Shown here in pieces: positions 1 to 64,000 of a stretch of DNA of 64,000 bases. The stretch comes from an uncultured Flavobacteriaceae bacterium. GTDB taxonomy: Bacteria > Bacteroidota > Bacteroidia > Flavobacteriales > Weeksellaceae. Position numbers and translations under genes: made by a program. Below the pieces are notes generated by a model, which was not told the DNA's origin, made no database searches, and was given only the letters and a program-made list of their open reading frames with translations. Location: NCBI GenBank assembly GCA_963530615.1, contig CAUSDX010000003.1, forward strand, positions 22,181 through 86,180, given 5' to 3'. Positions within the stretch are counted from its first letter, which is position 1, and every line of letters begins with the position of its first letter.

Positions 1-481
1 TTTTATAATAGTTATTTCCATTAGGATAAGTAATATCTGATTCTATAGATGTTAAACTTCCTCTTTGTCTTGTTTCTCCAAATTGATAAGCTAAACTCAA
101 CCCAAACATATGGGTAATTTGCTTGTCCAAACTCACATAAAAATTATAACTTGGAGTAAAACTTCTATCATTATAAGAAGTTAGGTCTCCTCTTGTTAAA
201 AGGGCTAAACCTCCTCCTACAGAAATCCCCCAATCTCTAAAAGCTCTCTCTTTATTATTAAATTTATGTACCTTACTACTTCCAGAAGTGAAAGTATTAT
301 ACTTAAATTTATCTCCACCATAATTTTTATACTCTCTCTCTGACTTTCTATAAAGATCGGTTGCATCCCTATTTACCTTGTTTAGTTCACCAACCTCTGG
401 ATTCATCCGCTCCTCCTGTGCAAATACAACGGTAGGAATAGATGCTCCCAAAGCCAACAATGTTAATAATTTTAAATTCAT
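1..481 (-). CDS. outer-membrane beta-barrel protein, OmpA-family-like N-terminal part (partial, runs off window start)
   Basis: Hand translation of the minus strand from the ATG at 481-479 is stop-free to position 1. It begins MNLKLLTLLALGASIPTVVFAQEE (signal peptide), followed by beta-strand-like segments (WGISVGGGLALL, MFGLSLAYQFGE). It is absent from the ORF track because it is truncated. Confidence 0.45.
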   Translation of the reverse strand, partial: MNLKLLTLLALGASIPTVVFAQEERMNPEVGELNKVNRDATDLYRKSEREYKNYGGDKFKYNTFTSGSSKVHKFNNKERAFRDWGISVGGGLALLTRGDLTSYNDRSFTPSYNFYVSLDKQITHMFGLSLAYQFGETRQRGSLTSIESDITYPNGNNYYK

Positions 482-496
482 ATTTGTTTTAATTTA

Positions 497-910
497 TTAT
501 AAACAATCTATTTCTCTTAACAATTTCCTTGAAAACCCTCTTAAAAACAAATGTCTATAATGAGGAATGTTTAATCTTTCACAAGAATAAATTATATCAT
601 CATACATTACTATATCGATATCTATTATCCTATCTCTATATTCACCATATACCGAAGAATCCCTCTCTCTTCCCATTTCTTTCTCTATGTTCTTTATTGC
701 ATTAAGCAATTTTATTGGAGAATATTCCGTATCAAAAATGACTGCAATATTACAAAAAATATTTAAGCTATCAAATTCAACAGGGAAAGTTTTTAAAATT
801 CCACTTCTTTTTATAACTCTTCCCATTTTTTCTAACTTAGAAATCGCAATCAAAATATGCTCTTTGGCATCTCCTATGTTACTCCCAAGCAACAATACTA
901 CTTTTTTCAT
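497..910 (-). CDS. folK: 2-amino-4-hydroxy-6-hydroxymethyldihydropteridine diphosphokinase (HPPK)
   Basis: 137-aa ORF. The N-terminus MKKVVLLLGSNIGD, the IIDIDIV motif and the size are typical of HPPK. Confidence 0.85.
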   Translation of the reverse strand: MKKVVLLLGSNIGDAKEHILIAISKLEKMGRVIKRSGILKTFPVEFDSLNIFCNIAVIFDTEYSPIKLLNAIKNIEKEMGRERDSSVYGEYRDRIIDIDIVMYDDIIYSCERLNIPHYRHLFLRGFSRKLLREIDCL

Positions 911-977
911 ATTTTTTTATTATTTTTTGTAACAAAATTTATTTTTTATATACTAATACTAATAAAATCTAAGTCTT

Positions 978-2732
978 ATGAAAAATTTTTTCAAAAATTT
1001 ATTTACGAACATTCTCGCTTTCTTTATTGCGATTTTTTTACTCCTATTCATGCTCATTATTGGAATTGTTGCAATAGCCTCCACAGATTCTGGCAAAGAT
1101 ATTAAAATAGAAGAAAACTCTGTACTTACTCTCTCTTTTCATAATCAAATCATTGACCATGATACTCAGTCTCAAATTTCTATTTTTGAATTTAATTCAA
1201 AACAAAATCTAAGAATCCAAGATATTCTCAACGCTATTGAAAAAGCTAAAACCGATGACAATATTAAAGGAATCAGCATAGAAACTGATTTTCTGTTTGC
1301 AGGAGCTACTCAATTAGAGGACTTAAGAAAAAGCCTTGAAGAATTTAAGAAAACCAAAAAATTTGTGTATGCTTACGGCAATAATGTTAATCAGGCAGCT
1401 TACTATTTAGGTTCAGTTGCTGACCAATATTTTCTAAATCCTGCAGGAGGAATTGAACTAAAAGGTATGGCTATAGAAACTACTTTTTTCAAAGAATTTG
1501 CGGATAAATATGGCATTGGGCTTAATGTCATCCGTCATGGAAAATTCAAAGCGGCAGTAGAACCTTTCTTCAGAAACGATATGTCTCCCGAAAACCGCGA
1601 ACAGATTACGACTCTTCTTGATGATATATGGACAGAAACATCCTCTCAAATCATGAAATCAAGAAAACTTAACCAAAATGAATTTAACACTATCGTAGAT
1701 AGCCTTTACGGAGTAATTCCTGATTTAAGCTTAAAACATCATTTAGCTGATAAACTCGTACAAAAATCTGAATATAAAGATTTCATCAAATCAAAACTAA
1801 ATATCAGTAAAAATGATAACCTTAATCAAATTTCCATATCAGATTATATTGAAACACTTTCAGAAACAAATCTCAGCACCGATAAAATAGGTGTTTTATA
1901 TGCTGCAGGAACAATCTATAATGGGAAAGAATTTACTAATATCCATTCCGAAAAATATGTTCAATACATCAAGGATTTAGCAGAAGATGATGATATCAAA
2001 GCGGTGGTTCTCCGTGTAAACTCTCCCGGGGGAAGTGCTAATGCTTCTGATGAGATTCTATTTGAACTCCAACAGCTGAAACAGAAAAAACCGCTCATCG
2101 TCTCATTTGGTGATTATGCAGCTTCTGGAGGGTATTACATCTCTATGGCAGCTGATAAAATCTATGCCCAAAACAAAACTATCACAGGTTCTATCGGTGT
2201 TTTTGGAATGATTCCTGATATTAAAAAATTGGCTCAAAACCAAGGTATACACTATGATATCGTAAGTACAAACGCAAACTCAAGTATGTTCTCTCCAATC
2301 TCAGGAATTACCCCTGGTACACTAAATATTTTGCACCAAAGTGTTCAAAGAACCTACAAAAGATTCATTCACTTCGTAGCACAAAATAGAAAGATGACTA
2401 CGGAGCAAGTGGATAAAATCGGAGAAGGTAGAGTGTGGAGCGGAAAGAGAGCTAAAGAAATAGGTCTAGTGGATGAAATAGGAAATCTGAATGATGCTAT
2501 TAAATTTGCAGCAAAAAAAGCAAAACTCAACAACTATCAAGTGGAAAATTACCCTGCTAAAATGGATAAGTTACAACAATTTTTTAGTAGTTTAGAGGAA
2601 GAAAACATTGCTGCAAAATACATAAAAAAACAAATCGGTGAAGAGCATTATAGTTTATTCCAACTTTTCTCTAACCCTCAACCAAAGAATAGTGTGCAAA
2701 TGATTTCACCTTATCAACTTCATATAAAATAA
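978..2732 (+). CDS. sppA: signal peptide peptidase SppA, 67K type
   Basis: 584 aa with an N-terminal TM segment and two S49/ClpP-like repeats (VNSPGGSA, GDYAASGGYY, GSIGVFG). Confidence 0.9.
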   Translation: MKNFFKNLFTNILAFFIAIFLLLFMLIIGIVAIASTDSGKDIKIEENSVLTLSFHNQIIDHDTQSQISIFEFNSKQNLRIQDILNAIEKAKTDDNIKGISIETDFLFAGATQLEDLRKSLEEFKKTKKFVYAYGNNVNQAAYYLGSVADQYFLNPAGGIELKGMAIETTFFKEFADKYGIGLNVIRHGKFKAAVEPFFRNDMSPENREQITTLLDDIWTETSSQIMKSRKLNQNEFNTIVDSLYGVIPDLSLKHHLADKLVQKSEYKDFIKSKLNISKNDNLNQISISDYIETLSETNLSTDKIGVLYAAGTIYNGKEFTNIHSEKYVQYIKDLAEDDDIKAVVLRVNSPGGSANASDEILFELQQLKQKKPLIVSFGDYAASGGYYISMAADKIYAQNKTITGSIGVFGMIPDIKKLAQNQGIHYDIVSTNANSSMFSPISGITPGTLNILHQSVQRTYKRFIHFVAQNRKMTTEQVDKIGEGRVWSGKRAKEIGLVDEIGNLNDAIKFAAKKAKLNNYQVENYPAKMDKLQQFFSSLEEENIAAKYIKKQIGEEHYSLFQLFSNPQPKNSVQMISPYQLHIK

Positions 2733-2746
2733 ATATTTTTAATAAA

Positions 2747-2778
2747 AAAGAGAGACATTTTAGTCCCTCTTTTTTTTA
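2747..2778 (+). terminator. intrinsic terminator after sppA
   Basis: Hairpin aagagagac/gtccctctt (one mismatch) followed by a T-run. Confidence 0.55.
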
Positions 2779-2882
2779 TTATCCAATAACTTGCATTTGA
2801 GATATAAACAATACTTCCCTATATTCAATCAAACAAATAACCATATTTAACAATTAAATAATTTTATTAAATATTACTCTAT

Positions 2883-3647
2883 TTATTCCTCTATATTTTT
2901 CAATCCCATTAAAAGCTGATAAGCACCTTTTGTTACAATTTTTTTATCCATAAAACTTTGGGAAATATTTACTAACTCGGTATAACCATTTTCAGAATTA
3001 CCAATCTGAACTTCCAACATTTTATAAGTCTTTGGTTTTAACTCTTCAAAAACATACTGCTTTCCTTCCCAAGTTACCACAGCATCATCAGAAATAGATG
3101 TACTTATTTTATTTTCCGTTTCTATTTTAGCATTCAAGAAAGTCCCTTTTGCTAAATGCTCTATTGAACCACCAAAATTACAATACACCAATACACTCCT
3201 ATCTACTTCAAAATTTTTTCCGATTAGGAATACATTGGCTACAAGTTGATTTTCAAGATTTTCATTACTAAAAGCATAAACTTTCTGCCCTACCCTAATT
3301 TTAGACAAATCTTTTTCAAAAACTTTTAAAACCAATTGTTTTTCATTAGTATTAATAATATCAAACAAAATCTATCCGCAGGAGAAACATATTGTCCTAA
3401 ACTAATATTAACCGCAGAAATATACCCAGAAATAGGAGCTTTAACTGCGATACTTTTGAATATTTCCTGAATGCAAACACTCTGGATTTACACCCAAAAT
3501 CCTCAACCTATCTGCTATTGCATTCATCATAATTTTTTGATTTTGAGCATCAGTATGAGCCATTTGCATTGCCTTATCACTGCTTTCTTTGTTTTCATTC
3601 CTTAAATTTATATTAAGAACAAATAAAACTTCAAATCTATTATTCAT
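2883..3647 (-). pseudogene. remnant of an RND-efflux periplasmic adaptor (HlyD/CzcB-type membrane fusion protein)
   Basis: ORFs 3441-3647 and 2883-3368 plus the gap (reads VKAPISGYISAVNISLGQYVSPADR in a third frame) are contiguous pieces of one adaptor protein. There are at least two frameshifts, near 3445-3460 and 3368-3372. The N-terminal part and the partner pump/OMF genes are absent. Confidence 0.75.
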
Positions 3648-3734
3648 TGATTAACAATACTTTACCTAAATCTAAAAGTGCATTCTGATGAAATTTCAGT
3701 ATATTATTCTTTCTTTTTGAATTAAAATTATAAT

Positions 3735-3779
3735 AAAAATAAACAAAAATCCTTCGGCAAAATTTACCAAAGGATTTTT
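3735..3779 (-). terminator. intrinsic terminator downstream of the 3849-6167 operon
   Basis: 10-bp stem aaaaatcctt/aaggattttt (3745-3779), followed by a T-rich run on the minus strand. Confidence 0.5.
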
Positions 3780-3848
3780 CATAAAACAACAATATAAACA
3801 ATAAATCTCTTTTCCTATGTAACAGATAATCAATTATTATTTTTTCCT

Positions 3849-5120
3849 TTATAACTCTGTAAAAGAAAGCCCTCTCTCCTTTAACAATTTTTCAGATTGT
3901 TCTTTATAATAACCTGAATCTAACTTTTCTTTTAATGCTTCAAATGCAGCTAAAGTTTCATTTATTTCCGCATCTGTATGAGAAGCTGTAGGAATTAATC
4001 TTAGTAAAATATTACCTTTTGGAATTACAGGATAAACCACTACGGAAGTAAAAATACCGTAATTTTCTCTCAAATCCTTCACTAATAAAGTAGCCTCCAC
4101 TGGTGAACCTTGAATAAATACTGGCGTTACGCAAGTGTTGGTCTCTCCTAAATTAAATCCTCTCTCTCTCAATCCATTCTGTAACTTCTTCACATTTTCC
4201 CAAAGTTTAGCCTTAATTTCTGGACGACTTCTTAAAAGTTCTAATCGTTTCAATCCTCCTATAACCATTGGCATTGTTAATGATTTTGCAAAAATTTGAG
4301 AACGAAGATTAAATTTCAAATATCTTACAATTTCTCTATCTCCTGCCACAAAAGCTCCAAAACCAGCCATTGATTTTGCAAATGTTGAAAAATAGACATC
4401 TATCTGATCTTGACACCCTTGCTCCTCTCCTGCTCCTGCACCTCTATGCCCCAAGGTTCCAAAACCATGAGCATCATCTACTAATAATCTGAAATTAAAT
4501 TTCTTTTTTAATTCACAAATTTCTTTCAGTTTTCCCTGTTGTCCTCTCATACCAAAGACCCCTTCAGTAATTACTAAAATTCCTCCACCATTTTCTTCTG
4601 CTACTTTGGTTGCTCTTTCCAAATTTTTCTCCAAACTAACCATATCATTATGTTTGTAAGTAAAACTCGTTCCAAAATGAAGCCTAACTCCATCAATAAT
4701 ACAAGCGTGAGAATCTGCATCATAAACAATCACATCTCTCCTCGTTACCAAAGCATCAATGATAGATACCATACCTTGATAACCAAAATTTAACAAATAC
4801 GCAGATTCTTTTTCAACAAACTCTGCTAATTCTTTCTCTAATTGCAAATGAGCCTCAGTCTCTCCAGACATTGCTCTTGCTCCCATTGGATAAAACATTC
4901 CATATTGAGCTGCCGCTTTAGCATCCGCTTCTAAAACTTCAGGATGATTACAAAGTCCTAAATAATCATTTGCTGACCAAAAAACCACCTCTCTTCCCTG
5001 AAATTTCATTCTCGGTCCAATAGGCCCCTCTAACTTTGGAAAAATAAAATACCCTTCTCCATAATCCGCGAACTGACCTAACGGTCCTGGATTTTGCTTA
5101 ATTCTTTCAAAAATATCCAT
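3849..5120 (-). CDS. PLP-dependent alpha-oxoamine synthase family protein (Spt/KBL-like; candidate cysteate-C-fatty acyltransferase CapB/SulA type)
   Basis: 423 aa. The NDYLGL, DDAHGFG and FSTFAKS(M) (PLP-lysine region) motifs are those of the AONS/KBL/serine palmitoyltransferase family. It lies 18 nt downstream of a CBS-like gene. Confidence 0.8.
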   Translation of the reverse strand: MDIFERIKQNPGPLGQFADYGEGYFIFPKLEGPIGPRMKFQGREVVFWSANDYLGLCNHPEVLEADAKAAAQYGMFYPMGARAMSGETEAHLQLEKELAEFVEKESAYLLNFGYQGMVSIIDALVTRRDVIVYDADSHACIIDGVRLHFGTSFTYKHNDMVSLEKNLERATKVAEENGGGILVITEGVFGMRGQQGKLKEICELKKKFNFRLLVDDAHGFGTLGHRGAGAGEEQGCQDQIDVYFSTFAKSMAGFGAFVAGDREIVRYLKFNLRSQIFAKSLTMPMVIGGLKRLELLRSRPEIKAKLWENVKKLQNGLRERGFNLGETNTCVTPVFIQGSPVEATLLVKDLRENYGIFTSVVVYPVIPKGNILLRLIPTASHTDAEINETLAAFEALKEKLDSGYYKEQSEKLLKERGLSFTEL

Positions 5121-5138
5121 AATTTCTTATTTTAATCT

Positions 5139-6167
5139 CTATTTTATAATTATTTCTTCGTTGTATTGACAAAATTTACTTTTAGTAAATCCCTGCTCTC
5201 TCATCCAATCATCACTATATATTTTAGTCATATATTTAGAACCATGATCTGGAAAAATCAAGACTACACAATCCTCTTCACTAAAAGGATTCGCCTCTGC
5301 ATATTGCATCAAACCTTGTACTACAGCCCCTGTTGTATACCCCCCCATAATTGCTTCTTTCATTGCAATTTCACGAGTCATATAAGCACTATCTTCGTCA
5401 TTTACTCTCACATATTCATCAATTTGATTAAAAAGTAAAGTATCTGGAATTAAATTTTTTCCAAGTCCTTCTATTTGATAAGAATGAATTTCACTTTTAT
5501 CAATTTTCCCTGTTTCATGATAAGTTTTTAGAATAGAACCATCAGCATCTACTCCTATAATTTTGATATTAGGATTTTTTTCTTTCAAATACTTCGCTGC
5601 CCCAGAGAGTGTCCCTCCCGTTCCCGTACAAGCTATTAAATGAGTAATTTTTCCTTGTGTCTGCTCCCAAATCTCTTTTCCAGTAGTCAAATAATGAGCT
5701 TCTATATTTAACTCATTAAAATACTGATTAATATAAATAGAATTAGGTGTTTCTTCTGCTATTTTCTTCGCTACCTCATAGTAAGAACGAGGGTCATCTG
5801 CTGGAACACTTGCAGGACAAACATAAACTTTCGCTCCTAACGCTCGTAAAAATGCAATTTTTTCTGGTTTGGTTTTATCACTTACTGCCAAAACACATTG
5901 ATAGCCCTTAATGATACTTATCATTGCCAAAGAAAATCCCGTATTTCCTGATGTAGTCTCTACGATAGTAGCCCCTGGCGTCAAAATTCCTCGCTCCTCA
6001 GCAACTTTTATAATATGTAATGCAATCCTATCTTTTACCGAATGTCCTGGGTTAAATGCTTCCAATTTAGCATATACTTTTGCAGAAATTCCTTCTACTA
6101 CATGATTTAATTTAACCATCGGCGTATTCCCCACCAAATCTAAAATACTATTATAAACATTATCCAT
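5139..6167 (-). CDS. PLP-dependent cysteine synthase/cystathionine beta-synthase-fold protein (candidate cysteate synthase CapA type)
   Basis: 342 aa with the SVKDR PLP-lysine motif, TSGNTG and GTGGT loops of fold-type II enzymes. Co-directional with and adjacent to the Spt-like gene. Confidence 0.8.
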   Translation of the reverse strand: MDNVYNSILDLVGNTPMVKLNHVVEGISAKVYAKLEAFNPGHSVKDRIALHIIKVAEERGILTPGATIVETTSGNTGFSLAMISIIKGYQCVLAVSDKTKPEKIAFLRALGAKVYVCPASVPADDPRSYYEVAKKIAEETPNSIYINQYFNELNIEAHYLTTGKEIWEQTQGKITHLIACTGTGGTLSGAAKYLKEKNPNIKIIGVDADGSILKTYHETGKIDKSEIHSYQIEGLGKNLIPDTLLFNQIDEYVRVNDEDSAYMTREIAMKEAIMGGYTTGAVVQGLMQYAEANPFSEEDCVVLIFPDHGSKYMTKIYSDDWMREQGFTKSKFCQYNEEIIIK

Positions 6168-6264
6168 TCAAAAAAAATTCTATAATTCTTCACAAAAATA
6201 AAAAATTATAAAAACATATACCTTCTCATTACTTCTAAAAGAAAGTTAATTTTTATAATTTAAT

Positions 6265-6621
6265 TCACTCTAAATACTTTTTCCAAACTCCAAAAGCTAA
6301 TAGTATACCAACCATATCTGCAACCCAATCTAATATTTCCATAGACCTACCTAAATCCATAGCTTCCTGTAATACCTCTGTTATCAAAGCATATCCACCC
6401 ATTATTCCTAAAAAAATTAGGAATCTATTTTTTACGAAAGATAACAAATAACTAAAAGCTAATAAAGCAAAAAGGAAGACATGAACACATTTATCCATTC
6501 CTTCAAAATTTAACGGTAAATCTTTTGACTTTATCTTTATAGGTTTGAGTAATATATATGTGAGAAATGCCCAATAAATGGGCAATATTCTATATCTAAA
6601 TAAACGGCGTATTTTATCCAA
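6265..6621 (-). CDS. VanZ family membrane protein
   Basis: 118 aa with 4 predicted TM segments. It overlaps the gcvH stop by 8 nt, the usual flavobacterial gcvH-vanZ pairing. Confidence 0.7.
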   Translation of the reverse strand: MDKIRRLFRYRILPIYWAFLTYILLKPIKIKSKDLPLNFEGMDKCVHVFLFALLAFSYLLSFVKNRFLIFLGIMGGYALITEVLQEAMDLGRSMEILDWVADMVGILLAFGVWKKYLE

Positions 6622-6991
6622 TAACTTCCTGATATTGTTTATCTGTCAATAATCCTGATAAATCAGCACCTTCTTCTATCTGTAATTTAATAATCCACCC
6701 CTTTCCATAAGGTTCTGTATTTATCAACTCTGGCTCATCTTCCAAACTTTGATTAAACTCAATTATTTTCCCAGAAACGGGTAAATATAAATCTGATACA
6801 GTCTTCACAGCTTCCACACTTCCATAAATCTCCCCTGCTTTTAATGTATCTTCCACACTGTCTACATCTACAAAAACAATATCTCCCAATTCCCCTTGTG
6901 CGAAATCTGTAATTCCTATAACAGCAATATTTTCATCAACCCTTACCCATGCATGGTCCTTTGTGTATTTTAATTCTTCTGGTATGTTCAT
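6614..6991 (-). CDS. gcvH: glycine cleavage system protein H
   Basis: 125 aa. YTKDHAWV and the lipoyl-lysine motif SVEAVKTVSD are present. Confidence 0.93.
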   Translation of the reverse strand: MNIPEELKYTKDHAWVRVDENIAVIGITDFAQGELGDIVFVDVDSVEDTLKAGEIYGSVEAVKTVSDLYLPVSGKIIEFNQSLEDEPELINTEPYGKGWIIKLQIEEGADLSGLLTDKQYQEVIG

Positions 6992-7097
6992 TTTGATTTA
7001 TTTTTCTTCAAATTTAATATTTTTTATTAGATAAAACAAATTTAATTTACAACAATAGAAATAATCTATTTTCTTTCATATTCTAACTTAATTTTTC

Positions 7098-7105
7098 TAA
7101 ATTTG
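7098..7105 (+). promoter_or_regulatory. Bacteroidota -7 promoter box (TAAATTTG)
   Basis: Matches TAnnTTTG, 19 nt upstream of the ATG at 7124. Confidence 0.55.
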
Positions 7106-7123
7106 TGAAAACTACAATAAATT

Positions 7124-7753
7124 ATGCCTAAAAAATTCAATCCAAAACAATTACATATCCTAAATGTAGCAGAGGAACTCATCTCCAAAAACGGCTTCAA
7201 AGATACCTCCATAAGAGATATTTCCTCCAAGGCAAAAGTAAATGTAGCTATGATTTCTTATTATTTTGGGTCAAAGGAAAAAATGATGAATGCCCTTTAT
7301 GAGTATCGAGTGCAAAGGAGTAAAGAAAAATTTTCAGAATTTACCCAAACTATCATTCACGGAAGACCCGACATGCAACTAAAAGAACTTATCAATTTCT
7401 TCGTGGGGGAACTTTTAAGATATAAGCATTTTCATGGTTTTGTTACACAAGAAATGCAACATGATGAAAGTACTCGGGATTTATTAACTGACTTCTATAT
7501 TATTGCAGTAAATATTATTGAGCGAATTATAGAAAGAGGCATCTCCATTGGACTGTTTACAAAGGCTATAAAAGCAGAAGATTTACTCTCTACACTCATT
7601 GGAACTGTTTTATTTACCATTAGGAATAAAGGATTTTATGCCAAATTTCTAAATTGCCACACAAGAGATTTACCCTACAATATAGAAGAAAAAGTAAAAT
7701 CACATCTCATTAATTGCACATTCTCACTTTTAGGATATGATGAGAGATTATAA
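7124..7753 (+). CDS. TetR/AcrR family transcriptional regulator
   Basis: 209 aa with an N-terminal HTH (GFKDTSIRDISSKAKVNVAMISYYFGSKE). Confidence 0.88.
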   Translation: MPKKFNPKQLHILNVAEELISKNGFKDTSIRDISSKAKVNVAMISYYFGSKEKMMNALYEYRVQRSKEKFSEFTQTIIHGRPDMQLKELINFFVGELLRYKHFHGFVTQEMQHDESTRDLLTDFYIIAVNIIERIIERGISIGLFTKAIKAEDLLSTLIGTVLFTIRNKGFYAKFLNCHTRDLPYNIEEKVKSHLINCTFSLLGYDERL

Positions 7754-7782
7754 AAATAATTTTTCGTATGAATAAAAAATTA

Positions 7783-7790
7783 TATCTTTG
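7783..7790 (+). promoter_or_regulatory. Bacteroidota -7 promoter box (TATCTTTG)
   Basis: Matches TAnnTTTG, 27 nt upstream of the ATG at 7817. Confidence 0.55.
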
Positions 7791-7816
7791 TAATTTAATC
7801 ATTTCTTAAACTTTTT

Positions 7817-8680
7817 ATGAAAAAATATATTGTATTAGCTACCATCTCAACGGTATTCTTCTCTTGTAACAGACAACATAATCTAGCCATGAAAAGTGCT
7901 GATAAAGAATTTATTCTCAGTACAGCTAATGATTTTTACGCAAGAAAAAAATGGTCTAAAGCTATTTCCTTATATGACCGTTTACCTAATCTAGTTGCTG
8001 GGACAGAAGATGCTCCAGAGGTAGTTTTCAAGTCCGCTTATGCTAATTTTTATGATAAAAATTATAAATTGGCAGGACATCAATTCAGAAATTTTGCTAA
8101 TACCTTTACTCGTGATATAAGAAGAGAAGAAGCAGCTTACATGTCTGCCGTTTCTTACTATGAGGAATCTCCTGAATATAACCTTGACCAATCTAGTACA
8201 GAATCGGCAATAAATTATCTTCAAGATTTCTTAAATGATTACCCAAACTCCGAAAGAGCAGAAGAAGCAAATAAAAAAATAGAAATTCTTACTAATAAAT
8301 TAGAAAAAAAACACTACGAATATGCTAGACAATATTTCAAAATGGCAGATTATCGCAGTGCTGTAGTTTCTTTTGAAAATTTATTAGAGGATTATCCTAG
8401 TACAAAATACAGACAACAAAGCATAGATTACATCATGAAGGCTAAATTTGAGTTAGGTATGCATTCCATCTATGATTTGAAAAAAGATCGTTTGGAAAAT
8501 GCTATTGCTTATGCCCGACAAATAGAAAATGATTATCCCAACACCAATTCAGCCAAAGACGCCCTTTCCATGAAAGAAAAACTAACCAAAGAATTGGAAA
8601 AACACCTCATCATCATGAAAGAAGTGGAGGCAAAAAAAGCAGAATTCCTTGAAAAACAAAAAGAAAGAGAACACAATTAA
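7817..8680 (+). CDS. bamD: outer membrane protein assembly factor BamD
   Basis: 287 aa. Lipoprotein-like N-terminus (FFSC), TPR-like repeats, and the conserved position upstream of rpoZ-coaBC. Confidence 0.85.
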   Translation: MKKYIVLATISTVFFSCNRQHNLAMKSADKEFILSTANDFYARKKWSKAISLYDRLPNLVAGTEDAPEVVFKSAYANFYDKNYKLAGHQFRNFANTFTRDIRREEAAYMSAVSYYEESPEYNLDQSSTESAINYLQDFLNDYPNSERAEEANKKIEILTNKLEKKHYEYARQYFKMADYRSAVVSFENLLEDYPSTKYRQQSIDYIMKAKFELGMHSIYDLKKDRLENAIAYARQIENDYPNTNSAKDALSMKEKLTKELEKHLIIMKEVEAKKAEFLEKQKEREHN

Positions 8681-8712
8681 TTTCAAATTTTGTTTTTCCT
8701 TTTTAATTTATT

Positions 8713-8720
8713 TATATTTG
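8713..8720 (+). promoter_or_regulatory. Bacteroidota -7 promoter box (TATATTTG)
   Basis: Matches TAnnTTTG, 20 nt upstream of the ATG at 8740. Confidence 0.55.
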
Positions 8721-8739
8721 CAAAATAATTTTTCCCAAG

Positions 8740-9060
8740 ATGAGAAACATTAAAAATACCAAAGCAGAAACAAACACTATCACTTATGATAGAAATACCA
8801 TAGAAGAAAAAGTGGGGAGCATCTACGAGGCCATTGTAATCATGGGTAGAAGAGCAGAGCAAATCAACTCTGAAATCAGAACTGAACTTCATAATAAATT
8901 AGATGAGTTTGCCGTTCATAATGCTACTTTAGAAGAAGTTTTTGAAAATAGAGAGCAAATAGAAATCTCTAAACATTATGAAAAACTTCCAAAACCTACC
9001 TCTATTGCTATTAGAGAATGGCTGGATGATGAAATATATTTCAGAAAAACCGACAAATAA
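8740..9060 (+). CDS. rpoZ: DNA-directed RNA polymerase subunit omega
   Basis: 106 aa. IYEAIVIMGRRAEQIN core and bamD-rpoZ-coaBC synteny. Confidence 0.8.
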   Translation: MRNIKNTKAETNTITYDRNTIEEKVGSIYEAIVIMGRRAEQINSEIRTELHNKLDEFAVHNATLEEVFENREQIEISKHYEKLPKPTSIAIREWLDDEIYFRKTDK

Positions 9061-9089
9061 AGTTTCTCTTTTCATATTATTAAAATTGA

Positions 9090-9117
9090 GTTGTAGTATT
9101 TTTACTACAACTTTTTT
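9090..9117 (+). terminator. intrinsic terminator after rpoZ
   Basis: 9-bp stem gttgtagta/tactacaac, 4-nt loop, T-run. Confidence 0.7.
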
Positions 9118-9151
9118 ATTTGCTATATTTTTATAGATATTTTTAATTATT

Positions 9152-9159
9152 TACCTTTG
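9152..9159 (+). promoter_or_regulatory. Bacteroidota -7 promoter box (TACCTTTG)
   Basis: Matches TAnnTTTG just upstream of the ATG at 9165. Confidence 0.45.
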
Positions 9160-9164
9160 CTTAC

Positions 9165-10361
9165 ATGAAAACATTACAAGGAAAAAAAATCCTTATAGGA
9201 ATTACGGGAGGCATTGCCGCTTATAAAATCAATCATTTAGTCAGAGATTTTATCAAAAATGGTGCAGAAGTTCAGGTCATTTTAACACCATCTGCTAAAG
9301 ATTTCGTTAGCCCTCTTACCTTATCCACATTATCCCAAAAACCTGTTTATAGCGATTTTACTACCCCAAACGGAGAGTGGAATAATCATGTAGATTTAGC
9401 TCTCTGGGCTGATGTGATGCTCATCGCTCCTTGTACCGCTAATACTCTATCCAAAATAGCAAATGGAAATTGCGATAATCTTCTTATGGCAACTTACCTT
9501 TCTGCAAAATGCCCTATCTTTATAGCTCCTGCTATGGACTTAGACATGTATGCACACCCCTCTACTCAAAGGAATTTATCTATCGCTGAGGAATATGGAC
9601 ACATCATCATTCCTGCCGAAGAAGGCGAGTTGGCAAGTGGTCTTATAGGAAAAGGAAGAATGGCAGAGCCTGAAACTATTTTCAAATATATTCATGATTT
9701 TTTTCATCAGGAGGCTTCTTCGTTGAGTGGAAAGCATATCCTCATCACAGCTGGGCCTACTTATGAAGCCATTGACCCTGTCAGATTTATCGGTAATCAT
9801 TCTTCTGGAAAGATGGGCTATGCCCTTGCCGAAGAAGCTCACGGAAGAGGTGCGAAAGTAACGCTTATCTCTGGCCCAAGTGCCTTAACACCTCCGCAGG
9901 GGATTGACTTTCACAAGGTAACTACCGCCCAAGAGATGTTTGACCAAGTTTTCAACCATTACTCCCAAGCAGATATTGCTATTATGAGTGCAGCCGTTGC
10001 AGACTATACCCCTAAGGTTGTCGCTTCTGAAAAAATCAAAAAAAATGAGGAAGAAATGACCTTAACATTAGTCAAAAACCCTGATATTCTCAAAACTATG
10101 GGCGAAAGAAAGCAACATCAGTGGTTGGTGGGATTTGCTTTAGAAACCGAAAATGAAGAGGAAAATGCGAAGGGAAAACTACAGAGAAAAAATTTAGATA
10201 TGATAGTTCTCAACTCGCTAAAAGATAAAGGCGCAGGTTTCCAACAGGACACGAATAAAATAAAAATCATCACTGATACGGAGCAAAAAGAATTTTCTCT
10301 AAAATCAAAAAAAGAGGTCGCCAAAGACATTCTCAATTTCATAGAAAATAAGATTTCATAA
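9165..10361 (+). CDS. coaBC: bifunctional phosphopantothenoylcysteine decarboxylase / phosphopantothenate-cysteine ligase
   Basis: 398 aa with an N-terminal flavoprotein domain (ILIGITGGIAAYK) and a C-terminal DFP ligase domain. Confidence 0.93.
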   Translation: MKTLQGKKILIGITGGIAAYKINHLVRDFIKNGAEVQVILTPSAKDFVSPLTLSTLSQKPVYSDFTTPNGEWNNHVDLALWADVMLIAPCTANTLSKIANGNCDNLLMATYLSAKCPIFIAPAMDLDMYAHPSTQRNLSIAEEYGHIIIPAEEGELASGLIGKGRMAEPETIFKYIHDFFHQEASSLSGKHILITAGPTYEAIDPVRFIGNHSSGKMGYALAEEAHGRGAKVTLISGPSALTPPQGIDFHKVTTAQEMFDQVFNHYSQADIAIMSAAVADYTPKVVASEKIKKNEEEMTLTLVKNPDILKTMGERKQHQWLVGFALETENEEENAKGKLQRKNLDMIVLNSLKDKGAGFQQDTNKIKIITDTEQKEFSLKSKKEVAKDILNFIENKIS

Positions 10362-10369
10362 ATAATGAA

Positions 10370-10408
10370 GAGCAACCGAAAGAAATTCTGGTTGCTCTTT
10401 TATTTTTA
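10370..10408. terminator. bidirectional terminator between coaBC and the tlpA-like gene
   Basis: 9-bp stem agagcaacc/ggttgctct followed by a T-run, lying between convergent genes. Confidence 0.65.
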
Positions 10409-10428
10409 AGAGTCGTTAAGTTTTTATT

Positions 10429-10989
10429 CTATTTATTTTTCTCTAAAAAACGATGCACCTGCGAGGAGTTCCAATCTGCCGCCCCTGAATCTTTCTTTAA
10501 TATTTCGCCGTTTTTACTGATGATAAAAGTCGTAGGGAAAACATTAAAATGAAGAATTTCAGGGAGCTGACTGCTATCAATCATATAAACGGGAACGGTA
10601 TATTGGTTCTTTTCTAAGAAATCCCTTACTTTCTGCTCTTCATCTTGCATTGCTATCAGTACGAAATGAGCATTCTCCTTCTGCTTCATGTATAATTCTT
10701 GAATACTCGGAAACTCTGCTCTACATGGCGGACACCAGCTTCCCCAAAAATTAAGAAATAAGGTCTTCCCATAGAAGTCTGAGAGGTGAGCATCAGGGAC
10801 ATTGATGCCTTTCAGCTCAATATCATACTCCTCTTTCCTTAAAACTCCCTGCACACTTCCCTCCTCTACTGATGGACTGAACAAGAAAACTCTCATCACT
10901 CGTTCTCTAACACCTGGTACAAAGAAAAACACCAATACAAAAACTATAAATACAATGTTTCCTTTATTCTTTTTAATAAAATCTTTCAT
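10429..10989 (-). CDS. TlpA-family thiol-disulfide oxidoreductase
   Basis: 186 aa with an N-terminal TM anchor and a WCPPC thioredoxin-fold active site. Confidence 0.85.
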   Translation of the reverse strand: MKDFIKKNKGNIVFIVFVLVFFFVPGVRERVMRVFLFSPSVEEGSVQGVLRKEEYDIELKGINVPDAHLSDFYGKTLFLNFWGSWCPPCRAEFPSIQELYMKQKENAHFVLIAMQDEEQKVRDFLEKNQYTVPVYMIDSSQLPEILHFNVFPTTFIISKNGEILKKDSGAADWNSSQVHRFLEKNK

Positions 10990-11027
10990 TTTTTTATTCT
11001 AAAAATTAGTTTTAATCTTTTCACACT

Positions 11028-11185
11028 TCTTATTTTGCTCAAACTTTTGGTTTCTACTAAATCAGCCATCTTATTTTGCTTAAACCTTTGGTTTCTACTA
11101 AATCAGTCATCTTATTTTGTTCAATCCATTGGGTTTCTGCCAAATCAGTCATCTTATTTCGCTAAATCCATTGTTCCGAACTATT
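11028..11185. repeat. tandem repeat, 41/42-bp unit, about 3.7 copies
   Basis: The unit cttattttgctcaaacttttggtttctactaaatcagccat repeats at 11028, 11070 and 11111, with a partial copy at 11153. It lies in the intergenic region between the miaA stop and the tlpA-like start. Confidence 0.9.
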
Positions 11186-11301
11186 TATGAATTCATCAAT
11201 GCTTCCTTTTTCATTTTCCTGTCAATTATATATTCATCATTCCATGAAAAAATGTTTTTTCTTGCTTTCATAAAATCATTATCAGCTCAAATCTTTATTG
11301 C

Positions 11302-12216
11302 CTACTCATTTATGCGTTCATATTTTTGTAAAAAAATGCTTAAATCCTCTTTTATGTAATCATAATTGAGCCACTGGACATGATTGAGCTTTTTAAGCCA
11401 AGTTAATTGTCTCTTGGCATATCTTCTGGAGTTTTTCTTAATCTCTGAAACGGCAAAATCCAAATCCCAATCCCCATCAAAATACTTAAACAGCTCGGCA
11501 TATCCTACCGTTTGCAATGCGGTATTGTTTCGGTAAAGGAGAAGATTTTTAGCCTCTTGTAAGAGTCCTTGCTCCATCATTTTATCTACTCTTTGGTTTA
11601 TTCTGTCATACATCACCTCTCGCTCTGCTGTGAGACCTATCCTTATCGTTTCAAAATTTCTTTGTGGCAAAGGCTGAGCGATATTCTCTATATAGGTCTT
11701 CCCTGTTTGCCAAATAATATCCAATGCTCTGAGCAGACGGCGAGGGTTTTCCCTATCCACCACCTGATAATATTCCTTATCAGCTTCCTCTAACATGTTT
11801 TGGAGGGTTTCTATTCCCTTTTCTCTCCAAATCTGCTCCAGCTGACGCTGATTTTCTTCATTAGCTTCAGGCAGATTATTCAGCCCCTCCACCAAAGCTT
11901 TCTCATACATCCCAGAACCTCCCACCAAAACCACTTCATCAAACTTCAAAAACAGCTCTTCTAACTTTGCCAAAGCATCTATCTCATACTGCCCGATAGA
12001 ATACTCCTCCTCTACACTTAAATTCCCAATAAAATGATGCTTAACCTCCGCTAGTTCATCTCCGTCTGGTGCAGCTGTCCCAATAGGCATTTCCTTAAAA
12101 AATTGCCTTGCATCACATGACAAAATCTCTGTATCAAAGTGCTTGGCTACTAAAATAGCCAGCTTGGTTTTACCAATCCCCGTAGGACCTACAATAGAAA
12201 ATAGTCTTTTCTTCAT
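11302..12216 (-). CDS. miaA: tRNA dimethylallyltransferase
   Basis: 304 aa with the P-loop IVGPTGIGKT and the typical MiaA length. Confidence 0.92.
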   Translation of the reverse strand: MKKRLFSIVGPTGIGKTKLAILVAKHFDTEILSCDARQFFKEMPIGTAAPDGDELAEVKHHFIGNLSVEEEYSIGQYEIDALAKLEELFLKFDEVVLVGGSGMYEKALVEGLNNLPEANEENQRQLEQIWREKGIETLQNMLEEADKEYYQVVDRENPRRLLRALDIIWQTGKTYIENIAQPLPQRNFETIRIGLTAEREVMYDRINQRVDKMMEQGLLQEAKNLLLYRNNTALQTVGYAELFKYFDGDWDLDFAVSEIKKNSRRYAKRQLTWLKKLNHVQWLNYDYIKEDLSIFLQKYERINE

Positions 12217-12369
12217 TACTACTCATTCATAAAAGCGTGTAAATATATCACTTTTTATTCCATGATAAATAACCCTAATCATAAAAAACAATCCTCCCTA
12301 AATACAACCTTATAAAACCCAAGTTATATTTAGGGAGAATATAAATTTTTCAGTAATATAGTATTCTTA

Positions 12370-13227
12370 CTATTTTGTAACTAACAATTTTTGAGCGTGG
12401 TCCTGAAGATTTAATCTAAAATTCCCATCATATGGAGCTCTTGCCGTTACTACTACAGAAACACTATAATCACTTGCATCTCCTCCTGCAGGAACTAAAT
12501 AGTTCATCAAAATAGGCTGACTAAATTCACTATCAAAACCTTTAGATAAAATATTCGCTGTAGTACCAGTAATATCAGTCTCAGCAGTATTATAATTTCT
12601 TCCCCTAAAATTTACAATTTGTTTCACCTTTCTTATCATAGTATTTCCTTTATAAAGATATAAGTATATAACAACTTGTCTATCTCCATTAACGGCCATA
12701 TCATTAAGAGCCTTATTTGCATCTGAAGTAGCTCCATTTTTTTGAACCTCAAAATTAATTATAGCTTCTATAGTTAAGAATTCTCCTGCATTTGCTGTAA
12801 AACTGGTATTTCCATTTGTATAATTACCTACTGACGCATTCACATCATTTTTTACACCAAACACAAGATAATTATCAAATACCTTTTGAGGACCTTTTGG
12901 TCTATCTACTTCTGCCGTACCTCCTCTAGCTCCATCATCATTTGTATTCCATTTTAATCCAGTTGCAGGATGGTCAATAATGTTTATCAGTGGTGTTCTA
13001 CTAATAAAAGCACCGAAGTCTCTCTTCCCCAGAGTACCATCATCTTTTGCTACTACCACCTTAGGGAAATCAACGGCATCTGCTCCATCTGCTAATGTTC
13101 TTATTCTTCCGTTTCCTTCAACATCTAAGGCTTCTGTAGGAGCAGTGTTATTAATCCCTACCATTCCTGTTTGAGCAAAGCCCATACTGGAAACCATCAT
13201 TCCTAATAAAAATAAATTTTTTCTCAT
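12370..13227 (-). CDS. secreted hypothetical protein
   Basis: 285 aa with a signal peptide (MGFAQ). The N-terminal GINNTAPTEALDVEGNGRIR motif is common in flavobacterial surface proteins. No catalytic motif recognised. Confidence 0.6.
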   Translation of the reverse strand: MRKNLFLLGMMVSSMGFAQTGMVGINNTAPTEALDVEGNGRIRTLADGADAVDFPKVVVAKDDGTLGKRDFGAFISRTPLINIIDHPATGLKWNTNDDGARGGTAEVDRPKGPQKVFDNYLVFGVKNDVNASVGNYTNGNTSFTANAGEFLTIEAIINFEVQKNGATSDANKALNDMAVNGDRQVVIYLYLYKGNTMIRKVKQIVNFRGRNYNTAETDITGTTANILSKGFDSEFSQPILMNYLVPAGGDASDYSVSVVVTARAPYDGNFRLNLQDHAQKLLVTK

Positions 13228-13311
13228 AACATTCTTATTTTATAATCAATCGGCAAATATAAACATAAAAAGATAATTTATATTTAATTTCTTAAAAATT
13301 GGAATTTATAA

Positions 13312-14952
<1,641 letters not shown>

Positions 14953-14996
14953 AAAATATTATAGGATTTTTTATCTTTGTAGCCCTATACGGATTA

Positions 14997-15004
14997 TATT
15001 TTTG
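14997..15004 (+). promoter_or_regulatory. Bacteroidota -7 promoter box (TATTTTTG)
   Basis: Matches TAnnTTTG, 22 nt upstream of the ATG at 15026. A second match (TATCTTTG) lies at 14972-14979. Confidence 0.5.
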
Positions 15005-15025
15005 TTTAATATTATAAATTAAGAA

Positions 15026-16798
15026 ATGCAAAACAATAACGGAGGACTTGAAAGGTCACAATTTATCAACATGCTTGTCTTCGGAGCATTTATATTAGCG
15101 GTAATGCTCTTATTTCAATACACCAATCGTAATGACAAAGAAAGGCAAGAAAAGGCATTGGTAGAAGAACAAGCAAGAGCAAAAAAAGCAGAAGCAAAGG
15201 CTATTGCTATCAATAATGGACATAAAACCGAACTCAAAAATGAGGAGCTTACCTTGGAGATTTCTAATTTAGGAGGGCAAGTTTCTTCTGTGAAGCTCAA
15301 TAATTTTTCTTCTTACAACAAGGAGAATAAAAATAAGAATCTTTACATCTTTGATAATAAAAATTCAAGCTACGGATTTACTTTTAAAGATAAAAAAGGA
15401 AGAAAAATCAGCACTCAGAATTTGAATTTTACTCCAGAAGTGAATGGTAATTCTATCATTATGTCTGCTCAGATAGAAGATGCTACTATTCAATTCATTT
15501 ACACTCTTCAACCTCAATATAAAGTTGATTTTCAAGTAAAAACACAAGGATTATCCAAAATTACCACAGATAATAAGGCTGGTTTTATTTGGGATTATGA
15601 AGTATTAAATGTAGAGAAAGGAAGAGAGCAAGAACAAAGCCACACGGAATTCGTTTACTCTTTTGACAACTATGGAGATTATGACTATGATGCTCGTGGT
15701 GAGTTAGATGAAACGAAAGAAACTCTGGACTGGATCGGTGTAAAACAACAATTTTTCACTACCGTTTTAGAGGCGAAACATGGTTTTAACCAATCTACTG
15801 GGGAGCAAGAAATCCTGAATAAGGGAGAATATGTAAAAAGATTTAATTATAATGCAGAGGTTAATCTCTCTACAAATAAGGAATTTAACGAAGAATTCAC
15901 TTGGTATTTTATCCCTTTGGAATTAGATTTATTAAAGTCTTATAACAAAAACTTTGAAGAAATCCTTCCTTTGGGGTGGTCTTTCATCAGAACGCTCAAT
16001 GTTTGGTTCTTTATTCCTATATATGAACTTATTGAGACTTGGGGGTTAAGTGCTGGATGGAGTATTTTAATTTTAACGATTATGGTTAAAATTATCCTCT
16101 CACCAATTATGTTCAAACAACACAAACTCAGTGCAATGATGAGGGTTATCCGCCCAGAAGTAGATGCTGTGAATGAAAAATACAAAGACGCAGACCCACT
16201 AAAAAAACAACAAGAAGTGATGGCTGTTTATAGAAATGCCGGAGTTAATCAATTAGCGGGATGTCTCCCTGCCCTATTGCAACTTCCTATTTTCTATGCT
16301 CTATTCCGCTTCTTCCCTAATTATATTGATTTCAGAGGTAAAAGTTTTTGGTTTGCAGAGGATTTATCATCTTATGATGATGTTATCAAATTACCATTTC
16401 ATTTTCCTGGATTGGGAGAGCATTTAAGTATTTTTGCGGTAGCATGTACGGTAGTTATCCTTATCTATACAGTGATGACTTCTGGAAATGTACAAGCTCC
16501 TCAACAAGAAGGTATGCCAAATATGAAGCCTCTTATGTACATTTTCCCTATTATGTTTATGTTCTTCTTAAATACGGCAGCTTCTGGATTATCATGGTAT
16601 TATTTTGTTTCTAATGCTTTGAATATTGTAATTATTTTAGTAATAAAACATCTAATCATTGATGAAAAAAAGATTCATGCTCAGATTCAAGAAAACAAAG
16701 CAAAACCTGCCAAAGAAAGTAAATTCCAAAGAAAAATGAGAGAACTTATGGAACAAGCTCAAGAGGCAAAGAAAGAGCAAGAAAGAAATAAAAAATAA
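15026..16798 (+). CDS. yidC: membrane protein insertase YidC
   Basis: 590 aa with a large periplasmic domain, the conserved 5-TM core (GWSILILTIMVK...), and a K/E-rich tail. Confidence 0.92.
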   Translation: MQNNNGGLERSQFINMLVFGAFILAVMLLFQYTNRNDKERQEKALVEEQARAKKAEAKAIAINNGHKTELKNEELTLEISNLGGQVSSVKLNNFSSYNKENKNKNLYIFDNKNSSYGFTFKDKKGRKISTQNLNFTPEVNGNSIIMSAQIEDATIQFIYTLQPQYKVDFQVKTQGLSKITTDNKAGFIWDYEVLNVEKGREQEQSHTEFVYSFDNYGDYDYDARGELDETKETLDWIGVKQQFFTTVLEAKHGFNQSTGEQEILNKGEYVKRFNYNAEVNLSTNKEFNEEFTWYFIPLELDLLKSYNKNFEEILPLGWSFIRTLNVWFFIPIYELIETWGLSAGWSILILTIMVKIILSPIMFKQHKLSAMMRVIRPEVDAVNEKYKDADPLKKQQEVMAVYRNAGVNQLAGCLPALLQLPIFYALFRFFPNYIDFRGKSFWFAEDLSSYDDVIKLPFHFPGLGEHLSIFAVACTVVILIYTVMTSGNVQAPQQEGMPNMKPLMYIFPIMFMFFLNTAASGLSWYYFVSNALNIVIILVIKHLIIDEKKIHAQIQENKAKPAKESKFQRKMRELMEQAQEAKKEQERNKK

Positions 16799-16838
16799 TC
16801 TTTTATTCTATTTAACATACTGATTTTAGTACAAAAGC

Positions 16839-16881
16839 CCTTCAACATATTGTTTTAAAAAAAATTGTTGAAGGTTTTTTT
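16839..16881 (+). terminator. intrinsic terminator after yidC
   Basis: 9-bp stem ccttcaaca/tgttgaagg followed by a T-run. It overlaps the track's TTG start at 16865. Confidence 0.6.
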
Positions 16882-16900
16882 ATTCATACTGCATTTTTAT

Positions 16901-18100
16901 ATGAAAAAAATATTTATCATTGGAGGTGGAGCGTCGGGATTCTTTACCGCAGCAAATTTAGATTCTAATAAATATAAAATCACTATTTTAGAACAGAATT
17001 CTGATATTCTTCAAAAGGTAAAAATCTCTGGAGGAGGAAGGTGCAATGTTTCCCACGCTTGTTTTAACCCAAAAGAATTGGTACAATTCTATCCCCGTGG
17101 TTATAAAGAATTATTAAGTGTTTTTACTAAATTTCAACCTGCTGATACCATGAGTTGGTTTGAGGAAAAAGGTATCTCTCTAAAAATAGAAGAAGATAAT
17201 AGAATTTTTCCAGAAAGCGATTCTTCACAAACAATTATTGACACCTTACTTAAAGAATCTCTAAAAAGAAATGTTAGGATTATTACTAAACAATCCGTTG
17301 TAGAAATTATACCTAATGGTGAACAATATAAAATTCATACCCAAAATCAAAATTATATCGCGGATATTATCATTTTCAGTACGGGCAGCTCTCAAAAAGC
17401 ATACAAAATATTAGAAAACTTGGGGCATAAAATTATTCCGCCAGTACCTTCATTATTTACTTTTAATATTAAAAATGATGCTCTTACAGATTTAATGGGG
17501 ACGGGGTTTCCTTCGGCCATTGTAGAAATTCCTTCATTAAAATTAGAAGAGTCTGGTGCTCTTCTTATAACTCATTGGGGACTAAGTGGTCCAGCAATAT
17601 TAAAATTATCAGCTTGGGGAGCTAGGGAACTCGCTAAAATAAAATATCAATTTGACATTATTATAAATTTCATTGGAATTTCCCCAGAAAATGCTTTGGA
17701 TACATTAAAGAAAGCCAAAGATACTCATTCAAAAAAATCCATTGGTCAAACTAAAATATTTGATATTACCAATAGATTTTGGCATAAAATTTTATGTCTT
17801 GCTCAAATAAATTGCAATAAACAAATTGCTCACTTAACTCACAAAGAAATGAAAAAAATTATAGAACTTCTTTGTAATAATAAAATGAAGGTTTTGGGTA
17901 AAAGTACCTTTAAAGAAGAATTTGTTACTGCAGGAGGAGTAGATTTGAAAGAAATAAACTTCAAAAATATGAAGAGTAAAATTCTACCCAATTTTTTCAT
18001 TTCAGGAGAAGTCTTAGATATTGACGCAGTCACAGGAGGATTTAATTTTCAAGCATGCTGGAGTGAAGGTTGGCTTATTGCTCAAGAGCTAAATTCATAA
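16901..18100 (+). CDS. NAD(P)/FAD-dependent oxidoreductase, HI0933/BaiN family
   Basis: MKKIFIIGGGASGFF dinucleotide-binding start and the GGGRCNVSH motif. The start was moved from 16865 to the ATG at 16901. Confidence 0.85.
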   Translation: MKKIFIIGGGASGFFTAANLDSNKYKITILEQNSDILQKVKISGGGRCNVSHACFNPKELVQFYPRGYKELLSVFTKFQPADTMSWFEEKGISLKIEEDNRIFPESDSSQTIIDTLLKESLKRNVRIITKQSVVEIIPNGEQYKIHTQNQNYIADIIIFSTGSSQKAYKILENLGHKIIPPVPSLFTFNIKNDALTDLMGTGFPSAIVEIPSLKLEESGALLITHWGLSGPAILKLSAWGARELAKIKYQFDIIINFIGISPENALDTLKKAKDTHSKKSIGQTKIFDITNRFWHKILCLAQINCNKQIAHLTHKEMKKIIELLCNNKMKVLGKSTFKEEFVTAGGVDLKEINFKNMKSKILPNFFISGEVLDIDAVTGGFNFQACWSEGWLIAQELNS

Positions 18101-18145
18101 TTATTGAAAATATTAAATTTTATAAACGCTTAATATTAAAAAACA

Positions 18146-18180
18146 AAACTCTTTTACGATTGATAAAAGAGTTTTTATTT
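18146..18180. terminator. bidirectional terminator between convergent genes
   Basis: 11-bp stem aaactctttta/taaaagagttt with flanking A- and T-runs. Confidence 0.6.
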
Positions 18181-18200
18181 ATCTATAAATTAACTTATAT

Positions 18201-18746
18201 CTAATAATTTTTATCCTGAAAAGTTGCTTGAACCTTATCTTTTTCAGACAAAATAATCTCTGAAATGGGAATTTTCCAATCAATTTGTAAATTTTCATCA
18301 TTCCAAATCACCCCTCTTTCTGCTTCTTTACAATAAAAATTATCACACTTATAGGAAAAAACAGCGGTCTCGCTCAACACTACAAAACCATGAGCAAAAC
18401 CTCTTGGAATATAAAATTGTAACTTATTTTCGTCTGTCAGTTCTACTCCAAACCATTTCCCAAAGGTTGGAGAATCCTCCCTCAAATCCACTGCAATATC
18501 CCAAACTTTCCCCTCTACACAAGAAACTAGTTTCGCTTGTGCATATTCTCCTTTTTGTAAATGCAACCCACGAAGCACTCCATAAGAAGACTTAGAAATG
18601 TTATCTTGAACGAAATGTCCATTCATCCCTGTAAGTTCTTCAAATTTTTTCTCATTAAATTTTTCATAAAAATATCCTCTATTATCTTCAAAAAGTGTAG
18701 GCTCTATGATATAACAATCTTTTAATGGTGTTTCTTTAACCCTCAT
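18201..18746 (-). CDS. rfbC: dTDP-4-dehydrorhamnose 3,5-epimerase
   Basis: 181 aa. The motifs DNRGYFYE, LRGLHLQ and PRGFAHGF are present. Confidence 0.92.
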   Translation of the reverse strand: MRVKETPLKDCYIIEPTLFEDNRGYFYEKFNEKKFEELTGMNGHFVQDNISKSSYGVLRGLHLQKGEYAQAKLVSCVEGKVWDIAVDLREDSPTFGKWFGVELTDENKLQFYIPRGFAHGFVVLSETAVFSYKCDNFYCKEAERGVIWNDENLQIDWKIPISEIILSEKDKVQATFQDKNY

Positions 18747-18761
18747 ATTTAGTTTATTTTT

Positions 18762-20297
18762 TTACAATACCTCAATTTTATCATTTACTTTAATTCTAAC
18801 AAACCTTATCAAAACTAAACCTATTAAGAAAAATACTCCCATAAAAAATGCAGCAAACCGCATCCCTGATGCAGTAGGAAGTTCTATATCTATCTGAATA
18901 AAAAATACTCTAATATTATCATAATTATCTATAATAAATGAGAAAATAAAAGCCCCTATCATAATAGCAATCTTTTCCAAAACATCATAAAAACTGAAAT
19001 AAGTAGTATTATCCATACCATTTTCAGGCAATAAACGGCTATAAGTAGAACGAGACATCGCTTGTAACCCTCCCATCACCAATCCTACCAATCCTGCCAC
19101 AGCATAAAAATGATATTCCACATTAAGATTTGCTTTATTCAAAAAATAAGCCCATACACAAACTACAATCCAAAGAAAAACCGTAATACTAATTACATTT
19201 TTATTTCCTATTTTTTGAGATAATCGAGAAAAAACCATCGCCCCAATAATCGCTTCTATTTGGATTAGTAATAAAGTTATAATCAATTTATTTTGAGCTA
19301 AATTAATTTCACTTTTACCAAATAAAGTTGCCATCAAAAAGATGGTCTGCATTCCTACACTATAAAAGAAAAAACTAGATAAAAAATACTTTAAATTCGG
19401 TGTTTGGAATAATTTCCTTCCTACCTTAAAAAGTTCTTTAAAACTTTCTCTGATAATTTCTAAATAAAATTTAATATTTCTTTTCACCACTTCAAACCAC
19501 CCTCCTGCTTCGCTATGGGATTGAAATATATTTTTGAAATTTAACAATACCAAATCTTTAGGCAACTGATCCTTTACTTCTCCAAATTTCGGTAAATATC
19601 TGAATGTATATTGTGAAAAACTGAACCACCAAGCCCCTGTCAATAAGAAACTTATACGAGTATAAAGCAACGCTTCTTCTTTATTTCTTGCCAAAACTTG
19701 GATTAAAATCAAACAAATAATCACCAGAATCACAGACCCTACATAACCATAAACATAACCACGAGCAGAGAGAGCATCTTGCTTATCCTTTGTGGCAATA
19801 TCGGGTAAAAAAGAATTATAAAAAACCAAACTACCCCAAAAACCAACACTTGCCGTAATACTAAATAAAAGACCTAAATAAACCGTCTCCATGCTTGTAA
19901 ATAGTGCCAATCCCATACAAGAAGTTGCTCCTAAATAACAAAAAAACTGCATGAAAGATTTTTTATTTCCTATAATATCTGCTAATGATGATAAAATAGG
20001 TGTTAAAATAACTACAATAAAAAATGATAAAGTCAAAGAATAACCATAAACAGCATCTGGTTCATAAGTTTTACCAAAGAATTTAATCATATTTCTCACT
20101 GGCACATCTATCCATTTACCTGTTTCAGAAATATATTCCTTTTTCTCGTATGCCGTGGTCAAAATAGAATAATAAATAGGAAAAATAGTGGAGGTAATCA
20201 CCAAAGAATATACCGAATTTGCCCAATCATACACCGCCCAAGCTTGCATAATTCGGGGATTGTTTTTGATTTGTTTTTTCATTTTTATAATATCCAA
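18762..20297 (-). CDS. MFS transporter (UMF1/Atg22-like family)
   Basis: 511 aa with about 12 TM segments and the WAVYDWANSVY N-terminal signature. The start may be the internal MKKQIK. Confidence 0.8.
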   Translation of the reverse strand: MDIIKMKKQIKNNPRIMQAWAVYDWANSVYSLVITSTIFPIYYSILTTAYEKKEYISETGKWIDVPVRNMIKFFGKTYEPDAVYGYSLTLSFFIVVILTPILSSLADIIGNKKSFMQFFCYLGATSCMGLALFTSMETVYLGLLFSITASVGFWGSLVFYNSFLPDIATKDKQDALSARGYVYGYVGSVILVIICLILIQVLARNKEEALLYTRISFLLTGAWWFSFSQYTFRYLPKFGEVKDQLPKDLVLLNFKNIFQSHSEAGGWFEVVKRNIKFYLEIIRESFKELFKVGRKLFQTPNLKYFLSSFFFYSVGMQTIFLMATLFGKSEINLAQNKLIITLLLIQIEAIIGAMVFSRLSQKIGNKNVISITVFLWIVVCVWAYFLNKANLNVEYHFYAVAGLVGLVMGGLQAMSRSTYSRLLPENGMDNTTYFSFYDVLEKIAIMIGAFIFSFIIDNYDNIRVFFIQIDIELPTASGMRFAAFFMGVFFLIGLVLIRFVRIKVNDKIEVL

Positions 20298-20322
20298 AGT
20301 CTTCTTATTTAAATAAGCAAAT

Positions 20323-20982
20323 TTAAGAAATTCCCAATATATAATATACCGTTGCCTGAACTCTTGCTAAAATTTCACGACTATGATTTCTGTAAAAGCT
20401 CTCATTTTTAGTTACATCTTGAGCATCATATCCTAAAGCATTCATTCCTTGATTCCTAGCAAGAAATAACGCCCGAAGATTATGATACCCTTGAGAAACA
20501 ATTATTACATTATTTTCTCTAAAAACCTCCCTACATCGGATGATGCTCTGTTTTGTGCTGAATCCTTTAGTATCCTCTACGATAACAGTCTCTGGTACTC
20601 CTTTCTGATAAACTAAATAATTTTTCATGGCTCTGGGTTCATCATAATATGGACTCCTTTCACCACTTACAATTATTTTTTTGATTTTCCCATGATGATA
20701 AAGTGTAGCTGCAGCTCTCATTCTTTCAGTAAAATAAGGATTTGCCTTACCTGATTTCATCTTCGGCGAAGTCCCCAAAACTAAAGCACAACTCCTCGGC
20801 GGGATTTTACTAATCTGATAAAATGTTCTTCCATTGGTCAAGTAAAACACCCAAATATTAGCCCATAAAACAAGCAATAGACCTATTTCCGTGGAAAGAA
20901 ATGTAAGTTTTATAATATTTTTTATTGACTGCAAATTCAAAGTTTTTATCAAATTAGAACAATGCAAAAATAACAATTTCAT
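20323..20982 (-). CDS. SanA/YdcF (DUF218) family protein
   Basis: 219 aa with an N-terminal TM segment and a DUF218-like core (ALVLGTSP..., IIVSQGYHNLRA). Confidence 0.75.
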   Translation of the reverse strand: MKLLFLHCSNLIKTLNLQSIKNIIKLTFLSTEIGLLLVLWANIWVFYLTNGRTFYQISKIPPRSCALVLGTSPKMKSGKANPYFTERMRAAATLYHHGKIKKIIVSGERSPYYDEPRAMKNYLVYQKGVPETVIVEDTKGFSTKQSIIRCREVFRENNVIIVSQGYHNLRALFLARNQGMNALGYDAQDVTKNESFYRNHSREILARVQATVYYILGIS

Positions 20983-21054
20983 TTTTAAGTTTAAAAAATA
21001 ATTATTACCAATCTAAAAACATTTGCTTATCTTTACCGCTTATTTTTTAAGTTT

Positions 21055-21585
21055 ATGAAAAAAAGTATTTTATTCTTAAGTTTCTTAGCTCTTCTGAGTT
21101 GTAATAAAACTAAACAAGAAATAACAAACACTACAGATGATAATATTACGGAAAGTAATGTTCATTTAGTTGAAATGAATTCTCAACAAATTTCAGAGAT
21201 AATTACTCCCCAACAAAATGACACTATCTATGTTACTAATTTCTTCGCAACTTGGTGTGGACCTTGTATGCATGAAATTCCTTTTTTCAAAGAAAAAATG
21301 GAGGAACTCAATGGTGAAAAAGTAAAATTCACCTTCATCAGCGTAGATAGACCTAAAGACTGGAGTATTGCCGTAAATCAATTTGCAAAAGAATCCGGCT
21401 TAACAAAAAATATTGTTTTATTCAATACGGAGCAAATCCCTGCTGACTTTTTCACTAAACACTTTGAAACATGGAACGGTGCCTCTATTCCTTTTACACT
21501 AATTACTAAAGGAAATCAAAGAATAGAGACCATCGGTATGATGAGAAAACAAGAACTCTCTGATAAAATCAATGCTCTAAAATAG
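21055..21585 (+). CDS. thioredoxin-fold lipoprotein (TlpA/ResA-like)
   Basis: 176 aa with a lipobox LLSC and a WCGPC active site. Confidence 0.8.
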   Translation: MKKSILFLSFLALLSCNKTKQEITNTTDDNITESNVHLVEMNSQQISEIITPQQNDTIYVTNFFATWCGPCMHEIPFFKEKMEELNGEKVKFTFISVDRPKDWSIAVNQFAKESGLTKNIVLFNTEQIPADFFTKHFETWNGASIPFTLITKGNQRIETIGMMRKQELSDKINALK

Positions 21586-21598
21586 TGTCAAAATCCCT

Positions 21599-22564
21599 AT
21601 GAAGAACTTCCGATTTGTCCTTCTATGTTTTCTCTTTTTAATGATGATTGCTATCTACACCAATCTTAATACTGGTTTTTTAGCATTAAATTTTTCTGAT
21701 TTTTGGAGCGAAAATACTCTTCATCAAGAGGTAATTCATTTAAGGATCAATCGGGTTTTGGTAATGATTTTAGCAGGAATTTCAATTCCTACCAGTGGAT
21801 TTTTGCTCCAAGAATACTTCCGCAATCCCTTGGCAGGTCCTTCTGTTTTAGGAATAAGTTCTGTAGCAAGTCTCTCCGTAGCATTTTACATTTTATTTTC
21901 CAAGAATTTGGCTTTTCCTGAATTTCTTCATCAAGGTATGATAAGTTTCTTCGCTATTGGGGGTAGCCTTACCTTATTGTTGTTACTTTTACTATTTTCT
22001 CGATATGTAAAAGACATTTCCTATATTGTCATTTTTGGATTTCTCATCTCTGCCCTATCAGGTGCCGTGGTAAGTATCTTGCAATTCTATGCAGAAAACG
22101 AGTCCCTGAAAAGCTATATTTTATGGTCTTTTGGAGGAAATAATCAAGTAACCCTTTTACAAATTTTCATCTTATTTTGCATTATTTTATTAGGATTAAC
22201 ACTTACCTTCTTAAGCATTAAACCTCTCATTGGTCTCAGTTTAGGTATAGATTATGCCCAAAGTATGGGCGTGAATCTCTCTCGTCTTAGAGTTTTAATC
22301 ATCATTTCTTCTTCTCTACTCTCTGCTTCTATCACGGCATTCCTTGGACCTATTCTATTCATAGGTGTGATTGTTCCACATTTTTCTAGAATGCTTTGGA
22401 ATCCTTCTCAACTTTGGCACCAATGGCTACTCAACATGCTTCTAGGGGTTATCATTATGGAATTATTCTCCTCTCTATCAGAAAATCTTCAACTCCCTAT
22501 GAACATCATCACTTCTATATTCGGTGTGCCAGTGATTTTGGTCATGCTTCTTAAAAGAAAATAA
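21599..22564 (+). CDS. FecCD-family iron/siderophore/B12 ABC transporter permease
   Basis: 321 aa, polytopic. The NPLAGPSVLGISS motif is typical of the FecCD/BtuC family. Confidence 0.85.
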   Translation: MKNFRFVLLCFLFLMMIAIYTNLNTGFLALNFSDFWSENTLHQEVIHLRINRVLVMILAGISIPTSGFLLQEYFRNPLAGPSVLGISSVASLSVAFYILFSKNLAFPEFLHQGMISFFAIGGSLTLLLLLLLFSRYVKDISYIVIFGFLISALSGAVVSILQFYAENESLKSYILWSFGGNNQVTLLQIFILFCIILLGLTLTFLSIKPLIGLSLGIDYAQSMGVNLSRLRVLIIISSSLLSASITAFLGPILFIGVIVPHFSRMLWNPSQLWHQWLLNMLLGVIIMELFSSLSENLQLPMNIITSIFGVPVILVMLLKRK

Positions 22565-22647
22565 CCAAACTCAATAAATACAACAGAGTCTTCATCATTT
22601 TTCAAAATTAAAGTTTATTTTTGCTCATTAAAATTTTTATTGAAACG

Positions 22648-23424
22648 ATGAAACTTATCAGTTATAATGTCAATGGTATCCGTGCCGCAATGGGAAAAGA
22701 TTTTTTAACTTGGTTAAAAGATGCTAACCCTGATGTGCTTTGTATCCAAGAAAGTAAAGCCCAGCCCGAACAAATAGATGAGCAAGGTTTTAAAGATTTA
22801 GGATATAAATGTTTTTGGTACTCTGCTGAAAAAAAAGGCTATAGTGGCGTGGGTATTCTCTCAAAACAACAGCCAAAGCATGTGGAGTACGGCATTGGCA
22901 TAGATTACATGGATACAGAGGGGCGAATAATTCGTACTGATTTTGAGAACTTTTCAGCGATTTCGGTATATGTTCCCTCAGCAACTAACATTGACCGCCT
23001 TGACCTAAAAATGCAGTTCTGCTATGACTTTTTAGACTACATCAAAGCATTAAAAAAAGAAATTCCAAACCTTATAATCTCTGGCGATTTCAATATTTGT
23101 CATCAAGCCATTGATATTCACGATCCTATCAAACTCGCAAAGGTCTCAGGCTTCCTTCCTATGGAGCGAGAATGGCTCAGTAAATTCATAGAAGAATGCT
23201 CCCTCATTGATAGTTTCAGACACTTCAACCATGCACCACATCAATACTCTTGGTGGAGCTATAGAGCCAATGCTCGTGCAAACAACAAGGGTTGGCGATT
23301 AGATTATAATTTTGTAAGCCTAAACATGGAGGCACAAATGAAACGAGCAGTCATTCTAAAAGAAGCTGTACATTCTGATCATTGCCCCGTAATGGTTGAG
23401 TTTGAAAATACACTGCTTAGATAA
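22648..23424 (+). CDS. xth: exodeoxyribonuclease III
   Basis: MKLISYNVNGIR start, plus the ISGDFNICH and SDHCPV motifs. The start was moved from the TTG at 22621 to the ATG at 22648. Confidence 0.92.
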   Translation: MKLISYNVNGIRAAMGKDFLTWLKDANPDVLCIQESKAQPEQIDEQGFKDLGYKCFWYSAEKKGYSGVGILSKQQPKHVEYGIGIDYMDTEGRIIRTDFENFSAISVYVPSATNIDRLDLKMQFCYDFLDYIKALKKEIPNLIISGDFNICHQAIDIHDPIKLAKVSGFLPMEREWLSKFIEECSLIDSFRHFNHAPHQYSWWSYRANARANNKGWRLDYNFVSLNMEAQMKRAVILKEAVHSDHCPVMVEFENTLLR

Positions 23425-23472
23425 TCCTCTCTCTTTACTAATGGATTTATTTCATTTTTACTCCCTAATTCT

Positions 23473-23480
23473 TATCTTTG
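23473..23480 (+). promoter_or_regulatory. Bacteroidota -7 promoter box (TATCTTTG)
   Basis: Matches TAnnTTTG, 19 nt upstream of the ATG at 23499. Confidence 0.55.
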
Positions 23481-23498
23481 CAAAAATAAAAAATCATC

Positions 23499-24113
23499 AT
23501 GTTAGTAATAGGCATTGCAGGTGGAACAGGCTCAGGAAAAACCACCGTAGTTTCCAGAATTTTGAAAAATATCGATATGGAGGGTATTAATGTTCTTTCA
23601 CAAGATAATTATTACCATGACAATACCCATCTAAGCCTACAAGAACGAGAAAGTTTAAACTATGACCACCCAAAAGCAATAGATTTTGACCTTTTAGTAA
23701 GCCATATCCGTGCTTTGAAAAAAGGAGAAAGCATAGAACAACCCGTATATTCGTTTGTTACTCATAATAGAACGGGAGACCATGTCATTGTACACCCTAA
23801 AAGTGTCATCATAGTAGAAGGTATTTTGGTTTTAACCAACAAAGAACTATTAAAAGAATTTGACCTAAAAGTATTTGTCCATGCTGATACCGATGAAAGA
23901 CTCATTCGCCGTATCCGTAGAGATACCCAAGAACGCGGTAGAGATTTGGAAGAAGTTTTGCACCGCTATCAAACTACTCTAAAACCTATGCATGAAGAAT
24001 TTATAGAGCCTTCTAAGTCTCATGCTGATATTATCATTCCTAATATGAATTACAATAATGTAGCAACTAACCTTCTCGCTACAGTAGTCAGTGATTTTTT
24101 GAAAAATAACTAA
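23499..24113 (+). CDS. udk: uridine kinase
   Basis: 204 aa with the P-loop GIAGGTGSGKTT and DHPKAIDFDL. Confidence 0.93.
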   Translation: MLVIGIAGGTGSGKTTVVSRILKNIDMEGINVLSQDNYYHDNTHLSLQERESLNYDHPKAIDFDLLVSHIRALKKGESIEQPVYSFVTHNRTGDHVIVHPKSVIIVEGILVLTNKELLKEFDLKVFVHADTDERLIRRIRRDTQERGRDLEEVLHRYQTTLKPMHEEFIEPSKSHADIIIPNMNYNNVATNLLATVVSDFLKNN

Positions 24114-24122
24114 CGACTAACA

Positions 24123-24482
24123 ATGAAACAAAATACCTCAGAAACCACCTCTCCCAATAATAAAAGACTTCCTATATTAAAAAAAATAGCTTGGAATAAA
24201 TACTCTTTAGCCATTATTTTATTCATAATTTGGATGATTTTTTTTGATAATACTTCTTGGCTTGTTATCAGAGAATTAGACAAAGAAATTAATAAATATG
24301 AAGAACAAGTCAATTTTTATAAAAATGAGTTTGAAAAAAATGACAAATTCTATAAAAAATTAATGCTCAATAAATCCGAAAAAGAAAAGTTCGCAAGAGA
24401 AAATTATTTCATGAAAAAAAGCAATGAAGAGATTTTTATTTTAGTAATAGATAGTTCTTCTTTAGCTCAAAAAAACAAATAA
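24123..24482 (+). CDS. septum formation initiator (FtsB/DivIC) family protein
   Basis: 119 aa with one TM segment followed by a coiled coil. It occupies the conserved position after udk. Confidence 0.7.
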   Translation: MKQNTSETTSPNNKRLPILKKIAWNKYSLAIILFIIWMIFFDNTSWLVIRELDKEINKYEEQVNFYKNEFEKNDKFYKKLMLNKSEKEKFARENYFMKKSNEEIFILVIDSSSLAQKNK

Positions 24483-25637
24483 ATGATTGATTTGAATATT
24501 ATCACTCAAGCAGGAATTCAAAATTTCATCATAGATAATACAAATACTGATTTAACCCAGTTTTTATTAAAAACAAATCCTTTTCCTAATCTTAGCATTC
24601 AAGAAATTGCACAACAGATTAAAGGTAGACAAATTGCACAAAAAAAATTTCCTTTTCTACTAAAAGAAGGCATTGTTTTTCCTCCACATCTCAATATAGA
24701 ACAAGCTTCTTCACAAGAAACAGCCATTGCCAAAGCTCAAAATTTATCAGGAAAAACATTCCTCGATTTAACTTGCGGTTTTGGAATTGATGCTTATTTT
24801 TTTGCTCAAAACTTTGAAAAAGTTTATTTAGTAGAGCAAAACTCTACCCTTTCTAAAATTGTGAAACACAATTGGAAAATTCTCGGAAAGAGTGCTCATT
24901 TCATCAATGACAATTTAGAAAACTTCCTTAAAGAAAACAAAGAAGTTTTTGATTTGATTTATCTTGACCCTGCCAGAAGAAATGCCTTAAATCAAAAAAA
25001 GTTCCTATTAGAAGAGCTTTCTCCCAATATTTTAGAAATTCAGGACAAACTCTCTTCTTTCGCAAAAAGAATCATTATCAAGTTATCTCCATTGATTGAT
25101 ATAAAATATCTACAAGATAGCATAAAAAATATCTATGAAATAGAAATTATCGGAGTAAAAAATGATGTTAAAGAAGTTATTCTCCATATTATCCCCAATT
25201 TTCAAGGAAAAATTAGAATTACCTCCAAAAATTTATCCAGCCCAAACATAGATTTTTCATTTTTTATAGATGAAGAAAGTTCTGCAATTTCTGAATATTC
25301 CGATGTTTTAGAATACATATATATTCCCAATAATGCTGTTCTAAAGTCTGGAGCTTTTAATCTCATCTCTGAAAAATTTAAGTTAAAAAAACTACACCCT
25401 AACACCCACATCTATACTTCTAATGAAAAATTAAACCACTTTTGCGGAAGAATTTTTAGAGTCAAAGAAATTTCTGCAAAAAGCTTACAGAAGGGCATGA
25501 AGTTTAATATTATTTCCAAAAATCACCCTTTAAGCCCAGAAGAAATAAAATCTAAATATAAGCTTAAAAACGGTGGTGATGATTTTCTCTTCTTTACCCA
25601 ATCCCAAAAAGGAAAAATTATCCTAAAATCAATATAG
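24483..25637 (+). CDS. class I SAM-dependent methyltransferase with THUMP-like C-terminal region
   Basis: 384 aa with motif I (LDLTCGFGIDA) and the DLIYLDPARR post-motif. Confidence 0.7.
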   Translation: MIDLNIITQAGIQNFIIDNTNTDLTQFLLKTNPFPNLSIQEIAQQIKGRQIAQKKFPFLLKEGIVFPPHLNIEQASSQETAIAKAQNLSGKTFLDLTCGFGIDAYFFAQNFEKVYLVEQNSTLSKIVKHNWKILGKSAHFINDNLENFLKENKEVFDLIYLDPARRNALNQKKFLLEELSPNILEIQDKLSSFAKRIIIKLSPLIDIKYLQDSIKNIYEIEIIGVKNDVKEVILHIIPNFQGKIRITSKNLSSPNIDFSFFIDEESSAISEYSDVLEYIYIPNNAVLKSGAFNLISEKFKLKKLHPNTHIYTSNEKLNHFCGRIFRVKEISAKSLQKGMKFNIISKNHPLSPEEIKSKYKLKNGGDDFLFFTQSQKGKIILKSI

Positions 25638-25716
25638 ATTTACAAAACTTTTTATCGTTTTCCTTTGTTAAACAGTTTCTATTTTTTAACTTTGGTTATT
25701 ATTACTAAATTATTCA

Positions 25717-27099
25717 ATGGAAACAACCTTATCTTACATTAAAGAAAATAAACAAAGATTTTTAGACGAATTAATAGAATTGCTAAAAATAGCTTCTATA
25801 AGTGCTGATCCTGCTTACAACCAAGATGTACTACAATGTGCCAATACCGTAGCAAAACATCTACAAAATGCAGGAGCTGATAATGTAGAAATTTGCGAAA
25901 CCAAGGGCTATCCTGTAGTTTTTGGAGAAAAAATAGTTGATAAAGATTTGCCTACTGTTTTAATATATGGACATTATGATGTTCAACCTCCCGACCCATT
26001 AGAGCTTTGGGAAAGTGGTCCTTTTGAACCAGTTATCAAAAAAACAGAACTCCACCCAGAAGGGGCGATTTTTGCAAGAGGAGCCGCTGATGATAAAGGA
26101 CAATTTTTTATGCACTTGAAAGCCTTTGAGGCAATGATGAAAACTAATACATTGCCTTGTAATGTAAAATTCATCATTGAAGGAGAAGAAGAAGTGGGCT
26201 CTGCAAGTTTAGCCGAGTACTTGGAAACAAATAAAGAAAAATTGGCTTGTGATGTTATTTTAGTTTCTGATACTAGCCTATATTCTATGGAGCAGCCTAC
26301 GGTTACCACAGGACTTCGAGGTTTAAGTTATGTAGAAGTAGAAGTAGAAGGACCTAATCGAGATTTACATTCTGGTCTTTATGGGGGAGCTGTTCCTAAT
26401 CCTATCAATATTTTAGCAAAAATGATAGGTAGTCTTATCGATGAAGATGGAAGAATTACTGTAGAAGGATTTTATGACAATGTAGCCATCGTATCTGAGG
26501 AAGAAAGAGCTGAAATGAATAAACTAAAAGACGACCCAGAAGCTTTCAAAAAAGAAATTGGTCTAAAAGGATTAGAGGGAGAAAAAAACTACACAACACT
26601 AGAAAGGGCTTCCATTCGTCCTACCCTTGATGTCAATGGTATGTGGGGCGGATATATTGGAGAAGGAGCAAAGACAGTAATCCCTTCAAAAGCCTCTGCT
26701 AAAATCTCTATGAGATTAGTTCCTAACCAAACTCCAGAAGAGATTACAGAAAAATTTATAAAACATTTTCAAAAAATCGCTCCCAAAAGCATAAAACTTA
26801 AAATCACACCTCATCATGGAGGAATGCCTTATGTTTTAGAAAGTAACACTAAAGAATTTTTAGCAGCTAAAAAGGCGATGGAACAAGCATTCGGAAAAGA
26901 GGTACTACCATTCAGAAGTGGAGGAAGCATCCCTATTACAGCTTTATTTGAACAAATTTTGGAAGTAAAATCTGTTCTGATGGGATTTGGATTAAGTACA
27001 GATGCTATTCATTCTCCAAATGAACATTATGGACTTTATAATTTCTATAAAGGCATAGAGAGTATTCCTCTATTTTTTGAACATTACGCTAAAAAATAA
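25717..27099 (+). CDS. M20-family dipeptidase
   Basis: 460 aa. The motifs GHYDVQP, RGAADDKGQ and EGEEEVGS are present. Confidence 0.9.
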   Translation: METTLSYIKENKQRFLDELIELLKIASISADPAYNQDVLQCANTVAKHLQNAGADNVEICETKGYPVVFGEKIVDKDLPTVLIYGHYDVQPPDPLELWESGPFEPVIKKTELHPEGAIFARGAADDKGQFFMHLKAFEAMMKTNTLPCNVKFIIEGEEEVGSASLAEYLETNKEKLACDVILVSDTSLYSMEQPTVTTGLRGLSYVEVEVEGPNRDLHSGLYGGAVPNPINILAKMIGSLIDEDGRITVEGFYDNVAIVSEEERAEMNKLKDDPEAFKKEIGLKGLEGEKNYTTLERASIRPTLDVNGMWGGYIGEGAKTVIPSKASAKISMRLVPNQTPEEITEKFIKHFQKIAPKSIKLKITPHHGGMPYVLESNTKEFLAAKKAMEQAFGKEVLPFRSGGSIPITALFEQILEVKSVLMGFGLSTDAIHSPNEHYGLYNFYKGIESIPLFFEHYAKK

Positions 27100-27111
27100 C
27101 TATTTTTCATT

Positions 27112-27150
27112 AAAAAATCCTATCTTAATTTCAATGATAGGATTTTTTTA
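27112..27150 (+). terminator. intrinsic terminator after the dipeptidase gene
   Basis: 9-bp stem aatcctatc/gataggatt followed by a T-run. Confidence 0.7.
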
Positions 27151-27217
27151 TTTTTGAAACCTGTCAAAAATCATAATGTTATTTTTTACAAATATTGTAA
27201 TACTAATTATTTTTTTC

Positions 27218-27326
27218 TACATTTGTCCCAACAAAATCTCCATCTATGCAGATTTGTTTCTAATCTTTTTCATATAAATCTATTTTTATAAAGAGGTCAT
27301 TTTGAATAAAAAATGACCTCTTTTTA
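27218..27326 (+). ncRNA. candidate small RNA (promoter box to terminator-like hairpin), unverified
   Basis: A TACATTTG -7 box lies at 27218-27225. About 65 nt downstream is a 13-bp hairpin (27290-27323, aaagaggtcattt/aaatgacctcttt) ending in Ts. No ORF is present. Confidence 0.25.
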
Positions 27327-27386
27327 CCTAATTAGTATACTTTTAATCTTTATCAATAAACACACTCCTTTTATTTTAATTTTTAC

Positions 27387-27394
27387 TACCTTTG
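27387..27394 (+). promoter_or_regulatory. Bacteroidota -7 promoter box (TACCTTTG)
   Basis: Matches TAnnTTTG, 21 nt upstream of the internal ATG at 27415, and lies inside the track's longer ORF. Confidence 0.5.
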
Positions 27395-27414
27395 GAGCCT
27401 TATTTTTTATTTTT

Positions 27415-29418
27415 ATGTTATTTAAAAAGAAGGACAGTTTTAGTGTTATACTTAAAAAATATTTTACCCATCGGAATGAGACTCAATCTATTCAGCCTCT
27501 CTCTGAATTTTTTCAAAGTTTAAAAAAAGAAAATTTTGATGTATTTCTCGCCTATCTTAAAAATAATGAAGAAATCACCCAAAATTTCAAGTATTATCTA
27601 TTCAATATATTTTCGGGAAAAAGTTTTAATAAAGTCATTACCAATGCTAATATTTTATCTGAAAATGCCTTTTTTCCTGAACTAAAGAAAAGAATTTCCT
27701 ACAAATTTCTCCCTCCAGTAGAAGACGAAAATACAGTATCTAATATCATCTCAAAAGTTTTATACAAAGCTAAAACAGATATTCAGTATATTGAAAAAAT
27801 TACACCTGAAGAAAGTAATGAGTTTATTCAACTTCTAGGACTTGAAAATTTGATTAACTTACCTTACATCAAAAGAGAAATTTTATTTTCAGCCAATATT
27901 CTCTCTCGTAGAGCAACAGGAAGTGCTATGGAATCTGAGATTGCTAGAATGCTCCCTGAATACCAATCTTTTGATAACCCATTCATTGCTCTACAAAAAG
28001 AATTAGACCATATTACTGAAAGATTTCAAAATGATGAAAATCTTACTATAAATTCTAAAGATACTGATTATAAACAAATTAAGATTTATATTGAACAATG
28101 TTTAGGCTTTGTAAATCAAGCATTTAAAAATGCATCTAAATTTGGAATTTCTAGTAAAACCAATCAATCTTTATTGAAAATCAGACAACAATTAGAACGA
28201 ATTCAAGAGACTCTATATTTGTTGGTTATTGATACTGAAGATGATATTCTAAATAACACGAGAAGACTCATTATCAATATTTTAAAATATAAATCTCATA
28301 GAAATAATATAAGAGAACTTATAGATGATAGCACCAAACTTCTCTCTCATCTTATTACCTCTCACACCGCAGAAACAGGCACCCACTATATTGCAACCTC
28401 TTCTAAAGAATATATAAAAATGTTTTGGAAATCCAGCGGAGGAGGAATTTTGGTAGGATTTTTATGTATTTTCAAAATGCTATTCAGTTCTGTGCATGGT
28501 AGTGATTTTCTACATGCTATACTTTATTCTATGAATTATGCCATTGGCTTTGTAGTGATTTATTTATTGGGATTTACCTTAGCTACAAAACAGCCTGCAA
28601 TGACCGCTACTACAATGGCAAAAATTCTATCAGACGAAACAAAAAATTCTAATTATCAAGCATTTGCAAATTTAGTCGCCAAACTTTTCAGAACTCAATT
28701 TATTGCCTTCGTAGGGAATGTTATTTGGGTATTTCCTACGGCATTGGCTCTTATTTATGGTATGGATTATTTTTTTGATAAAAATTTTGCCACACCAAAA
28801 GCTAATAAATTACTCAAAGATTTAGACCCTTTCCAATCTAAAGCGATTATTCATGCATGTATTGCAGGAGTATTTTTATGTATTTCAGGTGTCATATCAG
28901 GAAGTATTTCTAATAATTCTATCTTCCAAAAAATCCCGCAAAGAATTGCTCAAAATCCTTACTTAAATAATATTTTTGGAATTCCTTTTTCTAAAAAAAT
29001 TGCTGATTTTTATACTAAAAATTGGGCAGGAATTATTTCAAACCTTTGGTTTGGGATATTTTTAGGTATGATAGCACCTTTGGGAGTATTTTTAGGTTTA
29101 GATTTGGATATTCGCCATATTACATTCTCTGCGGGAAATTTTGCATTAGGACTTTATGGCAAAGGATTTGAAATTTCCACTTATGATTTTTGGATTTGCC
29201 TTATCACAGTATTTCTCATTGGTTTTTTCAATTTTATCATAAGTTTTGGATTATCAATGTTTTTGGCTTTCCGCTCTCGAGAAGTAAATTTTGGTGAAGT
29301 AGGAAAAATTTACCAAGAAATTTTTCACTTCTTCCTTAAAAATCCTTTAAGATTTTTTATCCCTCTAAAATCAGAATTAGATCAAGGAACAAAAGATTTA
29401 ATCAATGAAAAACATTAA
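27415..29418 (+). CDS. large polytopic membrane protein (possibly the family annotated 'site-specific recombinase', PF10136-like)
   Basis: About 667 aa from M35 of the 701-aa track ORF. The N-terminal half is soluble and helical; the C-terminal half has multiple TM segments. The track start at 27313 sits inside a hairpin. Family assignment is from memory only. Confidence 0.5.
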   Translation: MLFKKKDSFSVILKKYFTHRNETQSIQPLSEFFQSLKKENFDVFLAYLKNNEEITQNFKYYLFNIFSGKSFNKVITNANILSENAFFPELKKRISYKFLPPVEDENTVSNIISKVLYKAKTDIQYIEKITPEESNEFIQLLGLENLINLPYIKREILFSANILSRRATGSAMESEIARMLPEYQSFDNPFIALQKELDHITERFQNDENLTINSKDTDYKQIKIYIEQCLGFVNQAFKNASKFGISSKTNQSLLKIRQQLERIQETLYLLVIDTEDDILNNTRRLIINILKYKSHRNNIRELIDDSTKLLSHLITSHTAETGTHYIATSSKEYIKMFWKSSGGGILVGFLCIFKMLFSSVHGSDFLHAILYSMNYAIGFVVIYLLGFTLATKQPAMTATTMAKILSDETKNSNYQAFANLVAKLFRTQFIAFVGNVIWVFPTALALIYGMDYFFDKNFATPKANKLLKDLDPFQSKAIIHACIAGVFLCISGVISGSISNNSIFQKIPQRIAQNPYLNNIFGIPFSKKIADFYTKNWAGIISNLWFGIFLGMIAPLGVFLGLDLDIRHITFSAGNFALGLYGKGFEISTYDFWICLITVFLIGFFNFIISFGLSMFLAFRSREVNFGEVGKIYQEIFHFFLKNPLRFFIPLKSELDQGTKDLINEKH

Positions 29419-29450
29419 AAAAATCCTCCTTTAAAAAGGAGGATTTTTAT
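29417..29450. terminator. bidirectional terminator between convergent genes
   Basis: 9-bp stem atcctcctt/aaggaggat with flanking A- and T-runs. Confidence 0.7.
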
Positions 29451-29461
29451 TTAATAAATTT

Positions 29462-30166
29462 TTACAGTTTAGAAAATTCAAATTTATTTTTCAGAAAATC
29501 AGCAGAAGCATTTTCTACAAATAATTGACCTATTTTAGTTCTTCTTAATTGAGTTAAATACGCTCCTACCCCCAATTCTTGCCCTATATCATGAGCCAAA
29601 GAACGGATATAAGTTCCTTTGGAACAACCTACAATAAAACTAATTTTAGGAAAATTTATCTGAATTTCTTTGATATAATGTATCGTAGTCTTACGGGGTT
29701 TTACTTCCACTTCTTGTCCTGCTCTTGCAAGATTATACGCCCTCTCTCCAGCTACTTTTATCGCTGAAAAAATTGGAGGCTTCTGTTCTATCTCACCTAA
29801 AAAATTCACTAATACCCTTTCTACTAAATCTTTTGTAATATGCTGATAATCCATCAATAATATCTCTGGTTTTTCTGTATCATAAGATTCTGTCTGAGCT
29901 CCAATCTTTATCTCTGCCCAATACTCTTTCGGAGCATCTTGTATTTCTGGAATTTTCTTGGTTGCTTTTCCTGTACAAACAACAAGCAGTCCTGTTGCTT
30001 TTGGGTCTAATGTTCCTGCATGACCTATCTTGATTTTCTTTAACTTAAATTCCTTTTTTAATTTAAATTTCATCTTATTCACTACTTGAAAAGATGTCCA
30101 ATCTAATGGTTTATCTACTAAAAAAACTTGCCCACTTTGTATCTGCTCTAAGGTCATTAAAGTCAT
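29462..30166 (-). CDS. truB: tRNA pseudouridine(55) synthase
   Basis: 234 aa with the catalytic motif GHAGTLDP. Confidence 0.93.
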   Translation of the reverse strand: MTLMTLEQIQSGQVFLVDKPLDWTSFQVVNKMKFKLKKEFKLKKIKIGHAGTLDPKATGLLVVCTGKATKKIPEIQDAPKEYWAEIKIGAQTESYDTEKPEILLMDYQHITKDLVERVLVNFLGEIEQKPPIFSAIKVAGERAYNLARAGQEVEVKPRKTTIHYIKEIQINFPKISFIVGCSKGTYIRSLAHDIGQELGVGAYLTQLRRTKIGQLFVENASADFLKNKFEFSKL

Positions 30167-30214
30167 TTTTATTTCAAAATTATCCTATAAATATTTTATT
30201 CACCACTTTCATTC

Positions 30215-31018
30215 TCAATGAGAATAAAAATAAATCAATAAAATCACTCCTACAATAATCCTATACCAACCCCAAAATTTAAAACCATATTTCGCTAAAA
30301 CTTCAATGAAAAACTTAACGGCAATCAATGCTACAATAAACGCAACTATATTTCCTACTAAAAAAACCTGAATGTTTTCAGGAGTTTTCATAATCATTTC
30401 GTAGCCTTTCTGTCCATTTTCCCAAGTTTTCACGAAAACAGAATAAATTGTTACTGCCAACATCGTTGGTAACGCTAAAAAGAAAGAAAACTCTGCTGCT
30501 GCTTTTCTTGTTAATCCTTGATACATTCCCCCTATGATAGACGCTGCCGAACGAGAAGTTCCTGGCATCATTGCTAAACATTGCCAAAAACCAATAATTA
30601 CCGCTTTTTTGATAGATACTTCTTTTTCATCTGCAATAATGGAATTAGCAAACCATTTATCCACAAATAATAAAATAATCCCACCTAAAATCAACACAGA
30701 AGAAATCACAACTTGATTTCCCAAAACAGCCTCAATTTTATCATCAAATAAATATCCAAAAAATAAAGCTGGTATTACAGCAAATGCTAATTTGATATAA
30801 ATCTGAAAATTATTAATATCAAAAAACTTCTTCCAATAAATTACCACAATGGATAAAATCGCCCCAAACTGCGTAGAAACTTGAAACATCTTCAAATATT
30901 CTGTTTCTTCCATACCTAATAATGCTGCTGTAAAGCCCATATGTGCTGTGGAAGATATGGGTAAATATTCCGTAAGACCTTCTATAATCGCTATAATAAT
31001 CGCTTCTATCAGTTCCAT
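30215..31018 (-). CDS. uppP: undecaprenyl-diphosphate phosphatase
   Basis: 267 aa. The motifs EGLTEYLPISSTAH and PGTSRSA are present. Confidence 0.93.
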   Translation of the reverse strand: MELIEAIIIAIIEGLTEYLPISSTAHMGFTAALLGMEETEYLKMFQVSTQFGAILSIVVIYWKKFFDINNFQIYIKLAFAVIPALFFGYLFDDKIEAVLGNQVVISSVLILGGIILLFVDKWFANSIIADEKEVSIKKAVIIGFWQCLAMMPGTSRSAASIIGGMYQGLTRKAAAEFSFFLALPTMLAVTIYSVFVKTWENGQKGYEMIMKTPENIQVFLVGNIVAFIVALIAVKFFIEVLAKYGFKFWGWYRIIVGVILLIYFYSH

Positions 31019-31021
31019 TTA

Positions 31022-31291
31022 TTATTTCTTTCTTTTTAAAATTGCAAAAACCTGCACTATAAAACCTATAATAACCAACAAGGGTGCAATTCTAATTCTC
31101 AACACTGAAAAAATATCTTCATTCCAATAATTTGGGTCAAAAGTTCCATCTGGTCTTGTATTTGCTCCCTGTCCCATCATCAATAAAAATCCTACAACTA
31201 TGAAAGCCAAACCTATGAGCATCAATCTAAAATTTCCCTTTCCGAAATAAAAACTATTTCTTTCTTCTCTTTCTTGATTATTTTTTTTCAT
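31022..31291 (-). CDS. DUF3098 family membrane protein
   Basis: 89 aa with two TM segments, in the conserved position between ftsX and uppP. Confidence 0.65.
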   Translation of the reverse strand: MKKNNQEREERNSFYFGKGNFRLMLIGLAFIVVGFLLMMGQGANTRPDGTFDPNYWNEDIFSVLRIRIAPLLVIIGFIVQVFAILKRKK

Positions 31292-31368
31292 CTCCTTGAG
31301 TATAAAATGATATAAAGTTCGTAAAAGAAATTTCCTTCACGAACCTTATTTCTTATTAAAATTATTTT

Positions 31369-32268
31369 TTATGTATAATACAAATCATCCATGTTAGATT
31401 TTAGGAACCTCCAAGTAGCAAAAATAGTGCTTAATACAGTAATCGTAATACCCACAAAAACAACTCCTAAAATCAACCAAACAAACTGGCTCGTATCCTG
31501 TACAAAAGCATCGCCGATTTCTTTAGTGAAATAATACCATGCCACGGATAAGAGTAAAATTCCTATTATCGCTCCTATAATCCCAATAATAACCGCCTCT
31601 TTAATGAAAGGCTTTAAAATAAACCTTCTCCTTGCTCCTACGAGTTGCATAGTCTTAATAATAAATCTTTTAGAAAAGATTTTCAAACGAATAGAACTAT
31701 TAATTAAGATAATTGCTATCACCAAAAACAGCACCGCAAACCCTACAATCCATAGCAAGATTCTATTCAGATTATAATAGACCTTTTGTGTAAGCTCACT
31801 ATCATTCTTTACTTCCGAAACACCCTTTACTTCACTTAATTGTTTTATTACTCCGTTTATTTTCTCTGGTGCAATATATTCTGGTTTAAGAGTTACCTCA
31901 ATCGATGGCGGAAATATATGCTCTTCAAATAATGCCTCTGCATCTATCCCTAATTGTTTCCTTGCAATAACGGAAGCCTCTTCTCTGGTAATAAATCTCG
32001 CTTTCTTTACTGCTGGGTTTTGTGAAACTAATTTATAAGTTTCCTGATGATATTCATCTGCTTTCTTCGCTTCCCTTGGGTCCAAATACTCTTGGAAATA
32101 AACCTCTACAACCAATTGTTCTTTGATATAATCAGAATATTTCTGTGCATTGATAAGAATTAACCCAAAAAGTCCTACTAAAAATAACACCAGTGAAATA
32201 CTGATAGTTACCGTAATATTACTAGAACGCAATCTCCTTTTATTAAACTCATCTACTGTATTTGCCAT
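31369..32268 (-). CDS. ftsX: cell division protein FtsX (permease-like)
   Basis: 299 aa with TM1, a periplasmic domain and 3 further TMs, including the MQLVGA motif. Confidence 0.85.
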   Translation of the reverse strand: MANTVDEFNKRRLRSSNITVTISISLVLFLVGLFGLILINAQKYSDYIKEQLVVEVYFQEYLDPREAKKADEYHQETYKLVSQNPAVKKARFITREEASVIARKQLGIDAEALFEEHIFPPSIEVTLKPEYIAPEKINGVIKQLSEVKGVSEVKNDSELTQKVYYNLNRILLWIVGFAVLFLVIAIILINSSIRLKIFSKRFIIKTMQLVGARRRFILKPFIKEAVIIGIIGAIIGILLLSVAWYYFTKEIGDAFVQDTSQFVWLILGVVFVGITITVLSTIFATWRFLKSNMDDLYYT

Positions 32269-32424
32269 GCGATAATTTTTTTGCTAAAATATGAAAATTC
32301 TTCTGAAGTCAAAAAAGTTACAAAAAAATCAGTGTTAATGAAATCATAAATTTTAATAATTCATCTTCTTCTTTCTTCATCACTTTAATGAATACTAAAA
32401 GCCTTATAAAATGGACACCCTATT

Positions 32425-32563
32425 CTCTCTAAAAAATCTCTCGTGAGTTTTCCTAAAAACTCTCTTATGATTTCTCTAAAACTCTCTTATAATTTCTCTA
32501 AAACTCTCGTGAGATTTTTGCTAATCTCTTTAGAGTTTTATAAAATACTCTCTTATAAATTAT
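32425..32563. repeat. degenerate 22-24-bp tandem repeat (4 direct units plus an inverted/partial unit)
   Basis: The units ctctaaaa(a)ctctc(ttat|gtgag)Ratt(t) have 'cta' anchors at 32429, 32453, 32476 and 32498. The following segment ctctttagagtttta is an inverted copy. Confidence 0.8.
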
Positions 32564-32683
32564 TTTAGTCATACTTTTCATACTATAAATCCTCACTTAT
32601 AAAATTATTTTTTAACCTTAAAAAAGTCTTTTTCATTACCACTTATTTACCTCTACTTCCTCCTTTATTTTTAAGAAAAACCT

Positions 32684-32691
32684 TACATTTG
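32684..32691 (+). promoter_or_regulatory. Bacteroidota -7 promoter box (TACATTTG)
   Basis: Matches TAnnTTTG, 20 nt upstream of the ATG at 32711. Confidence 0.55.
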
Positions 32692-32710
32692 CTAAAATTT
32701 AGAAAGTATC

Positions 32711-33484
32711 ATGAGCGTAAAAGCAAAGAAGCATCTCGGTCAGCATTTCTTAACTGATGAAAATATTGCAAGAAAAATTACCAATGGTCTCCACTTTGAG
32801 GGATATCAAAAGGTCTTAGAAGTAGGGCCAGGCATGGGTGTTTTAACCAAATACCTTTTAGAAAAAGACACAGAAACCTTTGTCGCAGAAATAGATACAG
32901 AATCTATCATTTACTTAAAAGAACATTATCCAAAATTAACTGACAAGTATTTTACAGGGGATTTCTTAAAGCTAAACTTCTCAGAGGTATTCCCTAATGA
33001 ACAAGTTGGTATTATCGGAAACTTTCCTTATAACATATCTTCACAAATACTCTTCCATATCATTGAAAATTATCATCAAATCCCTGAGATGACGGGCATG
33101 TTTCAAAAAGAAGTAGCAGAAAGAACGGCCGCAGTACCTCGCACGAAAGATTATGGAATTTTATCCGTAATGGTACAGGCATACTATGATGTGAAATATC
33201 TATTTACCGTTCATGAAAATGTATTTAATCCCCCACCAAAAGTAAAATCAGGGGTAATCACTCTCACCAGAAACCCCAAAGAAGGTCTGGCTGGAAATGA
33301 GATTTTATTCAAAAAAATTGTGAAGGCTGGTTTTAACCAAAGAAGAAAAAAACTTAGCAATGCCTTGAAAATTCTAAATATCCCACAAGAGATTCTGGGG
33401 CATGACTTTCTCAATCGCCGTGCAGAAGAGTTATCAGTAGAAGATTTTATCTTATTTACTCAAGAGTGGAAAAAGAGTCTTTAA
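32711..33484 (+). CDS. rsmA: 16S rRNA (adenine1518/1519-N6)-dimethyltransferase
   Basis: 257 aa. KKHLGQHFL, EVGPGMGVLT and GNFPYNISS are present. Confidence 0.93.
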   Translation: MSVKAKKHLGQHFLTDENIARKITNGLHFEGYQKVLEVGPGMGVLTKYLLEKDTETFVAEIDTESIIYLKEHYPKLTDKYFTGDFLKLNFSEVFPNEQVGIIGNFPYNISSQILFHIIENYHQIPEMTGMFQKEVAERTAAVPRTKDYGILSVMVQAYYDVKYLFTVHENVFNPPPKVKSGVITLTRNPKEGLAGNEILFKKIVKAGFNQRRKKLSNALKILNIPQEILGHDFLNRRAEELSVEDFILFTQEWKKSL

Positions 33485-33548
33485 CTAAAAACCCTCTTAT
33501 GAATTAAATATTTTTCTTTGTTTTTTCTCAAAATAAACCTTATCAACT

Positions 33549-34244
33549 ATGTCTTTACAAATTATAGATTTAACAAAAAATTTCGGAGAACAAACTGCTC
33601 TCAATAATATTAACCTTAACATTAAAAAGAATGAAATAGTGGGACTTCTCGGTCCTAATGGAGCAGGAAAATCTACGCTTATGAAATCCATAACGGGCGT
33701 TCTCAAAATAGAAACAGGACAAATTTTATTTCAAGGAAAAGATATTAGTCAATCTCCCATAGAGAGTAAAAAAAATATCGGTTTTCTTCCTGAAAATAAT
33801 CCGTTATATCAAGATATGTTTGTCAAAGAATATCTCAATTTTGTAGCAAACATTCACAAAATATCTTCTAAAATAGTAAATGAAGTCATTGACTTAGTAG
33901 GCATTACTCCCGAAAAATCAAAAAAAATCTCTCAACTCTCCAAAGGATATAAACAAAGAGTTGGCTTGGCTCAGGCCATTATTCATCAACCTGACTTACT
34001 TATTCTTGATGAACCTACGAATGGTCTTGACCCTAACCAAATCATAGAAATCCGAAACCTCATCAAAGAGATTAGCCTCGAAAAAACTATTATTCTCTCG
34101 ACTCATATCATGCAGGAAGTAGAAGCCCTCTGCTCTCGCGTGATTCTAATCCATAAAGGAAACATTCTCCAAGATTGCTCTATAGAAGATTTCAAAGGTA
34201 AATTCCAAAACCTTGAAGAAGCTTTTCAATATTATACAAAATAG
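33549..34244 (+). CDS. ABC transporter ATP-binding protein (ABC-2/GldA-like)
   Basis: 231 aa with Walker A (GPNGAGKST), signature (LSKGYKQRV) and Walker B (LLILDEP). It resembles GldA but is shorter, about 230 versus about 300 aa. Confidence 0.85.
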   Translation: MSLQIIDLTKNFGEQTALNNINLNIKKNEIVGLLGPNGAGKSTLMKSITGVLKIETGQILFQGKDISQSPIESKKNIGFLPENNPLYQDMFVKEYLNFVANIHKISSKIVNEVIDLVGITPEKSKKISQLSKGYKQRVGLAQAIIHQPDLLILDEPTNGLDPNQIIEIRNLIKEISLEKTIILSTHIMQEVEALCSRVILIHKGNILQDCSIEDFKGKFQNLEEAFQYYTK

Positions 34245-34272
34245 ACTATCTTTTAGATAGTCTATTTTTTTA

Positions 34273-35241
34273 TTACTTTCCGTTTTTATATAGAATATTA
34301 TTTAATCTAATGATAAAATCTACATTCCTAACCCCTGGCGTTACATCTTCTAAATCAATTTTATAAATTTGATTATTTTTCACTGCATTAGTATTCTTCA
34401 AGACAGGATTAGTTCTAAAAATTTCCATCTTTTCCTCTACTGGCTCTGGACGAGATTTAATATCTATTATAAAAATAGCATCTGGATTTCTTTCTAAAAC
34501 ACTCTCAGGAGTTACAAATTCAAATCTTTCATGTAAGTCTTGATATATGTTTATCCCATGAGCTTTATTGACAAGGTCTGTAGCTAACGCACTAAAAGCT
34601 GCTATTCCTCCTCTATATGAAAGTATTAAAACTTTCTTCTTTTTGCTATTTTCTGGATTAACAAAATCTTTTTGTGCTACTTCCAGCTTCTTTTTCATTT
34701 TATTAACTAAATCCTTAGCTCTATCTTCAACATTAAAAATTCTACCTAATAAATGAATATCATCATAAACATCATTTAATGTAGGATTAGGAATATCATC
34801 TAAACTTCTAAGATTATAAGGAGATATACCTAATTTCATCAATTCCTCTGGAGAACCCGCTGTCTCTGCGTTTATATTTCCTGCTGCAAAATCTGGTTTT
34901 GACAATAAAAATGCTTCTTTATCCATCCTAAAACCATGACCTTTAAGTTTTTGAGGTACTTTTTCATAAGCTTTTCTAAACTCAGGAAGTAATTCTCCCT
35001 CTGTACTCCCTATAATAATCTTATCTTCTAAGCCTAACGCTAAAAGAATTTCGGTAGTATATGGGTTAAAAAGTGCCGCTCTCTGAGGCGGAGAAGTAAT
35101 CTCTACAGGAATATCTCTACCTCCATCCTTATAGATGTATTCCACTTTTTGCATTTTACCAACCTCCGATTTTTTAGAGTTATCCTTATCTGAACAAGAT
35201 AATATTGACAAAAGGATAAAAACTGAACATAACTTCTTCAT
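34273..35241 (-). CDS. ABC-type iron/siderophore/heme substrate-binding lipoprotein
   Basis: 322 aa with a lipobox (LSILSCS). It looks like a type-8 periplasmic binding protein and is adjacent to the TonB-dependent receptor. Confidence 0.75.
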   Translation of the reverse strand: MKKLCSVFILLSILSCSDKDNSKKSEVGKMQKVEYIYKDGGRDIPVEITSPPQRAALFNPYTTEILLALGLEDKIIIGSTEGELLPEFRKAYEKVPQKLKGHGFRMDKEAFLLSKPDFAAGNINAETAGSPEELMKLGISPYNLRSLDDIPNPTLNDVYDDIHLLGRIFNVEDRAKDLVNKMKKKLEVAQKDFVNPENSKKKKVLILSYRGGIAAFSALATDLVNKAHGINIYQDLHERFEFVTPESVLERNPDAIFIIDIKSRPEPVEEKMEIFRTNPVLKNTNAVKNNQIYKIDLEDVTPGVRNVDFIIRLNNILYKNGK

Positions 35242-35261
35242 AATTTTCTATTTTATACTAT

Positions 35262-37496
35262 TTAAAAACTATACTTAATATTAAACATTACATTTCTAGG
35301 TGTTCCTGGGAATAATCTTGTATAATCAAAAGCTCCTAACCAATAGGTCTTATTAAACACATTTCCTACATTCACAGCTAATTGAACTTTTTTCAATTTA
35401 TAATAAACAGCAGCATCTACTACCATATAAGAAGGAACTGTTAGACTTCTGTCTATCCATGCTATTTTTTCTCCCACATAATTTCCACCAATTCCTATCC
35501 CAAAATTTTGCAATGCACCCCGAGTTACATCATATCTTGTCCAAAAATTGAAACTATGTTTAGGAGTATTTTCTTTTCTATATTTTTCACCATTCTCTTT
35601 TAAATTTGCATCAATAAAAGAGTATCCAGCATTAATTTGCCAATTTGGCAAGATTCTTCCTGTAACTTCTAACTCTACCCCTTGAGAGCGTTGATTAGCT
35701 CCTTGTTTTTTCAATTCATTAGAGTCATTAGGATCATCTGTTAATACATTTTTTTGATGAATGTTAAAATATGCTACACTCGCATTTAATTTTCCATTTA
35801 ACCACTCTGTTTTTAGTCCTCCTTCAAACATTTTTGAAGACATAGGAGCAAATGGACCACCATAAGCTGTAGTTCCTAAATAAGCGTTAGTCTGTACCTC
35901 AAATCCTTCTATATAAGATGTATATACATTTACATTCTTAGAAGCTTTATATATAGCACCTACCCTTTTCAGTAATTTGTGCTGTCTCGTAACCACTTCA
36001 TTTTTAAGATTATAATTAGTTTTATCCAAATACCATTCTTGTCTAATTCCTAAATTAAGGATAAAATTCCCATAACTCATTTGGTTCATTAAATAAATCC
36101 CATTAGTCATAAAGTGCAAAGGAGTTATTTCTCTATTTTGAAAAATATAGTCATTCAAATTAGCTACAAGATATTTAGGATTTTCTAAATCAAAATGAGG
36201 CACATTAGGCACTGGATTTCCCTTATCATCTGTTACATAATCAGATATTTTGTTAACATCAAACTTATTTGCTGTTTTTCCATTTTTTAATCTATAACCT
36301 CTTGCTCTATTCCAACCTCCATTTCTACTCACCTCAAAAGCACTTAAGTCATACCCAAAAACTACTTTATTTTTTAATTTCCCTAAATTAAAATCTACAT
36401 TAAAATAAGCATTAAAATTATCTGAATATACCTTTTGTTCTCTACGAGAAATCTGCATTTCTACTAAAGTTGGTATAGCTTTCCCAGTCTTATCCTGAGC
36501 AAATTTATTAGCAGTCCTATGCTCTAATAAATCTTCATCCCAAATATGTTTCATATACGCCATATTAACCCCTACTTTATCTGAAAACTGATGAGATAAA
36601 CTACTCATAACAGTAAGGTTAATATTTTTATTATAATCATTAGAAGCACCGATAGCAAAATTTATAGGAGTAGTTCGTAAATCTGCACTCTGACCTTTCT
36701 TCACACCAAAAATTGGCTGACCTCTATCTAACTTAGAATTAGTATTTGTAAAAACTAACTCTAAATTTACCCGTGTTTTTTCATTAGGGACATAACTAAT
36801 AGTAGGAGCTATCACATAAGATTTATTTCCTTGCAAATCTCTAAAACTTTGAGAATTCTCATATCCTAAATTCAAACGATATAATAAACTTTTTGATTTC
36901 TCTAAAGGACCTGTAAAATCTAATGTACTTCTTATTGTTCCATAACTTCCTATCGTAAGATCTACCTCTTTTCTATTAACACTTAAAGGTTTTTTAGTTA
37001 CCATATTGATAGACCCTCCAGCATTAGCACTTGCAAATGTAATACTTGCAGGGCCTTTTATCACTTCTATTCTCTCTAAGTTAATTGTTAGTGGTGGTGT
37101 AATATAACTGGAAAATGCTGTCATCCCGTTAATCAACCGATTATTATCCCTATTTCCCCAACCTTGAGTAACCCCTCTAATTGAGTAATGACTATAATAA
37201 CTGGTAGTACTTACCCCCGTTACATTCTTTAATGCATCTCCCATTCTAAAAACCTGCCTATCTGACAAAAGTTCTTTAGTAACTGTAGAGATAGATTGAG
37301 GGACCTCCATATTTTTCAAAGCAATTTTTGAAGAAGAAAAAGAATAATCACTATTGTAATCATTCCTTGCTCTCCCAACAATCTCCAATGTCTGTAATAT
37401 TTTCTCAGGGTTAGTCAAACTATCTTTAACTACCTCTTGACCAAAAACTCCAATGAAGGCCATCAAACTAGAAGCCAACAACACTTTTTTGTTCAT
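35262..37496 (-). CDS. TonB-dependent (siderophore-type) outer membrane receptor
   Basis: 744 aa with a signal peptide, a plug domain (IEVIKGPAS), a beta-barrel and a C-terminal aromatic residue (YSF). Confidence 0.9.
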   Translation of the reverse strand: MNKKVLLASSLMAFIGVFGQEVVKDSLTNPEKILQTLEIVGRARNDYNSDYSFSSSKIALKNMEVPQSISTVTKELLSDRQVFRMGDALKNVTGVSTTSYYSHYSIRGVTQGWGNRDNNRLINGMTAFSSYITPPLTINLERIEVIKGPASITFASANAGGSINMVTKKPLSVNRKEVDLTIGSYGTIRSTLDFTGPLEKSKSLLYRLNLGYENSQSFRDLQGNKSYVIAPTISYVPNEKTRVNLELVFTNTNSKLDRGQPIFGVKKGQSADLRTTPINFAIGASNDYNKNINLTVMSSLSHQFSDKVGVNMAYMKHIWDEDLLEHRTANKFAQDKTGKAIPTLVEMQISRREQKVYSDNFNAYFNVDFNLGKLKNKVVFGYDLSAFEVSRNGGWNRARGYRLKNGKTANKFDVNKISDYVTDDKGNPVPNVPHFDLENPKYLVANLNDYIFQNREITPLHFMTNGIYLMNQMSYGNFILNLGIRQEWYLDKTNYNLKNEVVTRQHKLLKRVGAIYKASKNVNVYTSYIEGFEVQTNAYLGTTAYGGPFAPMSSKMFEGGLKTEWLNGKLNASVAYFNIHQKNVLTDDPNDSNELKKQGANQRSQGVELEVTGRILPNWQINAGYSFIDANLKENGEKYRKENTPKHSFNFWTRYDVTRGALQNFGIGIGGNYVGEKIAWIDRSLTVPSYMVVDAAVYYKLKKVQLAVNVGNVFNKTYWLGAFDYTRLFPGTPRNVMFNIKYSF

Positions 37497-37609
37497 AATT
37501 AATTATAATTTACATTCAACCCCGCAAAGATATTACTTAATTTATTTTAATAACAAATATCTCCCATGACTTTTATCACTTTTTATACATTTAATAACAC
37601 TATATAAAC

Positions 37610-37645
37610 ATAAAAAAACTCACTTCTTAAGAAATGAGTTTTTTG
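37610..37645 (-). terminator. intrinsic terminator after gyrB
   Basis: Roughly 10-bp stem aaactcacttc/gaaatgagttt (one mismatch), followed by a T-run on the minus strand. Confidence 0.6.
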
Positions 37646-37659
37646 TCTAACGCATAAAA

Positions 37660-39594
37660 CTATGCATCAATATTTGCATACCTTGCATTCTGCTCTATAA
37701 ATTCTCTTCTTGGCGGAACTTCATCTCCCATCAACATAGAGAAAACCCTATCAGCTTCTGCTGCATTTTCTATATTTACTTGCTTTAAGAAACGGTTTTC
37801 TGGATTCATCGTAGTCTCTGCAAGTTGTTCTGCATTCATCTCTCCAAGCCCTTTATATCTCTGAATTTCTACTTTCCCATCAGGCGAAAGTTGATAAGCT
37901 TTTTCATCTCTATCCTTATCATTCCAAGCATAAACAGAAGTTTTACCTTTTCTCAACTGATAAAGTGGCGGTGTTGCAATATATACATACCCATTATCTA
38001 TCAATTCTCTCATATATCGGAAGAAAAATGTCAAAATCAATGTAGAAATATGAGAACCATCCACATCAGCATCGGTCATAATAACTACTTTATGATAACG
38101 CAATTTTGATAAATTTAAAGCCTTAGAGTCTTCCTCTGTACCCACTGATACCCCTAACGCCGTATAGATATTTTTAATCTCATCACTATCATACACCTTA
38201 TGAGTCAAAGCTTTTTCTACATTCAGAATTTTACCTTTTAATGGTAAAATCGCTTGAAACTCACTATTTCGTCCTTGTCTCGCCGTTCCTCCTGCAGAAT
38301 CTCCCTCTACAAGGAATAATTCACATACTGATGGATCTGTAGAAGAACAATCAGACAATTTACCAGGAAGACCACCTCCCCATAATGGAGTTTGCCTTTG
38401 TACAGTTTCTCTTGCTTTTTTTGCCGCAATACGAGCTTTCGCTGCTAAAATTACTTTTTGAACGATAACCTTAGCTTCTGCTGGATTTTCTTCTAAGAAA
38501 TTAGTGAGCATTTCACTCACCACACGGGATACCGCCCCTGATACTTCCGAGTTTCCTAATTTAGTTTTAGTTTGACCTTCAAACTGAGGTTCCATTACTT
38601 TCACAGAGACAATTGCCGTAAGACCTTCACGAAAATCTTCTCCAGAAATTTCCACTTTCTCTTTTTGTGGAATTCCTAAATCTTCGGCATACTTCTTCAA
38701 GGTAGTGGTCAAAGCTCTTCTAAAACCTGCTAAATGAGTTCCCCCTTCATGGGTGTTAATATTATTCACATAAGAATGGAGATTTTCACTAAAAGAATCA
38801 TTATAACGCATCGCTACCTCTACAGGAATCTCATCTTCGTCTCTGCTTTCTATATAGATAGGCTGAGCCATTAAACCTACTCTATTACCATCAATATATT
38901 CTACAAATTCTTTTAGTCCTCCTTCTGAAAAGAATGTTTCTGACTTAAAGTTACCATTTTCACCTTTTTCTCTCTCATCCGTTAACTTAATCGTAATTCC
39001 CTTATTCAAATAGGATAATTCACGCAAACGATTTGCCAGAGTATCATAATTATATACTAATTCATTAAAAATAGTATCATCTGGCTGGAAAAACTGCTCC
39101 GTTCCTCTCTTATCACTAATTCCCACTTCTTCTACGGCTGTAATTGCCTTTCCTTTTTGGTATTTTTGCTGATAGATTTTTCCATCACGATAGACACGAG
39201 TAGTCATATCCGTAGAAAGTGCATTCACACAAGAAACCCCTACCCCATGCAATCCTCCAGATACCTTATAAGATTCTTTATCAAATTTCCCTCCCGCACC
39301 AATCTTAGTCATAACTACCTCTAGCGCAGACTTTTGCTCTTTTTCATGAAAATCCACTGGAATACCACGCCCGTTATCCGTTACCGTAATAGAATTCCCT
39401 TCATGAATGGTTACCGTGATAGTATCACAATACCCTGCCAAAGCTTCATCTATGGAGTTATCCACCACCTCATATACCAAATGATGAAGTCCTCTCACTC
39501 CCACATCACCGATGTACATAGAAGGACGCATACGCACATGCTCCATACCTTCTAATGCCTGAATACTACTTGCTGTATATTGTTTATTATCCAT
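37660..39594 (-). CDS. gyrB: DNA gyrase subunit B
   Basis: 644 aa. LEGMEHVRMRPSMYIG, GGLHGVG, EGDSAGG and PLKGKILNVE are present. Confidence 0.97.
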   Translation of the reverse strand: MDNKQYTASSIQALEGMEHVRMRPSMYIGDVGVRGLHHLVYEVVDNSIDEALAGYCDTITVTIHEGNSITVTDNGRGIPVDFHEKEQKSALEVVMTKIGAGGKFDKESYKVSGGLHGVGVSCVNALSTDMTTRVYRDGKIYQQKYQKGKAITAVEEVGISDKRGTEQFFQPDDTIFNELVYNYDTLANRLRELSYLNKGITIKLTDEREKGENGNFKSETFFSEGGLKEFVEYIDGNRVGLMAQPIYIESRDEDEIPVEVAMRYNDSFSENLHSYVNNINTHEGGTHLAGFRRALTTTLKKYAEDLGIPQKEKVEISGEDFREGLTAIVSVKVMEPQFEGQTKTKLGNSEVSGAVSRVVSEMLTNFLEENPAEAKVIVQKVILAAKARIAAKKARETVQRQTPLWGGGLPGKLSDCSSTDPSVCELFLVEGDSAGGTARQGRNSEFQAILPLKGKILNVEKALTHKVYDSDEIKNIYTALGVSVGTEEDSKALNLSKLRYHKVVIMTDADVDGSHISTLILTFFFRYMRELIDNGYVYIATPPLYQLRKGKTSVYAWNDKDRDEKAYQLSPDGKVEIQRYKGLGEMNAEQLAETTMNPENRFLKQVNIENAAEADRVFSMLMGDEVPPRREFIEQNARYANIDA

Positions 39595-39755
39595 AATCTT
39601 ATGTTTAAAATTCTATATTTATTTAAAATAAAATACTCACAAATATCGTTATTTTTTTTCAAAATAAAAATAAAGTTAATATTTTTTAACAAAATTTTCT
39701 TCATATTATTTTTTATTCATAACTTCACAAAGTTTTAATTTTTCAAACTATAAAA

Positions 39756-40919
39756 ATGAAAGAGAGCAATAATCTTTTACTTCAAATCATCATTGCTATT
39801 GTATCAGGAATTACAATTGGACATTTCATTAATGAAGGCTTACTTCGCTTATTCCTAACCTTCAATGGTATTTTTAGTGAATTTTTAGGATTTTGCATTC
39901 CTCTTATTATCATAGGTCTCATCATCCCTTCTATTGGTAAATTGGGTCATACAGCGAGTAATATGGTTATCGTTGTCACTATTTTAGCATATATTTCCAC
40001 TATTCTATCCGCTTATACCTCTTATGGGGTGAGTATACTCACTTTTCCTCATTTATTAGAGGGGCAATTTCTTAACAGCGTCAATGAAATAGAAAATATA
40101 AAACCTTATTTCTCGCTAAAATTTCCACCTATTATAGATGTAATGAGTGCTTTACTTTTAGCTTTCATAATAGGTATTGGTATTTCAAAAATTCAAAATT
40201 CATACCTATTAAAAGTCTGTGAAGAATTTGAAAATATTATTTCTAATGTTATTGCAAAAATTCTCATTCCTGCACTTCCATTATATATTTTTGGTATATT
40301 CTTAAGCATGACTTATACTGGTGAAGTTTTTACCATTATCAATATCTTTGCAAAAATCATCGCGGTAATTTTTGGGTTACATATTCTGTATTTGGTTTTT
40401 CTTTTTGTAATTGCTGGAACAATAAGCAAAAAAAATCCATTCAAATTACTAATCACTATGATACCGGCATATTTCACAGCATTAGGAACTCAATCTTCCG
40501 CAGCAACGATTCCTGTATCGTTAGAACAAACCATCAAAAACGGAGTTTCTGAAAAAGTAGCTAAATTAACCATTCCTCTCTGTGCTACTATTCATCTTTC
40601 TGGTAGTGCTTTAAAAATAGTAGCTTGTACCATTGCTCTAATGATTGTCCAAGGAATGTCTATTGATTTTTGGGATTATGCAGGGTTTATCCTAATGCTA
40701 GGCATTGGTATGATTGCGGCTCCTGGGGTACCTGGTGGAGCCATTATGGCTGCCATAGGTATTATTGCTAACATGCTTGGATTTGATGAAAAAAATCAAG
40801 CACTTATGATTTCTCTTTACATTGCCATGGATAATTTTGGAACGGTAGGAAATGTAACGGGAGATTGTGCCATTGCTATTATTACCGATAGTATTTTCAA
40901 AAAGAAAAATATTAACTAA
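39756..40919 (+). CDS. dicarboxylate/amino acid:cation symporter (SstT-like)
   Basis: 387 aa, polytopic, with DAACS-family motifs (TQSSAATIPV, PGVPGGA). Confidence 0.85.
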   Translation: MKESNNLLLQIIIAIVSGITIGHFINEGLLRLFLTFNGIFSEFLGFCIPLIIIGLIIPSIGKLGHTASNMVIVVTILAYISTILSAYTSYGVSILTFPHLLEGQFLNSVNEIENIKPYFSLKFPPIIDVMSALLLAFIIGIGISKIQNSYLLKVCEEFENIISNVIAKILIPALPLYIFGIFLSMTYTGEVFTIINIFAKIIAVIFGLHILYLVFLFVIAGTISKKNPFKLLITMIPAYFTALGTQSSAATIPVSLEQTIKNGVSEKVAKLTIPLCATIHLSGSALKIVACTIALMIVQGMSIDFWDYAGFILMLGIGMIAAPGVPGGAIMAAIGIIANMLGFDEKNQALMISLYIAMDNFGTVGNVTGDCAIAIITDSIFKKKNIN

Positions 40920-40978
40920 TAAATTATATAAAAGTAGTTTCCATAAAAACGAAAACGCTTTATATTCTAAAATATCTT

Positions 40979-42217
40979 ATGAAAGAGAAATTTTTGCAAA
41001 CTCTATGGAAAAATAAAGTTTTCAATCCATTAAACTTTCGAGATACGGAAGGAAATGCGATTGAAATTTTAGAGTTTGGTGTAATCAACCCCAATTCTGG
41101 ACCTGACTTTCATTCTGCAAAAATTAGAACTCAAAATTTAACTTTTTATGGGAATATAGAAATCCATATTAAATCTTCCGATTGGTATGCTCATAAACAT
41201 CAATATCAGAAAGAATATGAAAGTATTATTTTACATATCGTTTTTGAACATGATAAAGACATTCCTGAACTTAAAGCAAGAAACATTCCCACCATTGAAC
41301 TCAAAAATTATATAAATCCCAACTTACTCTCCTCAGAAAAATTCCACTCTAATACTGAATTTATTGCTTGTGAAAAAATATTCAATATTAAAAAAATTCC
41401 GTTTTATTTCTCCAAAGAAATAATTCTACAAAAACTAACCGAAAAAGACAAGGAAATCCAACAATCACTTAAACTCTCAAAAAATAATTTTGAAGCGGTT
41501 CTTTTCCAAAAAATTGCTTATACTTTTGGTTTGAAAGTAAATGCTGATATTTTCCTAAATATTGCTCAAAATATTGATTTTAAAATCATTAAAAAGGCTT
41601 CACAAAACCCTTTCCAATTAGAATCTTTATTCTTCGGAAAAGCAAATTTACTCCATGAAGATATAACAGATTCTAAACCTTGGCAAAAAGAATATGAATT
41701 TTTACAAAAGAAATTTCAGTTGAATGAAATTAATTTTCCAGCTCAGTTTCTAAGACTCATGCCCGCTTCATTCCCCACCATTCGGCTTTCTCAATTGGCA
41801 ATACTTTACCATACTCACCAAAATTTATTTTCAAAAATCATCAATGCTGAAAGCACTCAAGAGTTAAAAACTCTTTTTCTGAACATCTCTACTACTCCTT
41901 ATTGGGAAAACCATTTCGTTTTTGGAAAAGAAACTTCCCAAAAACACAAAACTTTGTCATCCGATTTTATAGATATTATTTTAATAAATGCTATTTTTCC
42001 AATCATTTACACTTATCATAAAAATGAATCTGATATTTTAGACAAAATGTATACATTTTATAAAAGCTTAAAACCTGAGAAAAATTCTGTTATCAAAAAA
42101 TGGAAAAATTTAGGAGCCGATATTCAGTCCGCTTTGGATTCTCAAGCTTTTCTATACCTTTATAAAAACTATTGTTCACAAAAAAAATGTACTAATTGTC
42201 CTCAAATTAACTTTTAA
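40979..42217 (+). CDS. DUF2851 family protein
   Basis: 412 aa. The N-terminus (LQTLWKNKVF...GPDF..A....GNIEIH.KSSDW..H.H) is typical of the family as I remember it. Confidence 0.6.
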   Translation: MKEKFLQTLWKNKVFNPLNFRDTEGNAIEILEFGVINPNSGPDFHSAKIRTQNLTFYGNIEIHIKSSDWYAHKHQYQKEYESIILHIVFEHDKDIPELKARNIPTIELKNYINPNLLSSEKFHSNTEFIACEKIFNIKKIPFYFSKEIILQKLTEKDKEIQQSLKLSKNNFEAVLFQKIAYTFGLKVNADIFLNIAQNIDFKIIKKASQNPFQLESLFFGKANLLHEDITDSKPWQKEYEFLQKKFQLNEINFPAQFLRLMPASFPTIRLSQLAILYHTHQNLFSKIINAESTQELKTLFLNISTTPYWENHFVFGKETSQKHKTLSSDFIDIILINAIFPIIYTYHKNESDILDKMYTFYKSLKPEKNSVIKKWKNLGADIQSALDSQAFLYLYKNYCSQKKCTNCPQINF

Positions 42218-42237
42218 TCATTAAATACAATAATCTT

Positions 42238-42750
42238 ATGAATTTTTTATCTTCTTTATCCTTAGAAATTAAACAACAAATCTTCCAATCTTACCTCTCA
42301 TCTTTCCCAGAAGATGAACGCAGAGACGAGAATGACTTTTGGGCTATTTTTAACAATCCTAATGCTCAAGTTTTATCTATTTCTGAAAGTCAACAACCCA
42401 TAGGCTACCTCATCCTCTGGCAAATTTTGGATTTTATATTCATTGAGCATTTTGAAGTGTTTGAAAATTTTAGAGGAAGAAGTCTAGGTTCAAAAATTCT
42501 TAATGAATTGATAAAAAAACACAGTAAAATAATTTTAGAAACAGAGCCTTCTACTCTCAATGATATTGCAAAAAGAAGAGTCAAATTTTATCAAAGAAAT
42601 CATTTTGAAATTTTAGATAAAAACTACATTCAACCGAGTTATGGCATTGGTAAGAACCCTCTCAATTTATGGTTAATGGGAACTTTTACTCCTAAAAATA
42701 TAGAAAAATATATTCATGAAATCTATAAAATCGTTTACCAAAAAAAATAA
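42238..42750 (+). CDS. GNAT family N-acetyltransferase
   Basis: 170 aa with the acetyl-CoA motif FRGRSLGSKIL. Confidence 0.75.
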   Translation: MNFLSSLSLEIKQQIFQSYLSSFPEDERRDENDFWAIFNNPNAQVLSISESQQPIGYLILWQILDFIFIEHFEVFENFRGRSLGSKILNELIKKHSKIILETEPSTLNDIAKRRVKFYQRNHFEILDKNYIQPSYGIGKNPLNLWLMGTFTPKNIEKYIHEIYKIVYQKK

Positions 42751-42769
42751 CATTTTAAGTTATTATTCT

Positions 42770-42777
42770 TAATTTTG
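42770..42777 (+). promoter_or_regulatory. Bacteroidota -7 promoter box (TAATTTTG)
   Basis: Matches TAnnTTTG, 20 nt upstream of the ATG at 42797, at the head of a 4-gene operon. Confidence 0.55.
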
Positions 42778-42796
42778 CCTCTAACAAAAATCCAAA

Positions 42797-43681
42797 ATGA
42801 AAAAATACTTAAAACTTCTCCGTGTAGAACAATGGGTTAAAAATACATTCGTATTTCTTCCCATTTTCTTTTCAGGACACTTCATTTCCCCTGATTTTTT
42901 GGTAAAAAGTATCTTTGCATTTATCATATTTTCGCTCACTGCAAGTAGTATTTATATTCTCAATGATTATTTAGATATAGAGGCAGATAGAAAACACCCT
43001 GAAAAATGCAAAAGACCTTTAGCATCAGGTGAAATCAGTAAACATGAAGCAAAAATTATTTTTGGTGGACTGATTGGCATTTGCTTTATTTTAATCGTCC
43101 TTGGACAAGAATATCTTAATAAAAATTTGAGCAAATTTATTTTCATCATTGGAAGTTATTTTGTTCTCAATATTGCTTATACATTGAAACTGAAACATAT
43201 TGCAATTATTGATATCACTATCATTGCGATTGGTTTTGTTTTAAGAGTTTTCGCTGGAGGATATTCCACAGGATTGATGATTTCTCAATGGGCTATCCTT
43301 TTAACTTTTATTTTAGCTTTAGTTTTAGCAATTGGCAAAAGAAGAGGAGAGTTAATTAACTCTCAAATCACGGGAAAAACAAGAAAAGCACTAGATGGTT
43401 ATAATATTCAATTTGCAGATATTGCTTTGGCTATCAGCTGCAGTTTAGCCATTATTTTTTATATTATGTTTACCCTTTCTCCCGAAGTACAGAATAGATT
43501 TAACGAAAAAATATTTTATACCTCATTTTTTGTAGGTTTCTCTTTTTTGAGATATTTACAGCAGACTTTGGTATATAATAAAACTGAATCGCCTACCAAA
43601 ATAGTCTATAAAGACCGATACATTCAGGTAACTATGGTACTTTGGTTTATTACTTTCATCCTTTTAATTTACTTCAAATAA
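42797..43681 (+). CDS. UbiA-family prenyl-phosphate phosphoribosyltransferase (decaprenyl-phosphate PRPP transferase-like)
   Basis: 294 aa, polytopic, with the NDYLDIEADR Asp-rich motif. It is followed by DprE1/DprE2-like genes. Confidence 0.8.
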   Translation: MKKYLKLLRVEQWVKNTFVFLPIFFSGHFISPDFLVKSIFAFIIFSLTASSIYILNDYLDIEADRKHPEKCKRPLASGEISKHEAKIIFGGLIGICFILIVLGQEYLNKNLSKFIFIIGSYFVLNIAYTLKLKHIAIIDITIIAIGFVLRVFAGGYSTGLMISQWAILLTFILALVLAIGKRRGELINSQITGKTRKALDGYNIQFADIALAISCSLAIIFYIMFTLSPEVQNRFNEKIFYTSFFVGFSFLRYLQQTLVYNKTESPTKIVYKDRYIQVTMVLWFITFILLIYFK

Positions 43682-44994
43682 TGAAACCTAATTTTATACA
43701 AAAAGTTTCCAATTGGGGAAATTACCCCGTGGTAAAAAAAGAAATGCGTGCCGAAGAAAATTATGAAGATATTAAGAAATTTATCTTGAATCATAATGAA
43801 GTCATCGCTCGTGGTAACGGAAGATGCTACGGAGATGCCTCCCTAGGTGAAGCTATCTTTTCTACAAGAAAACTTAATAAATTCATTAGTTTTGATAGAA
43901 TCAATGGTATTTTAGAATGTGAATCTGGAGTTCTACTTTCAGAAATACTTGATGTCATCGTCCCACAAGGATATTTTCTATATGTAACACCTGGTACTAG
44001 CCTAATTACCATTGGTGGAGCTATCGCCTCTGATGTCCATGGAAAAAATCACCACTCGGAAGGTAGTTTTACCGAATATGTGATTGAATTTTCTATCATG
44101 GTAGAAAATGGAGACATTAAAAAATGTTCTCGAGAAGAAAATTTCGATTTGTTTTGGGCTACAATCGGCGGAATGGGACTTACAGGAATTATCCTTTCTG
44201 CAAAATTTAGATTAAAAAATATTGAAACCGCTTACATTCGTCAAGAACAAATCAAAGCTAATAATCTAGATGAGATTTTTCAATTATTTGAAGAGAGCGA
44301 AAACTGGACTTATACTGTCGCATGGATAGATTGTTTACAAAAAGGAGAAAATATTGGGCGTTCTATCATGATGAGAGGAGAACATGCCTTAAAAAGTGAA
44401 TTACCCTTAAAACTCCAAGAAAAAGCTCTAGAATTAAAAAAGAAATTTACCCCTACCATACCTTTTTATTTTCCAAATTTCATCTTAAACACCTTAAGTG
44501 TGAAAATATTTAATTGGATTTTTTTCAATAAACAAAAAAAGGAAGTTAAAAATATTGTAGATTATAAAACATTTTTCTATCCACTAGACATCATCAATGA
44601 TTGGAATAAAATTTATGGTAAAAAAGGATTTATACAATATCAAATGATTATCCCTAAAAAACATGGAAAAGAAGGAATGAAACGCATTTTAGAAACCATT
44701 GCCAAGAGTGGTCAAGGTTCATTTCTTGCCGTACTAAAGCTCTACGGAGCATCTCACCCTCAATCTTATAATTCCTTCCCTATTGAGGGATATTCGGTAG
44801 CCTTAGACTTCAAAATTAACTCTCAATTAAAACAATTAGTAAGTAATTTAGATAACATAGTAGAAGAGTTTGGAGGTAGAATTTATTTGACGAAAGATAG
44901 TATGAGTAAACCATCTCTTACCAATTATCTAAAAAATACAGATTCTACTAAATTTGTTTCCCTTCAAAGTAAAAGAATAAAAAATAATTATTAA
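43681..44994 (+). CDS. FAD-binding oxidoreductase, DprE1-like
   Basis: The start was moved to the ATG at 43681 (TAATG overlap with the upstream stop). The ARGNGRCYGD and GGAIASDVHGKNHH motifs indicate an FAD_binding_4 domain. Confidence 0.8.
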   Translation: MKPNFIQKVSNWGNYPVVKKEMRAEENYEDIKKFILNHNEVIARGNGRCYGDASLGEAIFSTRKLNKFISFDRINGILECESGVLLSEILDVIVPQGYFLYVTPGTSLITIGGAIASDVHGKNHHSEGSFTEYVIEFSIMVENGDIKKCSREENFDLFWATIGGMGLTGIILSAKFRLKNIETAYIRQEQIKANNLDEIFQLFEESENWTYTVAWIDCLQKGENIGRSIMMRGEHALKSELPLKLQEKALELKKKFTPTIPFYFPNFILNTLSVKIFNWIFFNKQKKEVKNIVDYKTFFYPLDIINDWNKIYGKKGFIQYQMIIPKKHGKEGMKRILETIAKSGQGSFLAVLKLYGASHPQSYNSFPIEGYSVALDFKINSQLKQLVSNLDNIVEEFGGRIYLTKDSMSKPSLTNYLKNTDSTKFVSLQSKRIKNNY

Positions 44995-44995
44995 A

Positions 44996-45721
44996 ATGGT
45001 CATTTTAGGTAGTAATTCAGAAGTTGCACAGGCATTCGTAGAAAAATATTTAAGTAGTGGAGAAAAAATTAAAAATCTTTATCTATTCACTTCTAACGAA
45101 CAGAATACCAAGAGATTCGCACAACATATCTATGTAAAATATCTTCAAGAAAGCACAACTATCCCTTTAGATATTACCAAAGAAATTGATTACAAAAAAC
45201 TAGAAGAAATTGATGCTGATTTACTTTTTTGTGCTACAGGATTTTTAGGAAAAAATACTCAAGAAGGACTTTATGATAATGATAATACTCAAAAAATTAT
45301 TGACATCAATTATGCTAAGTTGATTCCTCTCTTGAATTTTTTTGCAAAAAAAATGGAAGCCAAAAGAAACGGTACCATTATCGCCCTTTCCTCTGTGGCA
45401 GGAGAAAGAGGGAGGCAAAGCAATTTCATTTACGGAAGTGCTAAAGCTGGTTTTACAGCCTATCTAAGTGGATTAAGAAACTATCTTTTTAACAAAAAAG
45501 TAAGGGTCATGACCGTAAAACCTGGTTTTATGGACACAAAAATGACCACAGGACTACCTCTTAACCCAAAACTAACTGCTACACCTCAACAAGCTGCGAA
45601 CTACATTTATAGAGGCTACAAAAATAAAAAAGATGAAATTTATGTTCTGCCTATATGGTGGTTAATCATGTTGATTATCAGAAATATTCCTGAATTTATT
45701 TTCAAAAAAATGAAATTATAA
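44996..45721 (+). CDS. short-chain dehydrogenase/reductase, DprE2-like
   Basis: 241 aa with an SDR catalytic YGSAK motif. Only a 1-nt gap separates it from the upstream gene. Confidence 0.75.
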   Translation: MVILGSNSEVAQAFVEKYLSSGEKIKNLYLFTSNEQNTKRFAQHIYVKYLQESTTIPLDITKEIDYKKLEEIDADLLFCATGFLGKNTQEGLYDNDNTQKIIDINYAKLIPLLNFFAKKMEAKRNGTIIALSSVAGERGRQSNFIYGSAKAGFTAYLSGLRNYLFNKKVRVMTVKPGFMDTKMTTGLPLNPKLTATPQQAANYIYRGYKNKKDEIYVLPIWWLIMLIIRNIPEFIFKKMKL

Positions 45722-45727
45722 AATCCT

Positions 45728-46315
45728 ATGAAAAAACTTTACTGCTTCGATTTTGATGGCACCATTACAAAAAAAGACACGATGTTTTCATTCTTAAAAT
45801 TTTATAATAAACGAAAATTTTATCTCAATTTTATGAAGCATTTACCTTTTTTTATCATGCTAAAACTTAATTTATCCGAAGCAGAACGAGTAAAAAAAAA
45901 CTTTGTATCTTCCATTCTAAAAGGAGAAAAAGAAACCAAAATTCAGCAAAAAGCAATATCTTTTTTTGAAAAAAACTATCCTTATATTCTGCGAGAAAAA
46001 GCCTTAAATTTCATTCAAAATATAGATAGAAATAATTCTGAATGTTATTTAGTTACTGCATCTTTGGATATTTGGGTAAAACCTTTTTCTGAAAAATTAA
46101 ATTTAAAACTTCTATCCACCCAAGCTAAATTTGAACACGGAATTTATATTGGCGAATTCGCAACAAAAAATTGTAACGGAATAGAAAAAGTTAATCGCAT
46201 AAAAGAAGTTATAAAAAACCAATCCTTTAATAAAATCATCGCTTTTGGAGATACCTCTGGCGATAAAGAAATGTTAGTTTGGGCAGATGAAGGACATTAC
46301 AAATTTTTTCATTAA
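45728..46315 (+). CDS. HAD-IB family phosphatase
   Basis: 195 aa with the DFDGT nucleophile motif and a C-terminal GDTSGD. Confidence 0.8.
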   Translation: MKKLYCFDFDGTITKKDTMFSFLKFYNKRKFYLNFMKHLPFFIMLKLNLSEAERVKKNFVSSILKGEKETKIQQKAISFFEKNYPYILREKALNFIQNIDRNNSECYLVTASLDIWVKPFSEKLNLKLLSTQAKFEHGIYIGEFATKNCNGIEKVNRIKEVIKNQSFNKIIAFGDTSGDKEMLVWADEGHYKFFH

Positions 46316-46335
46316 TTTAGCATAAATTTAGAGAT

Positions 46336-46821
46336 ATGAAAAAAATATTGATATTCAGTTTGTTAAGTTTTTTCCCTTTCTCATATGCTCAAAAACATAA
46401 AAATCATATGAAAGAGGAAGAAATTACTTTTTCCACAGAAAAGTTTATTTTTTATTTTGACCATACTAATGGAACAAAAACTAAGAATTTCACGATTCTA
46501 AAAAAACAAAAACAACTAAACCAAGCCCTCAATGAAAGGAAGTTATTTATTACCGAAGAACTACAAGCTTCTGGTATTTATCTTAAATTTCCAAGAAATC
46601 AAAAAGTAATTTTATATAATTTTGGAGAAATGCGTTCTGGAATCTACCAGATTAAAGGCATTGATAAAATCAAATTAGCAAAAGATAATCTAGAAGTTTA
46701 TTTGATAAAAGAAAAAAATATTGAACAGAATTCAAAACTACAAGTTCAAGTCATAACTTATCCCAAAATGATTTTCTCCATTCCCAAAAAATTTAACTTC
46801 AAAAACATCATTATCAAATAA
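46336..46821 (+). CDS. secreted hypothetical protein
   Basis: 161 aa with a signal peptide (FPFSYAQ). No motif recognised. Confidence 0.55.
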   Translation: MKKILIFSLLSFFPFSYAQKHKNHMKEEEITFSTEKFIFYFDHTNGTKTKNFTILKKQKQLNQALNERKLFITEELQASGIYLKFPRNQKVILYNFGEMRSGIYQIKGIDKIKLAKDNLEVYLIKEKNIEQNSKLQVQVITYPKMIFSIPKKFNFKNIIIK

Positions 46822-46823
46822 AT

Positions 46824-47993
46824 ATGAATAAAATATATTTAGACAATGCAGCTACTACTCCTCTTAATGAGGAAGTCATTGATACTATGATTTCTGTAAT
46901 GAGAAAACAGTATGGTAACCCTTCATCTATTCATAGCATAGGACAAGAAGCTAAATCTTTAATCGAAGAAACCCGTAGAAAGATTGCTGAATATCTAAAA
47001 GTAACTCCTAGCGAAATCATTTTCACCTCATGTGGCACAGAATCTAATAATATGATTATCAAATCTTCTGTAGATAATTTAGGCGTTCAAAGAATTATTT
47101 CTTCACCGATGGAGCATAAATGCGTTACTGAAACCTGCCTTGAAATGAAAAATAAGAAAGGGGTAGAATTAGTTTATGTAAAACATCTTGACAAAGGAGA
47201 AATTGATTTAGTTGACTTAGAAAAAAAACTACAATCATCCGATAAAAAGACCTTGGTGAGTTTAATGCATGCAAATAATGAAGTTGGAAACCTTCTTGAT
47301 ATTGAAAAAGTTAGTGAAATTTGTAAAAAATATAATGCACTTTTCCATTCTGACACTGTACAAACCATCGGACATTTGGATTTAGATTTTGCTAAAATTC
47401 CATTAGATTTTGCTTCATGCAGTGCCCATAAATTTCATGGTCCTAAGGGAAGTGGCTTTGCGTTCATCAGAAAATCTTCAGGATTGAAGCCTATTATTGT
47501 AGGGGGTACTCAAGAACGAGGTTTAAGAGCAGGTACAGAAAATGTAATTGGAATTGTAGGATTAGGAAAAGCATTGGATATAGCAGTTCAAAATCTAGAT
47601 ACTTATACTCAATATATTCAAGAAATTAAAGATTATGCGATAAAAAAACTCTCCCAAGCCTTTCTTGAAATTAAATTTAATGGCTTTTCGGCAGATAAAG
47701 AAAAAAGTCTTTACACCGTTTTAAGTTTATCGCTACCTTTCAAAAATCCACTAATAGGACTACTATTAGATATGAGAGGTATTGCTATTTCACAAGGAAG
47801 TGCTTGTAGCTCAGGGGCTTCCAAACCGTCCATGGTACTGATGACTTTACAATCTGATGAAGAAATGGAAAATACAACACCTTTAAGGATATCTTTTTCT
47901 CATCAAACCACAACAGTAGAGATTGATAGTCTCGTTAACGCTTTAAAAGAAATCGCAAATGAAAATAGAAAAATAGAAATAATCAATAATTAG
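46824..47993 (+). CDS. cysteine desulfurase (NifS/IscS class)
   Basis: 389 aa. NAATTP, SAHKFHGPKG (PLP-lysine) and the active-site SACSS loop are present. Confidence 0.9.
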   Translation: MNKIYLDNAATTPLNEEVIDTMISVMRKQYGNPSSIHSIGQEAKSLIEETRRKIAEYLKVTPSEIIFTSCGTESNNMIIKSSVDNLGVQRIISSPMEHKCVTETCLEMKNKKGVELVYVKHLDKGEIDLVDLEKKLQSSDKKTLVSLMHANNEVGNLLDIEKVSEICKKYNALFHSDTVQTIGHLDLDFAKIPLDFASCSAHKFHGPKGSGFAFIRKSSGLKPIIVGGTQERGLRAGTENVIGIVGLGKALDIAVQNLDTYTQYIQEIKDYAIKKLSQAFLEIKFNGFSADKEKSLYTVLSLSLPFKNPLIGLLLDMRGIAISQGSACSSGASKPSMVLMTLQSDEEMENTTPLRISFSHQTTTVEIDSLVNALKEIANENRKIEIINN

Positions 47994-48021
47994 TATAGAT
48001 TATTTTCTATAAACTTTATTG

Positions 48022-48029
48022 TATTTTTG
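48022..48029 (+). promoter_or_regulatory. Bacteroidota -7 promoter box (TATTTTTG)
   Basis: Matches TAnnTTTG, 30 nt upstream of the ATG at 48059. Confidence 0.5.
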
Positions 48030-48058
48030 TATTAAGTTTTAATAAAAAATATATAATT

Positions 48059-48376
48059 ATGGCATTAGAATTTACAGACGGAACTTTTAAAGAATCCGTG
48101 TTACAATCAGATAAACCAGTATTAGTAGATTTTTGGGCTTCTTGGTGTGGTCCTTGTAGAATGCTTAGCCCTGTGATAGAGCAACTACATAATGAATTTG
48201 AAGGAAAAGCTTTAATTGGAAAAGTAAATGTAGATAACAACCAACAAGTTTCTGCAGAATATGGTATTAGAAGTATTCCTACGGTTTTAATCTTCAAAAA
48301 CGGTGAAGTTGTAGACAAAATAGTGGGAGTTTCTCCAAAAGAAACCTATATTGAAAAAATCAATGCTCATCTATAA
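48059..48376 (+). CDS. trxA: thioredoxin
   Basis: 105 aa with the WCGPC active site. Confidence 0.95.
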   Translation: MALEFTDGTFKESVLQSDKPVLVDFWASWCGPCRMLSPVIEQLHNEFEGKALIGKVNVDNNQQVSAEYGIRSIPTVLIFKNGEVVDKIVGVSPKETYIEKINAHL

Positions 48377-48394
48377 AAAACAACACTGAAAATG

Positions 48395-48427
48395 AGTGCT
48401 TTCTAAAAAAGAAAGCACTTTTATTTT
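48395..48427 (+). terminator. intrinsic terminator after trxA
   Basis: 9-bp stem agtgctttc/gaaagcact followed by a T-run. Confidence 0.7.
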
Positions 48428-48457
48428 CAAAATATTTGTTACTTATAATTATTATTG

Positions 48458-48465
48458 TATATTTG
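48458..48465 (+). promoter_or_regulatory. Bacteroidota -7 promoter box (TATATTTG) for the tRNA-Asp pair
   Basis: Matches TAnnTTTG, about 40 nt upstream of the first tRNA. Confidence 0.5.
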
Positions 48466-48505
48466 CAATCACAAAACGAGAGATGTAGTTCTTAAACAAT
48501 AAAAA

Positions 48506-48579
48506 GATCCGGTAGTTCAGTTGGTTAGAATGCCGCCCTGTCACGGCGGAGGTCGCGGGTTCGAGTCCCGTCCGGATCG
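48506..48579 (+). tRNA. tRNA-Asp (GTC)
   Basis: The 74-nt cloverleaf has acceptor gatccgg/ccggatc, a D-arm tagttcagttggttagaa, the anticodon loop ccTGTCAcg (anticodon GTC), and a T-arm gcgggttcgagtcccgt. CCA is not encoded. Confidence 0.9.
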
Positions 48580-48607
48580 CAAGATTTAATTTATTCCAAA
48601 GACTACT

Positions 48608-48681
48608 GATCCGGTAGTTCAGTTGGTTAGAATGCCGCCCTGTCACGGCGGAGGTCGCGGGTTCGAGTCCCGTCCGGATCG
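48608..48681 (+). tRNA. tRNA-Asp (GTC), identical second copy
   Basis: By eye this is the same 74-nt sequence as 48506-48579, with a 28-nt spacer between the two. Confidence 0.9.
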
Positions 48682-48684
48682 CAA

Positions 48685-48720
48685 AAAAGCTTTTCAATAT
48701 AGAAAAGCTTTTTTTGTTTT
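48685..48720 (+). terminator. intrinsic terminator after the tRNA pair
   Basis: 11-bp stem aaaagcttttc/gaaaagctttt followed by a T-run. Confidence 0.75.
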
Positions 48721-48816
48721 ATATTCTATTTTGCTATACAAAATTATTTTTCTCTTTCAAGATTAAACAAAATTTTATTTAATTTAGCCAAATAATTCAC
48801 AAAGTTAAGTTTCATT

Positions 48817-49536
48817 ATGACAAAATTAAGTGTAAATATCAATAAAATAGCTACTCTACGAAATTCCCGAGGAGGAAACCTCCCAAGTGTAACCGAAGCC
48901 GCAATAAGAATCCAAGAATTCGGGGCGGAAGGCATTACCATACACCCAAGACCCGACCAAAGACATATTACAAGACAAGATGTTTATGATTTAAAGCCAT
49001 TAATATATACGGAATTTAACATTGAGGGCAATCCTCATCGACATTTTGTTGATATGGTTTTAGAAGTAAAACCCACACAAGTAACCCTTGTACCTGATGC
49101 TGATAATGCCCTAACTTCTAATGCAGGTTGGGATACCAAAACCCATTTGGAATATCTCACAGAGATTATTACAGAATTCAAAAACGCAGGAATTAGAACT
49201 TCCATTTTCCTTGACCCAAAACCTGAACTTTGTGAATATGCAGCAAAAACAGGAACTGACAGAATAGAACTTTACACCGAAGCTTATGCTTCCCACTATC
49301 ATCAAAATAGAGAACTTGCCCTAAAACCTTATTTAGAAACAGCTATTAAAGCAACAGAGTATGGTCTTGGAATCAACGCAGGACATGATTTAAGTTTAGA
49401 AAACTTACAATATTTTGCAGAGAATATTCCTAATCTCTTGGAGGTGTCCATCGGGCATGCACTCATCAGCGATGCTCTTTATATGGGCATGGAAAACACC
49501 ATTCAGGCTTACTTAAAAAGATTAGAGATAAAATAA
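48817..49536 (+). CDS. pdxJ: pyridoxine 5'-phosphate synthase
   Basis: 239 aa. LSVNINKIATLRNSRGG, ITIHPRPDQRHI and NAGHDL are present. Confidence 0.95.
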   Translation: MTKLSVNINKIATLRNSRGGNLPSVTEAAIRIQEFGAEGITIHPRPDQRHITRQDVYDLKPLIYTEFNIEGNPHRHFVDMVLEVKPTQVTLVPDADNALTSNAGWDTKTHLEYLTEIITEFKNAGIRTSIFLDPKPELCEYAAKTGTDRIELYTEAYASHYHQNRELALKPYLETAIKATEYGLGINAGHDLSLENLQYFAENIPNLLEVSIGHALISDALYMGMENTIQAYLKRLEIK

Positions 49537-49538
49537 TC

Positions 49539-49829
49539 ATGCCCAAGAAAAGAGAATTTCAATCATCAGAATTGGTGAAATCTTTAGCAAAAATATATGG
49601 TTTTGAAGATGTTTTGACCGCTTTTAAAATCAAGGATTTTTTAGAAGAATACCTTGATGAGATGCTGTTTAATGAAATAGAAGGTGTAAGAATCAAAAAC
49701 CAAATTCTTACGCTTAGAATAAAATCTCCGCTTCTCAAAAATGATTTCCAAATGAGAAAGTCTTTCTATATCAAGAAAATCTCCCAAGCAGTAGAAAATG
49801 TTAAAATCACAGACCTACAAATTATTTAA
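49539..49829 (+). CDS. DUF721 (DciA-like) domain protein
   Basis: 96 aa. The size and the pattern (...W.......I...T....I.....L.I...S......L) fit small flavobacterial DUF721 proteins. Confidence 0.5.
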   Translation: MPKKREFQSSELVKSLAKIYGFEDVLTAFKIKDFLEEYLDEMLFNEIEGVRIKNQILTLRIKSPLLKNDFQMRKSFYIKKISQAVENVKITDLQII

Positions 49830-50466
49830 GATGAATCGTGTTCATCTGTCTCAACACCCATTGATGTTTCTTTTTCAGAGCAGGAGTAGAATTTTTCGGG
49901 TCATAAGATTTCGGGTTTGGTAAAACTACAGCAATCCATGCTGCTTCTGATTTCGTCAAATCCTTTGCAGATTTTTGGAAATAATACTTTGCCGCTGCCT
50001 CTACCCCAAAAACACCCTGCCCCATCTCAATGGAATTCAAATAACGCTCTAAAATAATATCCTTACTCCAAAACTTTTCTATTACAAAAGTATAACCCAC
50101 TTCTAAACCTTTTCTTAGCCAACTTCTTCCATTCCAAAGAAAAATATTCTTTGCTGTTTGCTGAGAAATTGTACTTCCGCCGCGGATTTTACCCCCCTTT
50201 TGATTGTGGGCAATTGCCTTTTCTATAGCTGACACATCAAAACCTGAATGCGTGTAAAACTTCTGATCTTCAGAGGCGATAACCGCTTTTTTCACCCAAT
50301 CCCCCATTTCATCAAAAGAAATATAATCACGGTCTAATTTTTGGTATAAAATAACCCCTTCTATCTGAGTCCAAGTAATAATTGGATTAAAAAAACGCCC
50401 CCATGCTATTGCTAAAATATTTAAAACAATAACAACATAAACTATTTGCTTGATTACCTTGAACAT
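49822..50466 (-). CDS. mtgA: monofunctional biosynthetic peptidoglycan transglycosylase
   Basis: 214 aa with a TM anchor and the GT51 motifs ASEDQKFYTHSGFD, GGSTISQQTAKN and RYLN. Confidence 0.92.
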   Translation of the reverse strand: MFKVIKQIVYVVIVLNILAIAWGRFFNPIITWTQIEGVILYQKLDRDYISFDEMGDWVKKAVIASEDQKFYTHSGFDVSAIEKAIAHNQKGGKIRGGSTISQQTAKNIFLWNGRSWLRKGLEVGYTFVIEKFWSKDIILERYLNSIEMGQGVFGVEAAAKYYFQKSAKDLTKSEAAWIAVVLPNPKSYDPKNSTPALKKKHQWVLRQMNTIHLK

Positions 50467-50494
50467 CTTTTATTTTTTTATTAGAAATTGGGAG

Positions 50495-50502
50495 CAAAGA
50501 TA
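50495..50502 (-). promoter_or_regulatory. Bacteroidota -7 promoter box for mtgA (caaagata on the plus strand = TATCTTTG on the minus strand)
   Basis: Reverse-complement match to TAnnTTTG, 29 nt upstream of the mtgA start at 50466. Confidence 0.5.
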
Positions 50503-50617
50503 ATTTTTTTATTTCATCTCTTTTATAAAACCTAAAATTTCACAATTTTTTTTGAATAAATCAGATAAGAATCTTATCTTCGCGACTAAATTTTTACAAT
50601 AAATAAAGTATTGGCTT

Positions 50618-50846
50618 TTGTTCTGCTGTCCGAAAACTGGAAATTTTCATAACAACACAGAAACAATTAGTTTAATACTCACGCCATATAGGTGTGGGTT
50701 ATTTCTATTTTGTGTTGTAAGGTAATTCCAGTACCTCGGGCAACAAAAAAGAAACTCCCATACCTTTTTTTATTGTCCACAAAAAATAAAAAGAGTTAAT
50801 TTTATTCTGTTGCCCGAAAACTGGAAACTTTCATAATAGCAACACA
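50618..50846 (+). ncRNA. structured repeat block: a ~130-nt imperfect hairpin (arms 50618-50659 / 50708-50746, apical hairpin 50677-50699) plus a third direct arm (50802-50846). Candidate ncRNA/leader or REP-like element.
   Basis: Hand alignment and pairing of the three ~42-nt arms. No ORF is present. The strand is assigned only because the downstream island genes are on the plus strand. Confidence 0.4.
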
Positions 50847-51004
50847 GGATAGGTTAGCCTATGTAAGCGGAGGGACACGAATGCGGTTCCTTTGCTGTAT
50901 AGCCCCAGCTGTAAAAGAATAAGATTCTGCCCCAGCTCTTTTTGAGTAGAATATTCACATCTCCGATAGAGGCAGCGGAGATACCTATTCTGAAAGGCAA
51001 ACAG

Positions 51005-51628
51005 ATGGAAGGCAAACAAGTAAAATCCAAACAGCGAGTAGCAGACCACGGCGAGGTATTCACTGCCGAGAGAGAGGTAAAAGCTATGGTAGATTTGGTA
51101 TGGAAAGAGTTAGACAGAGGCAGTGCAGATAAACTGATGACCGCTACTTTTTTAGAGCCATCTTGTGGTTCTGGTAATTTTCTCATAGAAATTCTCCGCA
51201 GAAAGATAGATCTCCTTAAAAAAACAAAAAAAGATAAAGCCGAATATCGGTTTTATTTGGTGATGATTGCTGGTAGTCTCTATGGTGTAGAGCTCCTTCC
51301 TGATAATGCCCAAGAGTGCCGAGAAAGACTTCTCGCAGAGTTCCAAAAAGCATATCCCAAAAAAGAAGCCGTCTATGAAAGACTGATGAAGAGCATCGCG
51401 TTCGTCATCAGCCAGAATATCATTTGCGGTGATGCCCTTACCTACACTACCCCAGAGGGGGAGCCTATCCTCTTCACCCACTGGGTAGGCACAGGCATGC
51501 CAAAAATTACCGCCAATTACTTTGACTACGGCGAACTAACGAACAAAAAAATGGGAAAGATGTCTCTCTTTGCAGAGCATACCGTGAAAGACTCCGTGAC
51601 GAAGCACTACTTGGAACTCTCAGAATAG
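51005..51628 (+). CDS. SAM-binding DNA-methyltransferase-like protein lacking catalytic motif IV
   Basis: HGEVFTAEREVKAMVDL plus motif I FLEPSCGSGNFL (51149-51184), followed by YGVELLPD and NIICGDAL. No (D/N)PP(Y/F) motif occurs before the stop. The start was placed at the ATG at 51005; the track's TTG at 50942 would read through a 7-bp hairpin (atctccg...cggagat). Confidence 0.65.
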   Translation: MEGKQVKSKQRVADHGEVFTAEREVKAMVDLVWKELDRGSADKLMTATFLEPSCGSGNFLIEILRRKIDLLKKTKKDKAEYRFYLVMIAGSLYGVELLPDNAQECRERLLAEFQKAYPKKEAVYERLMKSIAFVISQNIICGDALTYTTPEGEPILFTHWVGTGMPKITANYFDYGELTNKKMGKMSLFAEHTVKDSVTKHYLELSE

Positions 51629-51649
51629 CCTAAAACCTTTTTTTCTCTC

Positions 51650-53227
51650 ATGAAAAATTACAATCCTGACATTCTCAACTGTCTTGCCAATCTGAGCAGT
51701 GATGAGGTCTTCACTCCGCCTAACATTGCTACCAAGATGCTGGATCTCCTACCACAGAAGCTCTTCTCTGACCCTAATGCCAAGTTCTTAGACCCTTTCT
51801 CCAAATCTGGTGTATTTTTAAGAGAAATAGCCAAAAGACTGCTGAAAGGTTTAGAAAGCCAAATCCCAGAATTGCAGGAGCGTATAGACCACATCATGCA
51901 CCACCAGCTCTATGGCATAGGCATCACGGAGCTTACCGCCTACATGAGCCGCCGTAGTCTCTACTGCTCCACTCGTGCCAATAGCAAGCACTCCGTTACT
52001 CACTTCCCAGATGAAGACGGCAACATCTTCTTTGAGGAAATCTCCCACACATGGGACAAAAACAGAAAATGCATCTACTGCGGTGTGAACCAAAAAGACT
52101 TTGGGGATGAAATAAGAGAGGGACTCTCTAAATATGCCTACCCCTTTATCCATAACCTTAACCCTTACGAAAACATGAACTTTGATGTTATTATAGGAAA
52201 TCCGCCTTACCACTTAAATGTAGGGAATGATAAAGAAAAAGGAAATAGCTCAAAAGCAAAAGCTATTTATCATCTCTTTATTGACCAAGCTATCAAAATG
52301 AACCCTAAATATATTTGTATGATTATACCAAGCCGCTGGATGACAAGAAGTACAGAGGGGGTATCTGAAAAATGGATAGATAAAATGCTAAGTTCTAATA
52401 AGTTTAGAATCATACATGATTTCTTGGATGCCAAAGGTATTTTCTCCGGAACACCTCCAAAAGGTGGAGTCAATTATTTCTTATGGGACAGAGATTACAA
52501 TGGGGAGTGTCATTATTATCTATATGAAAGTGCAAATAAACCTTCCTCTTATAGATTTGAAGCATTAGATAAAAATAATTCAGGTATTATCATCAGGGAT
52601 AGGATAGCCAACGATATATTAAAGAAAATATCAGAAGTTCATCAGGATTATATGAAAAATGGGGAGAATTTTTCTTCCTTAATTAGCCCAAAGGACTTTT
52701 TTACCAATAAACAATGGCTTACTTCTAGTTGGAATGGTTTTGCTAACACTCCTAATCAAGATTATAACATCAAATATTATCCTAATAAAATACTTCTAAA
52801 AAATGGCGCTAATTTTGGCTGGATTAACATCAACCAAATCCCTAAAAATAGAGAAACTAAAGACTTACATAAGGTATTTATTCCTGCCGCAGGAGGTTCG
52901 GGAACAGATACCCATGTTTTAGGACATCCTTTTTATGGTGAGCCTAATTCAGTGTGCTCACAAACATATTTGGTAATAGGATATAATCAAGACTTTACCA
53001 AAGAAGAGTGTTTAAATATTATCTCCTACATCAATACTCGTTTTTTTAGATATTTAGTTTCTATTAAAAAGAAAACCCAAAATGGAGCAAGAGGCGTTTA
53101 CCAATTTGTCCCTATACAAGATTTTGACAAGCCATGGACAGATGCAGAGCTTTATGATAAATACAGCCTCACAGAAGAGGAAATTGCCTATATAGAGAGT
53201 TTGGTAAGTGATAAAAGAGAGGAGTAA
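51650..53227 (+). CDS. N6-adenine DNA methyltransferase, Eco57I/TaqI-like gamma class, with C-terminal target-recognition region
   Basis: 525 aa. SSDEVFTPP, a motif I variant FLDPFSKSGVFL (51785-51820), the catalytic DVIIGNPPY (NPPY at 52199-52210), and a typical C-terminal tail (PWTDAELYDKYSLTEEEIAYIE). Confidence 0.85.
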   Translation: MKNYNPDILNCLANLSSDEVFTPPNIATKMLDLLPQKLFSDPNAKFLDPFSKSGVFLREIAKRLLKGLESQIPELQERIDHIMHHQLYGIGITELTAYMSRRSLYCSTRANSKHSVTHFPDEDGNIFFEEISHTWDKNRKCIYCGVNQKDFGDEIREGLSKYAYPFIHNLNPYENMNFDVIIGNPPYHLNVGNDKEKGNSSKAKAIYHLFIDQAIKMNPKYICMIIPSRWMTRSTEGVSEKWIDKMLSSNKFRIIHDFLDAKGIFSGTPPKGGVNYFLWDRDYNGECHYYLYESANKPSSYRFEALDKNNSGIIIRDRIANDILKKISEVHQDYMKNGENFSSLISPKDFFTNKQWLTSSWNGFANTPNQDYNIKYYPNKILLKNGANFGWININQIPKNRETKDLHKVFIPAAGGSGTDTHVLGHPFYGEPNSVCSQTYLVIGYNQDFTKEECLNIISYINTRFFRYLVSIKKKTQNGARGVYQFVPIQDFDKPWTDAELYDKYSLTEEEIAYIESLVSDKREE

Positions 53228-53244
53228 CTTAAAAAATAAAAATT

Positions 53245-53907
53245 ATGAAAAAAATAGAATTAAAAAAAGAATATTACTATGAAATATTTTGTAATAATAT
53301 GGGAGATATTCCTAACTATAAAGTAGTTAAATATTTAGGAAATCATCAAATACAATTTTTGGATAATAATGAAATTATAGAATTAGATGAAACTCTAATA
53401 ACTCATGCCGATAAGCAACTAAAAAATGGAAAAAATATTACCTATGCCAAAGGGATTTTCGGTTTTAGAGATATATCAATAGAATCCAAACATTTAGAAA
53501 AATTAGGTTTTATAAAAAAAGAAGGAAATTTATATGAAATAGATAATCCTAATATAAAAATTATGATGTATTTAGCAATATTAGGAGATGAAAACTTTAA
53601 TTACATCGGAAATATTGTAATGAATAGCAAAGAATATAATCATCTTATTCAAAAAATAGAAGATAAAGAAGAATGGAAAAATAAATATAAAATTGTCTTT
53701 AATAATACATTATACATTATTGATAATACTAATATTATAGATTATTTATACTACGGAAAGCCAATGAAGTTAAATTTAGATGCACATAATGAAATAGTAA
53801 CAATAATAAATGAAAATTTCAAAGGAATACGAAATATAAATGAATTATTTGAAAGATTAGAAAAAGAAGGAGTTAAAATAGAAAATAAAGATGAAATACT
53901 AATATGA
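53245..53907 (+). CDS. hypothetical protein (N/I/K-rich, extremely AT-rich gene)
   Basis: 220-aa ORF, 17 nt after the MTase stop on the same strand. No motif recognised. Confidence 0.55.
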   Translation: MKKIELKKEYYYEIFCNNMGDIPNYKVVKYLGNHQIQFLDNNEIIELDETLITHADKQLKNGKNITYAKGIFGFRDISIESKHLEKLGFIKKEGNLYEIDNPNIKIMMYLAILGDENFNYIGNIVMNSKEYNHLIQKIEDKEEWKNKYKIVFNNTLYIIDNTNIIDYLYYGKPMKLNLDAHNEIVTIINENFKGIRNINELFERLEKEGVKIENKDEILI

Positions 53908-53919
53908 ATGAAATACTCG

Positions 53920-54127
53920 CTCTCCACCAAGTATAAAACAAGCAAAGCGGAGTATGAAATACCCAAGACCAAGTGTAAAATAAGCGAGACCGAGTGGTAT
54001 TTTTAGAAGATTGAGCAGTAAAAATGCAAAACGGAGTGTAAAATATCAAAAACCAAACAGTATATTTAGAATAATGAGTAGTAAAAATCATTTTTTTTAG
54101 AATAATTCAAAAACTGAGTAAGAAATA
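53920..54127. repeat. 21-bp phased degenerate tandem array, about 10 units (core RAGTRTAAAAYA)
   Basis: Unit anchors at 53931, 53952, 53973, 53994, 54015, 54036, 54057 and 54078 are exactly 21 bp apart. A weaker unit lies near 54118. Confidence 0.85.
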
Positions 54128-54144
54128 TTAAAAATTAAAAAATT

Positions 54145-54801
54145 ATGACAAAGAAAATCTACAAAACCAATGAAGAAATGCTCCAAAATGCTCAAGTGCT
54201 TTTTGAGACCATAGAGAAAAACCAAGACATCGCCCAAAAATTAGAGGACTACGGCTACCCTACGGCAGAAATCGCCAAGGGCAAAAAGCTCTACACCACC
54301 GCACAAACTCTCTACGGCACCAACAAGAAAGAAACCGAAGAAGAACGCATCGCTTACCAGAAATTCAGCTCCGCTATGGACGAGCTTACCAAAACCTATG
54401 CCGAGCATCGCAACAAAGCCAAGCTTATCTTCAAGGAAAACGAAACCGCGAAAATCAGCCTTGCCCTCAAAGGAAGCCCTGCCACTGCCATCACCACACT
54501 TCTGGAAGAAATCACCCAGTTTTATAAAAACCTCCATGAGCAAGAAGCTCTCAGAACACCTCTTATCAGAGTGAAAATCACCACAGAAAACATCACCGAC
54601 CAACAGGCGAAAACCTCCCAAGTGAAAAATCTATACTCTACCTATGCACAAGAAAAAAACGAAAGTCAACAAGCGACCAAAGACAAGAATAAAGCCTTTG
54701 CCGACCTTGATAAATGGACCCGCGAACTCTACGCCTACGCCAAGTATGCCCTTGCCGAACATAGCCAGTTCTTACAAATATTTGGCAAAACCGTGAAATA
54801 A
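54145..54801 (+). CDS. hypothetical protein, predicted all-helical with an internal duplication
   Basis: 218-aa ORF in the GC-richer part of the island. Two similar ~90-aa halves are visible (LYTTAQTLYG...AMDELTKTYAEH and LYSTYAQEKN...AFADLDKWTRELYAY). No known motif recognised. Confidence 0.6.
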   Translation: MTKKIYKTNEEMLQNAQVLFETIEKNQDIAQKLEDYGYPTAEIAKGKKLYTTAQTLYGTNKKETEEERIAYQKFSSAMDELTKTYAEHRNKAKLIFKENETAKISLALKGSPATAITTLLEEITQFYKNLHEQEALRTPLIRVKITTENITDQQAKTSQVKNLYSTYAQEKNESQQATKDKNKAFADLDKWTRELYAYAKYALAEHSQFLQIFGKTVK

Positions 54802-54851
54802 AATTTTGGCAAAAAGATAGAATATATCAACTTTCTTAAAAACCGAATAAA

Positions 54852-57449
54852 ATGAATTTTTTTACACAAAATAACATCCCTAAAATATATGCCTACACCG
54901 ATGAGCATTTCCCAGGTATGCTAAAAGTAGGCTATACTACCAAAACCGCCGCCGAACGAGTAAAAGAGCAATACCCCGTGAAGATGCCTCGCCAGACTTG
55001 GGAAATCGTTTTAGAAGAAGTAGCCACAAGAGAAAATGGCACTTATTTTACTGACCATGACCTGCATAAAAGATTGGAAAAAAAAGGCTTTCACCGAGAA
55101 AATGGAGAATGGTTTCTCTGCACTCTGAAAGATTTAGAAGCCATCATCATAGAAGAAAAAAAAGGCATCGTCAACACTGAAAACCGCTCCCAAAACTTCA
55201 GCATGAGACCAGAGCAAAAAGAAGCCGTAGAGCGTACGGCAAGATACTTCACTGCCGTGAGAGAGGAGGGCTACACCCCTCACTTCCTTTGGAATGCCAA
55301 AATGCGTTTCGGAAAGACTTTTGCGACATATCAACTTGCCCTAAAAATGGGCTGGACTAAGGTACTCGTGCTGACCTTCAAACCTGCTGTCCTCAGTGCA
55401 TGGCGAGAAGACCTCCAAGAACATATAGACTTCCAAAACTGGCAGTTCGTTTCCAATAAAGAAGAAGACCTCAACCCAAAGGAGATTGACAAAAATAGAC
55501 CCTTCGTGTATTTCGGCTCTTTCCAAGATCATTTAGGTTTAGATAAAAAAACAGGTCTTATCAAACCTAAAAATGAATGGCTACATGATGTAGAATGGGA
55601 CTGCGTGATCTTTGATGAATACCACTTCGGTGCATGGAGAGATAAATCCAAAAAAATCTTTGAAGCCATAGAAGGTACTGATGACAAAGATAAAGAAGAA
55701 AAAAAACGACTAAAAGAAGAACTAAAAGAATTCAAAGAACAAGAAGAGGAACAAAAAGAGTTAGACACCGAAGAATCTGGAAAAACAGAAGACCTCTCCT
55801 ACTTTGATGAAAACCTCATTACCATCTCTACCAAACATTACCTCTATCTTTCAGGGACACCCTTCCGTGCCTTGGCAGATGGGGAGTTCATAGAAGAACA
55901 AATCTATAACTGGACCTACTCCGATGAGCAAAAAGCCAAAGCTGAATGGAAAGGCGAGAATAATCCCTATGCCTCTCTCCCAGAAATGATAATGATGACC
56001 TATCAGCTCCCTGGTGAAATCAAGGACATCGCCTCTAAAGGAGAATTTAATGAATTTGACCTCAACACTTTCTTCTCTACCGAAAAAGCCGAAAATGAGC
56101 ATAACAGCGAGAAAAAAACCAAAAAAGGGAAGAGAAATGAAGAAAATACCGTCTTCAAATACCAAGACGAAGTGCAAAAATGGCTAAACTTTATCCGTGG
56201 GCAGTTTTTAGGAAATGCTGAAGCACAGCTCAAACAAGGAAAAAGTAAAGCACCAATGCCTTTCTCCGATAGCCGACTTTTGGACATCTTACAGCATACC
56301 TTTTGGTTCTTACCGAATGTATCCTCTTGCTATGCCATGGCAAACCTTCTGAAAAGCCCTAAAAATCAAGCCTTTTTTGGAGATTATAACATCGTGGTCT
56401 GTGCAGGAGCAGAAGCAGGAATAGGCGTAGAAGCCCTAAAACCTGTGGCAAAAGCCATGGGCGACCCCCTCAAAACCAAAACCATCACCCTCTCCTGCGG
56501 AAAACTCACCACAGGGGTTTCTGTCTCACCTTGGTCAGGGATTTTCATGCTGAGAAACTCTTCCAGCCCAGAGACTTATTTCCAATCCATCTTCCGAGTG
56601 CAAACTCCTTGGGTCATTAAAAACCCTAATGGAGAAACTCCAAATGAGCGAGTCATCATCAAAAACAAATGTTATGTGTTTGACTTTGACCCTAACCGAG
56701 CATTGAAACAAGTGGTATCCTATGCTCAAAAACTAAATACAGACGCAAGCATACCTTCGGAAGAGAAAATAACGGAACTTATCAGTTTCTTACCTATCTT
56801 GGCTTATGATGGGGAGAATATGACAGAAATAGATGCTTTAAAAGTATTAGAAATTGCCCACAATGGGACTACCGCTACCTTACTTGCCAGAAGATGGGAA
56901 TCGGCTCTGCTCGTCAATGTAGATAATATTACCTTGGAAAAACTTCTCAAAAACCAAGAAGCCATGGACATATTAGAAAATATAGAAGGATTTAGAAATT
57001 TAGGGCAAGATATAGAAACCATCATCACTAAATCTAACGAGATAAAAAAAAATAAACAAAAAGGAACGACTAAAGATCCCAAAGAAAAAAAGAAACTTAG
57101 TGAGGAGGAAAAGGAATACAAAAGCAAAAGAAAACAGATTCAGGATAAACTTCTAAAATTCGCGACCAGAATCCCTGTATTCATGTATCTCTCCGAATAT
57201 AGAGAGCAGACTCTGAGAGATGTCATCACCCTCTTAGAACCTGAACTCTTCAAAAAAGTAACTGGGATAGAGGTGAAAGATTTTGAACTCTTAGAAAGAT
57301 TAGGACTATTCAACAGCAATCTGATGAATGATGCCGTGGAAAAATTCAAAGCCTATGAAGACAGCTCCCTTGCCTACACAGGAAAGAAAACTTATGGTAA
57401 TCTCAGAGTAGGTTTATTTGATACCACAAAAACTATTACAGAAGAATAA
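54852..57449 (+). CDS. T5orf172/GIY-YIG-like nuclease domain fused to an SF2 (restriction Res-type) helicase
   Basis: 865 aa. The N-terminus is IYAYTDEHFPGMLKVGYTT...ERVKEQ...DHDLHKRL...NGEWF (T5orf172 pattern). Helicase motifs are Walker A FGKT (55311-55319), DEYH (55614-55625), LSGTPF and motif VI QSIFRVQT. There are K/E-rich insertions. Confidence 0.8.
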   Translation: MNFFTQNNIPKIYAYTDEHFPGMLKVGYTTKTAAERVKEQYPVKMPRQTWEIVLEEVATRENGTYFTDHDLHKRLEKKGFHRENGEWFLCTLKDLEAIIIEEKKGIVNTENRSQNFSMRPEQKEAVERTARYFTAVREEGYTPHFLWNAKMRFGKTFATYQLALKMGWTKVLVLTFKPAVLSAWREDLQEHIDFQNWQFVSNKEEDLNPKEIDKNRPFVYFGSFQDHLGLDKKTGLIKPKNEWLHDVEWDCVIFDEYHFGAWRDKSKKIFEAIEGTDDKDKEEKKRLKEELKEFKEQEEEQKELDTEESGKTEDLSYFDENLITISTKHYLYLSGTPFRALADGEFIEEQIYNWTYSDEQKAKAEWKGENNPYASLPEMIMMTYQLPGEIKDIASKGEFNEFDLNTFFSTEKAENEHNSEKKTKKGKRNEENTVFKYQDEVQKWLNFIRGQFLGNAEAQLKQGKSKAPMPFSDSRLLDILQHTFWFLPNVSSCYAMANLLKSPKNQAFFGDYNIVVCAGAEAGIGVEALKPVAKAMGDPLKTKTITLSCGKLTTGVSVSPWSGIFMLRNSSSPETYFQSIFRVQTPWVIKNPNGETPNERVIIKNKCYVFDFDPNRALKQVVSYAQKLNTDASIPSEEKITELISFLPILAYDGENMTEIDALKVLEIAHNGTTATLLARRWESALLVNVDNITLEKLLKNQEAMDILENIEGFRNLGQDIETIITKSNEIKKNKQKGTTKDPKEKKKLSEEEKEYKSKRKQIQDKLLKFATRIPVFMYLSEYREQTLRDVITLLEPELFKKVTGIEVKDFELLERLGLFNSNLMNDAVEKFKAYEDSSLAYTGKKTYGNLRVGLFDTTKTITEE

Positions 57450-57471
57450 GCTTTATTCTATATATTCCCCT

Positions 57472-57503
57472 AAAAAAACCGCTATTGTTTATAGCGGTTT
57501 TTT
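57472..57503 (+). terminator. intrinsic terminator closing the island operon
   Basis: 8-bp stem accgctat/atagcggt flanked by an A-run and a T-run. Confidence 0.7.
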
Positions 57504-57551
57504 CTTTATTCATTCCTATAAAAATATCTTTTTCACTTAATATATCTTATG

Positions 57552-57589
57552 CTAAATAAAAAATAATTTGTCTTAAAAAGACAAATTAT
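57552..57589 (-). terminator. intrinsic terminator after sprA
   Basis: 11-bp stem ataatttgtct/agacaaattat, followed by a T-run on the minus strand. Confidence 0.65.
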
Positions 57590-57596
57590 TTTATTT

Positions 57597-60500
57597 TCAA
57601 TTTGTATTTCCTCCAAAGGTAAAATTAGCTGTAATCCCTGCCCTTATCGTGGATAGCGGATATGCCGTAGAAACTTTATATTTGGTTACTAACTGATTAT
57701 AAAACAATCTCATTTGGAAATTTTGAGAAAAATTATAATCTGCAGAGAAATTTACCCCCAATATTTTTTGTCCACCCGTTACCTGTATATCTTCCTTTAA
57801 TATATTGGTAACTCTGGTTCTATTATCTCTCAAAGAAATATCCATCTTCAAGTTCAAATCACTTTTAATCGTTCTACTCTTACCTCTAATGGTCATTCTC
57901 ATCTTCAAATCTTTAATAATATACCCCAATCCAAAAATATACTCTGAACCTGAATCTTCCGTCAAGGTATAATTCTGAACTCCCAAAACATAGGCTCTAT
58001 TCTTGTTATACATCGCACGGATTTGCATGTTATTTCTCATCGTAACATCTGCCCCTAATAATGGAGCGAACTCCTCCACATAGCCCACTTGAGAAAAAGT
58101 ATAAGGATTAATATAATTATTATTCGTGTCTCTATCCGTAACTCCATTGGTTTGATAATTATAATAATCTGAGCTTGATTGAATCCCCGAAGTGGTATAA
58201 GTGGCCTTATAACCATGTAGTAAATCAAATTTTGCAAAATGTTTATTAATTATCGGCAAATTCTTTAAACCAGAATAAATTACCTGCCAATTGGGAAGTG
58301 GAAATTTAGATTTCGTAGGGTTTTCTTTACCCACTTTTTTCCCTCCTATTGCTGACTTAAATGCAGGAATCAAAACATAAGAATTTGCTAATCCATAACC
58401 ATCTACAAAGCCATCAGTGTTCAATGCACCTCCAAAACTTTGAGAAATCTCTCTTGCATTCTGCACCAGATTCATATATAAATCCCTACCATCTTTGAAG
58501 GAAGTCCCTAAAATCATATCAGAATAAGAAAAACTCATCATCTCCTTAGCATAGGATAGTTGGTCATTCACCAAAATATTATAATTCGTATGTGATAAAG
58601 AACGCGACTGATTTTTCAAAAAATTCAAGTCTATTCTTAAATCATTCATCGGTTGAATTTGAATATTCCCTGTCAAAGCTTTGGTATTCATCTGGGTGTA
58701 GGCATCTGTCATTAAATCCGATGCAGAAACCAAATTACGCTCTATCATGAGCCTACGAATATCAGATTGAGAACCTAATAAAAACCCATAAGTAGGCCCT
58801 CCGCCATTACTTCCATATCCAAAGAAATTCGGAGAAGAAAGAATCCCTGGCAATGATGTTCCACTTGTTTCATTATAAGAAATATTCGCTTGTTTAAAAG
58901 AAGTCAAAGCATACAAAATAGACTGTATTGGTGTCAACTTATTTTTGAATTGATAATTCTTCGTATTCTCTACTTTCTTTCCTTTGCTTCTCTTTTCAGC
59001 AATATCCACATTGTATTTTTCCATCACTGCAATCTCTGCTCTCCTTGCAGATATAGTTTTCTCTAAATTTTGGAAATATTTGAATTTACCTAATAAAGAA
59101 GGAATATTCACAGAAGCCGTAGCCACTGTATTTACACTATTTTGAGCTAAATTTCCTAAATCTGCCGAAGAAAGCACCGTAGAACGAGCCGACCAATTAT
59201 ACTGAATGCCTCTTCCTACTTCGGCATTGATGAAATCCAAATATGGGAAATACTCAAAAGGCAATCTATAATTCATCTGAATTCTATGATTATACAATAC
59301 TGGTCTTCCTACCTTAAACGGATCCTTAAAGATAGAACGAGTATTCAAATCTACTACCGACAAATGGTCATTGAGTGTTCTGGTATATGAATTTACATCT
59401 AATTTTAAGGATTTTGTCAAATTAAACCCTAAATTATACTGCCACCCGAAATAAAAAGTTCTCGTTCGGGTCGTTTGAAAATCTGTTCCAGCACCAGAAG
59501 TTCCCAACAATATCGCATCTATATTTCTATATTGCAATTCGTTATAATTTCTATCTATTTCCGTTCGGAAAGAAAATCTTGTAGGAATAGGATTGAGATT
59601 AAACTCTTTCACCCAATTAAGATATTTTGCAGATTTTGCGGTATCGCTTATCAGTTTATTGAATGGCCTGATATTCACTGGCTTAAAATTATAGGAATAA
59701 TCTATATATCCACGAAGATACTGACGATAATTTTTAGTGGTGTGAATATCACGATAAAAATCATCATTATATACCGCTGTAACGGATAAATTTTCTACAT
59801 CATAAAACCGCTGTTTCTTTTGTGGATTGGTTCTTTCCTTTCTCATATTAACCACTCCTATGCTTCTCTGCTGAGAGTAAGTTCTTACTACTTTTTTCAG
59901 TTCATTTTTTATAGGACTTTTACTCAGCTCTACATCATTATCAAGAGGGTTATATTTGGGGTCTTCTATACTTTGGGTATAAGAATAATTCACAGGAATT
60001 TTCATTCCAAATTTTTCTGGTAAAAATTTATCTAAATTTACCGTAGTATCAATATGAAATTGAGAAACTTCCGTTTGAGACCTCTCTGATGGCTTCTGTG
60101 TAATCGTTCCAAAACCTACCGAAGACATTGCCCCTGTGGCATTTACCAACGCAAAATCTCCTAAATTAAAATTAAGACTTGCATTTGCTGCATAACCACT
60201 TTTATTCTCTGTCCCAGAAACTCTAACCTCATTCATCCACAATACAATATCTTTAGAAATACTGCTCGCATCTTGATTTCTTACCCCCATTACAATACTG
60301 GTGATATTCCCTAAACTTGGGCGACCTTTCACATAAATTTTCTTATTCTCATTCCCATAAGAAGTATCAGTATATCTGCTATCTATTACTGCTGAAGCCC
60401 TATCTCTTCTACCTTTAATATCCGTAAATTCTTGCAAATCAAGAGCAATAGTATTTTCTGTAGGCCAAATTTCATAAGGTGTTCTTGCATTCGCTGAAGT

Positions 60501-63500
60501 ATATTTTAATGATGCTTCATATTCATAATAATTATCCGTAGCATCACTTCCTAAACGAATAAAAAATTTGGTCTTGTCATCTAATTGAGTAGAAGTTACA
60601 TTTTTCAAATCCTGAGCATGAACAAACATTTCTAACTTTTCATATCTCCTTAAATCCAAAGACACATTTTTATACAAAGCTCGAGCATCATTACTTAATC
60701 CTGTAACTTTCATATACAAAGAGCTTTCATTCGCTCTCTGTGAACCTGCATTCCCACTAAATACCTCCCTATCTATCCCTGGTGGCAACATATATGGCGG
60801 TGTCCCCATAGAGTTTTCTTCCAAATTCACACTACCTACATCTACATTAGAAGCATCTATCATTCCAAAGCCTTCATTTGTGGTATTATCTACCGCGACA
60901 GGCTTAGTGTATTTTCTCCAATCAGAACGCACCAAATCAAATGTCCCAAATCTCAAAGTAGAAGTCTCATCAAATCCTGTCAAAAGCAGTCTCGCAAAAC
61001 GAACATTATTCAAAACATCTCTGCTATGCTCCCCTGCTGTGGTATCAAACTGCCCCACAGGAATGCGGAATAGATACCATTTATTCCTTCCAGAACGCCC
61101 ATCTTCAAAGGTAGTTTGCACTTCTTTAACATCTACAATATTATTTTGACCTAAAACTAAATTATTTCTATTTAAATCAATAGTATATTGATTATAATTT
61201 TCATATTGGTCAAGGTTATAATCCCCATTAATATCTTCTACATCAGGCGTTTGCGATGACACCTCCAAAGGCCCAGAAGCGGAATTCCCATCTGGATTCC
61301 TAAAATAACGATAACGCTCCACCACAGAACTTGCCATGCTTCCTTGAAATCTATCAGACAGAAAATACACAAAATCATCAGATGCTGGGTCTAACTCATT
61401 GGTAACTGGATTCACAAACGATGTTCCAAATTTCTCATGCTCACCTGCATTATTTAATCCATCATACCCCACATCTTGAGCCTTTCTGTCAGCCCCTTCC
61501 GAAGAAAAAGTATAAAGTATAGGTGATACACTTGGTTGGGTTCCCCAGTTGGTCGTTGTCGTTACCGAAGGAGATGAATCCGTAGGTAATCCATTTTCAT
61601 ATTGTAAATGACCATCTTTCAAAACATCTTCAGAAATATTCCCTAAATGAAGCAATAATTTAGGATTTGCTCCCAAATTTCCTCCATCAGCATAAGGGTC
61701 CATCATCCAAAATTCTACATATTCTATATTAGAAGTTGTAAAATTAGACACCGATATTGGTCTCATCAGCCCTGCCCATCTATCTTGAGTAGCTTCATGA
61801 TTAGGATTAAAATTATAAGGACCTCTTTCCTTTGGATAATAAGAAATATCAAAAGTATTGGTAAAAGTTTCTTCTCCCGCTACATAATCTCTAGTATTAT
61901 ACAACTCACTGAGTCTCACTCTACGAGACATGTGATTAGACACGCTTTGCGTAGAAATACCATTAGGTGCAGTGCCACCAATGCCATAAAATCTCGGGTC
62001 AATATTATACCACGAAATAAGCCCTCTTCCATAGCCATTTACAATACTATTATTTACTCCTGCATTCCTAAATAATGCATCTCTTGTATTTTGTTCAGGT
62101 TTGGAAGCTAACCCCCACATTGCAGGGTCTTTGAGGGATATTTTAGAAGAACTTTGCTCAAAATCATCTATATAAGACTGGTTCTGAGCATTTTTACTCT
62201 GCCCTGGTATCAAATATGCAGCTTCCACTCTGAAATTTATATTTGATGGAGCACTAGTCTTAATCCAAGGAATTTTATTGGTAAATCTTGTCAAGAATGG
62301 AGCTTCATTACTATACAAAACATTAACTCCCAACATGGTGTTATTCACAGCCTCTTGTCCATACTGCACTTTTTGAGTTAATGGCGTCTCTCTATAATTA
62401 ACTGCTGTGGCACCTATTAACAAATTTTCATTGATTTTCCTTTCTAAATTTAATCCCAAAAATCTCTTTCTTTGAGTATTAAAATTTAATTGATTTTCAA
62501 GACTAATGTTTATTGCCTGACCAGATTGTTTTATCGTTTCATTAATAATTGTAACACTCCCTAACAAATAATCTACCGTATAATCTACCCCCTCTATCAA
62601 GGTTACTCCATTAGAGGTTACTTTTACAGAGCCTTGCGGAATATTGATTGCTCCCAAAGAAATTCCAGAAGATGATGTGCCTTTATACCTTCCTTCTAAA
62701 GTATATCTTTGAGCCAAATTATTCTGTGCTGCTACGGATTTTAATTGACGATAAAGATCAGTAAAAACATACCGAGGATTATTAGCCCCCAATACATTTT
62801 CTAAATGCCTACCGAAAGGTTGAGTTTTCGTAAAAATCAATTTTCCGTTTTCTCTGTCAATGGTCAAACCTTCCACCATATCAAATAATCCATCTCCATA
62901 AGTCCCATTAGAATTTTGCTGAAAATCCCCATTAAGATTCAATCTATCCCAATTGAATAAACTCAACAAATTAGTATCCTGCACATTCGTATTTGGTAAA
63001 TAATTAACCTTACCATTATTGGGGTCTCTATAGTACACTCCCATCAAGAAATCGCTGGTGTCTATATTCGCCGTATTAAGAGAATAAATATTCTTCATCA
63101 TCAAGTCCCACATCGGAGAACTTGTTTTCATGGAAGTATTTGGCTTTAATAATTTGGTAATCAACACAGAAGAATTATCCTCTGAAAATTCACCGACTTT
63201 ATATACATTAGAATCTCCACTAACAGTATATGAAAATGACACAGCCAAAAGCTGATTATCATTTAGCCTTTGGTTCAATGAAATATACCCTAATTTCGGA
63301 TGGAATTTATACTCGTTTTCATTTAATTTTCTTGCTCTTCTCGTGAAAACAAAATTCTCTCCTTCTTGGTAAGGCTGATTTCCTCCCGCAGTGATGTCAT
63401 ACAAAGACTGCCCTTTTATGCTATTATAAGCAGAAGTTACATCTCTAATTCCTGCTAAATTTGTAATATCTTGATAAAGATTGTTCTGTGAATTACTTGG

Positions 63501-64000
63501 GTAGGTAGTTGTTGCCATTCCTTCTCCAAGGTCTCTTACCGCCACAATACCTTTTTGACTTTCCACATTGATAGTACCTTGATTAAGCACCCAAACTTCC
63601 ATTCTAGTAATGCTAATTTTAGAATTTACCAATGGATATTGGCTTAATGCACCATCATAAGCATTATTAAAATAATGCCCTATAAAGAAATGCTGATTGT
63701 CTTCATAATCTACTGCATTCAGCTTAAAAGTTTGTGAAACACCACCATTCTGAGCAACTACCGTTCTTGACTCTCCCTGCTGTTGAGAAAGCACCAATGT
63801 TCCCTTAGTTTTCCCTAATTGAAACTCTGTTTTTACTCCAAAAAGAGATTCAGAACCGCGAATTAAACTTGTAGAAAGAGGCATATTGATATTCCCAAAT
63901 TCTACTTTTTTGATAATTCTATCCTCTGGATCTTTACTTTCTTTATTATTTGATGAATTGTTTTGAGCATTTCTCGAAGAACTTCCCCTTGGTTGCCACA
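57597..64000 (-). CDS. sprA: T9SS translocon / gliding-motility cell-surface protein SprA (partial, N-terminus outside window)
   Basis: The giant ORF is longer than 2130 aa within the window. The frame stays open upstream of the track's ATG (63884) to position 64000 (hand-translated ...KKVEFGNINMPLSTSLIRGSESLFG). Size and composition fit the flavobacterial SprA beta-barrel. Confidence 0.8.
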   Translation of the reverse strand, partial: WQPRGSSSRNAQNNSSNNKESKDPEDRIIKKVEFGNINMPLSTSLIRGSESLFGVKTEFQLGKTKGTLVLSQQQGESRTVVAQNGGVSQTFKLNAVDYEDNQHFFIGHYFNNAYDGALSQYPLVNSKISITRMEVWVLNQGTINVESQKGIVAVRDLGEGMATTTYPSNSQNNLYQDITNLAGIRDVTSAYNSIKGQSLYDITAGGNQPYQEGENFVFTRRARKLNENEYKFHPKLGYISLNQRLNDNQLLAVSFSYTVSGDSNVYKVGEFSEDNSSVLITKLLKPNTSMKTSSPMWDLMMKNIYSLNTANIDTSDFLMGVYYRDPNNGKVNYLPNTNVQDTNLLSLFNWDRLNLNGDFQQNSNGTYGDGLFDMVEGLTIDRENGKLIFTKTQPFGRHLENVLGANNPRYVFTDLYRQLKSVAAQNNLAQRYTLEGRYKGTSSSGISLGAINIPQGSVKVTSNGVTLIEGVDYTVDYLLGSVTIINETIKQSGQAINISLENQLNFNTQRKRFLGLNLERKINENLLIGATAVNYRETPLTQKVQYGQEAVNNTMLGVNVLYSNEAPFLTRFTNKIPWIKTSAPSNINFRVEAAYLIPGQSKNAQNQSYIDDFEQSSSKISLKDPAMWGLASKPEQNTRDALFRNAGVNNSIVNGYGRGLISWYNIDPRFYGIGGTAPNGISTQSVSNHMSRRVRLSELYNTRDYVAGEETFTNTFDISYYPKERGPYNFNPNHEATQDRWAGLMRPISVSNFTTSNIEYVEFWMMDPYADGGNLGANPKLLLHLGNISEDVLKDGHLQYENGLPTDSSPSVTTTTNWGTQPSVSPILYTFSSEGADRKAQDVGYDGLNNAGEHEKFGTSFVNPVTNELDPASDDFVYFLSDRFQGSMASSVVERYRYFRNPDGNSASGPLEVSSQTPDVEDINGDYNLDQYENYNQYTIDLNRNNLVLGQNNIVDVKEVQTTFEDGRSGRNKWYLFRIPVGQFDTTAGEHSRDVLNNVRFARLLLTGFDETSTLRFGTFDLVRSDWRKYTKPVAVDNTTNEGFGMIDASNVDVGSVNLEENSMGTPPYMLPPGIDREVFSGNAGSQRANESSLYMKVTGLSNDARALYKNVSLDLRRYEKLEMFVHAQDLKNVTSTQLDDKTKFFIRLGSDATDNYYEYEASLKYTSANARTPYEIWPTENTIALDLQEFTDIKGRRDRASAVIDSRYTDTSYGNENKKIYVKGRPSLGNITSIVMGVRNQDASSISKDIVLWMNEVRVSGTENKSGYAANASLNFNLGDFALVNATGAMSSVGFGTITQKPSERSQTEVSQFHIDTTVNLDKFLPEKFGMKIPVNYSYTQSIEDPKYNPLDNDVELSKSPIKNELKKVVRTYSQQRSIGVVNMRKERTNPQKKQRFYDVENLSVTAVYNDDFYRDIHTTKNYRQYLRGYIDYSYNFKPVNIRPFNKLISDTAKSAKYLNWVKEFNLNPIPTRFSFRTEIDRNYNELQYRNIDAILLGTSGAGTDFQTTRTRTFYFGWQYNLGFNLTKSLKLDVNSYTRTLNDHLSVVDLNTRSIFKDPFKVGRPVLYNHRIQMNYRLPFEYFPYLDFINAEVGRGIQYNWSARSTVLSSADLGNLAQNSVNTVATASVNIPSLLGKFKYFQNLEKTISARRAEIAVMEKYNVDIAEKRSKGKKVENTKNYQFKNKLTPIQSILYALTSFKQANISYNETSGTSLPGILSSPNFFGYGSNGGGPTYGFLLGSQSDIRRLMIERNLVSASDLMTDAYTQMNTKALTGNIQIQPMNDLRIDLNFLKNQSRSLSHTNYNILVNDQLSYAKEMMSFSYSDMILGTSFKDGRDLYMNLVQNAREISQSFGGALNTDGFVDGYGLANSYVLIPAFKSAIGGKKVGKENPTKSKFPLPNWQVIYSGLKNLPIINKHFAKFDLLHGYKATYTTSGIQSSSDYYNYQTNGVTDRDTNNNYINPYTFSQVGYVEEFAPLLGADVTMRNNMQIRAMYNKNRAYVLGVQNYTLTEDSGSEYIFGLGYIIKDLKMRMTIRGKSRTIKSDLNLKMDISLRDNRTRVTNILKEDIQVTGGQKILGVNFSADYNFSQNFQMRLFYNQLVTKYKVSTAYPLSTIRAGITANFTFGGNTN

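Follow-up and report, generated by a model that had tools for sequence, protein, structure and literature searches.

A probable three-gene DrdVI-family restriction-modification system with two passenger genes in an island between mtgA and sprA of an uncultured Flavobacteriaceae bacterium

Between mtgA (49822-50466, minus strand; Pfam Transgly, E=5e-56) and sprA (57597-63884, minus strand) of an uncultured Flavobacteriaceae bacterium lies a block of DNA in which methyltransferase genes stand beside a helicase-nuclease gene, and this raises the question of whether the block encodes a new kind of defence module or a known restriction-modification (R-M) system. A first-pass annotation of the window (the whole stretch of 64,000 nucleotides that was analyzed) had favored a non-canonical restriction-like or phage-defence module on a mosaic island. 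The ORF list and Pfam confirmed the five same-strand ORFs described between the two genes (51005-51628, 51650-53227, 53245-53907, 54145-54801 and 54852-57449, all on the plus strand); sprA itself extends past the start of its listed ORF, and its homologue in L001 has 2340 aa and carries SprA_N. Comparison with the closest relative, L009, by blastn and junction alignment identified an empty site in which window position 51006 was joined straight to 57523, with flanks 92-95% identical to those of the window. This junction places the island at about 51008-57522 (~6.5 kb) as an insertion/deletion polymorphism. The island extends from the first ATG to an intrinsic terminator of its own (57473-57503, plus strand). 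This terminator, a stem of 13 pairs with a run of T behind it, begins 24 nt past the stop codon of the last gene, lies within the inserted DNA and is missing from L009. Since the ATG of the first gene falls exactly at the junction, expression of the island would depend on host sequence.

Neither an integrase nor a transposase was found in the island and no target-site duplication was seen at the junctions in the alignment with L009, as the first-pass annotation had stated for mobility genes and flanking direct repeats. It had also reported no flanking tRNA. Two tRNA-Asp genes are in fact present (48506-48580 and 48608-48682), but they lie 2.3 kb to the left of the junction and were rejected as the insertion point. 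The mosaic composition, first noted from hand counts, was reproduced: the G+C content was 32.9% for the whole window and 34-35% for the flanks, while within the island it was 44% for ORF1 (M1), 42% and 33% for the N- and C-terminal halves of ORF2 (M2), 20.5% for ORF3, 44% for ORF4 (PQLLE) and 40% for ORF5 (R). The picture of a horizontally acquired, restriction-like island without mobility genes was supported. The structured non-coding DNA upstream (50467-51004) is a different matter. It contains a long foldback at 50616-50745, with a second direct copy of the arm at 50800-50841, and a GC-rich structured piece at 50855-51004 that adjoins the junction; thermodynamic structure was seen in 50600-50749 (z=-5.5) and in 50855-51004 (z=-3.0). 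In L009, 50779-51006 was 97.8% identical by blastn and 50661-50778 was missing. Because the block is present at the empty site, it is host intergenic backbone outside the island and not an RNA-like component of the module, as had been thought. A second proposed structured block, 53908-54144, showed no RNA structure (z=+0.8 and -0.3), and Rfam gave no family for either block.

From sequence comparison, the core of the island appears to be the complete three-gene set (M1, M2 and R) of the family named DrdVI in REBASE. The DrdVI locus of Deinococcus wulumuqiensis NEB 479 (plasmid pDrdVI, CP031164) has an equivalent gene set and an identical gene order, with all three genes likewise on one strand, and the identities of M1, M2 and R were 41% (E=4e-37), 41% (E=2e-133) and 53% (E=0), essentially over the full length. 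In both loci M1 is small and lacks NPPY, M2 is of the Eco57I type and has its recognition half at the C terminus, and R combines a GIY-YIG/T5orf172 nuclease with a translocase. They differ in that the window copy is chromosomal, and in the M2-R gap: the pDrdVI genes for M2 and R overlap, while in the window ORF3, a 21-nt repeat array and the PQLLE gene add 1.6 kb. The M1-M2-R trio was also found in Bergeyella, Riemerella, Tenacibaculum and Capnocytophaga, on the Deinococcus plasmid and in a gut phage, and the three-gene split is kept in hundreds of loci. Enterococcus and Lactococcus plasmids encode fused nuclease-helicase-MTase chains with the small M1 gene still upstream. M1-2.DrdVI was cloned by NEB and assigned m6A at GCAGCC (PMC6430315); this short asymmetric site was modified by the M1+M2 pair in E. 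coli. MaeIV of Methanococcus aeolicus is grouped with DrdVI as a 'split methylase/RM' family, and its M1+M2 pair gave m6A on GCACY in E. coli. The published description of the R protein of DrdVI is that of a translocase fused to an REase, with GIY-YIG (PMC4996451).

M1 (ORF1, 51005-51628, plus strand; 207 aa counted from the ATG, with an alternative TTG start at 50942) had been described as a SAM-binding methyltransferase-like protein without a catalytic motif, and this was confirmed. The protein has an intact motif X (HGEVFT) and an intact motif I (FLEPSCGSGNFL), while GDAL occupies the motif IV position in place of NPPY; only the N-terminal half of Pfam MmeI_Mtase was matched (positions 16-119 of 259). 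In the family alignment (A6), motifs X and I were invariant and motif IV read G[DN][AT][LM]. There are ~8000 stand-alone homologues of roughly 150-260 aa. This half-methyltransferase was one of the reasons for calling the module non-canonical, and that claim did not hold up, as M1 occurs in 48 of the 50 surveyed metagenome loci and also beside the fused single-chain forms. Judged by homology, M1 is best regarded as a canonical subunit of the DrdVI/MaeIV 'split methylase' family.

M2 (ORF2, 51650-53227, plus strand) is, as first proposed, a full NPPY adenine methyltransferase: a 525-aa gamma-class N6-adenine enzyme of the Eco57I family (Pfam E=8e-33) with the motif IIGNPPY, in which NPPY and motif I are invariant across the family (alignment A5). 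It was present in all 50 surveyed metagenome loci. Its C-terminal half is the target-recognition half, and between loci the N-terminal half was 52-79% identical while the C-terminal half was just 24-42% identical. The divergence of this half from that of DrdVI suggests that the target sequence is probably different. Within the species, blastn against L003 and L004 showed 97-99.9% identity on either side of 52340-53925 and unrelated sequence inside. This strain-variable cassette comprises the M2 recognition half and ORF3 and matches the low-GC segment in extent (G+C dropping from 33% to 20%); L003 and L004 have an M2 whose length is 495 or 496 aa, and the gene behind it is a 244-aa ORF or a 272-aa GNAT gene. 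Exchange of the recognition half together with the adjoining gene would explain the low-GC cassette. M2 alleles are swapped within the species while the R protein stays 100% identical (22 contigs examined; the index lists 42 blocks).

R (ORF5, 54852-57449, plus strand) is the predicted 865-aa fusion of a T5orf172/GIY-YIG-like nuclease and an SF2 helicase, and this description was borne out. Pfam placed T5orf172 at the N terminus (residues ~12-99, nt 54885-55148, E=6e-9) and also matched ResIII (E=2e-6). The GIY-YIG-like residues Y13, Y15, R36 and E86 were invariant in the R family, as were Walker A (GKT, 154-156), DEYH (255-258), SGTP (334-337) and QxxFRVQ (578-584). In PADLOC, a single 1359-aa R-M model, PDLC03626, matched both R (positions 151-803, E=4e-34) and M2 (positions 863-1356, E=1e-41). 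The AF2 model of R was poor (pLDDT 60.5), and Foldseek with this model returned generic Snf2/SF2 translocases only (SauUSI at rank 4, LlaGI at rank 24). The proposed logic of a methylase with an ATP-dependent helicase-nuclease, in which a GIY-YIG-type domain takes the place of PD-(D/E)XK, was supported.

Three of the five ORFs (M1, M2 and R) thus match a single named system, and the remaining two appear, from their distribution, to be dispensable passengers between M2 and R. Both had been reported to lack a recognizable motif. This stood for ORF3 (53245-53907, plus strand, 220 aa), which had no match in Pfam, PADLOC, NCBIfam or PHROG, but not for ORF4 (54145-54801, plus strand), a 218-aa all-helical protein of the NCBIfam family NF052641, 'PQLLE' (E=4e-59). 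The ORF3 family has 8 cluster representatives among 1.84 billion proteins, and a 45%-identical homologue adjoins a kdsA-like gene, not a methyltransferase; strains with the identical R protein carry unrelated genes in place of ORF3. The M2-R slot is <300 bp in 63 of 73 metagenome loci, and this, with the replaceability of ORF3, does not support the earlier suggestion of a regulatory or sensing role for the extra parts. In other loci the slot holds RhuM, YhcG/DUF1016, Bro-N, IrrE+DUF4411, AAA_21+DUF4276/OLD-TOPRIM-like, HEPN_AbiV or GNAT genes. The RhuM, DUF1016, Bro-N, IrrE+DUF4411, AAA+TOPRIM-like and HEPN families recur in Type I loci too. Directly upstream of the PQLLE gene lies an array of about eight degenerate, phased 21-nt repeats (53922-54090, core ...ACCnAGTGTAAAATA..., A-rich on the plus strand) in which no coding capacity was found. 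Its autocorrelation reached z=5.7 at lag 21 and 4.9 at lag 42, while control intergenic regions stayed below 1.3. The PQLLE genes of L025 (10 copies by TRF), L108, L111 and L115 are preceded by repeats of the same period. The 'iteron-like' block is therefore real, but it travels with the PQLLE gene and is part of the PQLLE module rather than of the R-M system.

The resemblance to other restriction systems makes it necessary to consider whether a canonical Type III, Type ISP or BREX-like system was merely mis-split by ORF calling. In the Type ISP enzymes LlaGI and LlaBIII, which recognize an asymmetric site and methylate one strand, a nuclease, an SF2 translocase, a gamma-class adenine methyltransferase and a recognition domain follow each other from N to C terminus, and single-chain relatives of R and M2 exist on Firmicutes plasmids. 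The ResIII match of R, the appearance of LlaGI among its Foldseek matches and the weak matches of M1 to PglX (PADLOC E=2e-4; NCBIfam E=9e-4) point the same way. In the window, however, these modules are split over two proteins with M1 as a third, a division conserved in hundreds of loci, and the nuclease is an N-terminal T5orf172 domain as opposed to the N-terminal Mrr (PD-ExK) domain of Type ISP or a C-terminal PD-(D/E)XK domain. The methyltransferase is gamma-class and Eco57I-type, with no other class matched in Pfam, and no PglZ, BrxC or BrxL gene was found among the ORFs of the locus. Neither R nor its family profile matched any PDB sequence, deposited Type ISP and Type III enzymes included, and the structural match to Type ISP was weak. 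The domain tests contradict this explanation, and we give it hardly any credence. A decaying relic, which would have lost restriction but might keep methylation as an orphan epigenetic mark, has somewhat more in its favor. The related dnmA-yeeB-yeeC genes (B. subtilis, Vibrio crassostreae), compared here by description, encode an SF2 helicase, a GIY-YIG/T5orf172 nuclease and an adenine methyltransferase that has a recognition domain of its own, and Morgan et al. 2009 proposed that these activities cooperate as a restriction system. They differ in that the methyltransferase is a single MmeI-like chain, the helicase and T5orf172 proteins are separate with T5orf172 C-terminal, and M1 is absent from the published descriptions (PMC9973331; Morgan et al. 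2009). The B. subtilis genes restricted neither phage nor plasmid (PMC9973331), and DrdVI-like genes in Bibersteinia are frameshifted, fragmented and silent with small ORFs between M and R; such loci can therefore decay. The M2 of Bergeyella porcorum is split into ORFs of 352 and 153 aa. The 1.6 kb inserted in the window could also uncouple expression of M2 and R. On the other hand, M1, M2 and R are all full length with every catalytic motif intact, the R protein is invariant among the contigs examined, the exchange of the M2 recognition half between strains is a signature of selection on specificity, and Capnocytophaga keeps the same four-gene layout at ~60% divergence. Decay therefore seems a rather improbable account of the window locus.

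PQLLE poses the less easily dismissed question of whether it and its array, with ORF3 still as cargo, are a functional accessory of ATP-dependent restriction systems, either as a controller that times R expression or as a second-line effector that keeps watch over the R-M complex in the manner of PrrC in EcoprrI. In the window and in Capnocytophaga sp. ARDL2 the PQLLE gene immediately precedes R, and in R. anatipestifer it immediately follows R. L113 and L114 have it within a Type I hsdM-hsdS...hsdR locus, adjoining SMODS and S_4TM. That PQLLE recurs at R genes or next to them, in four lineages, makes a functional link to restriction possible. The array keeps its period while its sequence diverges with the gene, as a protein-binding operator would, and PrrC provides a precedent (PMC12707154): as in ecoprrI with prrC, unrelated defence or toxin-type genes stand between M and R. 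There the host system belongs to another R-M family, and the likeness is one of gene arrangement. Against an accessory role, PQLLE, whose 27 clusters come from Capnocytophaga, Riemerella and related bacteria, is a lone gene surrounded by housekeeping genes in C. canimorsus and R. columbina, and it was found in none of the 80 metagenome DrdVI-like loci. It has no recognizable DNA-binding, nuclease or NTPase domain, its confident AF2 model (pLDDT 90.7) had no structural match in PDB or BFVD, and its sole PADLOC match was marginal (PtuA, E=9e-4). We consider the accessory role unlikely, though less so than decay.

We conclude that the island probably encodes a three-gene DrdVI-family R-M system that acquired two passenger genes between M2 and R. 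Direct support comes from the homology of the core to DrdVI, the catalytic motifs, the gene order, the presence or absence of the island and the dispensability of the passengers. In the mechanism that we infer, the C-terminal half of M2 would read a short asymmetric site and one adenine would be methylated, with M1, which kept its SAM-binding motifs and lost the catalytic one, as a predicted obligatory non-catalytic partner. R would be recruited at unmodified sites and move along dsDNA by ATP-driven translocation, with cutting by its N-terminal GIY-YIG-type domain. Since only one strand of a site such as GCAGCC can carry the methyl mark, cutting probably requires more than one site, by analogy with Type ISP and Type III enzymes. 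The papers that we found on DrdVI give its methylated sequence and a single line on R, with no biochemistry of cleavage, so the translocation and collision steps are drawn by analogy. The locus is a fairly ordinary defence island, plus a few unexplained extras. Its specificity would change by recombinational exchange of the M2 target-recognition half, and ORF3 and the PQLLE gene with its array would be independent cargo at the M-R junction, resembling the accessory defence genes in Type I R-M loci, in one of which PQLLE itself occurs.

We first considered the extent of the insert. The first-pass annotation had listed five same-strand ORFs between mtgA (49822-50466, minus strand) and sprA (minus strand, stop at 57597), and this list was borne out, with all five on the plus strand. 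For ORF1 (51005-51628), termed M1, the Pfam match was confined to the N-terminal half of an MmeI-type MTase domain; ORF2 (51650-53227), termed M2, matched Eco57I (PF07669, E=8e-33), and ORF5 (54852-57449), termed R, matched T5orf172 and ResIII. Scanning GTDB genomes with mtgA identified an uncultured Flavobacteriaceae MAG (L009) with flanks 92-95% identical to the window, in which window position 51006 is fused straight onto 57523. Since this empty site joins 51006 to 57523, the insert spans ~51008-57522 (6.5 kb), its left end coinciding with the ATG of M1 and its right end lying shortly past its own strong terminator (57473-57503). The mtgA and sprA genes are not adjacent in Bergeyella porcorum, and the synteny argument is thus that of L009 alone. 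This presence/absence polymorphism between close relatives was found alongside an atypical composition. The sliding-window analysis that the annotation had set as a check upheld the mosaic character of the region, the GC content being 37.4% in the island, 34-35% in its flanks and 32.9% in the window; by segment, it was 44% in M1, 42% and 33% in the N- and C-terminal halves of M2, 20.5% in ORF3, 44% in ORF4 and 40% in R.

An integrative genomic island with a recombinase, direct repeats and a tRNA or other specific target was rejected, as 51008-57522 has none of these. As initially reported, no integrase or recombinase occurs among its genes and the junction alignment with L009 shows no duplication; a search of both junctions for target-site duplications or terminal repeats found none. 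The sole strong repeat near the junctions, 42 nt at 50616 and 50800, lies entirely on the left side in backbone DNA. The reported absence of a flanking tRNA had to be corrected, since two tRNA-Asp genes are present at 48506-48682, though away from the junction. Integration targeted to this pair was also rejected: it is 2.3 kb off the junction, with pdxJ, a DciA-like ORF and mtgA intervening. The two tRNA-Asp(GTC) genes (48506-48580 and 48608-48682) are identical and in tandem, 102 nt apart, and a same-species contig (L004) apparently has a single copy, judging from a break in the blastn alignment at 48582/48608. The DciA-like ORF (96 aa, 49539-49829, between pdxJ and mtgA) scored 21.7 bits against the Pfam threshold of 24 and overlaps the 3' end of mtgA by 8 nt on the opposite strand. 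The chromosomal sites of the island's family differ among genera, and further copies occur on plasmids and in a temperate-looking human-gut phage, so the family spreads horizontally without dedicated mobility genes.

The non-coding block to the left of M1 (50467-51004) had been described as a structured part of the island. Its structure was confirmed (z=-5.5 and z=-3.0 for two segments), but the empty site of L009 also has this block, which is therefore host DNA. The first segment is a foldback at 50616-50745 (z=-5.5), part of which L009 lacks. Its arm at 50616-50657 pairs with ~50700-50745 around a terminator-like hairpin (50677-50699) and recurs as a direct copy at 50800-50841; in L009 the arm occurs once and 50661-50778 is absent. 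The stretch 50616-50841 looks like a small foldback or MITE-like insertion upstream of mtgA. The second segment (50855-51004) is GC-rich and structured on the plus strand (z=-3.0, four hairpins), abuts the left junction immediately before the first ATG of the island, and is 97.8% identical in L009, above the 92-95% of adjacent DNA. It could be an unannotated sRNA or leader. An Rfam search at permissive E-values over 48000-58500 returned tRNAs only, matching neither this block nor the one between ORF3 and ORF4. Scanning for sigma-70 promoters and the Bacteroidetes -7 motif (TAnnTTTG) revealed no convincing promoter for M1 or ORF4; the only well-placed -7 box was that of mtgA (50495-50502, minus strand).

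The module had been called non-canonical. We found instead that its three core ORFs form a DrdVI-like trio, already named in REBASE. In PADLOC, a single 1359-aa R-M model matched both R (positions 151-803) and M2 (positions 863-1356), and tblastn against plasmids recovered the same trio on pDrdVI of Deinococcus wulumuqiensis NEB 479. M1 was 41% identical to M1.DrdVI (E=4e-37), M2 was 41% identical to M2.DrdVI (519/525 residues, E=2e-133), and R was 53% identical to the R gene of pDrdVI over 853 residues (E=0). The window encodes the three proteins typical of this family, namely a small M1 (~210 aa) with motifs X and I and no catalytic NPPY, an Eco57I-type gamma-class N6-adenine MTase (M2) with NPPY and a C-terminal recognition region, and an R that fuses a GIY-YIG-type nuclease to an SF2 translocase. 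The one-strand order M1-M2-R is kept, but a 1.6-kb insertion separates M2 from R, a state shared by 10 of 73 family loci. M1-2.DrdVI was cloned in E. coli by NEB and assigned GCAGCC (m6A) under the label 'Type IIG' (PMC6430315), and for DrdVI itself the published description is 'a fused translocase and REase', its nuclease domain being GIY-YIG (PMC4996451). Morgan et al. (2009) had already predicted that nuclease-free MmeI-like methylases partner with an adjacent helicase and GIY-YIG protein (PMC2731913), and Sisakova et al. (2012) mentioned Type ISP/IIL relatives with helicase subunits and GIY-YIG nucleases (PMC3553950). For DrdVI, our literature search turned up no biochemical study of cleavage.

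The family is very large, searches with R and with M1 each giving at least ~8000 scored relatives, and its members reside on chromosomes, plasmids and at least one gut phage. We collected 80 metagenome loci with an R-family profile and counted M1 and M2 in the 50 that had enough upstream DNA. M2 was present in 50/50 and M1 in 48/50, the exceptions being L088, where M1 would run past the contig edge, and L077, where the M2 match is truncated. Relative to the window, the N-terminal catalytic half of M2 was 52-79% identical across metagenome loci and the C-terminal half 24-42%, as expected of a recognition domain. Plasmids of Enterococcus and Lactococcus encode the nuclease, translocase, MTase and recognition parts as one chain of ~1450 aa, and an M1 homologue of 230-248 aa lies upstream of each fused chain (37-38% identity, E=1e-27 to 1e-33). 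Because M1 still precedes the fused chains, we infer that it is an obligatory partner rather than a broken gene, and the half-MTase once taken as foreign to canonical systems is a regular part of DrdVI-like loci. The M1 family alignment retains motif X (K..RV..HGEVFT), motif I (FLEPxxGxGNFL) and YG[VI][ED], with G[DN][AT][LM] at the expected NPPY position. M2 proteins retain FLDPFxKSGVFLREI and IIGNPPY; decay of M2 motif I (DPFSKSG) was ruled out, as it is invariant across the family. In R, the GIY-YIG-like residues Y13, Y15, R36 and E86, Walker A, DEYH and all SF2 motifs are invariant.

Several additional features were seen in these alignments and loci. Residues C106, H133, C141 and C144 of M2 are invariant (H-T-W-x5-K-C-x-Y-C-G; residues 106-144, window ~51965-52081) and may make up a zinc-binding insert located between motif I and NPPY. 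The fused loci on an E. faecium plasmid (L117, 4220-9299) and an L. lactis plasmid (L118, 3617-8669), both conjugative, encode a nuclease-translocase-Eco57I MTase chain preceded by a small, M1-like 'N-6 DNA methylase', and the Lactococcus chain has ~230 extra aa at its N-terminus before the T5orf172-like part. Phage NatCom_35866 (PV036449; locus L121), a human-gut member of the Caudoviricetes with an excisionase, carries a complete trio at 4679-9910 of L121 (M1, 260 aa; MTase, 506 aa; R, 974 aa and 54% identical to the window R), and phages are thus one vehicle of this R-M family. In B. porcorum CP136426 (locus L021, 4079-5591), M2 is probably frameshifted, its gene being annotated as separate ORFs of 352 aa and 153 aa; the space between M2 and R there holds six small ORFs, one a DUF6261 protein.

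We compared the trio with other ATP-dependent and MTase-based systems. In Type ISP enzymes the nuclease, helicase, MTase and recognition domain form a single polypeptide with an N-terminal Mrr-family PD-(D/E)XK nuclease, whereas in the window these functions are split over R and M2, an extra M1 is present and the R N-terminus is T5orf172/MUG113; fused relatives of R and M2 do exist, on the Enterococcus and Lactococcus plasmids. Searches of PDB sequences with R, the R family profile (phmmer/profile) and M2 gave no matches. An AlphaFold2 model of R, built from a 21-sequence alignment, had a pLDDT of 60.5, too poor to refine the mechanism; Foldseek with this low-confidence model returned SF2/Snf2-like translocases and SauUSI, with LlaGI further down the list (5ffj, rank 24, E=8e-4). 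Type III systems pair a beta-class N6/N4 MTase (Mod) with a Res that has an N-terminal helicase and a C-terminal PD-(D/E)XK nuclease. M2, in contrast, is gamma-class Eco57I/N6_Mtase-like with no other MTase class matched in Pfam, and R has its GIY-YIG-like nuclease at the N-terminus and no Pfam domain detected at the C-terminus. The dnmA-yeeB-yeeC system has an MmeI-like single-chain MTase and a separate helicase and T5orf172, which in the window form one chain, and M2 scored 23.1 bits against MmeI_Mtase, under the cut-off of 27. BREX combines PglX with PglZ, BrxC and BrxL; the window gave weak partial PglX matches to M1 only, and none of PglZ, BrxC and BrxL was found among the five island ORFs.

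Homology, intact motifs, gene order, island polymorphism and exchange of the recognition half are seen directly in the sequences. The M1 and M2 proteins of DrdVI and of MaeIV, a second family member, m6A-methylate a short asymmetric site when expressed in methylation-free E. coli (PMC6430315 for DrdVI). By homology, M2 would recognise and methylate the target site, and M1 would serve as its SAM-binding, non-catalytic partner; R would dock on the methylase at unmodified sites, translocate with ATP and, as predicted from its motifs, cut with its GIY-YIG-type domain. Since GCAGCC has adenine on one strand only, protection would amount to hemi-methylation, and a two-site requirement, as in Type III and Type ISP, would have to prevent self-cleavage after replication. 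In same-species contigs the R protein is 100% identical while the middle of the island differs. Two strain variants, L003 and L004, match the window at 97-99.9% identity to either side of 52340-53925 and are unrelated to it within that interval, where their M2 measures 495 or 496 aa and the gene after it is either a 244-aa ORF or one for a GNAT protein of 272 aa. Because these variants are unrelated to the window only there, the low-GC stretch is a recombinationally exchanged cassette comprising the M2 recognition half and the neighbouring passenger. The 272-aa gene (L004, 8198-9016) has its GNAT acetyltransferase domain at the C-terminus (residues ~160-260), and its N-terminal half has no assignment. 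With R identical and the recognition half naturally swapped between alleles, this species provides a ready-made test of specificity transfer from M2 to R.

The two ORFs between M2 and R had been regarded as possible components of the system. R lies within 300 bp of M2 in 63/73 metagenome loci, and we read ORF3 (53245-53907) and ORF4 (54145-54801) as passengers in the M2-R slot. In other loci this slot holds RhuM, YhcG/DUF1016 and Bro-N proteins, IrrE/M78 with DUF4411, AAA_21/AAA_15 with a DUF4276/OLD-TOPRIM-like partner, HEPN_AbiV, DUF6261 or GNAT. Type I systems, too, repeatedly carry RhuM, DUF1016, Bro-N, IrrE and other such families between their M/S and R genes. A precedent is prrC inside ecoprrI (reviewed in PMC12707154). 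The M2-R junction is a landing pad for the kinds of accessory genes found in Type I loci, and may be a useful hunting ground for new defence genes. ORF3, initially reported without a recognisable motif, indeed could be assigned to no family and has 8 cluster representatives in 1.84 billion proteins; a tie to a particular MTase allele was ruled out by a homologue beside a kdsA-like gene. ORF4 had likewise been listed as having no motif but is a member of the NCBIfam 'PQLLE family' (NF052641, E=4e-59), which comprises 27 clusters from Capnocytophaga, Riemerella and relatives. PQLLE also occupies the M2-R slot in Capnocytophaga sp. ARDL2, directly follows R in R. anatipestifer, lies within a Type I locus beside SMODS and S_4TM, and stands alone amid housekeeping genes in C. 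canimorsus and R. columbina. That Type I R-M locus (L113 and L114, 1180-12785) has five embedded genes between hsdM and hsdR, namely an SLFN/AlbA_2-HATPase protein, hsdS, a 263-aa unknown, PQLLE, and a SMODS nucleotidyltransferase with an S_4TM effector (a CBASS-like pair). The AlphaFold2 model of PQLLE was all-helical (pLDDT 90.7), and searches of PDB and BFVD gave generic helical bundles only and no structural relatives. A relationship to DUF6261, which takes the same slot in B. porcorum, was ruled out by BLASTP and hhalign (probability 0.07).

The non-coding block upstream of PQLLE (53908-54144) had been listed as one of two structured blocks, described as RNA-like or iteron-like. The iteron-like description held here, the block containing about eight degenerate, A-rich 21-nt repeats (53922-54090) whose autocorrelation reached z=5.7 at lag 21 and 4.9 at lag 42, while three control intergenic regions stayed below 1.3. 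Structured RNA was ruled out (z=+0.8 and -0.3). Cryptic coding repeats of 7 codons were also rejected, because frames and peptides are unconserved between lineages; several minus-strand frames are open at once across the array because the plus strand is A-rich. A-rich arrays of degenerate repeats, with a period of 21 nt (or 42 nt), also precede the PQLLE genes of R. anatipestifer (10 copies), C. canimorsus, R. columbina and Capnocytophaga ARDL2 (L025, 10750-10965; L108, ~6810-6870; L111, ~6745-6805; L115, 6780-6960), with a unit sequence that varies between lineages. The sole exception among the PQLLE genes examined was the copy embedded in the Type I locus, with no 21-nt period upstream. The array belongs to the PQLLE module and not to the R-M core. 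Since 21 nt equals two helical turns, the period suggests same-face protein binding or phased A-tract curvature, and the repeats may serve as operators or as curved DNA within a promoter.

The island is therefore real but largely explained, as a DrdVI-like R-M member with two passengers in a known kind of slot. As one more member of a REBASE-named family, the core leaves existing knowledge unchanged. In the literature we found, measurements on the family cover the methylation side only. PQLLE with its 21-nt array is the one element of the island that no known family explains. Two separate readings we consider unlikely: one is that PQLLE and the phased array form an undescribed self-contained module, the other that M1 is a SAM-sensing pseudo-methyltransferase and licenses the nuclease-translocase. 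Under the first, PQLLE would act by itself as a new defence or abortive-infection gene, or else would control R expression, and in Flavobacteriales the module would have settled repeatedly where modification and restriction genes meet in ATP-dependent R-M operons, both DrdVI-like and Type I. If the second were true, a SAM-sensing M1 would set the mechanism of this widespread family apart from those of Type I, Type III and Type ISP systems.

Follow-up and report, generated by a model that had tools for sequence, protein, structure and literature searches.

A rod-shaped RNA gene lies upstream of a restriction-modification-like cassette in the 64,000-nucleotide stretch of flavobacterial DNA analyzed here (the window). 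Comparative sequence analysis indicates that this rod is a conserved, structured RNA of ~180 nt encoded on the sense strand, and that it occurs in at least three bacterial phyla. Further, its unit 1 (about 50590–50771) can take either of two folds, each of which is backed by covariation between homologous sequences. With moderate confidence, we read the segment 50551–51004 as a promoter-proximal, sense-strand leader RNA that would act in cis as a conformational switch or attenuator, and the comparative data suggest that the rod is probably the on/off leader of the cassette. A first-pass annotation of the window had proposed a structured non-coding RNA or switch-like leader tied to defence-like genes, and the synteny in six lineages and the covarying helices described below support that proposal.

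Architecture of the rod RNA and its promoter

The first-pass annotation described a hairpin built from related arms, with a spare third arm, and we found all of its elements in place: A1 at 50618–50659, A1′ at 50708–50746, A2 at 50802–50846 and a 9-bp apical hairpin at 50677–50699. A1 and A2 form a direct repeat, as had been claimed, of 42 nt with a spacing of 184 nt; an ungapped repeat search gave 36/42 matching positions (86% identity), a little under the 38/42 counted before. The repeat search also detected an inverted repeat of 18 nt (83%) between A1′ and A2. A/U-rich flanking repeats (13 nt, 92% complementary) lengthen the rod, so that the full RNA (unit 1) spans 50596–50776 on the + strand and consists of a leader, the 5′ closing arm, core5, the mid-stem, the apical hairpin, the returning mid-stem, core3, the 3′ closing arm, a tail and a U-run.

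All parts of unit 1 are given on the + strand. The 5′ strand of the closing stem (a1, UCUGCUGUCCG, 50622–50632) is the partner of 50737–50745. Core5 (50633–50651) contains AAA, the 5′ strand of helix H2 (ACUGGAA, 50636–50642) and AUUUUCAUA; alternatively, it can form the mini-hairpin GAAAA[CUGGAAA]UUUUC (loop in brackets). According to MFE folds, the mid-stem and apical hairpin occupy 50652–50718, with 50652–50662 pairing with 50708–50718, and the apical hairpin is composed of X (ACUCACGCC, 50677–50685), the loop AUAUA and X′ (GGUGUGGGU, 50691–50699). Core3 and a′ together (50719–50745) comprise AAGGUAA, the 3′ strand of H2 (UUCCAGU, 50726–50732), ACCU and the 3′ strand of the closing stem (CGGGCAACA, 50737–50745), and core3 has its own alternative mini-hairpin, GGUA[AUUCCAG]UACC. 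The tail (CUCCCAUACC, 50755–50764) is followed by seven U residues (50765–50771). The largest internal loop of the rod measures 7–9 nt on the 5′ side by 5–8 nt on the 3′ side, and a 7-bp helix divides it from a second loop of 3–4 by 4–5 nt. The asymmetric internal loops are conserved across phyla; the sequence of the mid-stem is wholly different between lineages, with its pairing retained. The apical hairpin with the U-rich flank on its 3′ side obtained a terminator-like score.

The predicted folding energy of the window rod was −46.6 kcal/mol for the + strand, compared with −27.8 ± 3.7 kcal/mol for shuffled sequences (z = −5.1; 0 of 200 shuffles were as good). The − strand was also stable (z = −4.9).

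Upstream of the rod, we read from the sequence a Bacteroidetes-type promoter (50551–50582, + strand) with a −33 TTTG (50551–50554), a 20-nt spacer and a −7 box, TATCTTCG (50575–50582), from which transcription of the leader would start near 50588–50591. This −7 box had been noted before as near-consensus. The box and its position are kept in the homologous loci L011 and L014, and a perfect TAnnTTTG is found in Capnocytophaga canimorsus (TATATTTG, L045) and in a Weeksellaceae genome (TATCTTTG, L053). When the window was compared with L011-type species, homology started at 50551. Conservation of the sequence supports both the promoter and the direction of transcription of the leader.

Homologues of the rod, covariation and strand preference

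We obtained 17 distinct homologues, all with the same rod architecture, from Flavobacteriaceae, Weeksellaceae, Riemerella, Capnocytophaga, Chitinophagaceae, Vicingaceae, Ignavibacteria, Verrucomicrobia and metagenome contigs. The homologues were gathered through sequence patterns and gene neighbourhood, and their taxonomic breadth and apparent association with the cassette are therefore biased samples. Ten homologues folded individually gave z-scores from −5.1 to −8.5. Because MAFFT and RNAalifold applied to full-length rods recovered the core alone (the interior was unalignable), covariation was counted on H2-anchored 5′ and 3′ segments joined by NNNN. The annotation had suggested a check for compensatory changes in homologous upstream regions, and such changes were found: among the 17 sequences, 13 of the 16 core pairs were altered on both sides, as were 8 of the 9 pairs of the closing stem. 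Paired cells made up 91.5% of the core, compared with 71.5% in shuffles, and the covariation score was 0.552, compared with 0.160 in shuffles and at most 0.14 in slid controls. The covariants of H2 were CUGGAAA/UUUCCAG, CUGGUAAA/UUUACCAG, CUACCAAA/UUUGGUAG and GGUCGAA/UUCGACC.

The sense strand was predicted to be more stable in 16 of the 17 homologues (mean −56.0 kcal/mol versus −47.6 kcal/mol for the antisense strand), and G-U pairs were more numerous on it (mean 6.5 versus 3.3). A covariance model of the family matched the window at 50616–50754, the sole rod there, with 115.8 bits on the sense and 29.6 bits on the antisense strand. Overall, the model scored 78–120 bits sense and 16–33 bits antisense, with one strong match per locus over 450 kb.

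The arm core occurs twice in the 64-kb window (A1 and A2; 0 expected by chance). The genome-wide search for copies of the arm that had been proposed returned not many but one locus per genome for the exact 20-mer among 185,579 species' genomes (GTDB representatives), including a complete Vicingaceae chromosome. Further, RNAs from loci without any DNA similarity in their flanks are still 88–94% identical. Among ten near-identical strains, population variants were too sparse to carry information.

No Rfam 15 family matched the RNA when the window and 14 loci were scanned at gathering thresholds, or when the window, L033 and L041 rods were scanned at E ≤ 10; the only matches were tRNAs, an unrelated Acido-Lenti-1 match and microRNA-model noise. 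A tRNA/tmRNA scan detected two tRNA-Asp genes 2 kb upstream and nothing else. A full-text literature search with the core sequence returned irrelevant primer matches only. Phage, plasmid and viral collections contained no matches, and an origin from such elements was rejected on this ground.

Two mutually exclusive folds of unit 1

Fold (i) is the full-length rod, comprising the pairings leader:tail, a:a′, H2, b:b′ and X:X′. Fold (ii) consists of two half-molecule hairpins; in the 3′ half, X′-b′ is paired with a′-tail under the cap GGUA[UUCCAG]UACC, and the hairpin abuts the U-run. The tail can thus pair either with the leader (GUAUUGG, 50608–50614) or with X′ (50691–50699). In the folding model, the tail:X′ pairing closes a long 3′ hairpin which, followed by the U-run, is a putative intrinsic terminator.

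The 3′ half of the window rod was stable when folded alone (z = −4.9), and across lineages the corresponding values were −2.9 to −8.0 in 10 of 11. Duplexes of tail and X′ averaged −23.7 kcal/mol for cognate and −15.8 kcal/mol for non-cognate combinations, indicating lineage-specific complementarity, and double compensatory changes between the window and L011 preserve both pairings of the tail. The stem of the mini-hairpin, GGUA/UACC, covaries as well and appears also as GGCA/UGCC, GGCU/AGCC and CGGU/ACCG. At least five U residues follow the tail immediately in 12 of the 17 homologues; L012, L015, L033, L039 and L043 have a weak U-tract or none. The predicted fold and the U-runs therefore provide the terminator hairpin and U-tract that characterize attenuators, and the covariation of the rod helices, the mini-hairpin and tail:X′ provides a conserved alternative fold that excludes the other.

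The 'loop' nucleotides of the rod are highly conserved (AAA/UUU, GG/CC) and are stem nucleotides of both mini-hairpins. Alternative pairing accounts for every highly conserved 'loop' nucleotide, and no conserved unpaired ligand pocket was evident, which counts against a switch, although a protein or folding kinetics may supply the signal. The energies count against it too: the predicted MFE of the rod beats that of the tail:X′ state by 8–21 kcal/mol. In the folding model, the rod would zip up during transcription, and nothing in the switch reading explains why the terminator hairpin would be favoured. Further, both folds might terminate, because the leader:tail helix of the rod state also abuts the U-run.

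We do not claim the 5′ half-hairpin as a strongly selected structure (z = −0.2 to −4.0, weakly supported). A single tertiary fold, either a rod with a tail:X′ pseudoknot or a four-way junction with kissing loops, was judged sterically implausible by reasoning.

A2 and the second structured unit

Sequence comparison showed that A2 arose in the flavobacterial lineage by duplication of the 5′ half of the RNA, and that the copy is joined to a second structured domain extending to the start codon of the cassette. The whole copy (50779–50847, + strand) is paralogous to leader, a, core5 and b and supplies the competing third arm; it contains a2 (UCUGUUGCCCG, 50806–50816), AAA, ACUGGAA (50820–50826) and b2 (50838–50847). 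The covariance model matched this region weakly (50800–50913, 15.9 bits). The 3′ domain of unit 2 (50848–51004, + strand) comprises several hairpins, runs up to the start codon of the first cassette gene, has a fold z-score of −3.2 and is kept in six lineages. Two small hairpins annotated at 50849–50862 and 50866–50896 are both present in its MFE fold. Double changes were detected in 11 of the 46 predicted pairs of unit 2, including the A2 arm.

Six lineages have A2, and in these it co-evolves with a′. The earlier claim that A1′ has two mutually exclusive partners is supported, as A2 matches or surpasses A1 as the partner of the 3′ closing arm in every one of them: the stability of a2:a′ equals or exceeds that of a1:a′ in 6/6 lineages, with different sequences each time (for example, CUGCUGUCCU/AGGACAGCAG in L053). 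In the window, a′ forms duplexes of −19.0 kcal/mol with a2 and −12.9 kcal/mol with a1. Models of the full leader showed the A1 and A2 pairings with the 3′ arm to be near-isoenergetic; forcing H2 onto A1 or A2 shifted the energy by 0.6–5.9 kcal/mol with variable sign, and in the MFE fold of the full window leader core3 and a′ are already paired with A2. Two observations count against a switch here. Pairing of A2 with the start region is predicted in the window and L011 but is not obviously kept in C. canimorsus, and L014 retains unit 2 without rod or cassette.

In L014, a close relative, the 3′ domain of unit 2 is 98% identical and the flanks are 93–95% identical. The GC-richer island sequence had been thought to begin right after A2. 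However, the segment that is present in the window and absent from L014 is 51004–57522, and the cassette-specific DNA therefore starts at the first ATG. The G+C content steps from 0.34 to 0.44 at ~51000.

Genes downstream of the rod

The region 51005–53907, previously annotated as a single ORF, contains three ORFs. They belong to a split type IIG-like restriction-modification cassette (51005–57449, + strand), which was recognized by Pfam, PADLOC and NCBIfam matches and encodes, all on the + strand, a 207-aa methyltransferase N-terminus piece (51005–51628), an Eco57I-type methyltransferase (51650–53227), a 220-aa unknown protein (53245–53907), a PQLLE-family protein (54145–54801) and a T5orf172-ResIII nuclease-helicase (54852–57449). 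Cassettes with their genes in this order also occur in Capnocytophaga, Riemerella, Weeksellaceae, a Clostridia-like genome and Pasteurellaceae. In six flavobacterial lineages, among which protein identity falls to 49%, this cassette is directly preceded by the promoter, the rod and the A2/3′-domain half-copy, and the chromosomal neighbours of the rod-cassette block vary between genera. In the window species, the L011/L048 species, L051, C. canimorsus, R. anatipestifer, the Weeksellaceae genome and L054, homologous cassettes have a rod upstream of them, whether or not unit 2 is also present.

In L012, L013, L015, L018, L033, L039, L043 and L054, a co-directional ORF starts 25–60 nt past the tail, and there is therefore no room for a separate promoter. 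Like an attenuator, the rod is thus a same-strand 5′ leader near an ORF in eight independent contexts, and the cassette ORF directly follows unit 2. We looked for a shared downstream gene or synteny among the stand-alone rods and found none; the downstream proteins are unrelated. Because the RNA also precedes unrelated genes in other phyla, the family is not specific to defence genes. The functional heterogeneity of the downstream genes suggests no common signal, and this too counts against a switch.

Alternative explanations

The rod might instead be a stand-alone small RNA that acts in trans from its own promoter and terminator, as a protein sponge, a 6S-like RNA polymerase binder or a self-masked antisense RNA. 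The gene would then be a hot spot for mobile DNA and variable genes, with the cassette and A2 as passengers, or with A2 as a mere target or mimic site. The promoter, the terminator-like end in most lineages, the single copy per genome and the near-identity of RNAs at loci with dissimilar flanks all fit such an RNA, as do the mobile genes that adjoin rods: tyrosine integrases upstream in L015 and as a tandem pair in L033, and genes for Bro-N, KilA-N, IS1 and IS1595. Further, the conserved self-hairpin of the 3′ strand recalls 6S RNA, which undergoes a pRNA-induced rearrangement. The rod resembles 6S (RF00013) and 6S-Flavo (RF01685) RNAs in being a rod of 170–185 nt whose centre is conserved and whose closing and apical stems vary, in a 3′ strand that can refold as its own hairpin, and in having its own promoter and a single copy. 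However, the 6S-like identity that the first-pass annotation had offered as an alternative was not borne out. Neither RF00013 nor RF01685 matched at gathering thresholds (window and 14 loci) or at E ≤ 10 (window, L033 and L041 rods), and the 6S-type central bubble, with roughly at least 10 unpaired nt per strand, is absent from the rod, whose largest internal loop is just 7–9 by 5–8 nt. Likewise, local alignment with the validated 6S RNA of Bacteroides thetaiotaomicron (BTnc017; sequence from the supplement of PMC7366714) scored 15, against a shuffle mean of 16.2. Unlike 6S RNAs, the rod lies directly upstream of co-directional ORFs and travels with a cassette. We consider a trans-acting RNA rather unlikely, as the downstream ORFs are too near the tail for promoters of their own, A2 covaries with a′, and rod, unit 2 and cassette have diverged together as one block over six lineages.

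A cis-acting RNA for processive antitermination, comparable to put of phage HK022 or EAR of Bacillus, would modify RNA polymerase and thereby let it read through terminators in horizontally acquired operons. The rod lies near a promoter, with acquired-looking genes and a 6.5-kb operon downstream of it, which agrees with this, as does a conserved structured element lacking an obvious ligand pocket. Nevertheless, the idea seems improbable: Rfam contained no similarity to the put or EAR families, the element itself ends in a terminator-like hairpin, and the two covarying alternative folds and the competing third arm would be left unexplained.

An element functioning as DNA, namely a REP/BIME-like cluster, an invertible phase-variable segment or an att-site duplication at the insertion point of the island, is very improbable. 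Inverted and direct repeats are present, L014 resembles a deletion between the A1 and A2 repeats, integrases lie near the rods of L015 and L033, and in a Clostridia-like genome the homologous cassette appears to rely on an inverted repeat linked to a resolvase. The REP/BIME-type cluster that had been suggested, or a MITE, is ruled out by copy number, with one locus per genome by exact 20-mer and one covariance-model match per locus. A strand-neutral palindrome does not agree with the favoured sense strand in 16/17 homologues; stability and G-U pairs are strand-asymmetric, and the asymmetric internal loops are conserved across phyla. An invertible promoter was rejected, the promoter (50551–50582) lying outside the repeats and 46–57.5 kb of the window containing no recombinase. 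A split or att-duplicated RNA gene was also rejected, since the missing half was sought at the far end of the island (57450–57600) and neither that end nor any other part of the window holds a copy; the cassette encodes no recombinase or integrase. The lack of matches in phage, plasmid and viral collections argues in the same direction. With integrases near the rods of L015 and L033, the rod gene may be an integration target in other lineages.

Proposed mechanism and comparison with known systems

As a cis-acting switch or attenuator, the leader would operate through the choice of a partner (A1, the tail or A2) by its 3′ arm. The choice would decide whether the transcript stops at 50771, yielding an RNA of ~180 nt, or is read through, and whether or not the A2 arm stays available for closing unit 2 across the region where the first gene starts. 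The outcome would be on/off or timed expression of the cassette, and candidate inputs are folding kinetics, a protein, temperature or a small molecule. More tentatively, these RNAs may make up an uncatalogued class of leaders, spread across phyla and bistable between a rod and two hairpins, that gate horizontally acquired genes, including restriction and defence cassettes, without a classical aptamer. In Flavobacteriales, the terminated ~180-nt product might then also act on the read-through mRNA, because its 3′ arm perfectly matches the duplicated A2 arm; small RNA and leader would then form a self-titrating pair controlling the timing or on/off state of a restriction system.

If these readings are true, the rod represents a widespread structured RNA family, absent from Rfam 15, in Bacteroidota, Ignavibacteriota, Verrucomicrobiota and metagenome lineages, and a concrete case of RNA-level control over a restriction-modification or defence cassette. 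The on/off control of restriction-modification systems and the sparing of a new host are usually explained by C-proteins, invertible promoters or repeat tracts. Because covariation backs both exclusive folds, the RNA would be a clean model for conformational switching, and experiments are feasible because the rod occurs in the culturable, genetically studied, animal-associated C. canimorsus and R. anatipestifer.

Among known regulators, terminator/antiterminator attenuators and riboswitch platforms, such as the four-segment leader of the trp type, are likewise sense-strand 5′ leaders. The segments a, b-X, X′-b′ and a′-tail of the rod can pair 1:2 plus 3:4, or 2:3, as in a trp-type leader; the alternative helices are exclusive and conserved, and a U-run follows the 3:4 hairpin. 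Unlike in trp-type leaders, segments 1 and 4 of the rod also pair, and the alternative to the terminator is thus the complete rod. The rod also differs in having neither a leader peptide nor a recognisable ligand core, in preceding functionally unrelated genes in three phyla and, in Flavobacteriales, in the addition of a duplicated 5′ half as a third competitor.

In the guanidine-IV (mepA) riboswitch, CopA/CopT and HIV-1 DIS, complementary hairpin loops pair with each other (kissing). By analogy, the two mini-hairpins of the rod carry complementary loops of ~7 nt (CUGGAAA and UUCCAG), whose pairing may compete with or reshape the terminator hairpin, and the two folds could plausibly interconvert through a kissing complex that lengthens into an extended duplex. 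In contrast to these systems, the loop-loop helix would be extended until the whole molecule is paired as an intramolecular rod, and neither sequence nor models show any similarity.

Phase-variable restriction-modification systems are controlled by invertible promoters or simple-sequence repeats. The rod would be a device at the RNA level, and the window has no recombinase or repeat tract; however, other lineages carry such elements upstream of the same cassette. L049 has the repeat (GCGTTCA)8, and in L055 a resolvase adjoins a segment flanked by inverted repeats. The heptamer repeat and the resolvase-linked inverted repeat suggest that the cassette is generally under on/off control.

Structure, copy number and homologues of the rod

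The first-pass annotation had described three related arms, A1 (50618-50659), its inverted copy A1' (50708-50746) and A2 (50802-50846), and each of its elements was confirmed at the coordinates given. A repeat finder aligned A1 and A2 as a 42-nt direct repeat (86% identity ungapped, spacing 184 nt) and A1' and A2 as an 18-nt inverted repeat (83%). It also detected an outer A/U-rich inverted repeat (50596-50608 with 50764-50776, 92%), which extended the rod to approximately 181 nt. The + strand of 50610-50760 folded at -46.6 kcal/mol, compared with -27.8 ± 3.7 for shuffled sequences (z = -5.1). The - strand of the rod folded almost as stably, and the choice of strand therefore required comparison with relatives. 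In the 64 kb, A1 and A2 were the only occurrences of the arm core (none expected by chance), and sensitive BLAST revealed no further copy of the whole element in the window. Within 50677-50710, a U-rich stretch (UUAUUUCUAUUUU) follows the apical hairpin, and the pair has a terminator-like score; the same arrangement was found in four other loci (L013, L032, L045 of Capnocytophaga canimorsus and metagenome contig L054) and might halt transcription early, midway through the RNA.

Rfam 15 yielded no match in the window beyond two tRNA-Asp genes at 48.5 kb. A permissive Rfam scan of 50400-51100 returned microRNA-model noise only, and none of the 6S, 6S-Flavo and Flavo-1 models matched. No earlier description of the rod was found in the open-access full-text literature. 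The tRNA-Asp(GTC) genes, 2 kb upstream of the rod, are identical and in tandem (48506-48580 and 48608-48682); the pair is also present in the close relative L014.

One genome from each of 185,579 species was searched for an exact 20-mer of the arm, which matched a single locus per genome. Five matches were in uncultured Flavobacteriaceae, and four more had the same two-armed architecture (Verrucomicrobia, Ignavibacteria and Chitinophagaceae MAGs and a complete Vicingaceae chromosome); the rest were chance matches. A two-anchor pattern identified eight further real loci in metagenome contigs, and the viral, plasmid and phage collections contained no match. Note that the homologues were collected using exact patterns and gene neighbourhood, so that their distribution and association with the cassette describe a biased sample.

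Ten homologues folded singly each formed the same rod (z = -5.1 to -8.5), which from base to tip comprises a closing stem, a 3-4/4-5-nt internal loop, the 7-bp helix H2, a 7-9/5-8-nt internal loop, a long mid-stem and the apical hairpin. MAFFT with RNAalifold recovered only the core, because alignment across lineages fails for the mid-stem and apical sequences, which nevertheless always pair.

Covariation and strand

The more distant cassette-linked copies vary in parts that the search patterns held constant. H2 occurred as ACUGGAA/UUCCAGU, UCUGGUA/UACCAGA, UCUACCA/UGGUAGA and GGUCGAA/UUCGACC, and in C. canimorsus the top of the closing stem was UUG/CAA instead of CCG/CGG. We aligned 17 sequences anchored on H2, in which the unalignable interior was cut out and replaced with NNNN as a device of the analysis. 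Paired cells amounted to 91.5%, compared with 71.5% in shuffles, and 13 of 16 pairs showed two-sided changes. The covariation score was 0.552 against a shuffle value of 0.160, and it did not exceed 0.14 once partners were slid by 1-3 columns.

The sense strand was more stable in 16 of 17 homologues and contained twice as many G-U pairs as the antisense strand. Further, a covariance model trained on 15 sequences gave one sense match per locus at 78-120 bits, untrained sequences included, compared with 16-33 bits for antisense; the model was calibrated quickly and its E-values are rough. We concluded therefore that the rod is an RNA read from the + strand.

A second fold

Three conserved features were incompatible with the rod: pairing of the tail with X' (the 3' strand of the apical element), a 3' mini-hairpin and a long hairpin of the 3' half. 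In every lineage the tail copies the 5' strand of the upper rod, and it is thus able to pair with X'. Cognate tail/X' duplexes averaged -23.7 kcal/mol versus -15.8 for non-cognate duplexes, and the sequences fell into at least four unrelated classes. Between the window and L011, a related cassette locus, two double substitutions (GUAUUGG/CCCAUAC to GCGUUGG/CCCACGC) preserve both leader:tail and X':tail pairing.

The mini-hairpin is built from nucleotides around the 3' strand of H2, and its stem covaries (GGUA/UACC, GGCA/UGCC, GGCU/AGCC, CGGU/ACCG). The isolated 3' half folded into a long hairpin capped by the mini-hairpin (z = -2.9 to -8.0 in 10 of 11 lineages), directly followed by at least five U in 12 of 17 homologues. 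The nucleotides conserved in the rod's "loops" (AAA...UUU in the 5' strand, GG...CC in the 3' strand) form the stems of the two mini-hairpins, and no conserved pocket beyond this alternative pairing is evident. The 5' half-hairpin was weakly supported. The rod was the predicted minimum free energy structure, by 8-21 kcal/mol.

The third arm and unit 2

A2 belongs to unit 2, a paralogue of the leader, 5' arm, core5 and b joined to a separate 3' domain (50848-51004 in the window) that is kept in six lineages. In all six, pairing of a2 with a' was equal to or better than that of a1 (ΔΔG 0 to -10.5 kcal/mol), and the a2/a' sequences were lineage-specific (UGUUGCCCGA/UCGGGCAACA in the window, CUGCUGUCCU/AGGACAGCAG in the Weeksellaceae locus L053, UUCUGAUGUUAG/CUAACAUCAGAA in the Flavobacteriaceae MAG L051). 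Whole-leader energies with H2 forced onto A1 or onto A2 differed by only 0.6-5.9 kcal/mol, with either sign; the full-leader minimum in the window assigned core3 and a' to A2. Given these near-equal energies and the pairing in six lineages, the two mutually exclusive partners proposed for A1' proved to be a conserved feature, and the comparisons show that the duplicated arm co-evolves as a competitor.

The a2 arm is predicted to pair with the first cassette codons in the window and L011 (GGCAAACAAG, GGCAGACAGG), a pairing not clearly retained in C. canimorsus. A 15-nt tandem duplication at 50991-51020 (TGAAAGGCAAACAGA / TGGAAGGCAAACAAG) spans the start codon of the first cassette gene; its upstream copy provides GGCAAACAG, complementary to the a2 arm, and L011 has only the copy within the ORF (GGCAGACAG).

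The cassette and its link to the rod

Coding at 51005-53907, annotated as a single ORF, was present but consists of three ORFs. The cassette encodes a 207-aa N-terminal piece of an MmeI-type methyltransferase (51005-51628), an Eco57I-type methyltransferase (51650-53227), a 220-aa protein of unknown function, a PQLLE-family protein and a T5orf172 (GIY-YIG-like)-ResIII nuclease-helicase, which together resemble a type IIG restriction enzyme split over separate genes. The methyltransferase split is conserved, the stand-alone protein of ~210 aa having the N-terminal part of the MmeI-type methylase domain only. This protein has ~8,000 homologues (E ≤ 1e-5), including ones from Bacteroidota, Pasteurellaceae and a Clostridia-like genome; the best 120 are mostly 200-260 aa.

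Among loci fetched via these homologues, the rod preceded the cassette in C. canimorsus (73% identity), L051 (72%), the L011/L048 species (76%), Riemerella anatipestifer (49%), the Weeksellaceae genome (50%) and L054 (52%). Unit 2 was present in all rod-cassette lineages except L054, where ~29 nt separate the end of the rod from the ATG. The chromosomal setting of the cassette varies by genus. The window species has mtgA and sprA as neighbours, and the L011/L048 species and L051 have a tRNA and HMG-CoA reductase; the neighbour is a cation efflux gene in C. canimorsus, tsaE in Riemerella and leuS in the Weeksellaceae genome. The window and L011 become homologous exactly at the promoter (50551). 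These results show that the rod occupies a 5' leader position and is co-inherited with the restriction-modification-like cassette in Flavobacteriales.

Three cassette homologues lacked the rod. In its place, a (GCGTTCA)8 heptamer repeat and a hairpin occur in Capnocytophaga sp. ARDL2 (L049 7843-7897). In the Clostridia-like genome (L055 5798-5975), a resolvase gene adjoins a ~130-bp segment between inverted repeats (CCCATAAAGTGTGGGTT / AACCCACACTTTGT), a candidate invertible promoter. Both are putative alternative on/off devices of the same cassette; the Pasteurellaceae cassette had neither of these nor the rod.

In L014 (contig CAUTLL010000046.1), whose flanks are 93-95% identical to the window, the promoter is joined directly to unit 2 (98%) between mtgA and sprA; the rod (compared with 50608-50790) and 51004-57522, including all cassette genes, are absent. 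Thus, unit 2 can persist alone, a state that may be ancestral or reflect two deletions. The right edge of the absent segment (~57522) lies between two hairpin-plus-T-run terminators (57466-57495 and 57555-57595), which separate the cassette from convergent sprA (57597-63884, - strand). At the far cassette end of L011 (6240-6420), the promoter, the arm, the beginning of unit 2 and the methylase 5' end occur a second time in decayed form, which suggests cassette replacement or tandem insertion by homologous recombination.

Stand-alone rods and possible function

Comparative sequence analysis shows that the rod is a structured RNA of the sense strand, conserved and single-copy, for which evolution supports two predicted folds. 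The proposal of a structured, switch-like leader tied to defence-like genes thus held for leader position, two folds and co-inheritance, and we infer the switching: the RNA would act as an attenuator or switch. Whether the 3' arm pairs with A1, the tail or A2 would govern termination at the U-run (50765-50771) as well as how accessible the beginning of the first cassette gene is.

The main rival reading is that of an independent small RNA, with mobile DNA drawn to its gene. Integrases (one in L015, two in L033), Bro-N, KilA-N, IS1 and IS1595 genes are often near rods, and in Chitinophagaceae-like genomes the rod gene may be an integration target. The flanks shared no DNA similarity, even between RNAs 88-94% identical, and the ORFs after stand-alone rods are mutually unrelated (lipoproteins or secreted proteins, a LytTR protein, response regulators). 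Against this explanation, downstream ORFs lie at very short distances: co-directional ORFs start 25-60 nt past the tail in seven non-cassette loci (L012, L013, L015, L018, L033, L039 and L043), and the start codon in L018 is 9 nt past the U-run. Also against it, the rod diverged block-wise together with the cassette. Readings at the DNA level, as a REP element, inverton or att site, are poorly supported.

The L033 integrases (6496-7722 and 9518-10615) are tandem tyrosine integrases of the Arm-DNA-bind_5 / SAM_5 type, upstream of the rod on the same strand; the one in L015 is a tyrosine integrase in the equivalent position. Upstream of the Weeksellaceae rod (L053 7192-7470) are three copies of a ~100-nt repeat (…CATACTGAACTTGTTTCAGTATCACATAAGTTTTAAA…), which is REP- or MITE-like and unrelated to the rod.

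Follow-up and report, generated by a model that had tools for sequence, protein, structure and literature searches.

The DNA analyzed here, referred to as the window, is a stretch of 64,000 nucleotides from an uncultured Flavobacteriaceae bacterium, with about 35% G+C. Near its 54-kb position, an array of degenerate 21-bp repeats lies immediately in front of a gene of the PQLLE family, within a group of genes that resembles a restriction-modification system. The genes and features of the locus, all on the + strand, are as follows.

50942-51628, + strand: fragment of an MmeI-type N6-adenine methylase gene, 228 aa (context only)
51650-53227, + strand: Eco57I-type N6-adenine methylase gene, 525 aa (context only)
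53245..53907, + strand: orphan variable ORF, 220 aa, about 22% G+C, assigned to no family
53908..53926, + strand: short junction ATGAAATACTCGCTCTCCA linking the upstream ORF's stop to unit 1
53927..54094, + strand: core array, eight degenerate 21-bp units in exact register
54095..54144, + strand: two decayed units (54095-54136) and an A/T-rich run to the ATG, with no TAnnTTTG box
54145..54801, + strand: PQLLE family gene, 218 aa, the owner of the array
54852..57449, + strand: T5orf172 (GIY-YIG-like) plus ResIII helicase gene, 865 aa, with PDLC03626 at positions 151-803 (context, outside the module)

The helicase gene and the upstream methylase genes form a split restriction-modification-like cluster, inside which the array is located, and a locus of Riemerella columbina (L004; L numbers denote the homologous loci compared below) is syntenic with this cluster at 62% identity. 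The window also carries the type 9 secretion (T9SS) gene sprA, pdxJ, two tRNA-Asp genes, and a transglycosylase gene. The two ORFs that flank the array are those described in an earlier reading made from the letters alone (here called the sequence-only reading). The upstream one stops 19 bp short of unit 1, and in relative L026, which is 94% identical, its place upstream of the array is taken by an ORF of 244 aa; the C/T-rich end of the junction, CTCGCTCTCCA, is found again in L026 despite the different upstream gene there.

Stacked in 21-bp lines from 53927, the + strand displays eight related units in exact register up to 54094. Units 1 to 4 read CCAAGTATAAAACAAGCAAAG, CGGAGTATGAAATACCCAAGA, CCAAGTGTAAAATAAGCGAGA, and CCGAGTGGTATTTTTAGAAGA, and units 5 to 8 read TTGAGCAGTAAAAATGCAAAA, CGGAGTGTAAAATATCAAAAA, CCAAACAGTATATTTAGAATA, and ATGAGTAGTAAAAATCATTTT. 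Each combines a conserved part, roughly (C/G)(C/G)RAGTRTAAAAYA, with a variable part, and the + strand of the core array is rich in A (46%). The self-identity of the core array at lag 21 is 0.524, with further peaks at lags 42 (0.56) and 63 (0.59), compared to 0.314 +/- 0.035 at lag 21 after dinucleotide-preserving shuffling (z = 6.0); across all lags between 5 and 63, lag 21 included, none of the 5,000 shuffles reached the observed value. A 63-bp substructure is also present inside the array, with 53996-54025 and 54059-54088 being 83% identical. The 21-bp phasing noted in the sequence-only reading is therefore real, and its anchors at 53931 + 21n are correct, but its estimate of about ten units was generous: eight are safe, the two that follow are weak, and the unit it placed near 54118 is 2 bp out of register. 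The units are too degenerate for Tandem Repeats Finder, which had been suggested as a means to formalize the period and which left the array unreported even with the minimum score set to 30.

Within the 64-kb window, the exact motif RAGTRTAAAAYA is confined to the array, and the 13 one-mismatch matches outside it are close to chance and give no sign of a regulon of the unit motif in the window. Inverted matches flanking the array are weak and A/T-rich. Rfam gave no match in 53900-54150, even at E <= 1, a tRNA scan found nothing in the array, and the predicted fold of the array RNA is no better than that of its shuffled versions (z = 0.18). A CRISPR-like arrangement was rejected, as a period of 21 bp would not accommodate both a repeat and a spacer.

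As 21 nt equal seven codons, the array could in principle be a present or former coding heptad repeat that has decayed in the window, whether as an N-terminal extension of PQLLE or as a separate repeat peptide. By reading of the sequences, some arrays at homologous loci are indeed open, such as that of L008, with a 110-aa ORF beginning MQNDYQV VQNKRPA, and that of L024, with a similar seven-residue repeat, and a few database proteins carry heptad-like N-terminal extensions (e.g., the 331-aa form in Labilibaculum). However, an open sense frame occurs in 8 of 37 arrays, where 9.1 would be expected from permutation of the 21 columns, and stop codons in the arrays are neither depleted nor enriched. 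All six frames are interrupted in several arrays, including those of L001 and L002; in the window, the three + frames contain 1, 7, and 5 stops, in agreement with the sequence-only reading, and the 32-codon ORF that it described from the ATG at 53908, which we also read there, has no start codon in L026. Further, some arrays have periods that are not multiples of three and make heptads impossible, namely, 20 bp (L076), 22 bp (L036), 41 bp (L075, L087, L078, L047, L054, and L092), and 62 bp (L086 and L088). The interrupted frames, the permutation result, and the nontriplet periods all indicate that the array is noncoding. The decayed repeat gene that the sequence-only reading had entertained would have predicted intact heptad-repeat ORFs at homologous loci, and open arrays are no more common there than by chance; we consider a coding origin in either form highly improbable and, by these comparisons, already largely refuted. 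The heptad-like extensions in the databases are evidently arrays that are open by chance.

The 218-aa protein encoded directly downstream belongs to the NCBIfam family NF052641 (“PQLLE family protein”), with a score of 199.8 bits against a cutoff of 80 and with residues 6 to 215 covering profile positions 2 to 211 of 211. The family comprises 2,444 clusters at 50% identity (E <= 1e-3) and is carried by host-associated and marine Bacteroidota. Its alignment contains two conserved basic motifs, and the conserved segments are HRKKAK and GESQQATKDKNKAF...W..Y..AK.AL...PQLLE. An AlphaFold2 model (pLDDT 89) predicts an all-alpha protein of 10 helices. We found no significant Pfam domain, no sequence match in the PDB, and no Foldseek match to the model with E <= 0.001 in the PDB or BFVD. 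Two weak matches, to a PtuA-like protein in PADLOC (E = 9e-4) and to a tail chaperone in PHROGs (E = 4e-3), were rejected as identifications, both being probably compositional resemblances between helical proteins. Genes of another family, DUF6261, whose members are similar in size to PQLLE, have analogous arrays with units of 41 to 42 nt, which contain, by our reading, short inverted repeats. Homology between PQLLE and DUF6261 was rejected (hhalign probability, 0.1%).

To follow the array beyond the window, we compared 25 genome loci with PQLLE homologues (up to four per genome, in Capnocytophaga, Riemerella, Bergeyella, Marinilabiliaceae, and Porphyromonadaceae) and 79 additional loci from metagenomes, some of them marine, with protein identities as low as about 30%. 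This sample of about 100 homologous loci represents 39 independent lineages after proteins were collapsed at 85% identity. With PQLLE ORFs set by the profile, at least 150 bp of upstream DNA required, and an array defined as at least 100 bp long, an array is located directly 5' of the PQLLE start codon in 79 of the 83 loci with enough upstream DNA. The arrays are about 100 to 400 bp long (median, 192 bp; longest, 402 bp), which corresponds to about 5 to 19 units, and they end a few tens of base pairs before the ATG. Among the 69 metagenome loci with enough upstream DNA, the best lag in the range 6 to 70 is 21, 42, or 63 in 57 and 20, 22, 41, or 62 in 10 more.

The unit sequence, in contrast to the period, is not kept. 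When the upstream DNA of the genome loci was written in 21-bp lines, a phased array appeared before nearly every PQLLE gene, each with its own unit sequence, and across lineages the arrays share nothing but an A-tract, (C)AAAA(A)T, which occurs once per unit, with no universal core motif beyond it. Even the four paralogues within Bergeyella porcorum (L005, L008, L016, and L020) have unrelated units, which makes a single shared factor that reads their sequence unlikely. A sliding lag-21 scan of the window and the genome loci detected such arrays almost only upstream of PQLLE. In the same DNA, the upstream regions of few other genes scored equally high, seven by our own count after removal of missed PQLLE genes. 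Two further arrays of about 21-bp units lie in the same window beside unrelated genes, and the 21-bp period may therefore reflect something wider than PQLLE.

No neighbor gene is conserved beside PQLLE across loci. The neighbors are ordinary genes of many kinds, mostly housekeeping, and the nearest upstream gene is co-oriented with PQLLE in all 19 genome loci examined. The sequence-only reading had proposed that the array controls the downstream helicase operon and belongs to the surrounding island. However, a helicase follows PQLLE only in the window and in R. columbina among the genome loci, and at about 80 loci the array heads PQLLE while the other neighbors are unrelated. As the array travels with PQLLE among otherwise unrelated neighbors, we assign it to the 218-aa PQLLE gene rather than to the helicase or the island. 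The array is thus a hallmark of the PQLLE gene module conserved across Bacteroidota, and its kept spacing and free sequence point to what may be an undescribed kind of regulatory module.

Plasmid iterons are repeats of about 22 bp near a Rep gene, and centromere-like arrays (parC-type arrays and the 43-bp repeats of sopC) are phased and lie upstream of partition operons. By analogy, the array might consist of iterons of a replication origin or of a partition centromere left behind by a mobile element, and an origin remnant of this kind had been suggested in the sequence-only reading. The form of the repeats agrees with this explanation: iterons are direct repeats of 17 to 22 bp phased at about 21 to 22 bp, and the window has eight units of 21 bp, about two helical turns apart, beside the gene of the presumed binder and with a sequence that differs between lineages. 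Centromere arrays likewise are phased tandem repeats of lineage-specific sequence, although cooperative binding by the product of the adjacent gene is only putative here. The context, in contrast, does not agree. No Rep, Par, or relaxase-type protein is present, and the flanking genes include no replication or partition family, a partition ATPase included, in Pfam, NCBIfam, PADLOC, or PHROGs. The locus does not have the setting of a plasmid, phage, or other replicon: the window carries the sprA, pdxJ, tRNA, and transglycosylase genes, and the modules at homologous loci have chromosomal housekeeping neighbors. PQLLE is not Rep-like, lacks winged-helix domains, and has no detectable ribbon-helix-helix or helix-turn-helix fold. 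Unlike iterons, PQLLE arrays reach 19 units and occur in up to four modules per chromosome amid housekeeping genes. Hence, we give an origin or centromere hardly any credence.

Comparisons between close relatives reveal how the arrays evolve. The closest relatives of the window locus (L026 to L028, 94% protein identity) have the window's array with exactly one extra 5' unit, behind an upstream gene that differs from the window's. Array divergence between close relatives is about equal to third-codon-position divergence, or higher, and the overall constraint on the array is therefore weak. Within this background, substitutions between L001 and L002 avoid certain phases of the unit (permutation p = 0.0015). 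L029 and L030 have equal numbers of units with spacers that are orthologous unit by unit, and AA has changed to CG at the same two phases in six of six units (p = 5e-5), which separates the L029 type, GAGGGAAGAAT, from the L030 type, GAGGGCGGAAT. Such a coordinated change is what would be expected if each unit were a site for one recognizer whose specificity had shifted. By these comparisons, the arrays evidently gain and lose whole units and are under phase-specific selection.

A different kind of turnover is observed in 24 loci of one Capnocytophaga species complex. Here, the PQLLE body from about codon 9 onward and the downstream flank are 97 to 100% identical, whereas the array, the leader, and codons 1 to 8 are exchanged as a block with a sharp breakpoint. 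Three array types occur, and as these segments are exchanged together, the N-terminal arm of PQLLE covaries with the array type: half-unit CCGTAG is found with N terminus MATRFISF, TAGGCAA with MNRFHISF, and CAAACA with MAFYRITT. This covariation could simply reflect linkage, since the array and the N-terminal codons are found to one side of a single recombination breakpoint. Further, strain-specific co-directional genes are located between a conserved ABC-F-like gene and the array. The identifiable ones are defense or toxin genes (SieB, a CfrBI-type restriction-modification pair, PDC-S06 [AAA_13], and an ADP-ribosyltransferase), and in most loci of the complex the last variable gene stops within about 30 bp of the array edge. 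The window parallels this pattern in small, as the 220-aa and 244-aa ORFs abut the same array.

These observations could suggest a hypervariable minisatellite that has no function in itself, or a contingency role only, and that marks a recombination-prone junction beside PQLLE. Such an array would persist by slippage and unequal exchange from one ancestral 21-bp array, its period being inherited rather than selected. Whole-unit indels between close relatives (the window versus L026), divergence at or above that of third positions, variable defense genes that stop exactly at the array edge, and the swapping of arrays between near-identical genes would all follow. However, about 95% of loci retain their arrays, even at protein identities as low as 30% and in marine metagenomes, and the constraint on them is phase specific. 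In addition, simple homogenization is disfavored because the spacers remain orthologous while the cores shift together. We therefore consider a minisatellite of this kind improbable.

As the A-tract is the sole feature shared across lineages, the array might instead act by DNA shape alone, with one A-tract per two helical turns producing a curved or superhelical path that modulates a promoter or attracts a nucleoid protein, with no need for sequence-specific recognition. The clustering of periods at 20 to 22 bp is consistent with this idea, and a wedge model, whose estimates are approximate, predicts strong bending of the window array (end-to-end/contour ratio of 0.76 versus 0.94 in shuffles). 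The curvature prediction proposed as a check in the sequence-only reading is thus strong for the window and for about half of the arrays, but the arrays are heterogeneous, and about a third are predicted to be as straight as their own shuffles or straighter. Since strong curvature is predicted for only about half, shape alone is not the common denominator; further, it does not explain the coordinated change from AA to CG or the conserved cores that contain G/C. We see only a slim chance that shape is the whole explanation.

The position of promoters bears on whether the array acts as DNA or as RNA. A Bacteroidetes -7 box (TAnnTTTG) is found at -14 to +4 relative to the array start in eight loci, and the box and its surroundings are conserved in the orthologue pairs L001/L002 and L029/L030, the clades nearest the window. 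In the intervals from array to ATG of 79 loci, which add up to about 5 kb, not a single box occurs, against a background of 0.93 per kb. In several loci, a terminator-like hairpin of the upstream gene, read by eye, stands just before the array, which places the promoter at or inside the array in those loci. In the window, a search for TAnnTTTG found no promoter box upstream of the array, and this promoter region is absent in both the window and L026. As the 220-aa ORF stops 19 bp before the array, with no terminator-like site between them, the window array would be an intercistronic spacer. A sigma-70-type promoter scan is not informative for Bacteroidetes. Given that -7 boxes occur at the 5' edge of some arrays and never between the array and the ATG, transcription probably includes the array, which would form a long leader.

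If so, the array could act as RNA, as a 5' leader or intercistronic spacer that is unstructured, repeated, and rich in A. It may serve as a ribosome standby or translation-enhancer site in bacteria that lack Shine-Dalgarno sequences or as a multisite platform for an RNA-binding protein, possibly PQLLE itself, comparable to T4 gp32 on its own leader. Besides the promoter boxes and the hairpins, such a role agrees with the A-rich sense strand of nearly all arrays, with the lack of secondary structure beyond chance in the window array, and with the extent of the swapped block in Capnocytophaga, whose first eight codons complete the whole translation initiation region. On the other hand, single-stranded RNA offers no obvious reason for a spacing of 20 to 22 nt, the arrays show no avoidance of AUG triplets (observed/expected, 1.08), and Rfam contains no match. 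Overall, we rate action as RNA as rather unlikely in itself, but as nearly as probable as binding to duplex DNA.

We hypothesize, with a rough probability of 0.4, that the array is a multisite binding platform that regulates PQLLE, the binder possibly being PQLLE itself. The array would be the noncoding cis element of a two-part module consisting of the phased repeat array and the PQLLE gene. Each unit of about 21 bp would contain one short recognition core and a free spacer, and the units together would offer many sites to a sequence-specific binder, which would recognize different sequences in different lineages. An iteron- or operator-like platform of this kind, which had been proposed in the sequence-only reading, appears to fit the comparative data best, given the phase-specific constraint and the one substitution coordinated across all units. 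That a protein binds the array, that this protein is PQLLE, and that the outcome is PQLLE regulation are three separate steps that we infer from sequence comparisons. PQLLE is the candidate binder because it is the sole gene always inherited with the array, and it would be the most economical recognizer in view of this co-inheritance, its two basic motifs, and the N-terminal arm exchanged with the array. Possibly through this variable arm, PQLLE may bind its own array cooperatively and thereby regulate itself. Against this assignment, PQLLE has no recognizable DNA- or RNA-binding fold, and unit types can mix in the arrays of one allele group (L042). As the array would lie between promoter and start codon, it would also be transcribed. 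We favor duplex DNA as the putative ligand, with one site per two helical turns, because unrelated arrays maintain a period that equals two helical turns; a leader RNA would fit almost as well.

Several known systems resemble this proposed platform in part. The sites of LytTR response regulators consist of 9-bp direct repeats with 12-bp spacers and thus have a 21-bp period; PQLLE arrays similarly have a conserved core and a free spacer that total 21 bp, but they form runs of 6 to 19 units (8 in the window) instead of pairs, their cores are mutually unrelated, and no LytTR gene is present among the eight neighbors scanned. On the RNA side, CsrB and RsmZ are sponge RNAs with repeated motifs, and T4 gene 32 has an autoregulatory, unstructured leader that is bound by its own product. 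A short motif about every 20 nt on a transcript, or an unstructured leader, would be comparable; unlike CsrB and RsmZ, PQLLE arrays have no GGA motif presented on hairpins, no Rfam match, and no CsrA-type partner, and strict periodicity is not a feature of either kind of RNA. Literature searches found no publication on PQLLE or its arrays, and searches for DUF6261 or 21-bp repeats with Bacteroidetes terms likewise returned nothing relevant, with the exception of BrickBuilt. BrickBuilt is a minisatellite/MITE of Porphyromonas gingivalis with a 23-nt sequence that is present 19 times in the genome, within an element whose ends are inverted repeats; it has promoter activity and varies in copy number (PMC4596501). 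Both BrickBuilt and the PQLLE arrays are intergenic, spacerless tandem repeats of about 22 nt in Bacteroidota; however, BrickBuilt has one sequence and no tie to a gene family, whereas the units described here are lineage specific and tied to PQLLE. The recurrence of one unit at many places, as in BrickBuilt, is seen neither in the 64-kb window nor among the four modules of one genome, which differ from each other. What is new, judged by these analogies, is that a phased tandem array of the known binding-site form is attached to the uncharacterized PQLLE family.

A more far-reaching combination of ideas, which we consider distinctly unlikely as a whole, is that PQLLE and its array constitute a self-contained nucleoprotein module of an undescribed kind, in which the small, all-alpha PQLLE protein, with a new fold, would polymerize on its own 20- to 22-bp array, either as DNA or as leader RNA. 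The swappable block of array and first eight codons would then set the specificity, and the module, located at the edge of variable defense-gene hotspots, could serve incoming cassettes as an insulator, a sensor, or a recombination boundary. As DUF6261 has analogous arrays, small helical proteins headed by repeats may be a wider class in Bacteroidota.

Some consequences are practical. The arrays explain spurious N-terminal extensions in annotation, such as the 331-aa versus the 219-aa form in Labilibaculum, as well as contig breaks ahead of PQLLE genes. They also provide a concrete handle on a large family without a known function, as the candidate ligand of each protein would be its own array, and natural variants of the putative specificity are at hand in the AA versus CG cores and in the three array alleles on one PQLLE body. 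More broadly, the PQLLE arrays offer a family-wide example of a cis element with conserved period and free sequence. The example bears on how tandem binding sites coevolve with their binders, and also on the control of gene expression in a phylum with promoters and translation signals unlike those of the textbook.

The 21-bp array and the PQLLE gene that directly follows it, a member of an uncharacterised Bacteroidota family, belong to a five-gene cluster that is conserved between the window (50942-57449) and Riemerella columbina DSM 16469 (locus L004, 2646-9231). The cluster runs from a short methylase ORF through an Eco57I-type methylase, a variable ORF and the array with PQLLE to the T5orf172-ResIII helicase gene. 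In PADLOC, its methylase and its helicase match different halves of a single fused type IIG profile (PDLC03626), with the order reversed.

Within the Capnocytophaga species complex (loci L011, L012 and L033-L060), the region from an ABC-F-like gene to the PQLLE array is a hotspot of variable, co-directional defence or toxin genes, among them SieB, a CfrBI-type restriction-modification pair, PDC-S06/AAA_13 and an ADP-ribosyltransferase. The array forms the right-hand boundary of this hotspot; past it, from roughly codon 9 of PQLLE, homology returns abruptly.

Two PQLLE loci depart from the usual arrangement. Besides the customary upstream array, L084 carries a near-perfect 21-bp array directly 3' of the PQLLE stop codon (1682-1862); its self-identity at a shift of one period (lag identity) is 0.90, and on the strand that encodes PQLLE it is rich in T. 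In Capnocytophaga catalasegens (L003, 5592-5820), the distance from the array to the ATG is about 200 bp greater than usual, and a perfect hairpin (GTAGAGATGCAATGCATTGCGTCTCTAC), found by eye, comes after the array, which thereby looks as if it were a separate transcription unit in this species.

Arrays of 41- to 42-nt units were also found 5' of DUF6261 genes, at the following loci:
L014, 5473-5751
L110, about 1210-1430
L111, about 330-560

On visual inspection, every unit holds a short inverted repeat, with a stem that differs in sequence from one unit to the next. The DUF6261 proteins at these three loci are about 222 to 233 aa long, and no homology between DUF6261 and PQLLE was detected (hhalign probability, 0.1%).

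Further features of the window, including two more arrays, are as follows:
10429-10989, minus strand: thioredoxin/ResA-like gene
10975-11168, sense on the minus strand: second tandem array, 41-bp period
32400-32568: third array, 22-bp period, between the divergently oriented genes ftsX (minus strand) and rsmA/ksgA (plus strand)
48506-48682: pair of tRNA-Asp(GTC) genes in tandem, at a distance of about 100 bp
55692-55760: A/G-rich stretch with 21-bp (7-codon) periodicity within the coding sequence for the helicase, detected by Tandem Repeats Finder with a score of 54

The periodic stretch in the helicase gene is presumably a coding Lys/Glu-rich repeat, and a sub-threshold YrlA (Y RNA-like) match across the junction of the tRNA pair probably reflects the tRNAs themselves.

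In the second array, sub-units of about 20 bp and about 21 bp (GATTTAGTAGAAACCAAAG and GTTTAAGCAAAATAAGATGGCT) alternate to give the 41-bp period. This array lies downstream of miaA and ends about 40 nt upstream of the thioredoxin/ResA-like gene; it shares the architecture of the PQLLE array, whereas its adjoining gene is unrelated to PQLLE. The third array has the unit AACTCTCTTATGATTTCTCTAA and a lag identity of 0.74. Together with the PQLLE array, this brings the number of arrays built from units of about 21 bp to three within 64 kb, which suggests a genome-wide habit.
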